NCBI GenBank assembly: GCA_965226555.1
Contig: CBDDDG010000022.1
Span: 192,001-256,000, forward strand
DNA from: Salinispira sp.
GTDB lineage: Bacteria; Spirochaetota; Spirochaetia; DSM-27196; Salinispiraceae
DNA length: 64,000 bases
Direction of reading: 5' to 3'
Of this stretch, positions 1-64,000 are shown piece after piece (the first letter of the stretch is position 1; each line of letters opens with the position of its first letter). A program made the position numbers and the translations under genes. Under the pieces are notes generated by a model. The model did not search any database. It had not been told where the DNA came from and saw only the letters and a program-made list of their open reading frames with translations.

Positions 1-63
1 TTTGCGGCAAAATGCGCAGGCGGCCTGGCTGCTTCCTTTTCGGTTACTTGTCTTTTTGTTCAT
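1..63 (-). CDS. clpX: ClpX N-terminus (partial, runs off window)
   Basis: ATG at 63 reads [21 protein letters not shown], the start of a CxxC zinc-binding domain, directly after clpP in tig-clpP-clpX order. Confidence 0.75.
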
Positions 64-661
64 CCCCACTCCGGCTCAATATGTTATCGACAATTCCGTA
101 GTTCTGTCCCTCTTCGGCGCTCATGAAAAAATCTCTCTCCAGATCATTAACTATGGTATTTTGATTCTTACCTGTATGTTTAACAAATATGTCAATGATA
201 AGGCTTTTCAATCGGATAATTTCACGGGCCTGAATTTCAATATCGCTCGCCTGTCCCTGCACTCCGCCCCAGGGCTGATGCAGGAGTATCCGTGAAGACG
301 GGAGCGCCAAACGCTTCCCCGAGGTGCCGGAGGCAAGGAGGACGGCAGCCATGCTTGCTGCCTGACCCATGCATATGGTCTGAACATCGGAATGTATATA
401 CTGTATGGTATCGTATATCGCAAGTCCGGCAGTAACCGAACCCCCGGGTGAATTAATGTATAGTGAGATATCTCTCTCCTGATCTTGGCTTTCAAGAAAG
501 AGGAGCTGAGCCACCACAATATCAGCATTAATATCGTGTATTTCACCATCAATAAAAATTATCCGATCCTTGAGAAGTCGGCTGTAAATATCATAGCTGC
601 GTTCACCAATACCTGTTTGTTCAATAACAACGGGAACAAGGTTATTATTTTGTACGTTCAT
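44..661 (-). CDS. clpP: ATP-dependent Clp protease proteolytic subunit
   Basis: [35 protein letters not shown] motifs; GGAGG RBS before ATG at 661. Confidence 0.97.
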
Positions 662-673
662 ATGCCTCCCCAT

Positions 674-2107
674 TTATGCAAAAGTTTCTACAAACTCAAT
701 GTATTTTATTTTTTTTCCTTTTTTAACGGTATTTTCTTCAAGAAGTTGATTAATCAGCCTGTCTTCCGCAATAGCATGCCTGAGATATTCAAATAAGTTG
801 CTTTTTTTATAATACTCATACATGTTTTCTTCCGATGTATTATTGTCGGCCGCAAGTTTCTGTATTTTTTCATTCATATCATCCTCGCCCACATGTATGT
901 TACGGTCTTCAATGAGTTTCTGAACAACAAGCTGAAACTTGAGAGTCTGCTCGGCCTTCGGCCGCCATTCGGAAAGCAGATCATCCCTTTTCGTATTCTG
1001 CGCGCTGAGAAGCAGTTCCACCGTCTTTTCATGTCCACCGCTTTCCTGCACAAGGCTCTGCCATCTGCTTTGCAGTTCGGCAGCTACCATACTTTCGGGA
1101 AGTATAATGGGGTTTTCCGCAATAATTTTTTCAAGCAGAAGATTCTTTTTCACCTGCTTCAGGCGCTTATTCTTTGTTTTATTCAGCTGTTTGGCAATAC
1201 CCTTTTTGAGATCGCGAAGGGTTTTGTACTGCTCATCAATATCCTGAGCGAATTCATTGTCGAGGTTGGGAAGATCCCGTATCTTGCGTTTGGCAACCTT
1301 CACCCATAGTGTCTTTTTCTGTTCCGCAGGTTCCTCGGTTTCTGCAGGTTCCTCGGTATTACTTTCCTTATCGTTCTCCCCTGAGGGGGTTGTTGATGGG
1401 GCGGCGGTAGGGGCGGAGGGGCTCGCGGGGGCGGGGATAATTTTTTCGCATATTTTTTCCTGGTTCACTTCCATGCCGATCAGATCATCATCGAGGTTGA
1501 AAGGGGTCTGCCCCGAAGTAGTGCTAAGGGTATAGTCTTCACGCCGAGAATTGGGGATCTCATTTCCCGCATCATCAAGTTCGCAGTAATGTATGGTAAC
1601 AACATTTCCCGCTTCAACCTTTCCGTCTGTTTTTTCAACAACAAGGGCATTCTGCTGCCGGAGGTGCTCAAGTTCTTTTTTTACCGCATCTCTGCCAACA
1701 TTCACCCGAGGTACTTCAATTTTGAAACCGGTGAGTGTTTCAATCGTAAATTCGGGAAAAATGTCATAACTTACCGTGTAGGAAAGGGGTTTTCCCGGCT
1801 GAAAATTGGGGGTGCCTTCGAGCCGGGGAGGGGCAAAGGAAAGAGGTTTTTCGTCAATTTCTTCATAAATTGTTTTGAGGCTTTCCTCAATAAGTTTTCG
1901 GGCAGTATCCATACGTATGGCCTCGCCAAATTTCTGTTCCAATACCTGAGGAGGAACCTTACCGGGTCGGAAGCCTTTTATGCGCGCTTTTTTCGCATAT
2001 TCCCGCAGTACGCTGTCGTACTCTTTTTCGGCTTCTTTCCGATCAAGAGTTACCAAAAGACGCACACGGCTTTTATCAAGTTTTTCAATTTTTCTTGATG
2101 TAATCAT
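674..2107 (-). CDS. tig: Trigger factor
   Basis: GFRPGKVP ribosome-binding signature; synteny with clpP. Confidence 0.95.
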   Translation of the reverse strand: MITSRKIEKLDKSRVRLLVTLDRKEAEKEYDSVLREYAKKARIKGFRPGKVPPQVLEQKFGEAIRMDTARKLIEESLKTIYEEIDEKPLSFAPPRLEGTPNFQPGKPLSYTVSYDIFPEFTIETLTGFKIEVPRVNVGRDAVKKELEHLRQQNALVVEKTDGKVEAGNVVTIHYCELDDAGNEIPNSRREDYTLSTTSGQTPFNLDDDLIGMEVNQEKICEKIIPAPASPSAPTAAPSTTPSGENDKESNTEEPAETEEPAEQKKTLWVKVAKRKIRDLPNLDNEFAQDIDEQYKTLRDLKKGIAKQLNKTKNKRLKQVKKNLLLEKIIAENPIILPESMVAAELQSRWQSLVQESGGHEKTVELLLSAQNTKRDDLLSEWRPKAEQTLKFQLVVQKLIEDRNIHVGEDDMNEKIQKLAADNNTSEENMYEYYKKSNLFEYLRHAIAEDRLINQLLEENTVKKGKKIKYIEFVETFA

Positions 2108-2162
2108 ATATAAATCTCCGATACCATATCCATCAATCCTGACATCAGCGGTAAACTTTCAG

Positions 2163-2192
2163 AAAAAAAGCGATCCGGAAAAACCAGATCGC
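2163..2192 (-). terminator. Intrinsic terminator downstream of tRNA pair
   Basis: Minus strand GCGATCTGG-TTTTT-CCGGATCGC stem followed by T7. Confidence 0.65.
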
Positions 2193-2237
2193 CTGAACCC
2201 GGAGAGCACTCCAAGCTACCCCTCAATTCTGTTAGAA

Positions 2238-2309
2238 AGCGGGAGACGAGATTCGAACTCGCGACAGCTACCTTGGCAAGGTAGAGCTCTACCACTGAGC
2301 TACTCCCGC
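2238..2309 (-). tRNA. tRNA-Gly(GCC)
   Basis: GCGGGAGTAGCTCAGTGGTAGAG...CTACC-TTGCCAA-GGTAG...GTTCGAATC; cloverleaf folds. Confidence 0.95.
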
Positions 2310-2336
2310 ATAATTACCGGCAGAAATATTGGCGGA

Positions 2337-2418
<82 letters not shown>

Positions 2419-2439
2419 AGGAACTGCGATATACAAACC

Positions 2440-2467
2440 ATTCTACAGAGATAGAATATATTGTCAA
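2440..2467 (-). promoter_or_regulatory. Putative sigma70 promoter for tRNA operon
   Basis: Minus strand TTGACA-16 nt-TAGAAT just upstream of tRNA-Leu. Confidence 0.55.
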
Positions 2468-2692
2468 GTCTGTATCCCTATTTTTCACATGAGAATTGAT
2501 ATTCTTCCCAAAATGTATTATGTTGCAGCAAAACTTTGTTCAGGCAAAATTTTATGTATGCACAATTTTTCCCTTGGACATGTTTTCTAAAACTGATATT
2601 ATGTAGCAACCCCAGAAATAATGGCGGACGCCGTCAGAATTTTTCTGAGAAAAATAATCGATATTAGCCATTTTAGGAGGCAAAATATATGA

Positions 2693-4032
2693 GAAACTTT
2701 TGAATAACTCCATTATATCTGCCGGTAGTCTTTTTTCCACGCAGAAAAAATTATTCATCGTTTTTCACGTTATTCTCTTCAGCATCCTCCGTCTTTTTTC
2801 GGCGCGATACGCGCTATATTCGTTCTTTTTTTCATCTTTTTTCATTATTTCCCTCATTTCCGGCAGCAGTACCGCCATAAGGGCACAGCTATCCTGTTGT
2901 TATGCCGCAACCGCAGAGTTTTCCGGCGCCATGTTCCCCATTCGCCGTTTCATGCCGATCATCTGTTTCAGATTATACATAATCGCCATACACATAAACC
3001 GACTCTGATTCCTCTGAACTCCCATATACCGCGCCTTTCTTGCGCCGCAATGGAGTTTGCTCAGCCCAAAAAACCGCTCCACCGTATTCCTTACGCGCGA
3101 CCGCCCGTAATTCGCCTGCTTCTGTTCATCGGTTAACGGTATGTTCCGATACGCCCGCTCATGTATTTGATTCTCTATGCCCATCTCCTCAAGCATCGCA
3201 GCAATCGCTTTACTCCGGTACGCGGCATCCGCGTACACCACCGTCTCATTTCCCATAATCAATTCGCCAAATAGTTTGCTGTCATGAATATTGGCCGCAG
3301 TCACCAGCAGTTTCTTCGCCCGTCCCTTCTCATTTACCGTCACGTGTATCTTGAAACCGTAGGTTGTTCGTACCGTTCCATCGCCTCCCCTCTTACTCGC
3401 GTAGGCCGCTTCAGGATCCTGTGTCGATTCTCCTGCGTCATTTTTTTTCTTCCGATGCCGCGAAGCCTGTATGACACTCGCATCAATTATGCTGACTGTG
3501 CCCCGGTGCACTTCACAATCCTGCGTGTCCAACTGCGCATTCACCGTGTCCAAGAGCGCACTAAGAATATTCTTACGGGTCAGTTGTTCCCGAAACCGCC
3601 ATATCGTGGAATGATCGGGAGTATCATCGAGAACATTGAGCCCCACAAAACGCTTGTATGCCAAGTCGCAGGCAAGAGCATTTTCCATGCCTTCATCGCT
3701 GAGATTCTGCCACGATTGCAGCAACAGCACTTTGAACATCATAACCGGATGATATCCTTTCGCTCCCATCGATTTGTTGTTGATAGCACAGAGCATCTCC
3801 CCAATTTCCTTCCAATTGATCAGTTCATACAGGCTATCGAAGCGTTTCAGCGCTTTACTTTCCTGAATACCCTGATTGATCAGCGATCCATGATGTTCTT
3901 TCCAATTATTTCCCATTGTGTTCTCCTGTTTCAGCGCCGGACAGCGCGCAATACAACCCGATTGCTCATTCCCAGCTCTCTGTGTGAATTTTCCTCAGAA
4001 TACCATTATTCCCGATGATGTGCAAAGGTTTC
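2693..4032 (-). mobile_element. IS5-family insertion sequence
   Basis: Imperfect TIRs GAAACTTTTGAATA / GAAACCTTTGCACA (11/14); perfect 5-bp TSD TATGA at 2688-2692 and 4033-4037; encloses transposase. Confidence 0.88.
2900..3916 (-). CDS. IS5-family DDE transposase
   Basis: LSDEGME, PDHSTIWRFR, IIDAS, YADAAY, VERFFGLSK motifs. Confidence 0.93.
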   Translation of the reverse strand: MGNNWKEHHGSLINQGIQESKALKRFDSLYELINWKEIGEMLCAINNKSMGAKGYHPVMMFKVLLLQSWQNLSDEGMENALACDLAYKRFVGLNVLDDTPDHSTIWRFREQLTRKNILSALLDTVNAQLDTQDCEVHRGTVSIIDASVIQASRHRKKKNDAGESTQDPEAAYASKRGGDGTVRTTYGFKIHVTVNEKGRAKKLLVTAANIHDSKLFGELIMGNETVVYADAAYRSKAIAAMLEEMGIENQIHERAYRNIPLTDEQKQANYGRSRVRNTVERFFGLSKLHCGARKARYMGVQRNQSRFMCMAIMYNLKQMIGMKRRMGNMAPENSAVAA

Positions 4033-4033
4033 T

Positions 4034-6292
4034 ATGAGAATCTCATTATACAAAGGAACAATCTTTTTCATTTTCTGCGCAATGTGTATTGTATTGATTT
4101 CTACATGCCCACTGCCGGAACCAACCCCGGAACCCAAGCCGGCTGCGGAACCAACCGCGGAACTAACCGCGCCGTCTGCCATGTCGGCGCCGGAGCTTGC
4201 CGCAAGGAATAATTCGCTTGCTGTTACGTGGAGCCCGCCGACCAATAACGGCGGCAGCGACATTATTGGCTACAACCTGCGCCACCGCGCGGAGGGAAGT
4301 CCAGCAGAAAACGCGGAAGAAAATGCGGAGCGGACAGAGCTCAGCTACGGTATTATCGGCGCTGGCTACACCATTGGCGAACTGACAAACGGAATTGTCT
4401 ACGAAGTGCAGATGCGCGCAGTCAACGCTCAGAGAACTGGGCCATGGTCGGAATCGGCGGCATTGGCGCCCGCGCATGTTCCCGGAGCGCCTGCCCCTCC
4501 CGCGCTTGAAGCGAACAACACAGCGCTTACTGTTACATGGAAGGCCCCGCCGGACATTGGCGGCAGCGACATTACCGCCTACGACCTGCGCTACCGCGAG
4601 TCCCGCGATGCGGGCAATGCCGAATGGACGGAAATTGAATGGGCGAAAATTATCGAAGGCATTACCCCCGCCCCCGGTATTACTGACACACACTACACCA
4701 TTGGCAGCGGACTGACAAACGGGCTCATGTACGAAGTGCAGGCGCGCGCCATAAACGGTGAGGGAACTGGGCCGTGGTCGGAATCGGCAGTATTGGCGCC
4801 TGCCACTGTTCCCGGCGCGCCAGATGTAACCCTCGAAGCGAACGATAGGGAACTTGTTGCGACATGGACGGTTACTGATGACGGCGGCAACGCCATTAGC
4901 GCCTACAACCTGCGCTACCGCGAAACAGTGGGAGAAGGAGAAGAACCCGTGGAATGGACGGAGCTCAGCATTATTGGTACAAGCTACACCTTCACAGGCC
5001 TCACAAACGGCGCCGAGTACGAGGCGGGCATACAAGCCATTAACGCTCAGGGAACCGGCAGCTGGTCTGCGGCAGTAGCCGGCACCCCATGGTACTTCCC
5101 CCTACAGGAAGAAATTACGGCTTCCGATGCGGCTGAGCGCGACCAATTTGGAGCCAGTGTCGCTATTGATGGGAATACCGCAATTGTCGGCGCGCCATTT
5201 ACTGATGATGCTGGGAGCAAGTCCGGCAGCGCCTACGTTTTTACCCGAGGAAGCGATGAACTGTGGCGCCAGCATGATAAGATGCTTGCTCCCGACGCGG
5301 CTTCGGGCGATCAATTTGGAATCAGTGTCGCTATTTATGAGAATACCGCAATTGTCGGCGCGCTGTTTGATGATACTACTGCTACTGACGGAGATAATAT
5401 GGAAATTACCCTCGCAGATTCCGGCAGCGCGTACATATTCACCAAGGGGAGTACTGGCAACTGGAGCCAGCAGGCGAAACTCACTGCAACTGACGCTGCT
5501 ACGGGTGATTACTTTGGAACCAGTGTCGCTATTTATGAGAATACGGTAATTGTCGGAGCGTATGGCTACGATGATACGATGGGTACTATAACAAATGCCG
5601 GCGCCGCATACATTTTTATCCGAGACAGCAATGGCAACTGGAGCCAGCAGGCAAAACTTGTCGCAGATGATGTTGCTGCGGGTGATAACTTTGGATACAG
5701 TGTCGCTATTTATGGGAATACGGTAATTGTCGGAGCGCCGTATGCAAATAATGAGGGGAATTCAAATTCTGGAAGCGCATACACTTTTACCCGAAACAGC
5801 AATGGCCAATGGAACCAGCCGACAAAACTCGCAATTACCGCGGTTTCCGGAGATAATTTTGGAACCAGTGTCGCTATTTATGGGAATACGATAATGGTTG
5901 GCATTCCTGGCGCAGATAGTGATAGAGGCGCTATACGGATATATCGCCGGAACGGGACGACTTGGGAGGATATTCATGGCAGCATATCCGCACATGACCA
6001 GAGTAATAACTTTGGAAACAGTGTCGCTATTCATGGAAACACCGCAATTGTCGGCGCATATAGGAATGATGCTGCCGGAGTCGACTCCGTCAGCGCCTAC
6101 GTTTATACCCGAGGAAGCGATGGTGTGTGGCGCCAGCATGATAAGATGCTTGCTCCCGATGCGGCTGCAGGTGATAACTTTGGATACAGTGTTGCCTTCG
6201 ATGGAGAGACGGCAATTGTCGGAGCGTCATTTACTGATGATGCTGGGAGCAAGTCCGGCAGCGCCTATCTCTTTTCCCAGCGCGAGCAGTAG
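4034..6292 (+). CDS. Putative surface lipoprotein: 3 FN3 domains + FG-GAP (integrin-like) beta-propeller
   Basis: Signal ending ISTC, Pro-rich linker, three LTNGxxYEVQxRAxNxxG FN3 units, seven FGxSVAIxGNTAIVGA-type repeats. Confidence 0.85.
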   Translation: MRISLYKGTIFFIFCAMCIVLISTCPLPEPTPEPKPAAEPTAELTAPSAMSAPELAARNNSLAVTWSPPTNNGGSDIIGYNLRHRAEGSPAENAEENAERTELSYGIIGAGYTIGELTNGIVYEVQMRAVNAQRTGPWSESAALAPAHVPGAPAPPALEANNTALTVTWKAPPDIGGSDITAYDLRYRESRDAGNAEWTEIEWAKIIEGITPAPGITDTHYTIGSGLTNGLMYEVQARAINGEGTGPWSESAVLAPATVPGAPDVTLEANDRELVATWTVTDDGGNAISAYNLRYRETVGEGEEPVEWTELSIIGTSYTFTGLTNGAEYEAGIQAINAQGTGSWSAAVAGTPWYFPLQEEITASDAAERDQFGASVAIDGNTAIVGAPFTDDAGSKSGSAYVFTRGSDELWRQHDKMLAPDAASGDQFGISVAIYENTAIVGALFDDTTATDGDNMEITLADSGSAYIFTKGSTGNWSQQAKLTATDAATGDYFGTSVAIYENTVIVGAYGYDDTMGTITNAGAAYIFIRDSNGNWSQQAKLVADDVAAGDNFGYSVAIYGNTVIVGAPYANNEGNSNSGSAYTFTRNSNGQWNQPTKLAITAVSGDNFGTSVAIYGNTIMVGIPGADSDRGAIRIYRRNGTTWEDIHGSISAHDQSNNFGNSVAIHGNTAIVGAYRNDAAGVDSVSAYVYTRGSDGVWRQHDKMLAPDAAAGDNFGYSVAFDGETAIVGASFTDDAGSKSGSAYLFSQREQ

Positions 6293-6384
6293 GATCAGTA
6301 GGCGGATTCAATGGCGATCTTGAGGAGTGGAAGGATCATTGGACGCTTGCTGCCGGGACGCTCAATTCCGCCGGCAAATATACC

Positions 6385-6536
6385 GGAAACAAAACAAATA
6401 TGCTTTTGAAAATCCCCGGATATTCCGGGACTTCATCCGTTCATATTTCAATACGGATCTCGCGCTGAGCATTGTTCCCGGGAGTATAGAGAGCATCAAA
6501 ACAGAGCATACCAGCCCCCCATTCCTGTCTCCCTGA
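6385..6536 (+). pseudogene. Rpn-family N-terminal remnant
   Basis: KYAFENPRIFRDFIRSYFNTDLALSIVPG resembles an Rpn N-terminus; homologous to 60402-60554. Confidence 0.55.
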
Positions 6537-6683
6537 AAAAAACACACATTTTGCAAAATTCTTTCCACATACACAGTCAAAAATGACCGTTTACCCGTCA
6601 CAGATATAGAGGAGAGAATTCACCATGGGACCATGTCGCCATGGGAGCTCCCCTATTCAGAAAAAAACGTTCAGGAGGATTAT

Positions 6684-7760
6684 ATGATCGATTTCAAAGA
6701 AAAACCCGCCCCCGTTCCCTACGACCAAGGATACCGCTCCCTGCTGTTCCAACCCGCAATAATGCTCCAATTTCTTCAACGCTTTGTCGGAGGCGCATGG
6801 ACGAAAAAACTCCGCCGTGAAGACATAACCATCGAAAACGGCACATTTTTCATTGACCATGCGAAAACACGAATGGCCGACATTGTCTGCAAAATCAGGA
6901 GTCGGGATCACACGGGAAATGTTGCTATCTATGTGCTCCTTGAGCATCAGTCTGGAGTGGACAAAGACATGCCCCTCCGCATGTCGGAGTATACGAATCT
7001 GCTCTATCGGAACATTCACCGCTCCGGCGCAATTCCCGATGACTGCGAGGTGGTATTTCTGCCCATTGTGTTCTATAATGGAACGCGAAAATGGAAGGTA
7101 CCCGGGAATGTCAGAGAGCAGAACACGCGGGAATTCCCGCAGTATCTTGCCCCCTTTCCCTACGATCTGATAAGTGAGAGCGATTATTCTGCGGAGCAGC
7201 TGCAGCAGCGGGGAAGAATGTTTGCGGCTGTTATGTACCTTGATCTGTACTCGAAAAATCTGCTGAATACGGATTGGGACATTCGGAAGGTGGAGAAAGC
7301 GATAGCAGAAATGCTGAATGAGGAATCGCTGGAGCTGATAAAGGAATTTATCGGCGTGGTAGATTCGATGTTCGGAATTGTTATAGACTTTGACACGCTA
7401 ATGAACAGATTAGAAAGAACAAAAGAACCGAGAGGTAAGGAGGTAGCGAAAATGTTCAGAATGAATGCGGAAACATTCAAAGCGCGCATTGCGGAAATGG
7501 GTCGGCAGGAAGGACTTCAGACAGGATTGCGAACAGGTCGTGAAGAAGGACTTCAGACAGGACTGCGAACAGGTCGTGAAGAAGGACTTCAGAAGGGGCT
7601 ACAGAAGGGGCTACAGGCAGGTCGCGCGGAGGGGCATATTGAGGAGCGGAGAAAAAACGCCCGCAGTATGTTTTTGGAAGGGTTGTCGACAGAGGCTGTT
7701 CAGAGGATTACCGGGCTGAGCGATGAGGAAATGCGGGCATTGCGGAACGGATCGCATTAA
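6684..7760 (+). CDS. Rpn/YhgA-like PD-(D/E)XK nuclease (putative transposase family)
   Basis: YDQGYRSLL, ADIV, LLEHQS, DMPLRM, PIVFYNG motifs; C-terminal EGLQTG repeats; AGGAGG RBS before ATG 6684. Confidence 0.9.
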   Translation: MIDFKEKPAPVPYDQGYRSLLFQPAIMLQFLQRFVGGAWTKKLRREDITIENGTFFIDHAKTRMADIVCKIRSRDHTGNVAIYVLLEHQSGVDKDMPLRMSEYTNLLYRNIHRSGAIPDDCEVVFLPIVFYNGTRKWKVPGNVREQNTREFPQYLAPFPYDLISESDYSAEQLQQRGRMFAAVMYLDLYSKNLLNTDWDIRKVEKAIAEMLNEESLELIKEFIGVVDSMFGIVIDFDTLMNRLERTKEPRGKEVAKMFRMNAETFKARIAEMGRQEGLQTGLRTGREEGLQTGLRTGREEGLQKGLQKGLQAGRAEGHIEERRKNARSMFLEGLSTEAVQRITGLSDEEMRALRNGSH

Positions 7761-7767
7761 TTGGCCG

Positions 7768-7863
7768 TGCTCGCCAAGCATCCGGGCTGGTCGGCGTTGT
7801 ACGCCTGCTCGCCATGTCTCCGGGCTGGTCGGCGTTGCACGCCTGCTCGCCATGCCTCCGGGG
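7768..7863. repeat. ~2.5 tandem copies of a 38-bp GC-rich REP-like unit
   Basis: TGCTCGCCA recurs at 7768, 7806, 7844; unit CCGGGCTGGTCGGCGTTG(T/C)ACGCCTGCTCGCCATG(T/C)CT. Confidence 0.85.
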
Positions 7864-8002
7864 CGATTAGTGGGGAAGTTCTGTTTTGCAAAATCTTCAT
7901 GTAGTGGATTAATGGATACATGTGTAGTAGAATGTAACAAAGTACAGACATTCCGAATTTCTGATTATACACTTCCGGCGGCGCCGGAAGAGAGGAGCTG
8001 TT

Positions 8003-9010
8003 ATGGAACAACGACAATTAGGTTCGCGGGGGCTACGCGTCAGCGAATTCTGCTTTGGAGCCATGACCTTTGGCAGGGAGGCGGATGCTTCCGAGAGCTA
8101 TGCCATGCTCAATGCCTTTGTTGATGCCGGAGGAACCTTCATTGATAATGCCGATGTCTACAACAACGGCCGCAGTGAAGAAATTTTAGGCGGCTGGCTG
8201 AAACATAAGCGGCGGCAGGATTTTGTCATAGCAACAAAGGTCCGCTTTCCCATGGGATCAGGCCCAAACGATGTCGGACTCAGCCGTCAGCACATTCTAA
8301 CCGAGGTTGAGAACAGCCTGAGACGAGTGAAAACCGATTACATCGATCTGTATCAGGTACATTGCTGGGATTCTGCGACTCCGCTGGAGGAAACACTCTC
8401 AACCCTCAACGATCTGGTACGGCAGGGAAAGGTCCGTTATATCGGGGCAAGTAATTATCTCCCATATCAGCTTCAGAAGGCAGTCGATATTTCACGGCGG
8501 GAGAGCTGGGAGCCATTCTGTTCCCTGCAGCCCCTGTATAATCTTCTTGACCGATTCATTGAATGGGAGCTTGTGGAACTCTGCCGGAGTGAGGGACTTG
8601 CGCTATTGCCCTGGTCTCCGCTGCGCGGCGGCTGGCTCACAGGAAAATTCCGTCGGGACGATACGGGACCTGCCGAGAATACCCGAGTAAAAACAGCCGA
8701 AAAAGAAGACTGGTACGAAACCTGGGCGCATTACGGTAATGACCGCACATGGAATGTGCTTGATGCGCTTGAAGATATTGGAAAGGCGCGGGGAAAGAGT
8801 ATTGCGCAGGTTGCCCTCAACTGGGTAAAGGATCAGCCCGGGGTAACAGCGCCCATTCTCGGCGCGCGGAACATGAAACAGTTCAGCGATAATCTCGGCG
8901 CAGCCGGTTGGACGCTGAGCACTGAAGAGCGGGAGCGCCTAAACCAGGTAAGTGAGCTTGAGTTACCCTATTACCCCTACGGCTTTATCCGCTGGGCAAC
9001 TTCACGCTAA
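8003..9010 (+). CDS. Aldo/keto reductase
   Basis: [34 protein letters not shown] motifs. Confidence 0.95.
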
Positions 9011-9654
9011 ACTTTGTACTGAAGCGCAGCCAGCACCGAACTGTCGCTGGCTGTTCGCTGGAATGTTTCTCCCTGGCCATGCTGCAGCACAAAGCGCACC
9101 TCGCCGTTCATGTGTTTTTTGTCTCGTTTCATTGCTGCGAGGAGCGCCTCGTCTGCTATGGAATCGACATTCAGCCGGTATCCGTAGAGCTGTAAGAGGC
9201 GGGTAATCTCAAAAAGACAATCTTTGTCACGATGTATGATATCGGCATGTCTCTCCTCAAGAAACTCAAGGAGAACAGCATCACCAAGCATGGCAGCTTT
9301 TATGACTTCGGCAAGCCCGCTGAGGTATTCCCGTTGGGGAAGGCTTTCAATGAGAGCGGGACAAATTCTCAGTTCACTGGCAGGGTAAATAGTTCCCACC
9401 ATGTTCTTGAATCCGATGTAGTTGATACCGGTCTTTGCGCTTTTTGCTGAGTCGGATTTTTGCGCCGATTCCCCAGAGTCTTGGGTTTTCCTGCTGTCAT
9501 TCACATAGAAACCGCTTCCTCGGAAAATTATCCCTGCGCCGCCGCTCACCAGCCTGCGAAGCGCAGGTTTCTTACATTCCGGGCAATCGGTAAGGGCATC
9601 ATCCGACATGTTCTGAAACACTTCAAAAACATGCCCGCATTCAGACGCATTCAT
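9007..9654 (-). pseudogene. Chimeric remnant: FmdB-type zinc ribbon fused to fragments of 3-dehydroquinate synthase (AroB)
   Basis: ECGH..CPEC..FRGSGFYVND then KTGINY..KNMVG, SGLAEVIK, MKRDKK..RFVL; AroB N-terminus and central LNxGHT/HGEA metal-binding segment are missing. Confidence 0.75.
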
Positions 9655-9728
9655 AACTTACAAATCCTTGTGAAATACTTACTTGAATTGAATGCGGGGG
9701 TAGGATATGGTAGGAGCAGGTGTACAGT

Positions 9729-10394
9729 ATGTCTTCAATAAAGGCGGTTGCTTTTGACATTGACGGAACTCTTTATCCGAACTCCCGCATGTATGCGGTG
9801 AGCGCAAGTCTTCTTGCGCGGAACCTGAAGCTCTTCCGCGCCTTTTACGCAGTCCGAACAGAATTACGAAATATACGCCCCATCAACAATTTCTACGACA
9901 CCCAAACGATGATGGTTGCAGAAAAAATGGGCAGGAGCGTTGAGGAAACTCAAGCTCTTATTACCGAAGAATTCTATACAAAGTGGGAAAAGGTGTTTCA
10001 TCATGTGAATCTTCATTCCGGTGTTATTGAGACATTTTCATGGTTGGAAAAAAGAGGCATCATCTTGGCTGTGCTTTCCGATTTTCCTGTTGAAACGAAG
10101 CTTAAAATACTTAACATTGAAAATTACTTTCGTGTGGCACTGTGTTCGGAAACAGTCGGCTATCTCAAACCGGCTCCTGAACCCTTCAATGCCCTCCTCG
10201 AAAAACTGAATGTCCCCCCCAAAAACCTCCTGTATGTCGGAAACAGCTATGAGTACGATGTTCAGGGCGCAGCCCGCCTCGGAATACGGACAGCGCACAT
10301 TGCCCGCCGCGCTCCCCCCTGCAGCCCCGCCGATATCACCTTTTCCCGCTATGCTGTTCTGCGTGAATGGCTCAAAAGGCATCTGGAGAAATAA
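9729..10394 (+). CDS. HAD-family hydrolase
   Basis: FDIDGTL, LSD, KP, VGNSYEYDVQGA motifs. Confidence 0.92.
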   Translation: MSSIKAVAFDIDGTLYPNSRMYAVSASLLARNLKLFRAFYAVRTELRNIRPINNFYDTQTMMVAEKMGRSVEETQALITEEFYTKWEKVFHHVNLHSGVIETFSWLEKRGIILAVLSDFPVETKLKILNIENYFRVALCSETVGYLKPAPEPFNALLEKLNVPPKNLLYVGNSYEYDVQGAARLGIRTAHIARRAPPCSPADITFSRYAVLREWLKRHLEK

Positions 10395-10401
10395 CAGAGT
10401 T

Positions 10402-10447
10402 GAAAATTTTGCAAAATACAAAACTTTCTATAAAATGGGAAAATACC
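10402..10447. repeat. Degenerate miniature hairpin element at left edge of defence island
   Basis: GAAAATTTTGC-AAAAT-ACAAAACTTTC followed by TATAAAATGGGAAAATAC, similar to the reverse complement of 60297-60328. Confidence 0.55.
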
Positions 10448-10481
10448 AATTTCGCAGAAAAGAAAATGATGAGAAAGATAA

Positions 10482-11456
10482 TTGAGTGGAAGAAACGTGC
10501 CTGATCAAGAGATGCCACAGAGCAGAAACAACGTATTATTGCAGAATTCTCTCTTTTTTGAATTTCCTGAACAGGAGCAGGGCAGGCGCGCGACAAGGCC
10601 TCAGGCGAAGAGGAAACTTCAGGTAGCTAATGGATACCTTCTTAATTTCGATAACATAACACGTATTTTGAGCGCGGTTTGGGAGAATCGCTCATTGAAT
10701 AGAATTGGTCGAGCGGTTCTCGTGGAGTCAACCGGACTACCGAATAATCACGCACAGTGTCTTGTAAGTATGGCCTCCGCCATGGGATTAATTCAGCCAA
10801 TTGATGCAAGGCCTACCGCGTTTGGTTCTCTGGTAGCAAGCAACGATATGTTCTTTGAACGGCAGGGCACCCTCGAATGGTGTCACTACCGCGGAGCAGG
10901 ATCAATGCGGAACCTCGTATGGTTCGATACATTTAACCGGATAGTTCACGAGAATGAGCCGCAAACACACCGGCAGTGGAGCGCATGGTTCCGGTCGGAA
11001 TTGGCGGGGCAATATAGCGATCGGACGCTCCAGAAAGTTGAACGCGAGGTTCGCTTTGTCATCAATGCCTATCTGGAACAGAAACTCAAAACGCTTGAAA
11101 TTCTGGAATTGGGCGAAGGTGATGTAATAGTGCAGCGGAGACACCGGCAGATCGAGCATTTGATATTTGCGGCAATGCTCTACGACTTCATTGAGGCGCA
11201 GGGATGCAGGACCTTTGAAATTGCGAAATTGACGCGACTGCCGGGCAGTCCTGCCCTTGTGTTTGGATTAGATGCGGATTCAATGCGGTCGCTGGTCGAA
11301 GCTCTTCATGCGGAAGGGCTGGCACGTTACGAAACAACCCACAATTTGGATCAGATCCGGCTGATTCCGGGTTTCAGATCGGAAGAATTTCTCAGCGCGT
11401 ACTATGAAAAACGCCAACCCACAAGGGACAATGACCCCGGAGTTAGTCGTGGCTGA
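10482..11456 (+). CDS. DUF4007-like protein (BREX/Ssp-associated)
   Basis: PTAFGSLV..NDMFFE..GTLEWCHY..VWFDTFN pattern; first gene of the island; start could be ATG 10512. Confidence 0.7.
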   Translation: MSGRNVPDQEMPQSRNNVLLQNSLFFEFPEQEQGRRATRPQAKRKLQVANGYLLNFDNITRILSAVWENRSLNRIGRAVLVESTGLPNNHAQCLVSMASAMGLIQPIDARPTAFGSLVASNDMFFERQGTLEWCHYRGAGSMRNLVWFDTFNRIVHENEPQTHRQWSAWFRSELAGQYSDRTLQKVEREVRFVINAYLEQKLKTLEILELGEGDVIVQRRHRQIEHLIFAAMLYDFIEAQGCRTFEIAKLTRLPGSPALVFGLDADSMRSLVEALHAEGLARYETTHNLDQIRLIPGFRSEEFLSAYYEKRQPTRDNDPGVSRG

Positions 11457-11916
11457 CAGTATTGATGTTATTACATTCGCGCGGGGCATATCGGCGAGGA
11501 AGCGCGGACGAGCTTGCGCAATTATGACTTATGAATATACCGAACAGCGTGACTGGGCAGCGAAGTTGGCGAGGTTGACTGACTTGGAGCACGTTGATGT
11601 TCTTGAGCTGTTCTATGAGGATGAGCAACTGGGGAATAATTTGTATTTTTACTCGCCGGAAGGCTTGTTTTCCCTGCTTCAGGATCGTCTGAAACAGGGG
11701 AACACTGCTATTGTATCGGGCATTGAATTTCTCAAGGCAAGTTGGAGCGGTCAAAAGAACAGCGCGGAGGAATTCGCGGCGTGTCTGGAGATGTGGCAGG
11801 GAAACCCCGCGTTGCTGTTCGTCATGCAATACGACAAGGCTATTGCCGAACATCCCTTCCGCCGATTCCGACAGCATACCTTCATCATCGATCAGAGGGA
11901 GACAATTGCTCTATGA
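11449..11916 (+). CDS. Small BrxF/BrxB-like degenerate P-loop-fold protein
   Basis: ~155 aa, translationally coupled to both neighbours; VDVLELF and AIVSGIEFL segments resemble BrxF; no intact Walker A. Confidence 0.45.
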   Translation: MADSIDVITFARGISARKRGRACAIMTYEYTEQRDWAAKLARLTDLEHVDVLELFYEDEQLGNNLYFYSPEGLFSLLQDRLKQGNTAIVSGIEFLKASWSGQKNSAEEFAACLEMWQGNPALLFVMQYDKAIAEHPFRRFRQHTFIIDQRETIAL

Positions 11917-14900
11917 AGAATGCCGGAATGTTCAGCGCGCTGTTTATTAATTCACTCAGGAAAAAGGTGTCGATGGATGATGCTGCATCCGGCCGTATGA
12001 CGGTACTTGCCCATTCCTTGCAGATGTATGAAATAAGCGATTCCGATGATGTGTGGAATGCGTTCCTGAAGCAGGCAGTGAGCTACTTGGAGTTCGTGCC
12101 TCCCCCGCGAAGGAGAGAGCGCCGGCTATTTCCGCTCTATGAAGACTGGAAGTGCAACAATTGTGTTAGCGTACTTATTGCGGCGCCCGGGAACAGCGAT
12201 CTCGATTCTTATGATGTGGGACAATTTTATCCGGGTAAGCTCATCCGCGAGCTTCGCAAACGTTCGCTGAGTTGGGGCATACTTACAAACGGAAAACTGT
12301 GGCGCCTGTACTCCGCCAGAAGCTCCCGTCCCTTTGAAGATTATGTTGAGCTCGATCTATCATCAACATTGAAAGAAAACGATGAGACAGAATACGCCTT
12401 GTTTGAACATTTCTTCCACCGGGACTCATTTGTCTCTGACGAAGAAAAAAACACGGAGCTGCCCTCATGCCGTTTACATGCGGACCGGCGCGCATCGGAA
12501 GGTATGCTTGACGAGCTGGTCAAAAAACCCTTTCTTGCTCAAGTGGATGAAGTACTTCGGTGTATCTGCAATGGATTCATCAGCGACACGCGAAAGCCCG
12601 GAGAGGAGTACACGGAGGAGAATTGCAGAGAAATTTTCGAGAGCGCGGTCACGCTGATCTACCGAACGCTTTTTCTGTTCTACGCCGAATCTCGCAGGCT
12701 CCTTCCTTCCGATCCTGAGAAGGCCGATCTTTATTGGCGGCATTCAATTAGAGCCCTCTGCGAAGAGTCCCTGAAGTTTCGTTGGGGTGAACGGCGCGAC
12801 AACAATGAATATGACCTGTGGCAGCATTTGAAGGAATTGACCGTTGCCGTGAACAACGGAGATCCCGAGTACGGAATTATGGGATACAACGGCGGGCTAT
12901 TTGATGATGAAGAAGAACGGTTTCTGCGCGATCATCGCTTACGGAACGACTTTCTGTCCCGAGCGCTGTACCTGTTGGCCTATGTGGATCCCCGCGATAA
13001 CAACAAAAATCGTGAGTACGCTATTCCCTACGAGGATCTGGAGATCAGGCATTTGGGTGGGCTCTATGAGAATATTCTGGAGTACACAGTGCTAGTGGCC
13101 GATGCGGATCGAATTCGGCGTCAGACCGGCAAAGGCATAGAGATTATGCTTGCTGAGGGACAGACAAAACGGCGCGGTGACAGCATTATAAAAAAAGGAG
13201 AAGTGTATTTTGGAGAGTCCTCGCTGGAACGGAAGCAGACCGGATCGTACTATACGCCGGAATCGCTGATTCGCTTTCTGAATGAGAAATCAATTGTCGT
13301 ACCGCTTATGGAACGTTTTGAAGCTGCGTATCGGGAGCGTTTCAATGCCTTCAAACAGGAGGCTCTTGAAAGTATTGACCCGGGAACACGGCGAGGCGCG
13401 GCGCAGGCGGGAGCGGAGTTAGTTAGCCGTTTTGCCGAGGAGGAACTTCTCTCCTATACCGTATGCGATCCGGCAATGGGCAGCGGGCATTTTCTGGTCG
13501 ACGCGACCAATCAGATGGCAGGAATCGTTATAACACTCCTTGCGGAGTTGCCGCATGTCGCTGGCATGTCGAGCGCAATTTCCAACAACCCAAATTTCTG
13601 GCGGCGGCGTGTTACTCGGCGCTGCATTTATGGGGTCGATTTAAATCTGCTGGCGGTAAACCTCGCAAAACTGTCGCTCTGGCTCAATTGCTTTGCGAGC
13701 GATCACAAACTCACCTTCCTCGACCACCATGTGCGATGCGGAAACAGCTTAATTGGCATTCGCAATGTGAAGAATCTGAGGCAGATTCCAAAGCGCGGGA
13801 ACGACAGGAAAAACAAGAAGAATGATGAAGGCGACAGTCTCTTCAATGTCGATGATCTTTCTGCCGCGCTGACCGAGGCAGCCGGAGGAATCGCTGGCAT
13901 TGCCCGAATTAATGAGGATGACACCGACCGTCAACGGGAGTCCCTGCGCGAAGCGGAAAAAACGTTGGCGCGAGTCCGCCCCCTTGCGGATATATACACG
14001 GCATATGTAATGAATCCCACTATTCTCCTTGACGAATACCGCCAGTTGTTCACGAAACTTGCCTCGGGTGAGGATGCATCGTCATCGCTCAATTTGGAAT
14101 TGTCGGAGATTTACCGGCAGGCGCGGGAGCTCAGCGCGCGGCACAACTACTTCCACTGGCCTCTGGTCTTTCCCAATGTCTTCGGTTCAGAGGGAAGTGG
14201 AGGTTTTAATGCGACAGTGGGCAACCCGCCATGGGACGTTTTGCAGGCGAATACCCAAGAGTTCTACGTTAACTACGATCCGCAATTCCGGAAATACAAA
14301 AAGCAGGATGCTCTACAGTCCATAAGGGATCTCCATCTGCAGTACCCATCACTCTCCGAACATTGGATAGCGTACCAGAAGGGATTCCAGGAATCTGCAA
14401 CCTTCTGCAAGGAACCAGCTGTATATAGGAGTCTCATAAACGGAAAAATCAACCTTTATAAGGCATTTCTTGAGCGTTTTTTCCAGCTCCTCAGTGCGGG
14501 CGGACGCATGGGGCTCATAGTACCCAGTGGTATTTACACCGACAAAGGCTGCCAACCCCTGCGGGAGTTGTTCTTTGAGAGGAGTTCCGTAGAATTTCTG
14601 TATGGGTTTGAAAATCGGTATCCAATGGTGTTCAATTCTGTTGACAGTCGCCTCAAGTTCGTGCTTTTCGGCGCGCGCAGGGGCGGGACAACCGAGCGTT
14701 TTCGCTGCGCGTTTATGGAACATGATCCTGAGCGGCTCCCTTTCATTGACCGCAATGCGCTCCATACGAACATCGAACAGGTACGAAGGTTCTCGCCAAA
14801 TACCCTGAGCATTATGGAGTTCAAAAACCAGCGTGATATTGACGTCACAACGAAAATATACGGAAACTGGCCGCTTCTTGGAGAAAAAATTGAGGGAACA

Positions 14901-15854
14901 TGGAACGCGCGGTTTCGACAGGAACTGAACATGACAAGTGACAGTCATTTGTTCAAAACCACCCCAACGGAGCACCCGCTCTACGAGGGCAAAATGATCT
15001 GGCACTTCGACAGTGAATTCGCTCCGCCGCAGTACTGGCTGGACAGGAAAGAAGTGACCGCGTCCCTTGGCGAGACGGCCTATGAGGGCGAGCATTACCG
15101 GGTGGGTTTTCGGAATATTGCGATGGGTACGAATGAGAGAACGCTCATCGCAACGCTTATTCCTCCGAGATGTTGGAGCGGTAACTCTCTCTCAATGATC
15201 AGTCCTCGCGAGAGCCATCAATTATCGGACAGGCCAAATGAGTTCGTGTCAATGTACCTTGCTGCTGTTCTTTCTTCGCTTGTTGTCGATTTCATCATCC
15301 GTCAGAAAGTGACAAGCAATATGAGTTTTTTTTATATGAAGACTCTCCCCGTTCCGCGAAAATTTACGACAGTTAGCGGGGACATTGCCCGCGCCATTGT
15401 TGCGCGATCCGCTCGTCTCATTGCGACATCGGCAAAGTATGCGAATATCTGGCGCGCGCTCTTCCGAGAGGAATGGAGCAGGCCGGAATTCTGGTATTCC
15501 GCTGAATTACCGCAGAATACATACGGACCTGCCCACGAACAGGAGATTCGCGAGCGCATTCAGCGTAATGCCATTAAGCTCACGAATACATGGGAGCCTC
15601 ACTGCGGCGTTCATGAAAGGCGCCATGACCGCCGCGATACTGGCGACCGAGCGCAGCTCCGCGCGGAGATTGATGCCTACGCTGCCCATCTATACGAACT
15701 CTCACGGGAAGACTTTACCCATATTTTAGACACCTTTTCCGTACTTAAGAACAAGGAAATAAAGGCCTTCGGCGAGTACATAACCAGACGAAAATGCTTA
15801 GAAGAATATGAAAGAATGTCGGAAAGAATACGACCAAATAGAGATGGGGTATAA
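11913..15854 (+). CDS. Eco57I/type IIG-like N6-adenine DNA methyltransferase (PglX-like)
   Basis: GILTNGKLWRLY, YNGGLF, TGSYYTP, DPAMGSGHFL (motif I), IYGVDLN, GNPPW (motif IV), C-terminal TRD; ATGA overlap with upstream stop. Confidence 0.9.
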   Translation: MKNAGMFSALFINSLRKKVSMDDAASGRMTVLAHSLQMYEISDSDDVWNAFLKQAVSYLEFVPPPRRRERRLFPLYEDWKCNNCVSVLIAAPGNSDLDSYDVGQFYPGKLIRELRKRSLSWGILTNGKLWRLYSARSSRPFEDYVELDLSSTLKENDETEYALFEHFFHRDSFVSDEEKNTELPSCRLHADRRASEGMLDELVKKPFLAQVDEVLRCICNGFISDTRKPGEEYTEENCREIFESAVTLIYRTLFLFYAESRRLLPSDPEKADLYWRHSIRALCEESLKFRWGERRDNNEYDLWQHLKELTVAVNNGDPEYGIMGYNGGLFDDEEERFLRDHRLRNDFLSRALYLLAYVDPRDNNKNREYAIPYEDLEIRHLGGLYENILEYTVLVADADRIRRQTGKGIEIMLAEGQTKRRGDSIIKKGEVYFGESSLERKQTGSYYTPESLIRFLNEKSIVVPLMERFEAAYRERFNAFKQEALESIDPGTRRGAAQAGAELVSRFAEEELLSYTVCDPAMGSGHFLVDATNQMAGIVITLLAELPHVAGMSSAISNNPNFWRRRVTRRCIYGVDLNLLAVNLAKLSLWLNCFASDHKLTFLDHHVRCGNSLIGIRNVKNLRQIPKRGNDRKNKKNDEGDSLFNVDDLSAALTEAAGGIAGIARINEDDTDRQRESLREAEKTLARVRPLADIYTAYVMNPTILLDEYRQLFTKLASGEDASSSLNLELSEIYRQARELSARHNYFHWPLVFPNVFGSEGSGGFNATVGNPPWDVLQANTQEFYVNYDPQFRKYKKQDALQSIRDLHLQYPSLSEHWIAYQKGFQESATFCKEPAVYRSLINGKINLYKAFLERFFQLLSAGGRMGLIVPSGIYTDKGCQPLRELFFERSSVEFLYGFENRYPMVFNSVDSRLKFVLFGARRGGTTERFRCAFMEHDPERLPFIDRNALHTNIEQVRRFSPNTLSIMEFKNQRDIDVTTKIYGNWPLLGEKIEGTWNARFRQELNMTSDSHLFKTTPTEHPLYEGKMIWHFDSEFAPPQYWLDRKEVTASLGETAYEGEHYRVGFRNIAMGTNERTLIATLIPPRCWSGNSLSMISPRESHQLSDRPNEFVSMYLAAVLSSLVVDFIIRQKVTSNMSFFYMKTLPVPRKFTTVSGDIARAIVARSARLIATSAKYANIWRALFREEWSRPEFWYSAELPQNTYGPAHEQEIRERIQRNAIKLTNTWEPHCGVHERRHDRRDTGDRAQLRAEIDAYAAHLYELSREDFTHILDTFSVLKNKEIKAFGEYITRRKCLEEYERMSERIRPNRDGV

Positions 15855-15856
15855 TT

Positions 15857-16456
15857 ATGACTCAAACCGCAAACTCAATTTTTACCATAGGATACGCGGC
15901 TCTTGCAATAGAACGATTCATTGAGTTACTGCGCTTGTATTGCATAACTATTTTGGCCGATGTCAGATCTCAACCCTACAGTCGTTACAGTCCGGAATAC
16001 TCCCGTGATCCGCTTAAGGTTTTGTTGGAAAAATCCGGTATTCGGTACGTCTTCATGGGAAAAGAACTTGGCGCGCGGCGCGATGAACCGGAATGTTACG
16101 AGGATAGCAAAGCGCGGTACGACCTCATCGTCAAAACTCCGGCTTTTCGGGAAGGAATCGCGCGTCTCAAAAGGGGGGCGCTAAAGTATCGCATTGCGCT
16201 TTTATGCGCCGAAAAAGACCCTATAACCTGCCATCGTTCAATACTGGTTTCCCGGGAATTGTCTCGCGAAGGTGTCAATGTCCAACATATTCGCCATGAT
16301 TGCTCTCTCGAATCACAGCAACAATTAGAGCAACGTTTACTCAAATTACATGAAAGGGATCAGGTAGATCTTTTCGATAACAAGTCAACGCGCCTCAATT
16401 ATGTATATACACAGCAGGCGGACTATATTGCATTTGTCCGTGAAGGAGAAGAATGA
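15857..16456 (+). CDS. DUF488 family protein
   Basis: IFTIGY, LADVRSQPYS, ELG, LLCAEKDPITCHR. Confidence 0.88.
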   Translation: MTQTANSIFTIGYAALAIERFIELLRLYCITILADVRSQPYSRYSPEYSRDPLKVLLEKSGIRYVFMGKELGARRDEPECYEDSKARYDLIVKTPAFREGIARLKRGALKYRIALLCAEKDPITCHRSILVSRELSREGVNVQHIRHDCSLESQQQLEQRLLKLHERDQVDLFDNKSTRLNYVYTQQADYIAFVREGEE

Positions 16457-16457
16457 T

Positions 16458-16892
16458 ATGATGCTATTTACCATTGGTTTCACAAAGACAACTGCCGAAT
16501 GTTTCTTTAATCGTCTCAAGAAGGCTGGTGTGCAAAGACTTATTGATGTTCGACTAAACAATCGTTCGCAATTAGCCGGATTTGCGAAACAGCAGGATTT
16601 GGAGTATTTCCTGAAGGAAATTGTGGGCATTGACTACATATACAGACCTGAATGGACGCCGACTCAGGATATTCTCGATGCATATAAAAAGCACAAAGGA
16701 AACTGGAATGTTTATGAAGTTACATTCAATGAGCTGATAGGCGACCGACACATTGAGCAATATACAGACGTAGGAATGCTCAATAATGCCTGCCTGCTGT
16801 GCAGTGAAAATACAGCAGAACATTGTCATCGTCGGCTTGTAGCTGAATATCTGCAAAAAAAATTTGAGGAGCTCGAAATATGTCATTTGTAG
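16458..16892 (+). CDS. DUF488 family protein (second, short type)
   Basis: LFTIGFT, LIDVRL, LLCSENTAEHCHRRL; AAGGAG RBS. Confidence 0.88.
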   Translation: MMLFTIGFTKTTAECFFNRLKKAGVQRLIDVRLNNRSQLAGFAKQQDLEYFLKEIVGIDYIYRPEWTPTQDILDAYKKHKGNWNVYEVTFNELIGDRHIEQYTDVGMLNNACLLCSENTAEHCHRRLVAEYLQKKFEELEICHL

Positions 16893-17528
16893 TCGAACTG
16901 GTTGTGCTGGCCAACTCCCGCAGACCCAACGGACGGTGCATTGCGGGTATCAATCGGAAAACGAGTCAATGGATACGTCCAGTTGGAGCAGATGGCCTCG
17001 GCGAGGTTCCCGATAATCTGCGGAAAATTAATGGAAAAGAACCGAATATACTGGATATTGTACGAATGGAACTCGAAGAATCGGCAGAAACATACCGGTT
17101 TCAGATGGAAAACCGTAACATTGTAAACAAACCCTGGTCTTTTGTTGGAAAGGCCGCTATTGCTGATGTCCTGCCGTATTGCTGTCAGGATCGACACGTT
17201 TTTTTTAACCATCATATTCGTATCCCCCATTCCGATCTTTGCGGCAATTCTTCATGGAATTCTTCTCTCCAGTTATGGGAAGTGGAGGATTTTAGGTGCG
17301 AATACAATGAATATAAAAAATGGAAAGGCACGTTCTCTATTCCGAGTGGGGATGAGCTGTCTCTCAGCATCACGGATATTGACTACCTAACGCGTCTTAA
17401 CTCGGGCTATAAACCCGGTGAACGCGCCCTACTACTCATAAGTCTGGGGGGGTCCTCATCAACCTGAATATGAAGGGTGGACAAAGATGTATTGCTGGAA
17501 ACTCATTGCGGGGGTAATTGAGCTATGA
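16880..17528 (+). pseudogene. Dual OB-fold-like protein, frameshifted in G7 near 3' end
   Basis: LANSR..GRCIAG..WIRPV N-terminus; removing one G from 17446-17452 gives ...LGGPHQPEYEGWTKMYCWKLIAGVIEL* ending at 17528. Confidence 0.7.
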
Positions 17529-17544
17529 CGATAGGGAGAATGAC

Positions 17545-20500
17545 ATGGCAAAAATAAAAGATGTTGTGCGCATTAAGGGCGGATACGTAAATTTCGTAGA
17601 GCTCAAGAGCGCATTCGAAGAATCTCAGCAAAATGCCGACAGAATGGCAATGTACCGCCCCACCAAAGCGCACCGCAGAGCCTTTGAGCAAATATCACGA
17701 GGACTCTTTCACCCCAACAACAAGAAATTCTACCTCCTGAGCGGCTCCTATGGAACCGGTAAGTCGCACCTCTGCCTCATGCTCGCCAATATCCTGAGCC
17801 GAGCGAGCGGAGACCCGACAATTGCCGGTTTCTACGAGAACTACAGCAAACTAAATTCTGAATCCGCAAAGCATTTGAAAAACATTCGCAAGGACGGACA
17901 GTACCTTGTCGCTATATGCGACTACCATTCCGGCAAACGCTTTGAGGACATTGTGCTGAAGGCGGTGTTGAATGCCTGTAAGTCTATGGGGCTCAATGCC
18001 CAGGTGGAAACGGAGTTCAATGAAGCGGAACGTCAGCTTGCGGCATGGGAGGAGCTGGGAAACTCGGGAGGCATTCGGAATTTCTACCAGGATTTTAGCG
18101 CTGCGCTTACTTCGGTATCTCCGGCTTCCACGGTGGAGCAACTTCGCCGTTCCCTGAAGGACTATGACTCGCAGGCTCTGGAACAATTCCGGCTCGCCTT
18201 CAGGGAAATGATGGGAGGGATCGAATTTCAGGCTACGTCAGGAAATCTCATTCCTATTATTCAAAAGCTTGTCAACAGTCAGGAGTTCAGGAATCGATTC
18301 AAAGGTCTCGCGGTGTTCTTCGATGAGTTTGGCTTCACATTGGAGAAAGCCAACTACTCCAAAGACATTCTGCAAGGCTTTATGGAGACCATCTGCAAAA
18401 ATGAACCGAACGTTATGTTCATTGGGTGCATTCACAAAGACTTCAAATCCTATGCCGACCGCTTCAGCCAGGCCGATGCCAATGTTATGAGCGCCCGTAT
18501 TACTCAGGTGAGTCTGCTGAACGAAGGTATTGAGGAAATCATTGAGGCCATTGTGGAGACCGATAAACAGAGTCCCGTTTGGAAAGAGAACATTGAAGCA
18601 AAAATACACATATTTGATCGGCTTAGTCCTCAGTGTAAATCGCTCAATCTTTTCCCATGGATCGATAATGCTGCGCCTGTTCTGGAGAATATTTACGGCG
18701 TGCATCCCATGGCTCTTTCATGTCTGCTTAAACTATCGTCCGAAATTGGCTCGGACGCGCGCAGCGCTTTTACCTTCTTCACTGGTGCCGAAGATGACCG
18801 GGGAGCGTCATATTCGGACTATATTGAACATACCAATATTGTTGTCAATGGCGGTAAGCTTAATCTCTATACCGTCGATAAGCTCGCCATTTTTTTCAGA
18901 GCGATTTGCTGGTTCGAAATTCGGATCTTCGCGAAGGGCAACGGAATGTTGTCAATGGTTACATTGCGAGTATCGATGTGCTTCGCAAGGCAAAACCAAA
19001 TGAACTGGAAGGTTTAGAAGATGATGATCGCCAACAAATTCTGAATCTCCTCCTTATCTATCGCATCTGCCAAATTTCAGCGAATATGGAGAACATTCAG
19101 TTCGGCCTGTACTGTCTGACTTCGCACGAAAAAAAGCGCGTTGTGACTTTACTCAAGGAACTGGAGAAGTACGGAGCGGTGTTTTTCCGGCGACAATCTA
19201 AAACCTATGAGTTGCTTGAAGGTTCAGGCGAAGATCCCTACGATCTCATTGATCGTTTCATTGCCGATAGCTCATTGCATCCGCATGATTCGGTTAAAGC
19301 CTTCCTCGATGATGCCGGATTAAAGAGTTCGGAAGAGTTTGTGGAAGCAAAAGGATTCAACCTGCCCTACACCGATGACAAGCGATTCCGCAGGGAATTT
19401 GTCCGAGCGAAGGATCTTGGCAAGGAACTGTGGGATTCCTTTCAGAAAAAATATGATGATGCCCGCGCGAATCCGAGCAAAAGCTATGAAGGTGTCCTAG
19501 TGTACGCACTCTGTGAAGATGAAGCGGATGTTAACGTTGCCCGCGATGCCGCGAGAATAATTTCATGGGAGCGGCTTGCGGTTTCTGTTCCTCACAATCC
19601 CAAACCCTTCGGCGAGACATTACTCAAAGTTCGGGCCTGTCGTCACTATCTTTCCAGAGATGCGAAGATTAGCGCTCAGACTGAATCGAGAATGCGCGAT
19701 ATTCTAGATAATAAGGACGATGGGGCGCGCGCCACACTGAAAAATACTCTTGACCAAATTTCCGAAGGCAGCGATTCGAGCTGGCACACCGTGAGAGGTT
19801 CAATTCTTGTAGATAAGCCCCAACAGGCGCATCGGCCTGCGGACATGCTCTGCGAGAAACTCTTCAACAAACGCTCGCTCATTAAGCACCCCGATCTCAA
19901 TTTGTGTCACGATGATCGGTGGAAAACCGGTAAAAATAACGCGCTCAAAGATGCGGTCAGGGTCTTGCTGACCGCCGAGCGGGTCATGATCGATAACGGA
20001 AACCCGGACAGCCACGGCGAGAAACGCTACCTTGAAAAGGTGCTGCTGAAAGGTTCCGGCGCGCTCAAAAAGACTGGCGATGATGGGCGAGTAACTTATT
20101 TTACGTGTGAGTCAGATTCCTCAAAACTGAATGATAGTTTTCCGGCGCTGAAGGAGCTCTGCGCAGGGTTGGAGAATAGTAGTTCCGGGCAAAACTTCAA
20201 TGCGGGGGCATTTCTCGCCAAAGTTCGCAACGCCCCTTATGGCGCGGGGGGAACCGCCCTCATTCTGGCTTTTGCCCATGTTATTCGGGCCTACGGAGAG
20301 CGCCTGAGTTTCTTCAAAGATTCAATGAAAATGCTGGAATTGCCCATACAGTCATATACGGATATTGAATCAATTGTGGATAATTCCGCATCTCAGGTCG
20401 TCATTTCCATTCGAAACATTAGCGCTGAACAATTCGATCTTGTCAATCGTATTGCAATATCTGCGGGCGAGTCGGAGCTCAGGCATGGCGAAAAACGATC

Positions 20501-21566
20501 TCTCAAGAATGCGTATGGGGCGGTCATGGGCTGGTACTTGCAATTACCGAATGTTTCGCGAATTGTGAAATTATATGGTTTGAATGATCGGAAGCGTCTG
20601 GCAGCGCTCATGGAGCTGTTGGACAGCGAGATCGGTCAGTCAGATTATTTCGGACTCCTCCTTGAGCGCCTGCCCGGTCTGTACCAAACAGGAAGCGATG
20701 TCGCCACATTGACCGATTCCGAGGTAACGCTGGTTGCCAGAGAATTCAAACGTGACATAGCAGAGCTTGAATCGGCCGAGCAGATTATTATGGGTATGGT
20801 CGCGACTTCTCTCTGTGAGGTATTCGGTGTTGAGGGAGACATAATTGAGTGCGAGAAGGTTATGACCGACTGGTACAAGAATCTCAATTATTCCCAGCGC
20901 GATGCCGGACACTACAATGACAGCGATACTGCCTCCCTCATCTCCTGTCTTGGGCAGGATAAGTCCTTTGCAAAAATTATTGGGACAGAACTTCCAACAG
21001 ATTTTGGATTTGACGCGGTCCGTAATTGGAACTCTCTCCACATTCGCGATTATGCGGAAAAGGTTGCGAAGGCGAAGGAGGAAATTGACCGCGCGAGAAT
21101 TCAGGTGCCAAAACCTGCGATAGAGCAGCCCTCGCTTGAAATTGGGGAGAAACAGAGCGCTACCCTCAATATTCCATCGGGCGCGGCAATGCTTGTTTAC
21201 ACGGTCGATGGCTCTGATCCGAAGACATCGAAGACAGCGCAACGGGCAGAGGCAAATATGGATCTTGCGGAGCTTCTTGCGGGTGCGCCGAATGTGCAAG
21301 CGAAGATTCGCGCGCTGGACAATAAAGGGAATTATAGCGATTCTGTTGATGTCGAGCTCATCGACAAGCAACGCAAATATGAATTGAAAATCAATAATGA
21401 CATGTACGCGCCGGAGGCGACCTTCAAATGTCCGAATGATCTGGATGGGTTCGTTACCGTACTTAAATCTCTTCTGCAATTCGCAATCGATAAATCGTTG
21501 CTCAGCGCGGAAGCAGCCAGCGAAGTCGAAGCCTCGCTGAACAAGCACCCCTCGAAGGAATCGTGA
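17545..21566 (+). pseudogene. brxC: BrxC/PglY-like large P-loop ATPase, split by 1-nt frameshift at T7 (18890-18896)
   Basis: Walker A GSYGTGKS, Walker B FFDEFG, YGVHP; ORFs 17545-19017 and 18906-21566 join into ~1340 aa with one extra T; lies directly upstream of pglZ. Confidence 0.72.
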
Positions 21567-23962
21567 AAATGCAGCCTTTTCGAATACATTCCATAGGCGA
21601 TCTCGACCTGCCGATTCCCGAAACCGCGCTTGTGGTAGACAATGACGGCTCCTATGTGCAGGCATGCCATGCAACGCGGACGGCAATTCAGAATAAAGAT
21701 GAATTGAATCTGTGGGTTCGCGCGCCTCACCATGCCGAGTGGCTCAAAAATTACTTCGCCCAACTGCGAGTAGACGTGGAGGGACTTGAGGAAACCGCCC
21801 GTACCGTACTCGTCAAAAAATGGTCAGTGACCATTCCCAACTGGGTGTCCAATGAAGACATTATTAAACAGAAATTGCTCAATCTCGACATTAAGGCTGG
21901 CGCGGGCAAGACCTTTGAGGCAGCGCTGATCAATACACTCATTAGTGTGGATATATCGCCTGCTATTCCCGATAATTCTGCGGTGAGGGAACTCATTGCC
22001 GCTCTCACCGATAATCGCTATGCCGTCGCTAGGAAGGAATTCCCGATTCTGGAGGAGACTCTCAAACGGTTGGCAACAACGTGGCGGGCGCGGGCCCGCG
22101 CTGGCTGGCTCGCAGATCTGTGTGAATACATTCCAGAGAATGGTAAAATAGCATGGCGCCTGCTCTCCGCAGTTGCGATTCTCCAGTCGTATCCGAAGGA
22201 ATTACTTGATCGGGTATTGCCCAACGGACAGGCATCGCTCGCTCGTAAAATACCGCGCGATGTAACTGAATACCTGCCTCTGGAACCCGAAGCCAGGGAG
22301 GAATCTCTGACTCAAATTAAACTTATCTTCTCTGAATGTGAGCCAAAAATAAATTCTCAAAGTGAGTTTCGAAAGGTAGTCTCATGGGTGTCGGGAAGGA
22401 CGGCTGAGGAATATCGTTTTATTGAAAACATACTCCGAAGCGGTCGCTTCGAACCGACCGCAGATGACATTCGGCTTACGCGCGAAACGTTTAAAAGCTC
22501 CTCTGAAGTGCGGCCCAGCCGCCTCGAAGCGCTCAAGTACCTCGCGCGCCCGGCCTATCCGTTACTGGAGAACAATGAAAAACTCCCGAACTCCACAGAC
22601 TGGATTCGTTGGACAACCGAAAAATACGCTCAGTACCGCAACTGGCAAGTGAAAAATAACCGTTACGATGCGGAATTGGAAAAAACCGTCTGCCAATTCT
22701 CGGACTGGTACATTGATCACTATGCCGCTGTTCAATCCGATTCCAACGCAGCTCTTGCGCAGGCGCTGAATTTATTGAATGCGAACGAGCTTGAGAATCG
22801 ACTGACAATTCTCTTAATGGTGGATTGCCTGCCTGTTACCTTCTTCGGACTTATTGACCATGCCCTTAAAACCTCCGGTTTCAAGCGGCATGACCTAAGC
22901 TATCGCTACGCCGCGCTTCCCACAGTGACGGACTTCAACAAAGCGGCAGTGATCTCTGGAAACCCCGGTCGAAATAAAAATACCTATTCCAAGATCCTCA
23001 CTGAACGATCTGAGGCCGACTGGGGAGGAGCAAAAGTTCATTACGTCTCAACGCTACGGAATCTGTCAAAACTTACTATTGGCGCGGAAGCATCGGTAAT
23101 TCTGTTTAATCATATTGAGGGCGATGAAATATTACATTCCGATGTCGAAGCGAAAAACCGCGCCTACGAGGAAGATCTCGCTCGTTCCTATACGCAACTT
23201 TCTGAAGCTCTCTTCGATATCTGCGATCGATGGGACGGGGCGAAGGATCGTGTTTCAATTATCCTTCTGACCGATCATGGCGCGTGCCGTGCTCTTAAGG
23301 AAGAGATGAGAAATTTCGCCTCAAGGGTTGTGAGTAAGCTTTTTAATGACGAAAAATATCGTTTTGCCTCCATGACGAGCGAGCAGGCTAATGAGATTCC
23401 AGAAAACCTTTGGGATACAGGTTATCGCTTCACGGAGCCGTTCTCCCGCGACACTACTACGCATTTTTTGCCTCGCGGACATAATACGGTACGCAAGACC
23501 GGAGCTGTTGGGGGGTATGCGCATGGCGGAGTTGCTCCTGAGGAAGTTATTGTGCCTATGGCGCGCTATGCTCTGCTCTCTACTGAGTGGAAGAGACCAT
23601 TCGTCCGATGCTTGAATCTCAAAATGTCTGCGAATGGGCAGAAGGCGCAGTTCTATATACAGCGAGTTGTCAATGTCGAAGTGGAAATACAGAATCCGAA
23701 TTCTGTCCCGCTTCAACCGACAGCTCTTGAGTTACTTTCGCCCGATGCAAGGGTTAAGGGAGCGCGGTTGTGTAATATAGCCCCTGAATCAACGGGTATA
23801 CTGTCCATTGATCTCTACTTCCAGAAAACCGCGCAGAATGCTGAAAATCTTGAATTACAGATTCGCTATACCATAAGCGGGGAAGAATACGAAAAAAATC
23901 TTGTTTTTTCGGCCGAATTCATGTCGGCGATGTCTGACGGATTCTCATTAAAAAATCTCTAA
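21563..23962 (+). CDS. pglZ: PglZ-domain alkaline-phosphatase-fold protein
   Basis: LLMVDCL, LPTVT..NK, TDHG, HGG..PEEVIVP motifs. Confidence 0.88.
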   Translation: MKMQPFRIHSIGDLDLPIPETALVVDNDGSYVQACHATRTAIQNKDELNLWVRAPHHAEWLKNYFAQLRVDVEGLEETARTVLVKKWSVTIPNWVSNEDIIKQKLLNLDIKAGAGKTFEAALINTLISVDISPAIPDNSAVRELIAALTDNRYAVARKEFPILEETLKRLATTWRARARAGWLADLCEYIPENGKIAWRLLSAVAILQSYPKELLDRVLPNGQASLARKIPRDVTEYLPLEPEAREESLTQIKLIFSECEPKINSQSEFRKVVSWVSGRTAEEYRFIENILRSGRFEPTADDIRLTRETFKSSSEVRPSRLEALKYLARPAYPLLENNEKLPNSTDWIRWTTEKYAQYRNWQVKNNRYDAELEKTVCQFSDWYIDHYAAVQSDSNAALAQALNLLNANELENRLTILLMVDCLPVTFFGLIDHALKTSGFKRHDLSYRYAALPTVTDFNKAAVISGNPGRNKNTYSKILTERSEADWGGAKVHYVSTLRNLSKLTIGAEASVILFNHIEGDEILHSDVEAKNRAYEEDLARSYTQLSEALFDICDRWDGAKDRVSIILLTDHGACRALKEEMRNFASRVVSKLFNDEKYRFASMTSEQANEIPENLWDTGYRFTEPFSRDTTTHFLPRGHNTVRKTGAVGGYAHGGVAPEEVIVPMARYALLSTEWKRPFVRCLNLKMSANGQKAQFYIQRVVNVEVEIQNPNSVPLQPTALELLSPDARVKGARLCNIAPESTGILSIDLYFQKTAQNAENLELQIRYTISGEEYEKNLVFSAEFMSAMSDGFSLKNL

Positions 23963-25947
23963 TGGAGGAACCATATATGCAATCCTTTGAACGTAAAGCG
24001 CAGGACTACTACGGTGAGGTAATAATTAACAAAGGGCTTATGAGAAAAGCCGGATTTGGCGCCCGGGCGATTCCCGTTTATGTGGGCGAGTGGATCATCA
24101 GTCAGTTCATGGATGGCGGAGAGCTGACCGAAGATGGACGCGCGGAAATTGTTACTACCATTTCCAAATTCCTCCCGCAGAAGGCTGACAAGAATACGAT
24201 TCTAAATCGACTCATGGATCAGGAAGAAGTTCGTATTCTCGATGACTTCAGGGTTAATGTTAATCTTGCGAAGAACACCCACGAGCTCAGTATCCCATTA
24301 CTCGATATCAGCAATGGTATGGTACAGAAAGATATTATCAATCAAAACCCAATGCTCTTAAAAACCGGGATGTGGGGACTCGGGACGCTCAGATATGTAC
24401 CGCCTGACGATGAAATCAAAGAAGGGCAGATCTGGATGATGGACTTCAAACCTTTTCAGTCTCCCGGCGTAGATATTGACTACTATCGTGACTCACGGAG
24501 GCACTTCGAGACAGAAGAATGGATTGATCTGCTTGTGTCGAGCTGCCAGTTTAATCCGGAAATACTCAGACTTCCCCAGAAGCTTTTGTTGCTCAGCCGA
24601 ATCATCCCGCTCGTGGAACCGAGAACTAACATAACCGAACTTGCGCCAAAAGGAACAGGGAAATCATTTGTTTTCGACAACATCAGTCGCTACGCGACCG
24701 TCATTCCAGGCGGGAAACTTTCTGCGCCGTCTCTGTTCTTCAACAGCAATACTAGGCAATTGGGACTCATTCCGCGTTACGATGTTGTTGTTGTCGATGA
24801 GATTCAGAAAATTCATACCGATGCTACCGGTGAAGCAATGGCTGCGCTGAAAATGTATTTAGAGAGCGGACGGTACCGAAGAGCCACTGGAGATCTCGGT
24901 ACGTCAGAATCTGGATTTGTCATGTTGGGAAATATTACCCTCGGAATGAATCGCCTTCCGTTGTACGAGAGCGATGGAATTTTCAAAGAGTTGCCGAAGG
25001 CTCTTCAGGAGTCAGCGTTCATTGACCGCATTCACGGATTAATCGAAGGCTGGTACATGCCCCGTGTGTCTCGGCACACACCATCGAAAACCTGCGGCTT
25101 CAAGGGCGATTTCTTCAGTGAAGTCTTACACGAACTTCGGGTTGATCTGAAATACGCCGATTTTGTGACACAACATCTTGCGCGCCTCGAATGCGACGAT
25201 ATGCGCGATAACAAAGCGATTGCGCGATTGGCTGAAGGTTTTCTGAAACTTCTCTTTCCAGATTTGAACGTAACAGATGAGAATTTTAACATATTCTGCC
25301 TCAACCCTGCAATCCGGATGCGTCAGCAGATTCGAGATGAGCTCTCGAAGATCGACCATGAATTCAAATGGGTTACCATTAAGAGCAATTTACCGGACGA
25401 GTTCCAGCTCTCTCACCCATCTGAACGTCCCGATCTGGAGGGCGAGAAAGCAAAAACCGATCCTCTTAATCCGAGTCGTAAGCCCGATGAGCGGACTGTG
25501 GAAATTACCGAAGGTCAACAAGGCATCTCATTCGAAAAACTCTTCCTGCCGTATCTCAAAGGCGCCAGAGAAATTCGCATTTACGATCCGTATATCCGGT
25601 ACCAATACCAAGTATTCAATCTTATGAACCTTTGCGAGATTCTTGAACCCCGTAATGCGTCCATCAAAGTTTCGCTTATTACTACCGCCGATCAGTTCAG
25701 CGAAGACGAAATTACCGCAAAACTTGGCGAAGTAAAAAAAGGATTGAGCCGCGATGACATTGAATTCAATTTTACTTTCGATCCGAACCTCCATGATCGA
25801 TGGATCAAAACCGACACCGGCTGGCGAATCACATTGGGCAGGGGGCTGGATATCTTTCAGAAGCCCGCTGACAAGTTCACACTGGGGTTCATGAATCAGA
25901 CGAAGAGAAAATGCAAGGAAACAAGTGTGGTTTATACGCGAGGATAA
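23962..25947 (+). CDS. brxL: BrxL-like AAA+/MCM-type ATPase with C-terminal MIT_C/PLD-like domain
   Basis: ELAPKGTGKSF, VVVDEIQ, AFIDRIHG; C-terminus IYDPYIR..HDRWIKTDTGWRITLGRGLDIFQ; no Lon protease domain seen. Confidence 0.82.
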   Translation: MEEPYMQSFERKAQDYYGEVIINKGLMRKAGFGARAIPVYVGEWIISQFMDGGELTEDGRAEIVTTISKFLPQKADKNTILNRLMDQEEVRILDDFRVNVNLAKNTHELSIPLLDISNGMVQKDIINQNPMLLKTGMWGLGTLRYVPPDDEIKEGQIWMMDFKPFQSPGVDIDYYRDSRRHFETEEWIDLLVSSCQFNPEILRLPQKLLLLSRIIPLVEPRTNITELAPKGTGKSFVFDNISRYATVIPGGKLSAPSLFFNSNTRQLGLIPRYDVVVVDEIQKIHTDATGEAMAALKMYLESGRYRRATGDLGTSESGFVMLGNITLGMNRLPLYESDGIFKELPKALQESAFIDRIHGLIEGWYMPRVSRHTPSKTCGFKGDFFSEVLHELRVDLKYADFVTQHLARLECDDMRDNKAIARLAEGFLKLLFPDLNVTDENFNIFCLNPAIRMRQQIRDELSKIDHEFKWVTIKSNLPDEFQLSHPSERPDLEGEKAKTDPLNPSRKPDERTVEITEGQQGISFEKLFLPYLKGAREIRIYDPYIRYQYQVFNLMNLCEILEPRNASIKVSLITTADQFSEDEITAKLGEVKKGLSRDDIEFNFTFDPNLHDRWIKTDTGWRITLGRGLDIFQKPADKFTLGFMNQTKRKCKETSVVYTRG

Positions 25948-26239
25948 CAGAAAGCCTGATCTGCGTTCACGCATTTCTGCTTTCCACTTGCAAAAAGTCC
26001 AAAAAAATGCCAGCAAAACGTCCTCGCTTATCATAAATAACTGCATCATCGCAGATCAATGCAAGCATCCGCTCATCTATAAGTCCATGAGCAGGTCAAA
26101 TATTATTATCCCAGACTGAATCCGCTGGAATCGCGGAATGCGGAATATATTGACAAGTTTTGAACAATAGCGCAAAGTAAAAGTTTTGCAAAACCTTATA
26201 TAATAGAGCAGACCTATTGCGGTCATTGGGAGAGGAACT

Positions 26240-29200
26240 ATGGTATTCGCGCTTGGCGACCTTCTCGTTCTGGGTGTGGTCCTAATTGTCATATGTATTT
26301 TCCGTTATATCGACCGCGGCAACAGATCCCTGGAAAAGGTAAGGAACTTTGTTGACCGCGCAGGAGAGAACTTAGCTCGTATCGCTGAAGATAAGGCACA
26401 GCAGTTGAAGGATCTTGCCATCAATGTCGAAATCCATCAGCAATCGGCAATGAAAGCTATTGAGCAAATTGAAATTTCTGCGGAAGAGCTCGGTAAACGC
26501 ACATCCTATATTGAAGAAATACAGTCACGAATAAATCAATACGATCTTGCCCTCAGGCAGCTGGTCGATATGACGAATCAGGCTGAACGGAACATTAAGG
26601 GAATACAGGACGAATCCGCCTATGTGGATACTGTCGGCCGGAGAATCAAAGAATCGCGCAAGCATATTGAATCGCTTGAAAAATCTGTTTCAGAGATCAT
26701 TAACGATTTTTCTGCGAGAAACAATCAGCAGCTTGAAAAGATCCGTGAGTCTGTGTTCAAAACGGGGAAGGAAACTGCCCTTGAACTTGAACAGAAAGTA
26801 GAAAGCGCCGGAAATCGGGCGCAGAAACTTCTTGCGGCATTTCAGACAGATGCCGAAAACACTCAGCAGAGAATTACGGGCAGTGTTGAAACAGCGCAGA
26901 CAAAAATTCAGGAAATAACGGAAACCATGCAGACTGATGCGGCAGACATTCAAGATACTATCCAGAACCTTGCCGACACCACCATCAAATCAGTGGACAA
27001 TTCCTTCAGCGAATATAAGCGGGATTTCGAAAACGTAGAAATATCCTTTCGCGAAGGCCTGAATCGGGTTGCTGAAAAGGCCCGGAAATTTGAGTTCGAA
27101 TCATTTGAGATACTTCAGGCGGAACTGGAAACGAAACGCGCGAACGTTTCAGAACAGTTCAAAAACAAAATGGATGAACAGGAGCAGGATTTTCAGGAAC
27201 AGTTCATTGATTATACGCGAAAATCGAAGGAACAGTATGAGCAAATTTCCGACAGTCTGAAAGAACATACCGAAGTACACCGCAGGAACCTCAATGAACT
27301 TGAAACCGAGATGCAGAATTCCATTGAGGTATTAAAGGCCAATTACACTACGAAACATGAAGAAATACAGGTATCCATTTCCGAGAAGGCCTCCGGGATG
27401 GAGAAAAGAATACTTGGAGACCTTGAGCAGAACCTCATCGATTACGAGGGCAGTATTACTCACCGTCTTTCCCGTCTGGATGAGGTCGGAAAGCAGCTGG
27501 ATGGGCTTGAGCAGGTACTTCAGAAAAATATGGAACATGTCAGCGCAAAACTTGAATCGGAGGCGCAGTCCGTCGGTGAGCGTGTGCGGAAAAAATACGA
27601 TGAAGACATTACCCGCCTCCGCGGCGATCTGGATGAGATCAGCGGACATGTAACAGCGCAGAGAAATGAAATAGATACGCTCAGGGAAGAAAGCCGTTCA
27701 AACATTATTGAACAATTGGAGGCCTTCGAGCGGGAATTTTTCACCGACCTTCAGGAGCGCAGGAAGAATCTTGATGCCCGGCTGGAAAAATGGACGGAAA
27801 GTTTTGACGGTGCACTTGAGGAACTGCGCTCCGATACCGAAGGTGAACGCAGCCTGCTCGAAAAGAAATATCTGGAAGATATTGGAACGGGAATGGATGC
27901 CTTGCGCAGCGGGATGACAGATCGCTTCAGTGAACTTCAGACCGATTTTCAGGAACGGGAGTCAGTTATTCATGAAAATCTGAATATCCTTACCGAGCGA
28001 ATCAACAATGGCCAGTCGGCAGTCGATGAACATCTTGAGCGAGCCCGGCAGCAGTCCATGAATACTCTCAACAGCCGCTGTCAGGAAATTCAGAATACAA
28101 TTGCCGACAGAATGAAGAATATGCAGGATGATATGGAGGGTAATCTCAGAAATATGGATGAGCTCATCCTGAAGCAGGAGAATGAAATTACGGTTCTTCA
28201 GGATGGCATACGTTCCGATGTATCAGCATGGCAAAATACAATTCATCAACAACTCAAAACAGATAAGGATGATATTGAAAGCGAAATGGCGGCCTTCCGA
28301 ATACGTATAAATGACGTTCTCCTGGCCATAAAGGAAGAATATAACGAGGAAAAAACCGGAATACTTGCCGAAGAGCGGACACTCAAGGACAAACTTTTCA
28401 CCCAACTGGCTGATAACAAAAGCAGCATGGAAAAGGAAGTTGATGTATTCCGCGCTAAATTCAGCGACACCCTGAACTCACTGCAGGCAGAATACAATAA
28501 TGAGAAGAATGACATTATTGCCGGGGCTGTTGAAGCAAGAAAACAACTGCAGTCCGATATTCGGAATGCTTCCGAGAAGCTGACAGCGCTGCGCTCCGAA
28601 CTGGAGGAAAAAAAGGAAACTGCCCTTGAACGCTTCAACCTCGACTATACGTCTTTCATGCAGGATTTTCTGAAGCAGAAAGATGATGCCAGCCGTGAGT
28701 TCAGTGCCTCCATCCGCGATTTCCGTGAGTTTGTCGGAGCAACTCGTAAGGAATTTGAAGGAACACAGAAACGGCTCATCGGTGGACTCACCGAAGAAAT
28801 TAAAACTGTTGAACTGAATATCAGAGAGATAGAGAAAAAACAGAAATCTTTTCTTCAGCAGACGAAGCTCTTTGACCGGGCAGATACATTGAAGCAGGGG
28901 CTCATTGAGGATATTAACGCGCTCCGAAATGAGGTCAATAAGTTCCAGAGTGAGCGGAAACAGATCGGCGAATACGAGAATGAATTTCTGCGCATCCAGA
29001 AACTTGGAAAGGAAGCGCATGAGAAGATGCTCCATTTTTCAGTGGAACAGCGTAAGCTTGAAAATGTTGAAGAGAGCTATAAACGTATTATGGCCCTTTC
29101 AGGAAAGCTGGACAAGCGCTTGGAAAGTGTCAACCTCAAGCACGACAATGTTCAGCAGATGCAGCTGGCGATCCGGAATTTGAGTGATCTTCAGAAGGAA

Positions 29201-29737
29201 CTCGATCAGCGTTATGATCGTCTGTCAAAACGCAGGGAAGTAATTGATGCGACACTGGAAGGAGTAGACAGGAATTTTCAGCAGCTTACTGATCTCGATA
29301 CTCGGATCGGCGGCATACATAAATCTATGGGCACAGTTTCCAATGAAATTGCAGTGTTGAAGGGAAGGTTAGATAGCTTATCGGTGAACAAGAAAGAGTC
29401 GGATATGGCTATGCGGAATCTTCAAAATCTTAACCAGCTCATGGAATCTGTTGAAACACGCGCCGGTGAAATGAATAAGGCTCGGGAATGGCTCGCGCGG
29501 ATAGAGACCCGTATGGAAGATATTACGCGGCAGGCCGACAAGCAGATGGAAATTCTCGGGGCGCTGACAAAGAAATCCCGATCCGATGGTAATGATGAAG
29601 GTCCTGCGCTGTCGGTCTCTGAGCGCGACATGGTGATAAAACTGAAGCATCAGGGGTGGAATGTCGAGGATATCGCAAAAACCTGCAAAATTTCCCGGGG
29701 GGAAGTTGAACTTATTCTGGAAATGACCCACGGCTGA
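26240..29737 (+). CDS. Spirochaete coiled-coil protein (SpiroCoCo-like)
   Basis: N-terminal TM then DRGNRSLEKVR, ~1100 aa heptad-rich region, C-terminal HTH-like QGWNVEDIA..SRGEVELILE. Confidence 0.8.
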   Translation: MVFALGDLLVLGVVLIVICIFRYIDRGNRSLEKVRNFVDRAGENLARIAEDKAQQLKDLAINVEIHQQSAMKAIEQIEISAEELGKRTSYIEEIQSRINQYDLALRQLVDMTNQAERNIKGIQDESAYVDTVGRRIKESRKHIESLEKSVSEIINDFSARNNQQLEKIRESVFKTGKETALELEQKVESAGNRAQKLLAAFQTDAENTQQRITGSVETAQTKIQEITETMQTDAADIQDTIQNLADTTIKSVDNSFSEYKRDFENVEISFREGLNRVAEKARKFEFESFEILQAELETKRANVSEQFKNKMDEQEQDFQEQFIDYTRKSKEQYEQISDSLKEHTEVHRRNLNELETEMQNSIEVLKANYTTKHEEIQVSISEKASGMEKRILGDLEQNLIDYEGSITHRLSRLDEVGKQLDGLEQVLQKNMEHVSAKLESEAQSVGERVRKKYDEDITRLRGDLDEISGHVTAQRNEIDTLREESRSNIIEQLEAFEREFFTDLQERRKNLDARLEKWTESFDGALEELRSDTEGERSLLEKKYLEDIGTGMDALRSGMTDRFSELQTDFQERESVIHENLNILTERINNGQSAVDEHLERARQQSMNTLNSRCQEIQNTIADRMKNMQDDMEGNLRNMDELILKQENEITVLQDGIRSDVSAWQNTIHQQLKTDKDDIESEMAAFRIRINDVLLAIKEEYNEEKTGILAEERTLKDKLFTQLADNKSSMEKEVDVFRAKFSDTLNSLQAEYNNEKNDIIAGAVEARKQLQSDIRNASEKLTALRSELEEKKETALERFNLDYTSFMQDFLKQKDDASREFSASIRDFREFVGATRKEFEGTQKRLIGGLTEEIKTVELNIREIEKKQKSFLQQTKLFDRADTLKQGLIEDINALRNEVNKFQSERKQIGEYENEFLRIQKLGKEAHEKMLHFSVEQRKLENVEESYKRIMALSGKLDKRLESVNLKHDNVQQMQLAIRNLSDLQKELDQRYDRLSKRREVIDATLEGVDRNFQQLTDLDTRIGGIHKSMGTVSNEIAVLKGRLDSLSVNKKESDMAMRNLQNLNQLMESVETRAGEMNKAREWLARIETRMEDITRQADKQMEILGALTKKSRSDGNDEGPALSVSERDMVIKLKHQGWNVEDIAKTCKISRGEVELILEMTHG

Positions 29738-29763
29738 TCAATGATACAAACACCTGCCATAAT

Positions 29764-30768
29764 TTATTCAGAGATAATGTGCTCCAATCCCTTAATTCCT
29801 TCTACTGTCTCTTGTATTAATTCTCCGTCATCATCAAGAAGCGGGAGATCAATAATCATTTTAAGCACCTGCGCAAATTTTACAGAAGTGAATACCCTCT
29901 GCTTTTCATCTTCGCTATATGTGCTATAATCATATCCTGATTCTTTAATCAGATTAGCAAGACTTTTGTTTGCCCGCCTCATTTTACCTGAAAATTTATC
30001 AAGAACAGAGTAGCAAAGATTCACAGCCTTATACATCTGTTTTAGTTTTTCTGCAATAACAGAACATTCTGCCTCAATTTTCTTTGCTTTTTCAAGGTTT
30101 GAATAGGCATCATAAAGTTTCTCTTGTGCCTTTGCTCCCAGAATAGTTCCGAATATCAGCAGGGCTGGTCCTGCTACAAGAATCCCAAGAACCATTGCGC
30201 CGCCTGCAATGCCAAATCCGCCAGCGGCAAGTGTTCCTCCGCCAAGCCAAGCAAGTGTTGCATTGCTTGCAGCAATTCCACCAAGCGCACTAATTGCAGT
30301 ACCTGTTCCCGCTGATGCAAGAAGCATTGTTCCGCTATATGCGCCAAAGGCAGCTAGCGCACCACCGCCCAAGCCAGCAATACCGCCGGAAACACCGAAA
30401 ATTATTTCCCCAACACCTGAAACTGTATTTGATATTTCTTTCAACTTACCTTCGGTAATGGTAATCAGGGATGGATCATCGTTTTTGCCGGAAGCAAACT
30501 CTACATTTTTGATTCGTCCGAAAGTATCAATAAATGTTCTCAGATGTGTATCAATTACAGTAAGTTTTTTCTCACCATACGATTTCAGAGAGTCATAGAG
30601 ATTTTGTTTTGTTTTTTCAAGATTCTCGTGAGCCTCATGTGCTATGCCTTGTGCATTTGAACTGATATTTTTTGCTTTCTTGGTATCGTTTGCTGCTTTT
30701 ACACCTTTTCCAGCTCCAATGGCCCCAAGACCTGCAATAATAATTGGTACTAATAATGGTAATGGCAT
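29764..30768 (-). CDS. Glycine-zipper membrane protein, unknown function
   Basis: ASAGTGTAISALGGIAASNATLAWLGGGTLAAGGFG hydrophobic Gly/Ala hairpin between coiled coils; AT-rich codon use. Confidence 0.8.
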   Translation of the reverse strand: MPLPLLVPIIIAGLGAIGAGKGVKAANDTKKAKNISSNAQGIAHEAHENLEKTKQNLYDSLKSYGEKKLTVIDTHLRTFIDTFGRIKNVEFASGKNDDPSLITITEGKLKEISNTVSGVGEIIFGVSGGIAGLGGGALAAFGAYSGTMLLASAGTGTAISALGGIAASNATLAWLGGGTLAAGGFGIAGGAMVLGILVAGPALLIFGTILGAKAQEKLYDAYSNLEKAKKIEAECSVIAEKLKQMYKAVNLCYSVLDKFSGKMRRANKSLANLIKESGYDYSTYSEDEKQRVFTSVKFAQVLKMIIDLPLLDDDGELIQETVEGIKGLEHIISE

Positions 30769-30776
30769 GAAAACTC

Positions 30777-31394
30777 CTAATTATTTACAATTTCAAGACC
30801 TGAGTTGTAGACTCCTTTCAGAGAATTTACAAAATCTTCCATTTCTTCAAGTTCATCCGAGTCAATATTGAATTTCTTTGCAATTGATTCGATCACAATT
30901 TTTTCAAGTGGTGCGTACTCATCATCTATGAGAGCAACGCTCAGCAATTCAATCATCATTGCTCTCGCCGATTGCGGTGTGATATCTTCAATGCTATTCC
31001 AGTCAATACCTTCTTCAATAAGTTTTTCAAGGACTTCAAGTCTGCGTTCTTCCTCCGAAAGACGTGAGAGTTTTGAAAGAACTGGATCAAGTTCATTGAT
31101 CAATTCCTTAAACTGATCAACTGAAACACGATGTGATGACCACTCAAGTTCTGTCATAAATCCGTTAATTATGGCTGTTTCTAACGCACTTAGTTTCCAG
31201 TTCTCATTGTCGAAAAATTTGATTTTATTCTGTGACCGGTTAAATAAACCGAAAACACCTGCTTTATCATCGTCACTGTCACTATCCTCATCACTGTCAC
31301 TATCCTCATCCTCAGTATTTGCGATAGCCACAATAACTGCCAGTTGAACAAACGCTTCTTTTTCTTCGTCTGTCGTTAAAAAATTTAAGAACAT
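30777..31394 (-). CDS. TerB-like helical protein
   Basis: MFLNFL..EKEAFVQLA and ELLSVALIDDEYAPLEK..I..IA motifs; internal DEDSDS tandem repeat. Confidence 0.6.
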   Translation of the reverse strand: MFLNFLTTDEEKEAFVQLAVIVAIANTEDEDSDSDEDSDSDDDKAGVFGLFNRSQNKIKFFDNENWKLSALETAIINGFMTELEWSSHRVSVDQFKELINELDPVLSKLSRLSEEERRLEVLEKLIEEGIDWNSIEDITPQSARAMMIELLSVALIDDEYAPLEKIVIESIAKKFNIDSDELEEMEDFVNSLKGVYNSGLEIVNN

Positions 31395-31405
31395 AATCAC
31401 TCCCC

Positions 31406-31570
31406 TTAAATTAAAATTGTCTTGTCTGAATTCATTGCTTCGTCAAATTTGGAAAAGGTTTCGTAGTGAAGTTCTTTTCCAAGTCTGTCTGAAAACAGTT
31501 TAATTGATTCTTCAAGCAGAATGATATTACCATTTATAATTGCTGTTGTCAACTGTGCAAATGCATTCGA
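31406..31570 (-). pseudogene. 3' remnant of an upstream gene of the same islet
   Basis: Open frame NAFAQLTTAIINGNIILLEESIKLFSDRLGKELHYETFSKFDEAMNSDKTILI* whose stop abuts the RBS of the TerB-like gene; no clear 5' part. Confidence 0.45.
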
Positions 31571-31663
31571 TGGTATCTTATTCAACGGTTTCTACTTGAC
31601 ACTATTTGTGATTTCCATTACCGTTTATTCATCTTTTCTATTCATTCATGGAGGTAATATAGT

Positions 31664-32131
31664 ATGAAAAAAGATCAATTATTGTTTGACAAGTTCACGA
31701 AGAATGCAAAGCAGGAAGATATTTCCCGCATTGAGGAAAATCTTCCCGGTATGAACCGCGGTCCCATTAAGAAAATATGGGATCAGGTAAAGGCACTGTG
31801 GAATCTGCTTCAGGATCCGAATACCCCATGGGGCAAGAAGGCCATAATTATTGGGGCTCTTGTGTATCTCATTAGTCCCATTGATGCTGTCCCTGATCCT
31901 ATTCCTTTTTTTGGGCTACTGGATGATGTCGCAGTTATCGGGCTGGCTATTAAGTCGCTAAAAGACCTCATCGAAGGGGCCAAGCAAGCGGCCATTGAAA
32001 CAACGCGCAAGACAGAGGAAGTAAAAACCCGCGCCCACCTGCGCCGCATGAGAATTTCCCTTGTTGTGAGCATTACAGTGGCAGTGCTGGCAATTGCCAT
32101 TATCATCATCAGGAACAGGATCATTACCTGA
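31664..32131 (+). CDS. YkvA/DUF1232 family membrane protein
   Basis: ALVYLISPIDAVPDPIPFFGLLDD; GGAGG RBS. Confidence 0.88.
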   Translation: MKKDQLLFDKFTKNAKQEDISRIEENLPGMNRGPIKKIWDQVKALWNLLQDPNTPWGKKAIIIGALVYLISPIDAVPDPIPFFGLLDDVAVIGLAIKSLKDLIEGAKQAAIETTRKTEEVKTRAHLRRMRISLVVSITVAVLAIAIIIIRNRIIT

Positions 32132-32152
32132 GTTTGGGGACTGCGAGCGACC

Positions 32153-32458
32153 ATGAATATTACCATATTCTCCGTGTATCTTATCTGCCTGACTGCTTTT
32201 AATGTATATAATGTCATTCGGAACATCTCAGATGTATTACGTTATGTGTTGCCGTATTATCAGCAGTACAGAAAATTTCCGAAATTTGTCCAGAATTTAG
32301 TCCAGAAGTTTTTAAGTCGCGTGTCAAAGGCCGCCGTTCAAAATTTCATCGCCGAGGTGTTGCCGCTTTTGCGGCGGGATATCGCCATTAACGGCATTCT
32401 GTTACTTATTGCTGTTGTGCTCAATGTCGCACTGTGGTATCTGCGGATCACGTTTTAG
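32153..32458 (+). CDS. Small hypothetical membrane protein
   Basis: Two hydrophobic segments, follows the DUF1232 gene. Confidence 0.5.
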   Translation: MNITIFSVYLICLTAFNVYNVIRNISDVLRYVLPYYQQYRKFPKFVQNLVQKFLSRVSKAAVQNFIAEVLPLLRRDIAINGILLLIAVVLNVALWYLRITF

Positions 32459-32537
32459 ACGAATTTTGTACGATTTTCCTTGCCTTTTCATACTCACTTT
32501 AGTATTTTCATTCTTATAGAAATCAGGAGGATGGTAT

Positions 32538-33134
32538 ATGGCTGAGGATAATCAGTCCATGAATGCAGAAACCGAAAAGAACGGGGAGAATGCGGGGCAT
32601 GGTGATGCAGCGTCTCATGACGACATGAGCGCGGAGCAACAGGAAACCATTGAAGAGCTCCGCAGACACATTGAAGAATTGAATGCTCAATACATTCGAA
32701 AGCAGGCCGATCTGGATAACTACCGTAAGAGAATTTTTCGGGAAAAAGATGAAGCTGTTCGCTATGCGAATAAACAAATACTTCTTGATATTATTACTGT
32801 TATTGATGATTTTGAAAGAGCAATACAGAGTTCGGAATCATCGAAGGATTTCGACTCCCTCCATGACGGTATTATCCTCATTGAAAAGCAATTTACTGAT
32901 ATGCTTGAGCGTAAATGGGGATTAAGCCGTTTTGAAGCGGATGGAGTCGATTTCGATCCAGAAAAGCATGAAGCAATGATGGTTGAGGATCGACCGGATA
33001 CAGACAGGCAGATTGTACTTCAGATTTTTCAACAAGGCTACATGCTCAACGACAATGTTCTCAGAACAGCGCAGGTAAAGGTTTCACAACCGGTATCGTT
33101 GCAGGAAAATACTAATCATAGTGAAGGAGATTAA
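32538..33134 (+). CDS. grpE: Nucleotide exchange factor GrpE
   Basis: [31 protein letters not shown]. Confidence 0.96.
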
Positions 33135-33139
33135 CATAC

Positions 33140-35083
33140 ATGGCCAAAATAATTGGAATTGACCTTGGAACAACAAACTCATGTGTTGCCGTCATGGAAG
33201 GCGGTGAGGCTGTAGTAATTCAAAATAGTGAAGGTCAGCGGACGACACCGTCTGTTGTTGCCTATACGGCGAAAGGTGAGCGGCTTGTCGGACAGCCCGC
33301 AAAAAACCAAATGGTAACCAATCCCGAAAATACAATATATTCCATCAAGCGTTTCATGGGACGGAGAGGGAATGAGGTGGATCAGGAAATTACCATGGTA
33401 CCCTACAAAGTAGATACCAGCGACAAGGCATCGCCGGTGAAGATTGTGGTCGGTAATAAGAAGCTCACTCCACCCGAAATTTCCGCTGCGATCCTCCAGA
33501 AAATGAAGGAAACTGCTGAAAGTTATCTTGGAGAAACTATTTCAGAAGCGGTAATAACCGTTCCTGCATATTTCAACGATGCTCAGCGGCAGGCAACCAA
33601 AGATGCCGGACGTATTGCCGGTCTGGAAGTTAAGCGTATAGTAAATGAACCGACTGCGGCAGCGCTTGCCTATGGGTTCGGAAAAGAAGGAAAGGATGAG
33701 AAAATTGCCGTGTACGACCTCGGGGGCGGTACTTTTGATGTTTCCATTCTCGAACTTGGCGATGGAGTATTTGAGGTAAAGTCCACCAATGGCGACACCC
33801 ATCTTGGCGGAGATAACTTCGATCAGAAAATTATTGACTGGCTTGTTGAAAATTTTAAATCGGATTACGGCATTGATCTGAGTCAGGACCGTATGGCCCT
33901 TCAGCGGCTGAAAGAAGCCGCCGAAAAGGCAAAAAAGGAACTGTCATCAACCACAAGTACCGACATTAACCTTCCATTTATTACTGCAGACGGCAGCGGT
34001 CCCAAGCATATGCAGTATTCCCTCTCAAGAAGTAAGTTTGAGCAGTTAGTTGATGATCTCATTGTGCGCACAAAGGAACCCTGTCTCGCAGCTCTGAAAG
34101 ATGCCGGAATGACTTCCGCAGACATCAATGAAGTTATTCTGGTCGGAGGAAGTACCCGCATTCCTGCTGTACAGGAACTTGTTAAAAATGTATTCAACAG
34201 GGAACCCCATAGGGGAGTTAATCCGGATGAAGTTGTTGCTCTTGGAGCGGCAATTCAGGGCGGAATTTTGGGCGGAGACGTAAAAGATGTGCTCCTGCTT
34301 GATGTTACTCCCCTTTCAATGGGAATTGAGACTCTCGGATCGGTATTTACCAAGCTCATTGAACGGAACACGACCATTCCGACGAGAAAAACTCAGATTT
34401 TTTCAACTGCCGCTGATAATCAGACCGCTGTATCAATTCATGTTCTCCAGGGTGAACGGGAAATGGCTGCCCAGAACCGGACACTCGGCCGTTTTGATCT
34501 TGCGGACATTCCTCCGGCGCCCCGTGGTGTTCCCCAAATTGAGGTTACCTTCGACATTGATGCAAACGGTATTGTTCATGTCAGCGCGAAAGATCTCGGC
34601 ACTGGCAAGGAACAGAAAATCCGCATTGAGAGCAGCTCAGGCCTGAGTGAGGAAGAAGTCAAGAATATGGTCAAAGACGCTGAGCTGCACGCCGAAGAAG
34701 ACAGGAAACTTAAAGAAGGCGTGGAAATCCATAACGAAGCCGACAGTCTGATATATGCTACTGAAAAATCCCTGAACGATTACGGGGATAAAATTGGAGA
34801 AGAAGAAAAAACGAAGATCAACTCGGCGATTACTGACCTCCGTTCCTCTCTTGAAGATGGCGATTCCGATACCATTAAGGCAAAAATTGAAACGCTCAAA
34901 CAGATTAGCTATAAGCTTGCCGAAGAAGTATATAAGACGCAGGAAGATGCCTCGCAGGGGCAGGGGGCAGCGCAGGGGCAAGGCGCCCATGGCGCTGGTA
35001 AAGATGCTGAAACGAATGCAAAATCCGATTCAGACAATGTTGAAGATATCGATTATGAGGTTGTTGATGAGGATGATGCATAG
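33140..35083 (+). CDS. dnaK: Chaperone DnaK
   Basis: [36 protein letters not shown]. Confidence 0.99.
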
Positions 35084-35085
35084 GA

Positions 35086-36213
35086 ATGGCAAAACGGGAT
35101 TACTATGAAATTCTCGGTTTAAGCAAGGGGGTTTCACAGGACGATATCAAAAAAGCTTATCGGAAACTTGCAATACAGTATCATCCCGATAAAAATCCCG
35201 GCGATAAGAACGCTGAAGAACGTTTCAAGGAAGCCACTGAGGCCTATGAAATACTCTCCGACGATTCGCGCCGTCAAACCTATGATCAATTCGGGTTTGC
35301 GGGTCTTGAAGGAATGGGCGCGGGAGGCAGCGGAGGGGCTCACGATTTCTCCGCGGTCTTCAGAGATTTCGGCGACATATTCGGCGATTTCAATTTTTTT
35401 GACTCTTTCTTCGGGGGGAGCAGTGGAGGCAGGCAAACACGCAGCTCGGCTTCCCGCGGCGCTGATATTCGTTATGATCTGCGCATTTCTTTTACCGATG
35501 CCGCCTTTGGAAAAAAGGAGAACATTGAATATGATCGCAGGGTGCAATGCAGCGATTGTAAGGGAATGGGTTATGAGCCGGGTACCGGACGCCAGACCTG
35601 CAAGAACTGCGGGGGAACAGGGCAGGTGCGCCGTTCCAGTGGTTTTTTCTCCATAGCCTCTCCCTGTCCTGCCTGTAACGGATCGGGCACCATTATTGAA
35701 AATCCCTGTGAATCCTGCCATGGAAGGGGTGCAATCAAAAAACACACAAAACTAAAGGTTACCATTCCCCCCGGTATCGAAAGCGGCAAGCGGATCAGTA
35801 TTCCCGGTAAGGGTGATGCCGGAAAAAATGGTGGTCCCGCAGGCGATTTCTATGTATTCATTACGGTAAGACCCCACCGCTATTTTGAGAGAAACGGAGC
35901 CGATCTTTACTGTGTTATTCCTGTCGACATTGTTCAGGCCGCACTTGGAACGGAAATTACTGTTCCAAATCTTGAAGAAAAGAAAATTAAACTTAAAATA
36001 CCCTCGGGAACCCAGAATGGAAAAATGTTCAGGGTAAAAAATGAAGGACTTCCGCACCTTCAGAATCCTCAATACCGCGGGGATCTATATATCAAGATAC
36101 AGGTGCGGACACCTGTTCGCCTGAAACCCCAGTCCCGAAATCTTCTGCGCGAATTCGGCAGGCTTGAGGGGATGGAAGAATCTCCCAAGCCAGTGCCTCT
36201 GAAGGATCTTTAA
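35086..36213 (+). CDS. dnaJ: Chaperone DnaJ
   Basis: J domain HPD, G/F region, four CxxCxGxG repeats. Confidence 0.99.
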   Translation: MAKRDYYEILGLSKGVSQDDIKKAYRKLAIQYHPDKNPGDKNAEERFKEATEAYEILSDDSRRQTYDQFGFAGLEGMGAGGSGGAHDFSAVFRDFGDIFGDFNFFDSFFGGSSGGRQTRSSASRGADIRYDLRISFTDAAFGKKENIEYDRRVQCSDCKGMGYEPGTGRQTCKNCGGTGQVRRSSGFFSIASPCPACNGSGTIIENPCESCHGRGAIKKHTKLKVTIPPGIESGKRISIPGKGDAGKNGGPAGDFYVFITVRPHRYFERNGADLYCVIPVDIVQAALGTEITVPNLEEKKIKLKIPSGTQNGKMFRVKNEGLPHLQNPQYRGDLYIKIQVRTPVRLKPQSRNLLREFGRLEGMEESPKPVPLKDL

Positions 36214-36268
36214 GCATCCTTCCGTAAAGCATAGCCCTCTTTACTCCGATTATCTGCATAGAAGATCG

Positions 36269-36323
36269 GAAGATTTTGTTGCTGGAAATTTTGCTCTGCA
36301 AAATTTTCCAATGCAAAAGTTTC
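36269..36323. mobile_element. 55-bp nested-hairpin miniature element (degenerate)
   Basis: GAAGATTTTGT-TGCTG-GAAATTTTGCTCTGCAAAATTTTC-CAAT-GCAAAAGTTTC, homologous to the reverse complement of 62309-62363. Confidence 0.7.
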
Positions 36324-36338
36324 TATCAGGAGTACAGT

Positions 36339-36791
36339 ATGAAGATACGCGAGTGTGCGGTATGGTTTTTGTGTTTGAATTGTGCGCTCAGTACGCTTGC
36401 TGCGACAGGTTTTGAGTTGAACAGGAAAAATCTCGGGATGTCACATCCATTTCATGAAGACATGTCATTCGATCCCGCATTTTATGCTTCCGAAGGGTAT
36501 GTCAATTATACCAATGATCTCAATGCCGATGGAAACATCGATCATGTTGTCATGTTCGATGATCAGGGGAATAAATCATTTGAAATTCTCGATTTCGATA
36601 AGGATGGAAGTATGGATGACTTTTATTTTTATCGGGACGGAGTTCTCATTCGGCAGGAAATTGATCGGAACAACGATCATCAGGTTGATATCTGGATATA
36701 CATTGTCGATGGGATTTATATAGAAGGTTATGAAATGGATAATGACTTCGATGGCAGGATTGATCTGATCAAACTCTATAACGATGAATAA
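36339..36791 (+). CDS. Secreted protein with DxDxDG-type Ca-binding repeats
   Basis: Signal-like N-terminus; DLNADG, DFDKDG, DRNNDH, DNDFDG; CAGGAG RBS. Confidence 0.65.
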   Translation: MKIRECAVWFLCLNCALSTLAATGFELNRKNLGMSHPFHEDMSFDPAFYASEGYVNYTNDLNADGNIDHVVMFDDQGNKSFEILDFDKDGSMDDFYFYRDGVLIRQEIDRNNDHQVDIWIYIVDGIYIEGYEMDNDFDGRIDLIKLYNDE

Positions 36792-37542
36792 GCAGGTTCT
36801 GTATATTATTCATGATATTGAAGAATTTCTGAGGAGTACCGGAAGAGTCTCAGCCTGTGACGTAGTATATACTGAAAAACTCAATAGACGGGAAAAAGAC
36901 ATTCTGTCTGTTCTCAAAAAACGAAATATAGCATCGCGCCAAGTTCCGGAACGTGAATTCAAAAAAATTGCCGCTGAAACATTTTCAGGAGATATCCCGA
37001 AACATCTCCGTCATATACTTCTGTTCTGTCCGGCCGCGCTGCTTCAATCATCAAAACCGCTGAGTGCTCTATGGCCGCTTGTTGATGGTTTGAAACATTC
37101 TGTTATTCTTATTCTTGCGGGTATTACCGATCCGCATAATCTCGGCGCAATTATACGAAATGCAGACATATTTGAGGCATCGGCAGTTATTCTCCCCAAA
37201 CGGCGCAGCGCTGTTATGAACGAAACCGCGCGCAGAGTGTCTGCCGGAGCCGGGCACCATGTTCGGGTCTTTACTGTCGCAAACATTGTCCGCATTATCG
37301 AACAACTCAAGGAAAGAGAATTCTGGGTCTACGGTACCGATGTACAGGGTAGGAATCTTAATGAAGTGAAGCTTACCGGCCGCATTGCCCTTGTTATGGG
37401 AAATGAGGAGCGGGGTATTCCACATGAAATACGCCGTCATCTGGATGAAATTCTTACAATTCCTACAGGAGGTCACATTGATTCCTGCAATGTGTCGGTA
37501 GCAAGTGGAATTTTTCTGTATGAAATTAGACGGCAGAATTAA
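36784..37542 (+). CDS. rlmB: TrmH/SpoU-family RNA 2'-O-methyltransferase (RlmB-like)
   Basis: DPHNLGAIIR, VMGNEERG, IP..G.IDSCNVSVA. Confidence 0.8.
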   Translation: MNKQVLYIIHDIEEFLRSTGRVSACDVVYTEKLNRREKDILSVLKKRNIASRQVPEREFKKIAAETFSGDIPKHLRHILLFCPAALLQSSKPLSALWPLVDGLKHSVILILAGITDPHNLGAIIRNADIFEASAVILPKRRSAVMNETARRVSAGAGHHVRVFTVANIVRIIEQLKEREFWVYGTDVQGRNLNEVKLTGRIALVMGNEERGIPHEIRRHLDEILTIPTGGHIDSCNVSVASGIFLYEIRRQN

Positions 37543-38312
37543 TCGGAAATGTTAAAAAATCTGCAGGCATTCTGATAACAGATTTCCCCCAGTTCCTCAT
37601 TATCCATATTTCTGAGATCAGCAAGAAACTCAGCAGTGGCTGAAAGATAGCTGGGTTTATTGCGTTTTCCCTTGTACGCTGCGGGTACCATGAACGGGCT
37701 TTCCGATTCAATAAGAATACGTTCCAGTGGAAGATTTTTTGCCGTTTCATGCAGATTCCGCGCATTACGGTACGTAAGATTACCGGCAAAAGAAATATAT
37801 ATGTTATGGTCCAGTGTCTTCTGGGCAAAGTTCCAGTCTTCGCTATAGCAATGAAGAACTGCACCCCGGCCCGGCATACGGTCACGCAGAATGTTAAGAA
37901 TATCATCGCCGGCGTTTCGGTTATGAATAATCACCGGCAGGTTGAATTTTTCAGCCATTTCAAGCTGACGAATAAATAGTTCAATCTGACTGTCTTTATC
38001 TCCGAATTTACGGTAATAATCGAGCCCGGTTTCTCCAATGGCAACAACACCCTCCATTTTTGCGCCGCGTTCAATTTTTTCTTCCCAATCGAGCCCGGGA
38101 TTTTGAACTTCCGATGGAGAGACGCCTACCGCATGATAAACATTTCCGGCTGTTTTCAAATTCTCATATACCACAAAAAAATCATGAAGATTATTACAGA
38201 TACTTATAATACCCTTAACCCCTCTCTGACGAGCTTCCTGTGTAATAATGAGTTGTTCAATGGGGTCATTATGAATGAGCCCTATGTGAGCGTGAGTATC
38301 AAAAAGTTTCAT
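37539..38312 (-). CDS. tatD: TatD family hydrolase
   Basis: FDTHAH, AIGETGLDY, VIIHNR, VLHCYS, LIESESP. Confidence 0.93.
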   Translation of the reverse strand: MKLFDTHAHIGLIHNDPIEQLIITQEARQRGVKGIISICNNLHDFFVVYENLKTAGNVYHAVGVSPSEVQNPGLDWEEKIERGAKMEGVVAIGETGLDYYRKFGDKDSQIELFIRQLEMAEKFNLPVIIHNRNAGDDILNILRDRMPGRGAVLHCYSEDWNFAQKTLDHNIYISFAGNLTYRNARNLHETAKNLPLERILIESESPFMVPAAYKGKRNKPSYLSATAEFLADLRNMDNEELGEICYQNACRFFNISD

Positions 38313-38337
38313 AGTAAATTTCCATTAATAAATTGAT

Positions 38338-38362
38338 GAAACTTTATCAAAGCAAAAGTTTC
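38338..38362. repeat. Degenerate 25-bp hairpin of the miniature element family
   Basis: GAAACTTTATC-AAA-GCAAAAGTTTC. Confidence 0.5.
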
Positions 38363-38490
38363 TCAGTATTCATTCACAATTTATTGTAATTGTATTTATG
38401 TGTATCATCCTTCTGATGAAAAGTCAATATAAATGCTTATATCCCAATATCCCATGAGACATGTATTGAAATATTCCAAATATAATACTA

Positions 38491-38517
38491 CAAAGTTTTG
38501 CATTCTGCAAAAGTTTG
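38491..38517. mobile_element. 27-bp minimal hairpin element
   Basis: CAAAGTTTTGC-ATTCT-GCAAAAGTTTG, flanked by TACTA/TAGTA; nearly identical to 63652-63678. Confidence 0.7.
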
Positions 38518-38553
38518 TAGTATACTTTATACAATTAAAGGAGGCCATTCAAT

Positions 38554-39651
38554 ATGGACACTAAAAAACTTGTTGCAATTCTCATTGCTACATTGATATG
38601 CTTTTCAAGTATTTCACTTTTCGCTGGAGGTCAGGAGGAACCCGATACAGGTGACCTTGTTCTTGAAACAAGGGGGCCGCAGGGTGAATTGCCGACAAAC
38701 TACGGTGAAATATACATCTCCCAGGAAGATCGTGATACAATCCGTTCCGGTAATTATCGTGCAGCCATCCTGATGCATACATCTGCAGACTGGACAAGCG
38801 CTGTTATCGCAGGAGCCCAGTCAACCTTTGATGATCTCAACATTGAGGTTGTTGCCGTTACCGATGCGGAATTTGATTCAAACAAGCAGAGAACAGATAT
38901 TGAAACTGCTCTCGTACTTGATCCCGATATTATCATCACATTGGTACTGGACACTGTTTCCGGTGCGGTTGCGCTCAAACAGGCGGTTGATCAGGGAGTA
39001 AGTGTTGTTCTTCTGAGTAATCTGCCATCTGACTTCGTTCATGGCCAGGATTATGTGGGTATTGTAACTGATGATCTCTTCAAAATGGGTGAATCAGTTG
39101 CCGAAATGATCAATGATCACCTCGGCGGATCAGGTGAGGTTGCTCTTCTGTATCATGACGCAGACTACTACGTTACTAATCAGCGTGATCAGGCGGTTGA
39201 AACAGTTCTCAGACGCGATTATCCAAATATCAACATTGTCGCCAGACAGGGTGTAGCAAATCCGACCGATGGTGAAACAGCCGCTTCTGCAATTCTTATA
39301 CAGTATCCTGATGTTGATGCGATTTACGCTCCCTGGGATACAATAGCTGAAGGTGTTGTTGCCGCGGCGCGTTCTTCAAATAGCGACGTTGCTGTTTTTA
39401 CTATGGATTTGGGAGCAAACAATGTTCTTGATATGGTGAAAGGCGGCAACGTTCAGGGTATTGTTGCAGACCTTCCCTTTGCTCTTGGAGAAACCATGGC
39501 AAAGATGGGAGCATTAGGTATTCTTGATCGTGCAGTCCCCCCGTTTGTAACTGTCCCTGCCATTAAGGTAACTCGGGATAATGTTGAACTCACATGGGAA
39601 CAGTCACTTAATCGTACTCTTCCTCCTGAAATTATGGATGAGCTCAATTAA
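38554..39651 (+). CDS. Sugar ABC transporter substrate-binding protein
   Basis: Signal peptide ending FAGG, RbsB-like periplasmic-binding pattern, operon context. Confidence 0.88.
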   Translation: MDTKKLVAILIATLICFSSISLFAGGQEEPDTGDLVLETRGPQGELPTNYGEIYISQEDRDTIRSGNYRAAILMHTSADWTSAVIAGAQSTFDDLNIEVVAVTDAEFDSNKQRTDIETALVLDPDIIITLVLDTVSGAVALKQAVDQGVSVVLLSNLPSDFVHGQDYVGIVTDDLFKMGESVAEMINDHLGGSGEVALLYHDADYYVTNQRDQAVETVLRRDYPNINIVARQGVANPTDGETAASAILIQYPDVDAIYAPWDTIAEGVVAAARSSNSDVAVFTMDLGANNVLDMVKGGNVQGIVADLPFALGETMAKMGALGILDRAVPPFVTVPAIKVTRDNVELTWEQSLNRTLPPEIMDELN

Positions 39652-39682
39652 ATAACTTCAGAGGATCAGTGAAATCATAACC

Positions 39683-39715
39683 AAAAGGCAATCTTGGAAC
39701 GAGATTGCCTTTTTT
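39683..39715 (+). terminator. Stem-loop/intrinsic terminator after SBP gene
   Basis: AAAAGGCAATCT-TGGAACG-AGATTGCCTTTT plus T run. Confidence 0.75.
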
Positions 39716-39716
39716 A

Positions 39717-39745
39717 TTGACATTATTCATTGACCCAAGTATACT
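39717..39745 (+). promoter_or_regulatory. Near-consensus sigma70 promoter
   Basis: TTGACA-17 nt-TATACT immediately after the terminator, upstream of the ABC ATPase RBS. Confidence 0.6.
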
Positions 39746-39773
39746 AACTCCACAATGTAAGGAGATACGATCA

Positions 39774-41330
39774 ATGAGCTTGGGTACAGAGATAATAGAT
39801 GATTTCTGGAAGAATTACGGTGCGCAGAAACCATCTATTACATTAAGCACGTGTGCCATCCGAGCGGAAAAAATCAATATCTCTTTCGATAAAGTGCATA
39901 TACTTAAGGATGTTGATTTTTCACTTCGTGAAGGTGAAGTTCATGCGATTGTTGGTTCCAATGGCGCTGGAAAGTCTACTCTTATGAAGATCCTTAATGG
40001 AGTTTACAAGAATGACAGCGGGAAATTTTCGATATTTGGAAAGTCGGTAGATTTTGATTCACCTGAAATGGCACGGCAGGAAGGAATTGCAATGGTTTAC
40101 CAGGACCTGAGCCTTATCCCGACTCTCACGGTTGCTGAAAATATATTTCTTCGGAGCATGCCCTACCGACGTGGTGCTTTTCTTGACGATAAGACAGCTA
40201 ATCAGAAAGCGCATGAACTGCTCCAACTGGTTGGCGTGGGAACAGATGCTTTGCCCACAGAGAGAGTGGAGAATGTGAGCGCCGGTCAGCAGCAGATAAT
40301 TGAAATACTCAAAGCCTTATCTGAAACCCCTCGAATTCTCATTCTCGATGAACCAACTGCCTCTCTGACGTATGGAGAAATTGAAAATCTTTTTTCGGTA
40401 ATACACAAACTGAAGGAAATTGGTATTTCAATTGTGTATATCACCCATTATCTGCAGGATATTTTCAAGATCTGCGACTCTGTAACTGTATTGAATGACG
40501 GCGTATCGGTACTCTCAGACAGTGTCAAAAATCTTACCCTAGAAAAAATTATTAATAGTATGGTTGGTTCAAAATCAACTCAGATAACGTGGTCGCATAA
40601 AGAAAATCTGCGCACCGATACTCCTCTGCTTGATATCCGGAACCTGAGCACTGCACATGTCCATGATGTTTCTCTACAATCGTACCCTGGGGAAATTGTG
40701 GGAATCGCAGGTCTTCTTGGAAGTGGACGCACTGAGTTGATGAATGCCATCTTCGGAATTGATAAGCATATTGAGGGTAAGATACTCATCGCTGGAGAGG
40801 AAAAAAAGATATCCTCAACAAAGCAAGCTATCAACGCTGGTGTTACCCTTGTTCCGGAGAATCGACGTGAACAGGGGCTTGTACTTGACTTTAAGGTCTC
40901 AACTAATATCGTGATGTCCATCCTTGAAAAACTGAAACGTCTGTTATTCATGGATCGAAGTAAGGAATCGACACTTTCAATGTCGTATATTGATTCAATG
41001 AATATCAAAACACAGGGAATTCAGCAAATTGTCCGCTTCCTTTCCGGCGGGAATCAGCAGAAAATTGTTGTTGCAAAATGTCTGGCCACAAATTCTTCCA
41101 TTCTCCTGCTCGATGACCCGACCTTTGGCGTTGACATTCATGCAAAATACGAAATTATGAAAATAATTAAGGACTTTGCGGATCAGGGTAATACTGTATT
41201 ATTCATTTCCTCAGAGTTCAAAGAGATCGTTGAATTTTGCGATTCAATTTATGTGATGAAACGGGGAGAAATATCCCAATTCATTAGTGATCAAATAAGC
41301 GAAGGCAAACTTCTGCAGGTAGTTCAATAA
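39774..41330 (+). CDS. Sugar ABC transporter ATP-binding protein (RbsA-like, two NBDs)
   Basis: GSNGAGKST, LILDEPT, LSGGNQQK; AAGGAG RBS before ATG 39774. Confidence 0.95.
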   Translation: MSLGTEIIDDFWKNYGAQKPSITLSTCAIRAEKINISFDKVHILKDVDFSLREGEVHAIVGSNGAGKSTLMKILNGVYKNDSGKFSIFGKSVDFDSPEMARQEGIAMVYQDLSLIPTLTVAENIFLRSMPYRRGAFLDDKTANQKAHELLQLVGVGTDALPTERVENVSAGQQQIIEILKALSETPRILILDEPTASLTYGEIENLFSVIHKLKEIGISIVYITHYLQDIFKICDSVTVLNDGVSVLSDSVKNLTLEKIINSMVGSKSTQITWSHKENLRTDTPLLDIRNLSTAHVHDVSLQSYPGEIVGIAGLLGSGRTELMNAIFGIDKHIEGKILIAGEEKKISSTKQAINAGVTLVPENRREQGLVLDFKVSTNIVMSILEKLKRLLFMDRSKESTLSMSYIDSMNIKTQGIQQIVRFLSGGNQQKIVVAKCLATNSSILLLDDPTFGVDIHAKYEIMKIIKDFADQGNTVLFISSEFKEIVEFCDSIYVMKRGEISQFISDQISEGKLLQVVQ

Positions 41331-41348
41331 TTTGGAGGTATTAATTAT

Positions 41349-42389
41349 ATGAATGCTGAAACAAAAAATCCTAAAAAGCTCCCGATTTTTATCCGTAACT
41401 GGCAGGATTATGTTGTTTATTACATTTTCATTGGGGTGTTTCTATTTTTTGCACTACTCCCCTATATCCTTATAGTTATTGCACAACTTTTTCCTGAAAA
41501 TGTCAGGCTTTTAGTTTTAGAGAAAGCGGATGGGCTGCGGGTATTTCCGAGTGCTAAGAATCTTCTCAACATTGGTCGGCAAAGTGCCATGCTCTGTATT
41601 CTTTCGGTCGGTATGACGTTTGTTCTTGCTGCCGAAGAAATAGATCTTTCCTTTGGTTCAATTGTCGCCCTTGCGGCGATCATCACCGCCTTGGTATTGA
41701 GAGCAACCGATAATATTTTCCTGAGTTTTGCCGCCGGCATTGCCTCAGGTACTCTGGTTGGATGCATTAATGGATTGTTTGTATCAAAAGTCGGTATCCC
41801 GTCATTTCTGGTTACTCTCGGAATGAGCGGAATTGTTATTGGTATAGCGCGATGGATAAGTAATTTACAGTCGATTGCAATTAATAATGATTTTTTTGTA
41901 CTCCTTTTCGGTTCCGGCGACATTGGTCCAATACCTATATTGTTTATCTGGGTATTGCTCATTGGCGGAATTGGTCATGTAACCTTAACAAAAACTGCCC
42001 TCGGACGAAAAATTCTGGCTTCAGGCGGTAACCGTGTTTCCGCTCTTTATTCCGGTATTAATGTTCGTCAAATAAAACTTATAGTTCTCACGATTAATGG
42101 CGCCCTCGCAGGTTTAACAGGTATCTTGTATACGGGACGTCTTCACGGTGCCCGCTATACTCTTGGAGAAAATGACCTTCTCATTGTTATTGCCGCAGTC
42201 ATTATCGGCGGTACGAGTATGTTCGGCGGTAAGGGCTCAGTTATCGGATCAATTTTTGGCGTGCTGATAATGGTTATGCTGAACAATGGGCTTATTCTCC
42301 TCGGTCTCTTTGTCGATCAGCAGTTGATCTTCCGCGGGCTTATTATTATTGCTTCTGTTTCCCTGGCCATGCGCCAAAGGAAAAGCTGA
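41349..42389 (+). CDS. Sugar ABC transporter permease (RbsC-like)
   Basis: EIDLSFGS, IPSFLVTLG, IAAVIIGGTS. Confidence 0.94.
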   Translation: MNAETKNPKKLPIFIRNWQDYVVYYIFIGVFLFFALLPYILIVIAQLFPENVRLLVLEKADGLRVFPSAKNLLNIGRQSAMLCILSVGMTFVLAAEEIDLSFGSIVALAAIITALVLRATDNIFLSFAAGIASGTLVGCINGLFVSKVGIPSFLVTLGMSGIVIGIARWISNLQSIAINNDFFVLLFGSGDIGPIPILFIWVLLIGGIGHVTLTKTALGRKILASGGNRVSALYSGINVRQIKLIVLTINGALAGLTGILYTGRLHGARYTLGENDLLIVIAAVIIGGTSMFGGKGSVIGSIFGVLIMVMLNNGLILLGLFVDQQLIFRGLIIIASVSLAMRQRKS

Positions 42390-44018
42390 GTGGATAATAT
42401 TCAGAAAATTATTGATTCAATGAATGTTGACATGAAGGTCGGCCAGCTGTTTCTGCTGGCATATCCTGGAAAAAACCCGGAGAAAATTCAGCCATTGGTT
42501 GATCAGTTTGGTATTGCGGGCTGCTACATTAGTCAGGACAATGCCGAAACTTTCACAGAAGCGCGTGAGGTTTCTGAGCAGCTGCAAAACATGGCTTCAC
42601 AAACTCCGCATGCCCTGCCAATGATACTCGGTATTGATCAGGAAGGCGCGTGGGGTGTTCTGGTGCCGGAATCAACATCCGGGCCGGGAAATCTTGCGCT
42701 TACCGCTAATACCGATAGTTCAATAGCCGAGAAAATGTATCAGGTGATCGGAGAGCACATGCTGTCTGTGGGATATAACACAATCCTTGCTCCCTGCGCT
42801 GATGTAAATAGTGATCCGGATTCTCCGATAATTGACACACGTTCATTTGGAGATGATCCGAAACGGGTTTCAGAATTGCTGCGTTATGCTGTCAGGGGAA
42901 TAAAAAAAACTGGCGCTCTCTCGACGCTCAAACATTTTCCCGGTCATGGAGCTACGGGAGACGATACACATAGAAACATTCCGGAAGTCCATAAAACACT
43001 TTCCGAACTTTTTGAAACTGATCTTGCGCCATTTGCAGCCGGAATTGATGAAGGAGCAGACATAGTAATGACTGCTCACATACGGTATCCACGCATTGAT
43101 TCCGAAAATCCCGCAACACTTTCCCGAATTATTCTTGAAGATATTCTTCGGAAAAAATTGGGCTTCAACGGGGTTATACTTTCAGACAGCATGAACATGG
43201 GAGCTATCCGCCGATTTTATGAGCCGGGGGAATCCACAGTAATGGCGCTGAAGGCTGGTGTAGATATTGTCATGCTTTCAGAAGAGCACTATGATCACGA
43301 TGAAAATTATCTTGAAAAACAGCTCAGATCGCTCCGAAAAGTAAAGGATGCCATACTTCAGGGTTCATTACCTATGAAAGAAGTAGATGCCAAACTCAGA
43401 CGAATCATCAGCATGAAAATGAATAAAATGAAGGCGGCTCCCGTCAGTATGTCCTTATCTGAAAGTGAGGCTGCCGAAATTGAATCTCGGGCAGCTGCGG
43501 GAGCATGTACTGTTATCAGAGACGACTGGAACTTACTGCCGGCCAATTTACGGGAGGGCAGTGTGTGTGTTAATGCCACTCCCCGCGATGCCTATTCATG
43601 TCTCATGAATTCACGAGGCATTGGACCGAATCAGATGCTTCCTGCCTATGATTCATTTCACGATACTCTTGCGAGTCTTTGTCCTGCCATGAAGTTTATG
43701 GAATATGATGAAGCGCAAAAACGATCTGATGAGCTGAACGATGCGCGTATTGTTCTCCTCATTACGGAAAATTACCCACTCCCCGGTGAGGACATGGAAA
43801 AAAAGCGGCAGCAGTCATTTGTCCGAAAATGCCTCGAAAAATATCGGCAGAAAATCATTGTTGTCGGTTTACGAAGCCCCTATGAAATCCGGAAATATCC
43901 GGGAAAAATTACCTACGTTTCGGCCTATTCAAGCAGAACATGCGCTGCAGTAGCGGCAGCCCGATTGCTTGCTTCAATGAAATCATTACGAGGTGTACAT
44001 CATTTACAGTTTTCATAA
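42390..44018 (+). CDS. GH3 beta-N-acetylhexosaminidase-like glycosidase
   Basis: IDQEG, RSFG, KHFPGHG..DDTH, VMTAH, SDSMNMGA. Confidence 0.9.
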   Translation: MDNIQKIIDSMNVDMKVGQLFLLAYPGKNPEKIQPLVDQFGIAGCYISQDNAETFTEAREVSEQLQNMASQTPHALPMILGIDQEGAWGVLVPESTSGPGNLALTANTDSSIAEKMYQVIGEHMLSVGYNTILAPCADVNSDPDSPIIDTRSFGDDPKRVSELLRYAVRGIKKTGALSTLKHFPGHGATGDDTHRNIPEVHKTLSELFETDLAPFAAGIDEGADIVMTAHIRYPRIDSENPATLSRIILEDILRKKLGFNGVILSDSMNMGAIRRFYEPGESTVMALKAGVDIVMLSEEHYDHDENYLEKQLRSLRKVKDAILQGSLPMKEVDAKLRRIISMKMNKMKAAPVSMSLSESEAAEIESRAAAGACTVIRDDWNLLPANLREGSVCVNATPRDAYSCLMNSRGIGPNQMLPAYDSFHDTLASLCPAMKFMEYDEAQKRSDELNDARIVLLITENYPLPGEDMEKKRQQSFVRKCLEKYRQKIIVVGLRSPYEIRKYPGKITYVSAYSSRTCAAVAAARLLASMKSLRGVHHLQFS

Positions 44019-44022
44019 ATAT

Positions 44023-45030
44023 ATGGAACCCGTAATCAAAGTGTGTTTTATATTTCTCTTTATTATACTATTCGTGAATTTCTATCTTCCTGCTCAGACA
44101 GTAAGCACTGAAGTTCCTGAGATCATTGAGGACTACACCGCTGATGCCCCCGCATGGCTTTTACGGCGTTTGGGGAGGATTGCAAGAGAGGAGCGTAAAT
44201 TGACCGACGCATTTATTCTTTTGAACCGTTCACTTGAATCCGATCCGGAAAATCCCGAAACCCTGACCGAACTGGCTCTGAGCTATTTTGCCAGCGGCGA
44301 TCTGCATCAGTCCCGCGCATATCTTAATAGAGCTCTTGAAAATCGTTCGCGACTCAGCAGCCCGGATATGGAGTATTATATACTTTATCAGTTTGCTGAA
44401 ATATATTCACAAAGTGATACCTATGATCGGGAATATGAAAACATCCTCCGTGATCTAATCAATGCCGATGAGCAATTTTCTTCAACTGACATTACCGATG
44501 TCAGTCTTCGGAAAAACATTCGCGCAATCCTGAACCAACCTGCGCCTTCAGGGATGAGCAGCTTGGATCAGACAATTGTTCTCTATCGAATAGCAGATTC
44601 CTTCAGCTTGGAAGCACATCTGCGGCTCGGACGGTTTTACGTACACTCTGGACGATATGATGAAGCACAGCAGCATCTCATTTTTGCAGTTTTGAAAATG
44701 TACACAAAACTTATCAGTTCACTGCGTGATATAAACATTCTCTATTCCTTTACCGATAGCGAAGATCTCTTTAACAGGATCAGGAACAATGAGACATTTC
44801 TTTCATATGTAAAAACAGCCGGTTTTGATGAAGCATTATACTATCTTGGATCTGCGAGTTATGGATTTAACCCTAACCGCCAGTACGTATATCGCGGAAT
44901 ATGGCAGACTCTGCAATACCTTCCGTATCAATCCGCATATATTTCTCGTGCGTCACTTCAGCTCAGGGATCCGCAAAAAGAGGACATTCTTTACGGGAGT
45001 GAGCAGTTCAGGGAATCGGTTAATGAATAA
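44023..45030 (+). CDS. TPR-containing exported protein
   Basis: Signal-like N-terminus, TPR-like helices ([12 protein letters not shown]). Confidence 0.7.
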
Positions 45031-47890
45031 GCTTATTATAAAGGGTGCCCGCGTGCACAATTTAAAGAATGTTGATCTCGAACTTCCCCGTGATACACTC
45101 ATTGTCATTTCCGGACTCAGTGGAAGCGGAAAATCAAGTCTGGCTTTTGACACAATATTTGCAGAAGGCCAGAGACGCTATGTGGAATCTCTTTCTGCTT
45201 ATGCCCGTCAATTTCTCGCCAGAATGGATAAGCCGGATGTGGATTATATTGAAGGGCTTTCTCCGGCGATATCAATTGAACAAAAAACAACCAATCGAAA
45301 TCCGCGTTCGACTGTGGGAACTATTACCGAGATATACGATTACCTCCGACTGCTTTATGCTCGGATCGGTATACCCCATGATCCAATAACAGGTGTTGTT
45401 ATTGAAAAGCAGAGCGTTGATCAAATTATTGAACGTGTTCTTCAACAGCCTGATGATGCCCGATTGATGATCATGGCTCCTGTAGTCCGCGGACGGAAGG
45501 GAGAACATAAAAAAATTCTTGAAGACGCAAAAAGGGCAGGTTTCGCGCGCTGCCGCATTGATGGCGAGATAATGCTGCTGGAAGATACCATTGCGCTCCG
45601 TAAAAACATGAAGCACGATATTGATATCATTATTGACCGTCTCATTAATAAAGAAAAAAACAGGAGCCGTATTGCCGAGGCAGTTGAGCAGGGGCTTGAG
45701 CTGGCTTCAGGCCTTGTCAAAGTATATATCAGGAAGGATAAGGAAGAAACCGAGATTTCCTTCAGTGAACACTATTTCTATCCCGATAGCACAGTGAGTT
45801 TTCCTGAACTCGAACCGCGCCTTTTTTCCTTTAACAATCCCCTTGGCGCCTGCTCTGCTTGTTCCGGTCTCGGTACAACGCTGGAATTTAATCCAAAGAA
45901 AATAGTTCCCGATGACACACTCTCTTTTAATGAACGGGCTTTTCCCGCGTACAATCCTGATGCCGCCTGGAGTAGAAGCAGGTTTGAGGGACTCGCCAAT
46001 TATTATTCATTTAGTCTGGATACTCCATTCAGGGACTTACCGGAGCATATACGGAATGTTATTTTTTACGGTGGAAAGGATGAAATTGAATTTGAATATG
46101 TTAACAAGAGCAATACAGGACGTTTTCAGTTTCGGAGGATGTTTCCGGGTGTTGTGAATGACCTTGCGCGGCGTTACCGTGAAACGAATTCATCGGGCAT
46201 AAAACAGTGGTTGGAGGGGTTCATGACCATGAGTTCCTGCCCCAAATGTAAGGGCAGACGCCTGCGGCCGGAGGCTCTGGCAGTTCGGATTGGAGATGTG
46301 GGCATTTTTGAAATTTGTGAAATGTCCATACGCGATGCATTGAAATTCTTCAGGAACATCAAACTTACCGGAGCCCGAAAGGAAATTGCCAGACAAATTC
46401 TCAAGGAGGTAATTGACAGACTTTATTTTATGGAATCTGTTGGTCTTGATTATCTCACTCTGAATAGAAATGCGGGAACACTGAGCGGAGGTGAGGCCCA
46501 ACGCATTCGACTGGCAACACAGATCGGCAGTCAGCTTATGGGGGTTCTCTATGTACTTGACGAACCCAGCATTGGTCTGCATCAGCGGGATAATGAACGG
46601 CTTATAAAGACACTCCTGCATCTTCGGGACATTGGCAATACATTAATTGTTGTGGAGCACGATGAGCAGACCCTGCGTTCTGCCGATTATATTGTTGATC
46701 TTGGAATAGGCGCCGGAGTTCATGGCGGGAATGTCGTTGCAGCCGGATCAATTGATGAAATTATTGAATCGGATGATAGTCTCACGGGTCAGTATCTTCG
46801 GGGTGATATTTTTCTTGAGCCGCGGTCTGAACGCCGCCCGGGAAAGAACGAATGGATTGAAATAGTCGGGGCAGGGGAGCATAATCTTCAAAACATTAGT
46901 GTGCGCTTTCCTCATGGCGCCCTTTCGGTTATTACCGGAGTTTCGGGTTCAGGAAAGAGCACGCTCATGTCTCATATACTCTATCCGCGAATTGCCAATT
47001 TTCTTAACAGAACAGATCACTTTGAGGGCGCGGCAGACGATGTCCGCGGAATTGATTCCCTCGACAAGATCATAAACATTGATCAAAGTCCGATCGGACG
47101 CACTCCCCGTTCAAATCCGGCAACCTATGTTGGTCTTTTTACACCAATCCGTGAACTATTCGCTCAAATTCCCGAAGCGCGGGCGCGGGGATATAAACCG
47201 GGACGTTTCAGTTTTAATGTAAAGGGAGGACGCTGCGAAAATTGTGAGGGCGCTGGCACCATACAAATTGAAATGCACTTTCTTCCCGATGTTTTCGTTG
47301 TGTGCGATGTGTGCGGAGGTAAGCGCTTTAATCGGGAAACTCTTGAAATTCAGTATAAGGGTGTAAATATCCACAATGTCCTTGACATGACCATTGAAGA
47401 AGCCGAACAGTTTTTTGCATCAATTCCCATTATTTATCGGAAACTTGAAACATTATTATCAGTTGGTCTGGGATACATAAAACTGGGACAATCGGCGCTT
47501 ACTCTTTCAGGCGGTGAGGCTCAGAGAGTGAAACTTTCGCTCGAACTTTCGAAGAAAAGTACCGGTAAAACTCTCTACATCCTCGATGAACCGACAACCG
47601 GACTCCATTTTGCCGATGTAAAACTTCTCATGACAGTTATCCAGCGTCTGGTTGATAAGGGAAATACCATTATTCTTATTGAGCATAATCTGGATGTTAT
47701 TGCCCAAGCCGATTGGCTTGTCGATCTCGGACCTGAAGGAGGCGATAGGGGAGGACAGCTTGTTGCCATGGGTACTCCAGAGCAGGTCATGGATGTTGAA
47801 GCATCGTATACCGGATGTTTCCTCGCAGCCTATGTTCAAAATCATCCTGCTCTGCGTATGAAGCAAAGAGCCGGTTCTCCCGTATCATAA
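45023..47890 (+). CDS. uvrA: Excinuclease ABC subunit A
   Basis: [18 protein letters not shown], two LSGGEAQR, zinc fingers. Confidence 0.99.
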
Positions 47891-47892
47891 GA

Positions 47893-50800
47893 ATGCTCCT
47901 GTTCCGCAGACAATACATTTTTATTATTGCTCTTCTTGTTTTTTCATTGTTTTTTCTGGGAAGTCAGGAAGATGATATGATCTACGAAGAACTGGTTGAA
48001 ATGGCTCGCCAATTTGGTCTTGAAGCAACAGGAAATCGTCTGATACTTCAGGAACGCCTGCGTGATCTTCTCGATAACCCAATTCAGGCGCGGGAATCGC
48101 TTCCGGCTGCAGATAATGCCCTTGCCCGAGTTAGTCAGTCGGATGCAGGGTCATATGTACAGGGAAAAGAGGGCGATGAGCTGGAACTTCAGGGGAATGT
48201 TATAGTCATCGTCAATAGTGAAGAATATCAGACAACACATACCATTTCAGCAGACCTCATTCGGTATAATGAGACACTCCGGCAACTATCCGCGGAGGGA
48301 AATGTTAGTTATCTTATGGAAGGCGAATCGAGAAATGATCGGTTTTTTGGTAACCAGCTGCTTTTTCTTCTGGATGAAAACGAAACCTTGTTTCTTGAGG
48401 GAAGCGGAGAAAATGAATCTTCCCAGGAAAGTGTTGCCATTGACATTGCCCGGGAATTACAGGCAGATACATCAGATACCCTGGGGGTGGAATTTTCGTA
48501 CCGAAGTGAATTTATTTCCCGGAATCAGGATAATGTCATTGTAATGGATAAGGGGTTTATTTCCTCGCCTCGAACAGAATCGCCGAACTACCGGCTATCG
48601 TTTGAAAAAATCTGGATTCTTTCGCCGGGAGAATGGGGTATTGAAGGAGCTGGTTTGTATGTCGGAAACATTCCCCTTTTCGCTCTTCCATTTCTTTATT
48701 TGCCGGGAAACGAAATTATCTTTCATCCTGCCTTTGTTTTTGACGATATCAGGGGCGACGGTCTTAATACAACAACCTATTTCTTTGGAGAGAAAGAAAA
48801 GGAAGATAATCCCTTTCTCTTTTTTCAACTAACCGATAATCAGAATGTTGAAAGTTACTCTCCAATGGGGATTTTCCTCCAACCGGATAACAATTATGAA
48901 GAAGATAACAGCGAGGAAGAGGTTTTTGAATATCTTAAATTGTATGCGGATATTTACAGTCTCCGAGGGTTTAGTATTGGGCTGGGTTTTGATCTTGTTC
49001 CGGTGGATGTCTTTGATGCGGATGGGCTCATCCTCTTCTCCCTGACCCGGGAAATGTACGCCGGTAATAACGGGCAGGATAACACGTCCCTGTATAATTC
49101 CCCTGAAGGGGAATTAATATCTGTGTGGCATGAATCGCGTTTTGCCGGAATTACCATACCGTTTCGGTTTATTGTTGATCTTCAACTTTCACTTTCCTTC
49201 CCCGAACTCAGTTTTTCACTGACACTTCCGATATATTCGGATCCCTTTATCAGCGGCGAATTTAATGAGCGCGCTGAAGATATTCCCTGGGATGCAATCT
49301 TACTCGGCGGTGTGAGCGGCGCGCAGAGCCTGTCGTTTCCATCAACATCGATGAATTGGGGCTTATCGGCTTCCCTTACACCGACCATGCCGGAGTTTCT
49401 CCGCCCCCTGTTTAATTCTTTCTCAATTCGGGATTTGAAAACGCAGTTTTCCTGGAATACCGCAACAGCAGGCGATCTTCCAGTTGAGAATAGTTCGGCC
49501 ATAAACAGTCCAGAACGGCAGTACTTTGTCCCACAGCAACTGCGCCTGCCATCGGGCACCGTAGCGCTTTCCGGTACAATTCTCCAGTTTCCCGCGAAGA
49601 ATACTTCGTCGGCTACAGCATCTGAAGAGGAGAATGAAATGCCTGAATATTTTGAACAATTTTACGTGCCGGAAAAGCGAATAGATGACGATAGGGCTTC
49701 ATCCATAGACGATGACTATTCGGGTGCTGCGCAAAACAATGAATTTATTCGCCCGGCAGCTCTCAATACGCCAGCCTTCACGAAAGATGATGATCTGGGC
49801 TATAAACTTTCATACTCTCTCTCCAATAAGCATTTTCTTGTAATGTTCTTTGAGAATTTTACTGAAGATACCTATTCAATTTCGCATAGCAATTTCCAGG
49901 ATGACATTAATATCTCACTTTCTCAGAACCTCAAGCTTGTACAATCTCTTTTCAATATGCAAACAGGGCTTACCTATCGAGGCGTTTTCAGGGAATCCTT
50001 TGGATTTTCCGATATGCTTACCGATTCCATACGCGACGATTTAATACGGCAATCGGAGATGCAGAACTCGCAGCGCCTGAATCTGAGCAATACCACAACA
50101 GTAAATCCTCTGGCGCTTGTGTATACTGATCTGGGTTTTTTACTTACCCACAGCCTAGATCTGAAGCTCTGGAGTTGGTCTGATACCGGCGGTGGAAATT
50201 TTGTCGACGATACATTTATGTGGGATGCCGACCATGTAAATCAACATCAATTACAGAGCAGTGTTTCCTTTTCATTGTTTGAAATTATCGGACAGGAAAT
50301 GTCGTTCCGCTATGTTCTTCCGCCTCTGAACGAGGTTCTCGATATTTCATATGCGCTTACCAGTAATCCTTTCCGAACATCACTGAAACTCACAATGCGG
50401 CAGGAAACCACTGAAGATTCTCTCAGCGCCCATGATCTTCTCTGGAATAATAAATTATCTCTCATGGATGATCTGAATCTCGGAGCTGATTTTCGCTGGG
50501 CCTTTGACCCGGATATTGTTCCGGAAGAATATAAGTTTTCTCTTAAGGCCTTTTGGTACGATGCCTCAGTAGCATTTAAAAACAGAAATATTCTCACCCT
50601 GAACAGTACACAAACTGCCTGGCTGCAGCAGAGTTCTCAGGAATTTCGTCTCTCGAATATGCAGCATAATCTTAAAATACCATTTAAACTGCCTGAAAAT
50701 AATTCGGTACGGTTCAGCGGTTCGGTAAATACAGGCTGGAAGCATGATTTTGTTGAATTTACCTCATCAAGTTTGAGTTTCAAAACATCATTGGATATTC

Positions 50801-51192
50801 TGTTCCCCAATTTTCTTGCGCTGCGCCTCTCCGTCAATAGTGTAAATAATGCCATCTATCAGTATTTTCCAGATTATACCCGGCAAATTGGAATTCCCAC
50901 CCGTAATTTATTTGAGGATTTACTGAGTAGTTTCAATTTTTTCGATATTTCGGAACGCCGAAAAAGTAACTTTAAACTTCAGTCAATTTCTTTGCAGCTT
51001 TTTCATGATCTCGGAGATTGGATGCTGAAGATGGAATATAATTGGCTGCCAAAAATTGTAACGACCGATGGAATACGGCAATATGAAATTGAAAATAAAT
51101 TCAAATTTTTTCTTCAGTGGCTGCCGATTTCCGAAATCAAAAATGAAATTGATATTGATATTATTGAAGATAAATGGGTTGTTGATTATTGA
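47893..51192 (+). CDS. LptD-like outer-membrane assembly protein (spirochaete type)
   Basis: Signal peptide, OstA-like N-region, YVGNIPLFALPF, beta-strand-rich C-terminus. Confidence 0.65.
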   Translation: MLLFRRQYIFIIALLVFSLFFLGSQEDDMIYEELVEMARQFGLEATGNRLILQERLRDLLDNPIQARESLPAADNALARVSQSDAGSYVQGKEGDELELQGNVIVIVNSEEYQTTHTISADLIRYNETLRQLSAEGNVSYLMEGESRNDRFFGNQLLFLLDENETLFLEGSGENESSQESVAIDIARELQADTSDTLGVEFSYRSEFISRNQDNVIVMDKGFISSPRTESPNYRLSFEKIWILSPGEWGIEGAGLYVGNIPLFALPFLYLPGNEIIFHPAFVFDDIRGDGLNTTTYFFGEKEKEDNPFLFFQLTDNQNVESYSPMGIFLQPDNNYEEDNSEEEVFEYLKLYADIYSLRGFSIGLGFDLVPVDVFDADGLILFSLTREMYAGNNGQDNTSLYNSPEGELISVWHESRFAGITIPFRFIVDLQLSLSFPELSFSLTLPIYSDPFISGEFNERAEDIPWDAILLGGVSGAQSLSFPSTSMNWGLSASLTPTMPEFLRPLFNSFSIRDLKTQFSWNTATAGDLPVENSSAINSPERQYFVPQQLRLPSGTVALSGTILQFPAKNTSSATASEEENEMPEYFEQFYVPEKRIDDDRASSIDDDYSGAAQNNEFIRPAALNTPAFTKDDDLGYKLSYSLSNKHFLVMFFENFTEDTYSISHSNFQDDINISLSQNLKLVQSLFNMQTGLTYRGVFRESFGFSDMLTDSIRDDLIRQSEMQNSQRLNLSNTTTVNPLALVYTDLGFLLTHSLDLKLWSWSDTGGGNFVDDTFMWDADHVNQHQLQSSVSFSLFEIIGQEMSFRYVLPPLNEVLDISYALTSNPFRTSLKLTMRQETTEDSLSAHDLLWNNKLSLMDDLNLGADFRWAFDPDIVPEEYKFSLKAFWYDASVAFKNRNILTLNSTQTAWLQQSSQEFRLSNMQHNLKIPFKLPENNSVRFSGSVNTGWKHDFVEFTSSSLSFKTSLDILFPNFLALRLSVNSVNNAIYQYFPDYTRQIGIPTRNLFEDLLSSFNFFDISERRKSNFKLQSISLQLFHDLGDWMLKMEYNWLPKIVTTDGIRQYEIENKFKFFLQWLPISEIKNEIDIDIIEDKWVVDY

Positions 51193-51227
51193 CCACCTTC
51201 CTATTTGAAAGTAGACTAATGGTATTA

Positions 51228-51728
51228 ATGGCTGATCAATTATCAGTGGCACAGAGCGAAGATACTCCTGCCTCATTTCACACTGTGGAATTATTCTGTA
51301 TTAATATTATGCCCCCCGCATGGCTTGAAAATGTTATTCCCTTTGTCGTAAAAGTTCTTGAATACCAGAAGTATCGCCGCTGGACTCTTTCAGTTGTTTT
51401 CTGTGACGATACATACATACAAAATCTGAATATGCGCTATCGGCATCAGAATTACCCGACCGATGTTCTTAGTTTCCCCCAAATTAGTACTCCCGCAGAA
51501 CTTCCTGCGGATCATTTTGATGCCGGCGATGTTATAATTTCCCTGGAAATGTTATCGGAAAATGCCCGGTATTTTCACGTTGAAGAAGAGGAGGAATTAA
51601 AGCGCCTTCTTATTCATGGTATTCTGCACCTTGGCGGTTGGGATCATGCAGATAATAATCCTGGACAGATCATGCTTAAAATGCAGGAGGAGATTCTGCG
51701 CACCCTTTTGGAGGAGAAGATATATTGA
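51228..51728 (+). CDS. ybeY: rRNA maturation RNase YbeY
   Basis: PTDVLSFP, GDVIIS, HGILHLGGWDH. Confidence 0.95.
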   Translation: MADQLSVAQSEDTPASFHTVELFCINIMPPAWLENVIPFVVKVLEYQKYRRWTLSVVFCDDTYIQNLNMRYRHQNYPTDVLSFPQISTPAELPADHFDAGDVIISLEMLSENARYFHVEEEEELKRLLIHGILHLGGWDHADNNPGQIMLKMQEEILRTLLEEKIY

Positions 51729-51729
51729 T

Positions 51730-52509
51730 ATGAAGAACTTTTTTTCTCAATTATTTCGTTCAAACAATAAGGACCCAGCCTTTCATTCTCTTAATATTGA
51801 TGAACGGGATATGATTAAAGGCGTTTTCGAACTATCGGATACAAATGTCAAAGAAATTATGGTTCCCCGTATTGATGTTGTGAGTCTTTCGACAGATACA
51901 GACGAAGAATCTCTTATCCGTAAGGTTATTGAATCAGGCCATTCCCGATTTCCCATATATCAGGAAACCATCGACAATGTCATCGGTATCGTATATGTAA
52001 AAGACATTACGGCACGGCTTATCCGTAAGCAATCTGCCGGTATTAAGGAAATCAGCCGCAACGCGTATTTTGTTCCCGAAAGCATGAAACTGAATGTTCT
52101 GCTTAAGGAAATGAAGCGGCGGCGTGTACACATTGCGGTGGTTGTTGATGAATACGGTGGAATGAGCGGAATTGTCTGTATGGAAGATATTCTCGAGGAA
52201 ATAATTGGCGATATTCAGGATGAATTTGATAATGAAACTGAGGACATCATTAAGATCGGAGAGGGTGTTTATCTCTGCGATGCGAGAGTTAGTGTCAGCG
52301 ATCTGAATGAGCAGATCAATGTGACCCTCCCTGAAGATGATTTTGATACCCTCGGCGGATATGTATTTGATCTTTTTGGGAAAATACCGGTGAAATTTGA
52401 GAAGGTTGAAAAGGATTCATACATTTTTATTATTCAGGAGATGGACGGTCATAAAATTCGAAGCATCAAATTGCTGATCTCCCGGGAAGGAAATGATGCC
52501 AAAGAATAG
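51730..52509 (+). CDS. HlyC/CorC family CBS-domain protein
   Basis: EIMVPR, GHSRFP, VVDEYGG, EDILEEIIG, DTLGG. Confidence 0.92.
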   Translation: MKNFFSQLFRSNNKDPAFHSLNIDERDMIKGVFELSDTNVKEIMVPRIDVVSLSTDTDEESLIRKVIESGHSRFPIYQETIDNVIGIVYVKDITARLIRKQSAGIKEISRNAYFVPESMKLNVLLKEMKRRRVHIAVVVDEYGGMSGIVCMEDILEEIIGDIQDEFDNETEDIIKIGEGVYLCDARVSVSDLNEQINVTLPEDDFDTLGGYVFDLFGKIPVKFEKVEKDSYIFIIQEMDGHKIRSIKLLISREGNDAKE

Positions 52510-54514
52510 ACCTCTTTTATACTACTGTATTTTTGCGTTTATTCTTCTTGTCTGTCAGCTCAACGCTCAAACTGTCAGAAATGATGCTGTCCGATTCTAT
52601 CAGATGGGACGTGAAGCACTCAATCAGAACCGTATTCTTGATGCAATCCAATTTTTTCAACAGTCGAGTGAGTATAATGAGAATTACAGTGATGCGTACA
52701 GGGAAACTGCCCGCGCGTTTTATTATTTGGATGAACTCGATGAAGCCGAAGACTATATCATGCAGGCGCTTAATCTTGCTCCCCTCGACAGCCGTAATCT
52801 TAATTTACATGGGCGAATTCTTATAACGGGCGGAAAATTTGATGAAGCAGAAATCATTTTTACCGATATTATCTCCCGGGAACGTTTTAATGTCGAAGCC
52901 CGTATCGGTCTGGGAGAACTTTCGGCAGCTCGGGGTGATATTGTTCAGGCACGGGAATATTATCAGGATTCTCTTGATCTCTTTCCCGATGATTATCGGG
53001 TTCTTTTGAGCCTTGCCTTTGTATATCAGGAGCAGGGGCGCCTGAACAGGGCAGAAGATTACATTACTGCCGCATTAGATATTGAAAGTCAGAACCCCTG
53101 GGTTTATATATACGCCGCAAATTTTTTCATGCGTATTGGTGAACTTTCAGAAGCTGAGCCTTATGCCCTCAGGGCATTGAATTTACAGGAAAATTTTATT
53201 CCGGCATTGGAAATTCTCAGTAGAATTTATGTGAAGCTGGAAAAATATGAATCGGCGCAATTGGTTTTAGATCAACTCGATATCAATGCTTTGGCAGATA
53301 ATGCCCATACACTCTATACTCGGGCTCTTGTCGAATACTACCGTAATAGAACCGATGAAGCCCTGCGAACTCTTGAAACAATTCTTCGCGATAATCCAGA
53401 TAATGAAATTGCCAGACTTCTTCTTGAAGATATTCTGCTGAACGAAAAAGATTTTGATGATCCTCAGCGTATTACCCACGCAGATTTTCACTTTGCCCGG
53501 GCCCTTGAGTATGTACAGCGGAATCAAAATCAATCGGCGCGATACCACTACAATCGCGGTCTTATGCTTGAACCGTTTTCACCTGAGGGCCGGCGTTCCT
53601 ATGCCCGTTTTTTTCGTGAAACAGGAGAATATGCTCAGTATGTGAATCAGATCAATTTTCTCAGACAGCAGATATCGGTTAACAATACCAGTCTGGATGA
53701 TGACTATGAAATATACACTGATCTTCTTCGCAATTCGGTTTCCCGGAAATGGAAGACTGATCAATTTACCGTTGAACGCGATAAATTCAATATGATCCTG
53801 TTCACTAACAATGAGAGCAGGGTGCTTCATAACGAATTAGACAGACTCATTGCAAGCCTCCTCATGGATCAATTGTATAGTAGTACCCGAATAGACTTCG
53901 CTGCACAAGAGAATACAGCAGGCGCCTTTTCATTTGAACCCGTTCACATGGACAGTGATTCTGAGGCATTTATCCGGGCGCGGACAGAGCAGGCCGATTA
54001 TTACCTGTTTCTTGTAATCAATGAACGCACAGACAGCATTACTGCGAGCGCTGAACTTCATTTAGGGCGAACAGGGAGAATGCTTCAGAATTTTGTTGTA
54101 AGCCGCAGCGGAAATACCCGCATTAAAGATACGGTATTCCAGTTGAGCGCGCACATACTCCAGGCCTTGCCCATTAGGGGGAGTATTCTTGAGCGTAATT
54201 TTGAAACTGCGCTTATCAATCTCGGTCAGAAAGATGGTCTCATTGCAGGAGATTCACTCAATATCATAAAATCTGCTGATTTAGCCCAGAATCATGTAAA
54301 TCTCAATTTTACATACCGGCAGGAAGATATTGTCGGCACTGCAACCGTAAATCGGGTCGATGTTTTGCTCAGTGAAGTTGAGATTGAGCCGGCTGGTTTC
54401 TTTGATAATGTAAACCGCGGCGACACAGTATTCAGTATCGGAAATCCTGAAATTGACGATGGCATAACAGATAATAATTCCGGACTGTATGAACTTCTCC
54501 GTGACATTCGTTAA
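52493..54514 (+). CDS. TPR-repeat exported protein
   Basis: Signal peptide and multiple TPR units. Confidence 0.8.
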   Translation: MMPKNRPLLYYCIFAFILLVCQLNAQTVRNDAVRFYQMGREALNQNRILDAIQFFQQSSEYNENYSDAYRETARAFYYLDELDEAEDYIMQALNLAPLDSRNLNLHGRILITGGKFDEAEIIFTDIISRERFNVEARIGLGELSAARGDIVQAREYYQDSLDLFPDDYRVLLSLAFVYQEQGRLNRAEDYITAALDIESQNPWVYIYAANFFMRIGELSEAEPYALRALNLQENFIPALEILSRIYVKLEKYESAQLVLDQLDINALADNAHTLYTRALVEYYRNRTDEALRTLETILRDNPDNEIARLLLEDILLNEKDFDDPQRITHADFHFARALEYVQRNQNQSARYHYNRGLMLEPFSPEGRRSYARFFRETGEYAQYVNQINFLRQQISVNNTSLDDDYEIYTDLLRNSVSRKWKTDQFTVERDKFNMILFTNNESRVLHNELDRLIASLLMDQLYSSTRIDFAAQENTAGAFSFEPVHMDSDSEAFIRARTEQADYYLFLVINERTDSITASAELHLGRTGRMLQNFVVSRSGNTRIKDTVFQLSAHILQALPIRGSILERNFETALINLGQKDGLIAGDSLNIIKSADLAQNHVNLNFTYRQEDIVGTATVNRVDVLLSEVEIEPAGFFDNVNRGDTVFSIGNPEIDDGITDNNSGLYELLRDIR

Positions 54515-54640
54515 GGAAGTTGTCTATCACTTATTGCGATGGGATATTGCGTATTTCCGTATTTGGATTTTTCAGGGCTTGCTGTACTCTCCGGTGTAGA
54601 AATATGGTGAAAAGAAAATATTCATAAACGGAGGGCGAAT

Positions 54641-54916
54641 ATGAAAAAATGTATTGTTGCTTTGTTATTGCTCATGTCATTCGGCATGACAAATGTATAC
54701 TCTCAGTTGCGTTCAGTTAGTGAAATTATTGATTCAGAATGTGTAGGAGTCGATAATTACACAATATACGATACAACAGAAATGAACCAAAGAGAAATAC
54801 ACGCTATTATTAGTGAAAAAAAACGTTTGGCGCTTGAGTTACGGGTGCCGCCGCAGCATATTTTTAACAAATTGTTTAATAAAAACGCTGTGTATGAAGC
54901 GGCCTTGGAGAAATAG
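54641..54916 (+). CDS. Small secreted hypothetical protein
   Basis: GGAGGG RBS, MKK signal peptide. Confidence 0.55.
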   Translation: MKKCIVALLLLMSFGMTNVYSQLRSVSEIIDSECVGVDNYTIYDTTEMNQREIHAIISEKKRLALELRVPPQHIFNKLFNKNAVYEAALEK

Positions 54917-55095
54917 TTGAATTCTGGGAAAATATAGAAACACTCGAAGAAGTTATAGATTCATTTAAATAGAACGTTTGAAAAAAGAAATAAATAGTGA
55001 GAAATTTTTTCTTGCGCCATGGTGATATATCTGATTGACAGTCGCTCAGCCTGCATAGTAAGGTAATGCTACTATTACACAAGAGGAGGTTATTG

Positions 55096-56757
55096 ATGAA
55101 ATTGATAACTAATATACCAAGCAACAAGAACAGAAACAGCAGGAAGCATTCCGGCCAGCATCTGCCGAAGAAATTCCTGTCCATATCCATTCTTTTTTTC
55201 GCGGTCGGCGGACTCGTGTTCGGCATGGGCCGGAACGATGATTTTAACGCGATCTTCAATACGAATAATGAAGTCGGGGACGATTGCAACACACTTGCGG
55301 ATACAGGGGATGATTTCAACACGCTTGGTGCTGCTGGGAATGGTTCCCCTGAAGGAATTTGGTCAGATGGAACAACGATGTGGGTGTTAGATGGTAGCGA
55401 TGAAAAAATTTATGCCTACAATATGACTACTAAAGCCTGCGATAGTAGTAAAAATTTCAACAAGCTTCGGAATGATCGCTCTACAGGCATCTGGTCGGAT
55501 GGGACAACAATGTGGGTGGCAGATTTTAGCGATGCCAAAATATATGCCTACAAGATGAGATCAAAATCCCGAGATAGAAGTAAAGATTTCAACACACTAG
55601 AGGATGCTGGAAATTATTTATCCGCAGGCATCTGGTCAGATGGGACAACAATGTGGGTGGCGAATTATGGACTTGACCTCGGTGGGAGTACTATCAATGC
55701 CAAAATATATGCCTACGACATGACTACCAAAGAGCGCGATAGTAGCAAAGATTTCGACACGCTTGATGCCGAGAATACTTCCCCCCAAGGAATTTGGTCA
55801 GATGGGACAACAATGTGGGTGGTAGATTCTTATCCTGTGCCTTTTACGACATCCAGCAAGAAGATCTATGCCTACAACATGATTACGAAAGAGCGCGATA
55901 GTAGCAAAGATTTCAACATGCTACAGGATGCTGGAAATCATCACGCCCGCGACATTTGGTCAGATGGGGATACAATGTGGGTGGCAGATTATGGCGATAA
56001 CAAAATCTATGCCTACGACATGTCTTCATATTCTTACAAGATGAGTGAAAAATTGGGCGATATTGCAAAATATTTTAACACACTAGATGATGCTGGAAAT
56101 GATTACGCCCGCGACATTTGGTCAGATGAAACAACAATGTGGGTGTTAGATACTATCGATGACAAAATCTATGCCTACAAGATGACTACCAAAAAACGCG
56201 ATAATAGCAAAGATTTCGACACGCTTGATGCCGAGAATACTTCCCCCCTAGGAATTTGGTCAGATGGGACAACAATGTGGGTGGCAGATCTTAGCGATAG
56301 AATCTTTGCCTACGACATGACTACCAAAGAGCGCGATGAGGAGAAAGATTTCACCCCTAATGGTTTATCTGTGGATATCTGGTCAGATGGGACAACGATG
56401 TGGGGGGCAGGTTATAGCGAAAAAATCTTTGCCTACGACATGACTACCAAAGGGCGCGATGATGATAAAGATTTCGACGCGATTTTTGAAGTTGAGGAGA
56501 TTAGCAGTATCTGGTCAGATGGGACAACGATGTGGGTGGCAGATGAGGATGATCGCAAAATCTATGCCTACAATATGACTACCAAAGAGCGCGATGAGGA
56601 AAAGGATTTCAACATCAACGCGCTACAGAATGCAGGGAATTATTTCCCCGTAGGCATCTGGTCGGATGGGACAACGATGTGGGTGCTAGATGGTGAAGAT
56701 AGCAAAATCTATGCCTACGCCATGGGAGACAGATATACTTCTCCAGCTGCTCAATAG
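55096..56757 (+). CDS. Secreted repeat protein with ten IWSDGTTMWV repeats (probable beta-propellers)
   Basis: GAGGAGG RBS, signal peptide, ten ~45-55 aa repeats. Confidence 0.85.
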   Translation: MKLITNIPSNKNRNSRKHSGQHLPKKFLSISILFFAVGGLVFGMGRNDDFNAIFNTNNEVGDDCNTLADTGDDFNTLGAAGNGSPEGIWSDGTTMWVLDGSDEKIYAYNMTTKACDSSKNFNKLRNDRSTGIWSDGTTMWVADFSDAKIYAYKMRSKSRDRSKDFNTLEDAGNYLSAGIWSDGTTMWVANYGLDLGGSTINAKIYAYDMTTKERDSSKDFDTLDAENTSPQGIWSDGTTMWVVDSYPVPFTTSSKKIYAYNMITKERDSSKDFNMLQDAGNHHARDIWSDGDTMWVADYGDNKIYAYDMSSYSYKMSEKLGDIAKYFNTLDDAGNDYARDIWSDETTMWVLDTIDDKIYAYKMTTKKRDNSKDFDTLDAENTSPLGIWSDGTTMWVADLSDRIFAYDMTTKERDEEKDFTPNGLSVDIWSDGTTMWGAGYSEKIFAYDMTTKGRDDDKDFDAIFEVEEISSIWSDGTTMWVADEDDRKIYAYNMTTKERDEEKDFNINALQNAGNYFPVGIWSDGTTMWVLDGEDSKIYAYAMGDRYTSPAAQ

Positions 56758-57011
56758 GCATTTCTCTGTTCCGGCATTGTCTTGTGCAGGGGCATTGCCA
56801 TGCCTGTTACAATTCATAAAGGAAAATAAAATTATGAACAAAGATGTTGTTATAAAGAATCGGGGAATCGGAAAAATCATTTATGAGAAAATTATCCTTC
56901 AGGGAATATAGTCTGATGGCTTGTTGCTGATACAATAACAGGAGGCATTGTCTGTTGATCCGTATTTTTTAGATTCCTATTGATACTTACTCCATCCTTT
57001 GGTATATTTAA

Positions 57012-57524
57012 ATGATGATTGATACCCTCAGAACATCAAAAAAACTGCTGGAAAACGGCTTTTCTCCCCAGCAATCGGAAGTGCTGGTAGATGTCATTGC
57101 CCTGCATAACGAAGAACTGGCAACACAGCGCGATATCAGCTCCCTGAAAAAAGACATCCATGCCCAAATCAGCTCCCTGAAAAAAGACAGTTATGCCCAA
57201 ATCAGCTCCCTGAAAAAAGACAGTTATGCCCAAATCAGCTCCCTGAAAAAAGACATTTATGCCCAAGGCAAAGACATTCATGCCCAAGGCAAAGACATTC
57301 AGGAATTGAAAACATCTGTGCAGGAATTGAAAGCAACTGCGCAGGCCCAAGGTAAAGACATTCAGGTGCTCAGGGAAGAAACACAAACGAGCATTCAATC
57401 CCTGAAGGAGTCTATGGAGAAATCGCATAATATTATCCTCTGGATATTAGGATTGTCTATTCCTTCTTTAATAGCGGCAACGGTTGCGGTATTGATATTT
57501 TTGATATTATGTAGTAGTCTTTAA
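57012..57524 (+). CDS. CCDC90/DUF1640- or Bdr-like coiled-coil protein with C-terminal TM
   Basis: IDTL..KKLLENGFSPQQSEVL, LATQRD, 11-aa and 7-aa repeats, C-terminal hydrophobic anchor. Confidence 0.7.
   Translation: MMIDTLRTSKKLLENGFSPQQSEVLVDVIALHNEELATQRDISSLKKDIHAQISSLKKDSYAQISSLKKDSYAQISSLKKDIYAQGKDIHAQGKDIQELKTSVQELKATAQAQGKDIQVLREETQTSIQSLKESMEKSHNIILWILGLSIPSLIAATVAVLIFLILCSSL
57135..57267 (+). repeat. Four tandem 33-bp coding repeats
   Basis: ATCAGCTCCCTGAAAAAAGACA(G/T)(T/C)(T/C)ATGCCCAA x4. Confidence 0.9.
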
Positions 57525-57581
57525 GAAAGGTTTCAACGCGTATTCGCACTGAAACATATTTTTATGAAAAGGAGTATTAAA

Positions 57582-60028
57582 ATGATGTTTAATCTTTTTA
57601 ATCCACTACGAAAGTTATGGGGGGGGGGACGTCCTCTGTATTGATTATAATGAGCGTGGTGCTCGTTGCCGTGCTTGCCGGATGTCCAATGCCGGAACCA
57701 AGCCCTGAACCCGAGCCAATGACGGAACCCGATCCAATGCTGCCGGGCACCATGGCTGCTCCAAGCCTTGGAGTGGGGAATAGTCAACTAAGGGTTAACT
57801 GGACTCCGCCGGAAGATAAGGGCAGCAGCGAAATTACCGCGTATGAACTTCGCCATAGCGATGACGGCGGGAGCAACTGGTCGGAGGACATTACTACAGC
57901 CGACGCGCCAGCCACAGAAACCATTATCACGAACCTGACAAACGGCACCCCCTACGTCGCGCAGGTGCGCGCTGTCAACGCGCAGGGTGCGGGAAACTGG
58001 TCGGAATCGAGCATGGAAGCAACACCTATTGCCGCCGTTCCCACGGAGCCGAATGGGTTCATGCTTGCAGTGAGTATGCAAACAATTACCGCGTCATGGA
58101 CTGCGCCGACCGATACTGGCGACAGCGCCATTATTCGCTATGAACTGCAACATCACGAAGTTGGAGCAGGCGAGTGGGAAAATCCCGTTTCTATTGCTGT
58201 GAATGCCGACCCCAACCACACCTACACCCACCCCATCATGGAACTGACAAACGGCACCGAGTACGAGGTGCGGGTCTACGCTGTCAATGAAGAGGGCAAT
58301 GGTAACTCAGCGACTGGCACCGCAACCCCTATTGGGCCTCCTTACGCGCCAAATACACCTACGCTCACAGCCGGAAACACCGAACTTGTTGTTGAATGGA
58401 CAGCGCCCAATGACGGAGGCAGCGCCATTACCGGGTATGAACTGGAATATAAGCTGAACTCTGGCGACTGGAATACTCCTGCCGATGTTACTCAGCGAAC
58501 AACTGATGCCGATACCACCACCGATACCATTACCGGGCTGACAAACGGTACCACCTACAATGTGCAGGTGCGCGCCGTCAACACGCAGGGTGAAAGCGAA
58601 TGGTCGGCATCTGCCGCTCTAACCCTTCCTACCAAGCCCAGCGCGATGAATGCTCCCACGCTCACAGGCGGAAATGCCCAGATCACCGCGACATGGACAG
58701 CGCCGACCGATACTGGCGGCAGCTCCATTACCGCGTACCATGTGCAGCACAGAACAAACGCCGCTGGCACATGGTCAACGACCGATACCGATAACATCGC
58801 CACTATTACTGACGGTACTGCCACAAGCCACCCCATTACCGGGCTGACAAACGGTACCTCCTACGATGTACGGGTGCGCGCTGTCAATGCTCAGGGCACT
58901 GGCGACTGGTCTACATCCGCAACGGGAACAACGAAAATTTCTGCGGCGCAGGCTACTCCTTCGGGTACGGCAGCGACGGTAAGCCTTTCGGCTGCCTCTA
59001 ATGCCATTATTACCGCTCAGAGCCCAACCGTTGCTTTGATCACCGTGGAACCGGGCACTCTCGCTGTTAGTGCATCAGGAGACATTACGGTCACCGCCGC
59101 AACTGCGCCCGATGGGGTTACCGTTCCGACAGTTGATTCGGGTACCGGAGATGTTTCGGTTGCTACAGGTACAACGGCAGGAACATATCTGGTATACGGC
59201 AGCAAAGCCGGAAACATACTGTTTGCCGAGTATTTCTATGTTACCGTGAGTCCTGCTGATAACACTGAACTGGACACAGCGGTAACTGCGGGAATAACAA
59301 CCTGGGGCAATACTGCCGATCTCAACTACATTGTTACCACGGTAGTAACGGATATGTCCAATGTGTTTATTAGTAGCGCATTCAATGGCGATATCTCCGG
59401 CTGGGATACCGGCGCGGCAACGAGTATGTATAGGATGTTCGGTGGAGCAACTGTATTCAATGGCGATATCTCGGGCTGGGATGTCAGTAAGGTAACGAAT
59501 ATGTTCCAGATGTTCTATCAGGCAAGCGCATTCAATGGCGATATCTCGGGCTGGAATGTCAGCGCGGTAACGACTATGAGCGATATTTTCAATGAAGCAA
59601 GCGCATTCAATGCCGATATCTCCGGCTGGAATGTCAGTAAGGTAACGCATATGAACCAGATGTTCCTGTCTGCAAGTAACTTTAATGGCAATATTTCGGG
59701 CTGGGATGTCAGTTCGGTAACGAGTATGTCCGCTATGTTCAATGGAGCAAGCGCATTCAATCAGAATATTTCCGGCTGGGATGTCAGTAAGGTAACGAAT
59801 ATGTCCACGATGTTCCGTGGAGCAAGCGCATTCAATGCCGATATCTCCGGCTGGGATGTCAGTAAGGTAACGAATATGCAAAGTATGTTCAATTCAGCAA
59901 CCGCATTCAATCAAGATCTTGAGGAGTGGAAGGATCATTGGACGCTCGATGCCGCTGGAAAATATACCGGAACCAAAACAAATATGTTTACGGATTCCGG
60001 CGTAACAACGCCGCCATCATGGTATTAG
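57582..60028 (+). CDS. Putative surface lipoprotein: 4 FN3 domains + DUF285/BspA-type 25-aa repeats; out of frame at a G10 tract
   Basis: AAGGAG RBS + ATG 57582; LAGC lipobox; FN3 units; seven FNGDISGWDVSKVTNMxxMF-type repeats; main ORF from 57617. Confidence 0.82.
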
Positions 60029-60087
60029 GAGCAGTTTCATAGCCCACAGCGGCTAATTGAAACATTGCAATTCAACTCAGGCAGGCG

Positions 60088-60272
60088 CGGGGCTGGTCGG
60101 CGCTCCGTGCCTGCCTTTTTTCGATCAAGACGGCTGGTCGGCAGCGGCGTCTCCTGCTCGCAATGCGACTGTTGCTGAGACGATGGGCTGCTCGCTCTTG
60201 CCCTCATGTCGCCCGGCTCGCCATGCGACTGTTGCTGAGACGGTGGGCTGGTCGGCGCTGCTCGCCCATGCG
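60088..60272. repeat. GC-rich REP-like repeats related to 7768-7863
   Basis: GGCTGGTCGGC x3; 35-bp unit at 60156-60190 and 60216-60250. Confidence 0.75.
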
Positions 60273-60295
60273 TCCGTCAGGAATGCTTTCTTTGT

Positions 60296-60371
60296 TCTTA
60301 GCATTCTCCTATTTTATAGAAGTTTTGCCTTGGAAAATTGTGCAAGCACAATTTTCCAAGGCAAAACTTTG
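60296..60371. mobile_element. Miniature element (partial) with perfect 24-bp-arm hairpin
   Basis: AAGTTTTGCCTTGGAAAATTGTGC-AA-GCACAATTTTCCAAGGCAAAACTT at 60320-60369. Confidence 0.8.
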
Positions 60372-60401
60372 TACCATTCATATTTTACCCGTCTATATGG
60401 T

Positions 60402-60554
60402 ATGAGCAAAAAGTATAGTGGCATGGTACATGACAAAAGCTGGAAATATGTTTTCGGGAATGCTCAGATATTCAGAAACTTCACATACTCCTACTTCAAT
60501 AAGGAACTCGCGCTGAGCATTGTCCCCGGGATCGTGCGTCAATACACCCTATAA
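60402..60554 (+). pseudogene. Rpn-family N-terminal remnant
   Basis: MSKKYSGMVHDKSWKYVFGNAQIFRNF..LALSIVPG; homologous to 6385-6536. Confidence 0.6.
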
Positions 60555-60941
60555 TACAGGGCGAATTCAACCATACGCTCACCCCCATTCCCGACTCCCC
60601 GAAAAAAATTCACAACATTCTTTCAACATTCTTTCAAAATACATAGTCAAAAATGACTTTTTACCCGTTATGGATATAGGAGGAATAATATGAAAAAATC
60701 ATCCCACAGGACAGGCCATATCCACGACATAGCCTTCAAGATCGCCTACTACAGAACCCCCCGTATGATTTTCGACCTGCTGCGGCTGTTCTGTGAGGAT
60801 ACGACTCTTGCCAAGCTGGACATGGACAAAATCCGCATTGAAACCCCCAGCTACATTGCAGGAAAAAAGAACCTTCACTGCGATCTCGTTGTCAGCGCTC
60901 CCTTCCTGTCAGACCCCGACCGGAAGGCCCTATTTATTATT

Positions 60942-61065
60942 GAAAATTTTGCTCCGCAAAATTTTCAAATAAGGATTCTCTCATCTATACTCTTGATTCT
61001 CTCACGGTATAGAAAGTTTTGCCTTGGAAAATTGTGCAAGCACAATTTCCAGTAGCAAAACTTTT
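60942..61065 (+). mobile_element. 124-bp miniature element with nested hairpin
   Basis: Hairpin GAAAATTTTGC-TCC-GCAAAATTTTC, 45-bp core, nested terminal hairpin; flanks TTATT/GTATT. Confidence 0.85.
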
Positions 61066-61402
61066 GTATTGAACACAAAAGCTACCAGCACAAACATGCT
61101 CTCACTCAAATCGATAACTATCAATATGCCCTCAGAAACAGCAATGTGTACAATGAAAATGATGCTATCTATATACTGCTGCTCTACCATGGAAAAAATG
61201 AATGGAACCTCCCACTCACATTTTACAGTTCGCATGGAAATGCTGCTTCCGAATCTATGACTGAAGGCACGGTAGATGTCAGGGTGAGCGTATCGTACAT
61301 TGTGCGCGATCTTAGGCGAATGACAAAGAAGCAGTTGGCATGGCGTTCCGATGAAAAACGATATACATCGACTGCATTGTGGTATATAATGCGAGATAAT
61401 AA

Positions 61403-61500
61403 CAAAGTTTTTCCTTTAGGAAAAACTTTCTATACCTTGAGAGAATCAAGAGTATAGATGAGAGAATCCTCATTTGAAAATTGTGCAGAGCACAATTTTC
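61403..61500 (-). mobile_element. 98-bp miniature element, inverted copy
   Basis: Core is the reverse complement of GATTCTCTCATCTATACTCTTGATTCTCTCA in 60942-61065; hairpins at both ends. Confidence 0.85.
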
Positions 61501-62111
61501 AGTGAAATGAACGATGAGGGGCTGAAAGAGATTGCGCAGCTCCTGAACGGTCTGTCTTCACAAGACTTTACTGATCTAGCAGAGAGTGTGCTAGGTTATA
61601 TCAAAGATCTAGATCCAAAACTGTATGAACAGTTTGAGAAAATTGACAGGGAACTGTTCCCTGAAGGAGAAAACAGTATGCGGACATATAACATAACCAA
61701 CGCCTTCGTCAGAGAAGGCATTGCGAAGGGCATTCTGAAAGGAATGGAGAAAGGCATTGCAAAAGGAATGGAGAAAGGCATTCTGAAAGGCCGGGTTGAG
61801 GGGCATATTGAGGAGCGGAGAAAAAACGCCCGCAGTATGTTTTCCAAAGGATTTTCAGCCCATGACATTCAGGATGTTACCGGGCTGAGCGATGAGGAAA
61901 TGCGGACAGTGCGGAACGGATCGCATTATTCTTTTTTTACCGAAGATCCTCATCGCCCTAAGGGCATAACGGTTCAGAGCGATAACGGGGCGAAGTTCAT
62001 CGTTCGGCATCTGAGTAAGACCCGAAAGTAGGGGGCAGCTCAAAGGTTTATTTCCCAGTACTTTAATATTTATACCATCATATGACCGCTATGAATGTGA
62101 AATCAAATAAG

Positions 62112-62185
62112 CGCGTCCAGCACGATTCGAACGTGCGACCTACGGCTTAGAAGGCCGTTGCTCTATCCGGCTGAGCTATGGACGC
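62112..62185 (-). tRNA. tRNA-Arg(TCT)
   Basis: GCGTCCATAGCTCAGCCGGATAGAGC, ACGGC-CTTCTAA-GCCGT, GTTCGAATC. Confidence 0.95.
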
Positions 62186-62192
62186 AATAAAG

Positions 62193-62265
62193 TCGGGATG
62201 ACTGGACTCGAACCAGCGATCTTCTGCTCCCAAAGCAGACGCCTTAGCCACTAGGCTACATCCCG
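62193..62265 (-). tRNA. tRNA-Pro(TGG)
   Basis: CGGGATGTAGCCTAGTGG, TCTGC-TTTGGGA-GCAGA, GTTCGAGTC. Confidence 0.95.
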
Positions 62266-62308
62266 AAAAAATTGAGAAACTTTTTACATTTTACAATGCT
62301 TTGTCATT

Positions 62309-62363
62309 GAAACTTTTGCCTTGGAAAATTGTGCAAGCACAATTTTCCAGTAGCAAAACTTTA
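62309..62363. mobile_element. 55-bp nested-hairpin miniature element with perfect TSD
   Basis: GAAACTTTTGC...GCAAAACTTTA flanked by TCATT at 62304-62308 and 62364-62368. Confidence 0.85.
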
Positions 62364-62454
62364 TCATTAAATATAACAGAAAATTTGTACGTGTACATCC
62401 CCCCTCACAATATTCCCCAATGAAACCTCCAGTGAAATAGAACGTGCCCAAAGG

Positions 62455-62810
62455 TTATGCAAAAGTTTCAATGGTTATCTGGAAGAGCAGAATATGAACG
62501 GCGGTACCGCCTGTTATGCTCAGCAGAACATTTCGGAATGCGAGATGAAGTATGACAACCACCGCAAGTGAGGGGAGCTGTATAGTCAGTTGGACGGGGT
62601 CTTGCCAGGGAAGGGCGGTGAAAAGGAGTACCATCATTACCGCGCCCGGAATGAGCCGGGCGGACTCAAGGAGTTTTTCAGGTATTCTGAATCTGCTCCA
62701 GCGGGCTGAAAGATATATGAGAATAAAGGGAAGGCGCGGGTGAACTGCGTTGCGAGGGTCATGAGGGCGATGGCTGCGATGAGGGGAGGGGTGCTGATGA
62801 TTTCAGGCAT
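62455..62810 (-). pseudogene. azlD: AzlD-like branched-chain amino acid exporter subunit, 1-nt frameshift near 62725-62730
   Basis: TQFTRAFP then, in the shifted frame, IPGAVMMVLL..RNVLLSITGGT; coupled to azlC. Confidence 0.75.
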
Positions 62811-63561
62811 TGTCTGCCTCCCGTTTTTTGCCTGCGGTATGCAATTTGAGAAAGCAGCAGCCCGCGGCGCTGCCGATAATGCCCAGAAGCAGGGATTGAT
62901 TACCCAACTGCAGGAAATACAGTGCGGTGCATACCCCGAGGGCAATGAGAAAGGGGGCAGGGCGCTTAAGGGCATGTATCTGTTCAATGAGTAAAACGGC
63001 GAACAGGGCAGTCATGGCAAATTCGAGTCCCGGAATGGGCGGAGCAATGACCGTTCCGCCAATTGCCCCGATCGTGCTGCCCGTTACCCAATATGACTGA
63101 TTGAGCAGAGTCACAAAAAAGTCGAAGCGCCCGGGATCAGCTCCCTCCGGCGGATTGTTGCTGGTGAGCAGGCCGTAGGTTTCATCAGTAAGACCGAATA
63201 TGAGATAGGGCCGAAATTTGCGAAACTGCGAAAAGCGCTCCAGCAGGGAAAATCCGTAGACAATGTGGCGGGCATTAATGAGCAGAACCGCCAGCCCCAT
63301 TTCCAAAGGCGCCTTTTCTGCGGTAATCATGCCGATGGCAGCGAACTGCGCGGCGCCCGCGAAAATGCTCAGGCTCATTACCGGCGCCCATATCCACGGA
63401 AGACCTGCCTTTGCGAGGAGAAATCCGAAGGCAAATCCAATCGGAACATAGGCAAAAAGAACGGGCAGCGAACAGCGAAGCGCCGCCCTGAAAGCCCCGC
63501 TCCCCCGGGGTTCCCCGCACGGTGAAAGCTTTTCGGCTTTTTTGGATTCTTGCTCATTCAT
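62803..63561 (-). CDS. azlC: AzlC family exporter
   Basis: IFAGAAQF, INARH, LTDETYG, GLEFAMTALF. Confidence 0.93.
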   Translation of the reverse strand: MNEQESKKAEKLSPCGEPRGSGAFRAALRCSLPVLFAYVPIGFAFGFLLAKAGLPWIWAPVMSLSIFAGAAQFAAIGMITAEKAPLEMGLAVLLINARHIVYGFSLLERFSQFRKFRPYLIFGLTDETYGLLTSNNPPEGADPGRFDFFVTLLNQSYWVTGSTIGAIGGTVIAPPIPGLEFAMTALFAVLLIEQIHALKRPAPFLIALGVCTALYFLQLGNQSLLLGIIGSAAGCCFLKLHTAGKKREADNA

Positions 63562-63580
63562 GCGAAAATAATATCGCATA

Positions 63581-63678
63581 GAAACTTTTGCATAAAGCAA
63601 AAGTTTCACATTTTGAATGACTCTCTGTGCTTAGCATTCTCGCATTTTGTAGAAAGTTTTGCATTCTGCAAAACTTTG
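63581..63678. mobile_element. 98-bp miniature element with perfect TSD
   Basis: 27-bp hairpins at both ends (GAAACTTTTGC-ATAAA-GCAAAAGTTTC; GAAAGTTTTGC-ATTCT-GCAAAACTTTG) flanked by GCATA at 63576-63580 and 63679-63683. Confidence 0.88.
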
Positions 63679-63821
63679 GCATAGTTCACCTTTTGAGTAG
63701 TACAGGGAGAAGGCGGGATATCAAATGTTTATTTGCCACTATTTGTGCTTTACGCGCTTTACACTGTTTCTGACCTATGCTACACTCATTTTAATATTTT
63801 CATTTTTTAAGGAGAAATTAC

Positions 63822-64000
63822 ATGCGAAAAATTATTTTTGCGTTTTTAATTGCTTTTATTATTCCGTCTGTTGTATTTGCGGGCGGGACTTCAGAAAGCA
63901 TCAAAATTGGGGTATCGGGTCCCTATACTGGCGACTTGGCATCCTTCGGCATTCCCGCCTCCAAGGCTGCGGAATTGGTAATTGCAGACTGGAATGAACG
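63822..64000 (+). CDS. Branched-chain amino acid ABC substrate-binding protein (LivJ/K-like), partial
   Basis: AAGGAG RBS; MRKIIFAFLIAFIIPSVVFAGG..IKIGVSGPYTGDLASFG. Confidence 0.85.
   Translation, partial: MRKIIFAFLIAFIIPSVVFAGGTSESIKIGVSGPYTGDLASFGIPASKAAELVIADWNE

Follow-up and report, generated by a model that had tools for sequence, protein, structure and literature searches.

A conserved BREX-family operon from Salinispira sp. with a type-4-side core and an N6-adenine methyltransferase

The window, the 64,000-nucleotide stretch of a Salinispira sp. contig analyzed here, carries what is probably a conserved six-gene BREX-family operon, with BrxC, BrxL, and DUF4007 proteins of the SspC/type-4 side, that likely marks its own DNA by adenine methylation and not by sulfur. 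BREX type 4 is defined by sulfur rather than methyl marks. The operon looks like an unnamed BREX subtype; because its functional parts equal those of type 1, what is new about it is the lineage, the order of the genes, and the family of the methylase.

Island, operon, and family

The island is flanked by a HAD hydrolase gene (9720-10394) and a SpiroCoCo gene (26240-29737), which are adjacent to each other in relatives (Table 1). All operon genes lie on the plus strand where the first-pass annotation had placed them, and the co-oriented run of overlapping or abutting genes that it described was confirmed, with overlaps of 8 nt for A/B, 4 nt for B/X and C/Z, and 1 nt for Z/L, and gaps of 1 to 2 nt on the sides of the first DUF488 gene. 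The DUF4007 gene starts somewhere between 10482 and 10512, and the likely GTG start of the small ORF at 11449 is preceded by GGAG. The hairpin repeat copy in front of the operon resembles a putative sigma-70 promoter. PADLOC and profile searches found no gene for a PAPS reductase, a cysteine desulfurase, or a type-3 helicase within the island, bearing out the first-pass statement on the two sulfur enzymes; the island proteins gave no PADLOC or NCBIfam match to the type 2 parts PglW kinase, BrxD, and BrxHI, and HerA/FtsK was absent from the island.

Table 1. Features of the island, in coordinates of the window. Letters in parentheses are the gene symbols used in the text.
Feature	Position	Strand	Remarks
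Inserted island, full extent	10395..26239	.	Bounded by HAD hydrolase gene and SpiroCoCo gene
Hairpin repeat copy directly 5' of operon	10402..10436	+	Repeat occurs genome-wide
DUF4007/SspB-family DNA-binding protein, BrxA counterpart (A)	10482..11456	+	PF13182 E 9e-13; PADLOC SspB 4e-9
Small protein, BrxB/BrxF counterpart (B)	11449..11916	+	P-loop/AAA+ fold, eroded Walker motifs
N6-adenine DNA methyltransferase, type IIG/DrmMI-like family (X)	11913..15854	+	1313 aa
Cargo DUF488 protein, PADLOC candidate PDC-M45B	15857..16456	+	PADLOC, profile match
Cargo DUF488 protein, PDC-M45C	16458..16892	+	PADLOC, profile match
Cargo dual-OB protein, PDC-M45A	16880..17528	+	Frameshifted near 17446, last ~25 codons out of frame
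BrxC/SspC-lineage AAA+ ATPase (C)	17545..21566	+	~1345 aa in relatives; frameshifted near 18889
PglZ (Z)	21563..23962	+	Metal-site and catalytic motifs of the alkaline-phosphatase fold retained
BrxL, type-4-lineage ATPase with C-terminal HKD/PLD-like domain, HDR motif (L)	23962..25947	+	TIGR02688 over cut-off

Two short BrxC patterns collected the loci, which thus sample the close clade only; from the wider sister clade just two loci (L145 and L194) were recovered. The same gene order, A-B-X-C-Z-L, was found in other genomes, in 38/38 complete loci from several phyla (34 after dereplication). PglZ and BrxL genes follow brxC in all 72 loci with enough sequence, A and B precede the complete methylase gene in 43/43, and the methylase lies upstream in 45 of the 46 loci that have a full-length BrxC and 6 kb or more of upstream sequence. 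Three loci with 4 to 10 kb upstream (L086, L139, and L140) gave no methylase match, and that stretch is occupied by cargo. A PAPS reductase or desulfurase was found in none of 144 loci. Both sister-clade loci have an N6-methylase; that of L194 belongs to another subfamily and is cut off. Searches for the sister clade returned six loci from viral sequences, among which L183, the sole relevant one, turned out to belong to the core clade, and L145 alone from plasmids, and 401 spirochaete genomes yielded only this genome's own locus and two Ssp loci. Desulfosarcina variabilis str. Montpellier (L010) is a cultured carrier. The Salinispira sp. genome also holds a full sspABCD locus on a separate contig (C14).

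No protein but BrxL passes the cut-off of a BREX subtype model, here or in intact relatives; the first-pass view that this mix fits none of the classical types was supported, as the proteins do not all hit the models of any one subtype. A literature search, covering main-text sections of the 2026 survey PMC12839542, returned no description of this methylase-carrying BREX subtype. Because the core proteins other than DUF4007 and BrxL score below cut-off and the BrxC relatives are annotated as hypothetical, defence-system inventories of bacteria from groundwater and anaerobic sediment likely count too few of the family's members.

A frameshift in a T run near 18889 breaks brxC in two in this assembly and in run X1; another, in a G run near 17446, affects the dual-OB gene in runs X1 and X2 but is absent from run X4 of a related population. 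The family could be real while this copy is inactive or degenerating in some of the population, through slippage in the brxC T run, for instance. Against this, run X2 of the same sample, which is deeper (7.7 versus 4.3), has one extra T near 18889 that opens the brxC frame, no such defect affects the other five core genes, which are intact, and a low-depth homopolymer error is equally likely. We regard decay as rather unlikely; it would concern the copy and not the family, and it is compatible with the preferred reading of a methylating BREX operon.

Lineage of the core proteins

PADLOC matched the ATPase encoded from 17545 to SspC (7e-20) and BrxC (3e-8), in agreement with its first-pass description as BrxC-like. 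In a quick mixture-model tree, the family's BrxC proteins formed their own clade (starred support of 99) on the SspC/type-4 side of a split, also at a starred 99, from types 1 and 3. A grouping with type 1 was rejected (p-AU 0.0066), whereas one with type 4 was not (p-AU 0.449), and a single clade with type-4 BrxC was not recovered either. The BrxL ATPase joins type 4 with a starred support of 100. These trees, which are unrooted and contain no type 2, 5, or 6 references, place both proteins with the SspC/type-4 side, and the type-4-like backbone of the first-pass annotation thus stands. It had also proposed that methylation takes the place of the type-4 modification module: the gene content, a methylase for a sulfur module, agrees, but unrooted trees give no direction of replacement.

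The motifs of PglZ, itself correctly called in the first pass, line up with those of type 1, 3, and 4 PglZ. Its best model is BREX-4, below cut-off (35.8 here and 39.9 and 44.7 in relatives versus 140), and in the tree, where rows L212 and L218 are not PglZ and are to be disregarded, it falls outside type 1 and is sister to sulfur-type loci with an unstarred support of 89. BrxL was annotated earlier as a BrxL-like ATPase; the BrxL assignment holds, but the protein is not a bare ATPase, as residues 521 to 659 match PF16565 (PLD-like; E 1e-43). The HDR motif is present in 69 of the 75 complete BrxL relatives (63 by pattern and 6 read from pattern misses), and a short form occurs in 4 of the 75 and in locus L145. 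The PF13182 match of the DUF4007 protein exceeds the cut-off, and DUF4007 is a BrxA homologue according to the accessible text of PMC12839542.

The small ORF had no family match in profile searches, and neither BrxB, BrxF, nor any of the NCBIfam BREX models matched it directly at the profile level; Foldseek returned nothing below E 0.001, and the fold compares with BrxB at Z 6.6, level with unrelated AAA+ folds. A small protein is present as first annotated, but its BrxF identity reduces to an indirect profile link, in which it matches a sister clade (97.8%) that in turn matches BrxF (88%). A complex of the small protein with residues 1 to 330 of PglZ was predicted with a score of 0.89 (best control, 0.04), 100% contact agreement between runs, and a partner pLDDT of 89; the mark used was reached by 116 of 157 solved pairs and 2 of 215 mismatched pairs. 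The small protein is thus predicted to bind the PglZ N-terminus, like BrxB, although the pass may reflect likeness because a similar complex (BrxB-PglZ, 9zll) is already solved.

BREX type 4 (brxP-brxC-pglZ-brxL, phosphorothioate; PMC12914056 and the accessible text of PMC12839542) shares with the family DUF4007, an SspC-like BrxC, contiguous C-Z-L genes, a BrxL ATPase within one clade, and BREX-4 as the best, if sub-cut-off, PglZ model. Unlike type 4, the family has an N6-methylase instead of the PAPS reductase BrxP or a desulfurase, a stand-alone small P-loop gene, an HKD-type tail on BrxL, and BrxC in its own clade. The islands named 'sspBCDB-brxCZL' in PMC12914056, exemplified here by L149 (Pseudanabaena) and L151 (Thermomicrobium), have the order DUF4007, small ORF, C, Z, L in common with the family and the sister PglZ, but they encode an SspD-type PAPS reductase and a cysteine desulfurase, their BrxL is short, and no profile match linked their small ORF to that of the family. 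Type 3 has a BrxHII helicase and PglXI in its core and no BrxL, whereas this family has BrxL and no core helicase. As described in the accessible text of PMC12839542, BRC comprises DUF4007, a STAND NTPase, BrxC, and PglZ, with HerA/FtsK universal, and type-3 BR combines PglZ with an inactive STAND; by contrast, the present core has no HerA/FtsK, TGT, GNAT, or helicase and has a full-length PglZ and BrxL.

The operon could also be a rearranged, divergent type 1 BREX that needs no new subtype and is perhaps already present, unnamed, in the 2026 survey data. It shares with the BrxL-HKD variant of type 1 a set of six parts with matching roles (A, B, C, X, Z, and L-HKD), an N6-methylase as marker, the predicted B:Z contact, in-operon cargo genes, and the HKD-type BrxL tail, termed type-1 specific by Rakesh and Krishnan in the accessible text of PMC12839542, which also counts 51 of 457 type-4 taxa without PAPS reductase (406 with it). 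However, BrxC, BrxL, and PglZ all lie outside the type-1 clades, with the type 1 grouping of BrxC rejected and the BrxL ATPase placed with type 4, and type 1 models score far below cut-off (PglX model NF033452, 35 to 52 here and in relatives versus 500, with 35.5 for this copy; BrxC model NF033441, none or 24 versus 400 here and in intact relatives). The order also differs from brxA-brxB-brxC-pglX-pglZ-brxL, DUF4007 stands instead of BrxA, the methylase by its sequence is not PglX, and the main text of PMC12839542, in its accessible part, has type 4 entirely without methylase. We therefore consider a type 1 origin improbable.

The methylase

The 1313-residue NPPW methylase of the first-pass annotation was confirmed, with DPAMGSGHF at 519 and NPPW at 771; NPPW is present in 32/32 methylases of the family loci. 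PADLOC matched it to type IIG (4e-83) and DrmMI (2e-78), whereas type 5 PglX models gave no match and type 6 models scored 18.4 versus a cut-off of 900. BLAST gave 308 to 377 bits against four methylases of DISARM-1-like loci, with 26 to 30% identity over ~1200 residues, versus at most 40 bits against 12 PglX proteins, of which 3 matched at E 1e-3. Judged by sequence, the methylase is not PglX, and its nearest relatives lie in DISARM-1-like loci; the separation is argued from BLAST scores because the methylase tree (p-AU 0.02, long branches) retained only 3 of the 12 PglX rows, the motif pattern having missed the rest. Those relatives adjoin genes for an SNF2-like protein and a large DEAD/DEAH helicase, and from gene labels we take their loci to be DISARM-like. 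The family has its methylase in common with DISARM class 1-like DrmMI/type IIG systems, but its core has no helicases, its nuclease residues are missing, and its partners are those of BREX.

A sequence search among solved structures returned no match for the methylase. Its N-terminal domain gave weak fold matches to DrdV, BpuSI, and HsdR (best E 0.05), and in 30 relatives the expected nuclease D and E-x-K positions are occupied by G/V and Y-L-A/V/I. Because these catalytic residues are missing, the nuclease-fold domain is likely inactive.

Distances of the methylase core follow those of BrxC (rho 0.83; Mantel p 0.001), and for BrxC, PglZ, and the small protein together the co-divergence values span rho 0.82 to 0.83. 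The variable target-recognition region (residues ~1000-1200) has a rho of 0.10 with BrxC, and in locus pairs 94 to 95% identical in BrxC it is merely 32 to 47% identical. The first-pass annotation had allowed that such backbones might not co-occur with this methylase, which would then be a type IIG gene inserted by chance; its presence in 45/46 loci and its co-divergence with the backbone rule this out.

That a type-4-like effector reads sulfur marks from a separate Ssp locus, the methylase being an independent restriction-modification gene in a defence hotspot, we consider very improbable: the SspC/type-4 lineage of the backbone, the A-B-C-Z-L order shared with sulfur-type loci L149 and L151, the sspA-B-C-D genes on contig C14 of this genome, and a Fischerella methylase beside dnd-brx genes that was treated as possibly independent (PMC12914056) speak for it, but the methylase holds a fixed position with overlapping stop and start codons, is present in 45/46 loci, co-diverges with its neighbours as above, and lacks nuclease catalytic residues, whereas the real cargo of these loci differs from one to the next.

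Proposed mechanism and cargo

The methylase, PglZ, and Walker motifs of the operon are intact. By analogy with type 1 BREX, as described in the accessible part of PMC13326643, the small protein, BrxC, PglZ, and the methylase of this operon would form a B:C:Z:X complex. In an uninfected cell the complex would methylate a short, probably non-palindromic site chosen by the variable C-terminal region of the methylase. Unmarked incoming DNA would switch the same complex to restriction, in which PglZ may nick or cut and the HKD-tailed BrxL motor may serve as a second effector, and DUF4007 may tune the DNA binding of BrxC. As it probably has no cutting site of its own, the methylase would depend on these partners for cutting.

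We lean slightly toward a broader reading, that of a widespread unnamed BREX subtype in which an SspC/type-4 scanning core (DUF4007, small STAND, BrxC, PglZ, and BrxL) takes either of two writers: a sulfur module in one set of loci and, in another, a nuclease-dead DrmMI/type IIG-like methylase whose recognition domain can be swapped and which would have been acquired more than once across the wider clade. Dnd-related systems offer a precedent for a methylase in the sulfur module's place on a common scanning core, as cytosine methylases there stand in place of the sulfur genes (accessible text of PMC10853773); their core is ABC ATPase-DndE, however, and the methylases differ too. If the either-writer reading is true, it links BREX, Ssp, and DISARM, and the mark reader becomes addressable by writer swaps on one backbone, for which methylase-type and sulfur-type loci are a natural pair. 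This bears on how BREX distinguishes marked from unmarked DNA: a type-4-side BrxC and BrxL together with an unrelated methylase suggests a core that works irrespective of mark chemistry.

Across loci, the cargo amounts to 133 ORFs of 60 families. The slot between the methylase gene and brxC, from which candidate defence genes can be drawn, may house back-up defence modules, here DUF488-DUF488-dual-OB. The first-pass annotation rightly placed these three genes in the slot, but their membership of the core was rejected, as DUF488, even as one gene, occurs in only 1/144 loci; they are exchangeable cargo. Helicase matches in the loci are confined to L034, L036, and L040, upstream of the core, and one HerA occurs as cargo in L002.

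Gene content and genomic setting of the operon

The gene positions proposed in the first-pass annotation were confirmed, with all genes on the forward strand and every junction overlapping or abutting. In family scans, the first gene was assigned to DUF4007/SspB and the 1313-aa methylase to type IIG/DrmMI; the ATPase scored higher as SspC than as BrxC, PglZ gave weak matches, BrxL gave a family match with a PLD-like tail, and the small second ORF had no family match. We denote these genes A-B-X-C-Z-L. The DUF488, DUF488, and dual-OB genes between the methylase and brxC correspond to B, C, and A of the PADLOC candidate PDC-M45. In the window, a T run interrupts the reading frame of brxC. Sequencing run X1 is identical to the window at this point; contigs from run X2 of the same sample have one extra T, so that the frame is open there. 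A frameshift in the dual-OB gene was present in both runs and absent from the related population in run X4.

Features in the window and in related loci
Feature	Location	Positions	Strand
fn3 plus FG-GAP repeat surface protein and Rpn/YhgA-like gene, upstream	window	4034-6292 and 6633-7760	
ORF joining a zinc-ribbon start to dehydroquinate synthase fragments	window	9007-9654	-
Hairpin repeat copy just upstream of the operon	window	10402-10436	
Operon genes	window	10482..25947	+
DUF488-DUF488-dual-OB	window	15857..17528	+
T run splitting brxC	window	near 18889	+
Complete sspA-sspB-sspC-sspD locus	own genome, contig C14	5485-11737	
DUF4007 protein longer than 400 aa	locus L009	1981-3468	
DUF4007 protein longer than 400 aa	locus L010	863-2278	

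The operon resides in a spirochaete-like genome bin of 26 contigs (SpiroCoCo gene), and the island is an insertion between a HAD gene and the SpiroCoCo gene. In each of the seven relatives in which the two flanking genes could be located, they are neighbors; the gap measures about 85-285 bases in genomes G006, G007, G008, and G023, compared with 1.1-1.3 kb in G009, G011, and G012. Among 401 genomes of the phylum, a strong BrxC profile match was confined to the own genome. The zinc-ribbon/dehydroquinate synthase ORF is probably a deletion remnant. A hairpin repeat of ~35 bases with inverted arms, usually extended to ~70 bases, occurs genome-wide (36 copies within 3 mismatches, ~100 within 10), including beside the Ssp locus on C14; it may act as a mobile promoter or represent a miniature element.

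A conserved gene order in distant hosts

The operon is a real, conserved BREX variant that was horizontally acquired. The N-terminal half of BrxC has 442 long homologues, and the best 120 of these are 67-81% identical and nearly all hypothetical or without a name. The comparison covered 64 loci from genomes and the top 80 of 158 from metagenomes, 144 in all, in 132 groups at 97% DNA identity. Among the 95 loci with a full-length BrxC, the pglZ and brxL genes directly followed brxC in 72/72 with enough downstream sequence. A methylase match lay upstream of BrxC in 45/46 loci with at least 6 kb there and in 55/58 at 4 kb; other genes occupy that stretch in the three loci without a match (L086, L139, and L140). 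Both small genes were present in 43/43 loci whose methylase is complete and preceded by 1.4 kb of sequence, and all 38 loci (34 groups) in which the six genes are visible have the order A-B-X-C-Z-L. Neither a PAPS reductase nor a desulfurase turned up among the 144 loci. Judged by record title, the carriers belong to more than 10 phyla, mostly Thermodesulfobacteriota; not all bins are reliable (L034 and L036 are a single contig under two names), and three loci (L010, L029, and L062) lie on complete chromosomes.

L183, a contig of a viral collection, carries the A-B-X-cargo-C part of the system, which hints at one route of spread. The DUF4007 protein exceeds 400 aa in 23/44 complete relatives, and the four long ones scanned have a RadC-N (UPF0758) N-terminal domain. 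In L101 and L056, the system stands in tandem directly behind another brxL-ending BREX operon, type-1-like in L056.

Lineage of the backbone and comparison with described systems

A BrxC profile search of 1.84 billion representatives returned a close tier of four clusters (769-879 bits) and a sister tier of full-length proteins (~285-500 bits; hosts include Halanaerobium and a Thermococci archaeon), below which the score falls to 170 bits. Both tiers fall in one clade (support 99-100), which a split with support 99 separates, together with SspC/type 4, from types 1 and 3. Placing BrxC with type 1 was rejected (p-AU 0.0066), whereas placing it with type 4 was not (0.449). The BrxL ATPase clusters with type-4 BrxL (100) despite its HKD-type tail, with the HDR motif in 69/75 complete relatives. 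The metal and catalytic motifs of PglZ are retained. The protein falls outside type 1 in a separate clade (98), with the sulfur-type loci from Pseudanabaena, Annamia, and Thermomicrobium as a loose sister group (89). For types 2, 5, and 6, the comparison relied on family models alone rather than on trees. In both sister-tier loci seen, an N6-methylase lies upstream of DUF4007; that of L145 is 30% identical to the window methylase, and that of L194 is TaqI-like and cut off.

The small protein was modeled as a P-loop/AAA+ fold (pLDDT 93) with eroded Walker motifs. BrxB was among its structural matches (Z 6.6, rmsd 3.9, 137 aligned), on a par with unrelated ATPases. The window protein matches its sister-tier counterparts (97.8%), which in turn match BrxF (88%), and the L145 protein retains Walker A and B. 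The window protein was predicted to sit on PglZ residues 27-70 at a score of 0.89, compared with 0.04 for the best control (agreement 100%, pLDDT of the partner 89). This score lies above a mark passed by 116/157 solved pairs and 2/215 mismatched pairs; because a like complex is already solved, this shows likeness rather than binding.

The operon is built of type-4/Ssp-side parts and a non-PglX methylase. The earlier view that it fits no classical type was borne out: it matched the definition of none of BREX types 1-6, BR, or BRC, and, BrxL apart, the proteins of intact relatives also fall below the subtype cut-offs. In the accessible part of PMC12839542, type 4 is defined as lacking a methylase, BrxL-HKD is called type-1 specific, and BR and BRC systems are described that do not fit this operon. 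Divergent type 1 BREX, with which the HKD-type tail would agree, is an unlikely description given the rejected BrxC placement. The Pseudanabaena and Thermomicrobium loci share the order DUF4007-small-C-Z-L but carry PAPS reductase and desulfurase. The available text of PMC12914056 names sspBCDB-brxCZL islands and considers the methylase of one dnd-brx cluster possibly independent, and that of PMC10853773 offers a precedent from Dnd-related systems, where methylases stand in for the sulfur genes. The literature searched, which comprised partial texts and few subscription papers, contained no account of this subtype; the supplement of PMC12839542 may list these loci.

Another odd BREX, L164 (G218:C17), combines a 1278-aa ATPase and two small genes with a DUF1156/CcrM-like methylase, a type-3-like PglZ, and a short BrxL. 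On the Thermales plasmids L212 and L218, no pglZ could be recognized; brxL there adjoins genes for a DrmMI-like methylase and two helicases, one SNF2-like and the other a large DEAD protein.

The methylase, its cargo slot, and a proposed mechanism

The methylase scored 308-377 bits against four enzymes encoded beside an SNF2-like and a large DEAD/DEAH helicase gene, versus at most 40 bits against 12 PglX proteins. Its N-terminal domain has a confident predicted fold (pLDDT 85) weakly like the nuclease domains of DrdV, BpuSI, and HsdR; the positions expected, by comparison with type IIG enzymes, to carry the catalytic D and E-x-K do not conserve these residues. In 31 complete loci, the small protein, PglZ, and BrxC diverge in step with the methylase core (rho 0.82-0.83; for BrxC, Mantel p 0.001), but residues 1060-1220 do not follow BrxC (rho 0.10), and loci with BrxC 94-95% identical share only 32-47% there. 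This pattern is expected of a resident, target-exchanging specificity subunit.

An independent methylase beside a backbone that reads sulfur marks served in trans is more improbable still than a divergent type 1. The separate sspABCD locus on C14 lends this reading slight weight, as the genome holds a sulfur-marking system and the methylase-carrying operon together; the core co-divergence points to a resident methylase.

The operon most likely works like type 1 BREX, where, according to the accessible part of PMC13326643, methylation and restriction both need all four of B, C, X, and Z, with PglZ acting as a nuclease. By this analogy, the complex would methylate host DNA at a short site and would attack DNA without the methyl mark, with BrxL-HKD and the cargo likely acting as added effectors.

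The DUF488 cassette, first read as part of the operon run, proved to be exchangeable cargo; one other locus has a single DUF488 gene. The methylase adjoins brxC without cargo in 25/91 loci, and the remainder hold up to 7.1 kb (133 ORFs in 60 families). A Pfam scan of 51 proteins, mostly cargo representatives, identified YhcG, GmrSD, AbiE, AAA_21 ATPases, SIR2 with HerA, HEPN, KAP NTPase, Fic, and reverse transcriptase.
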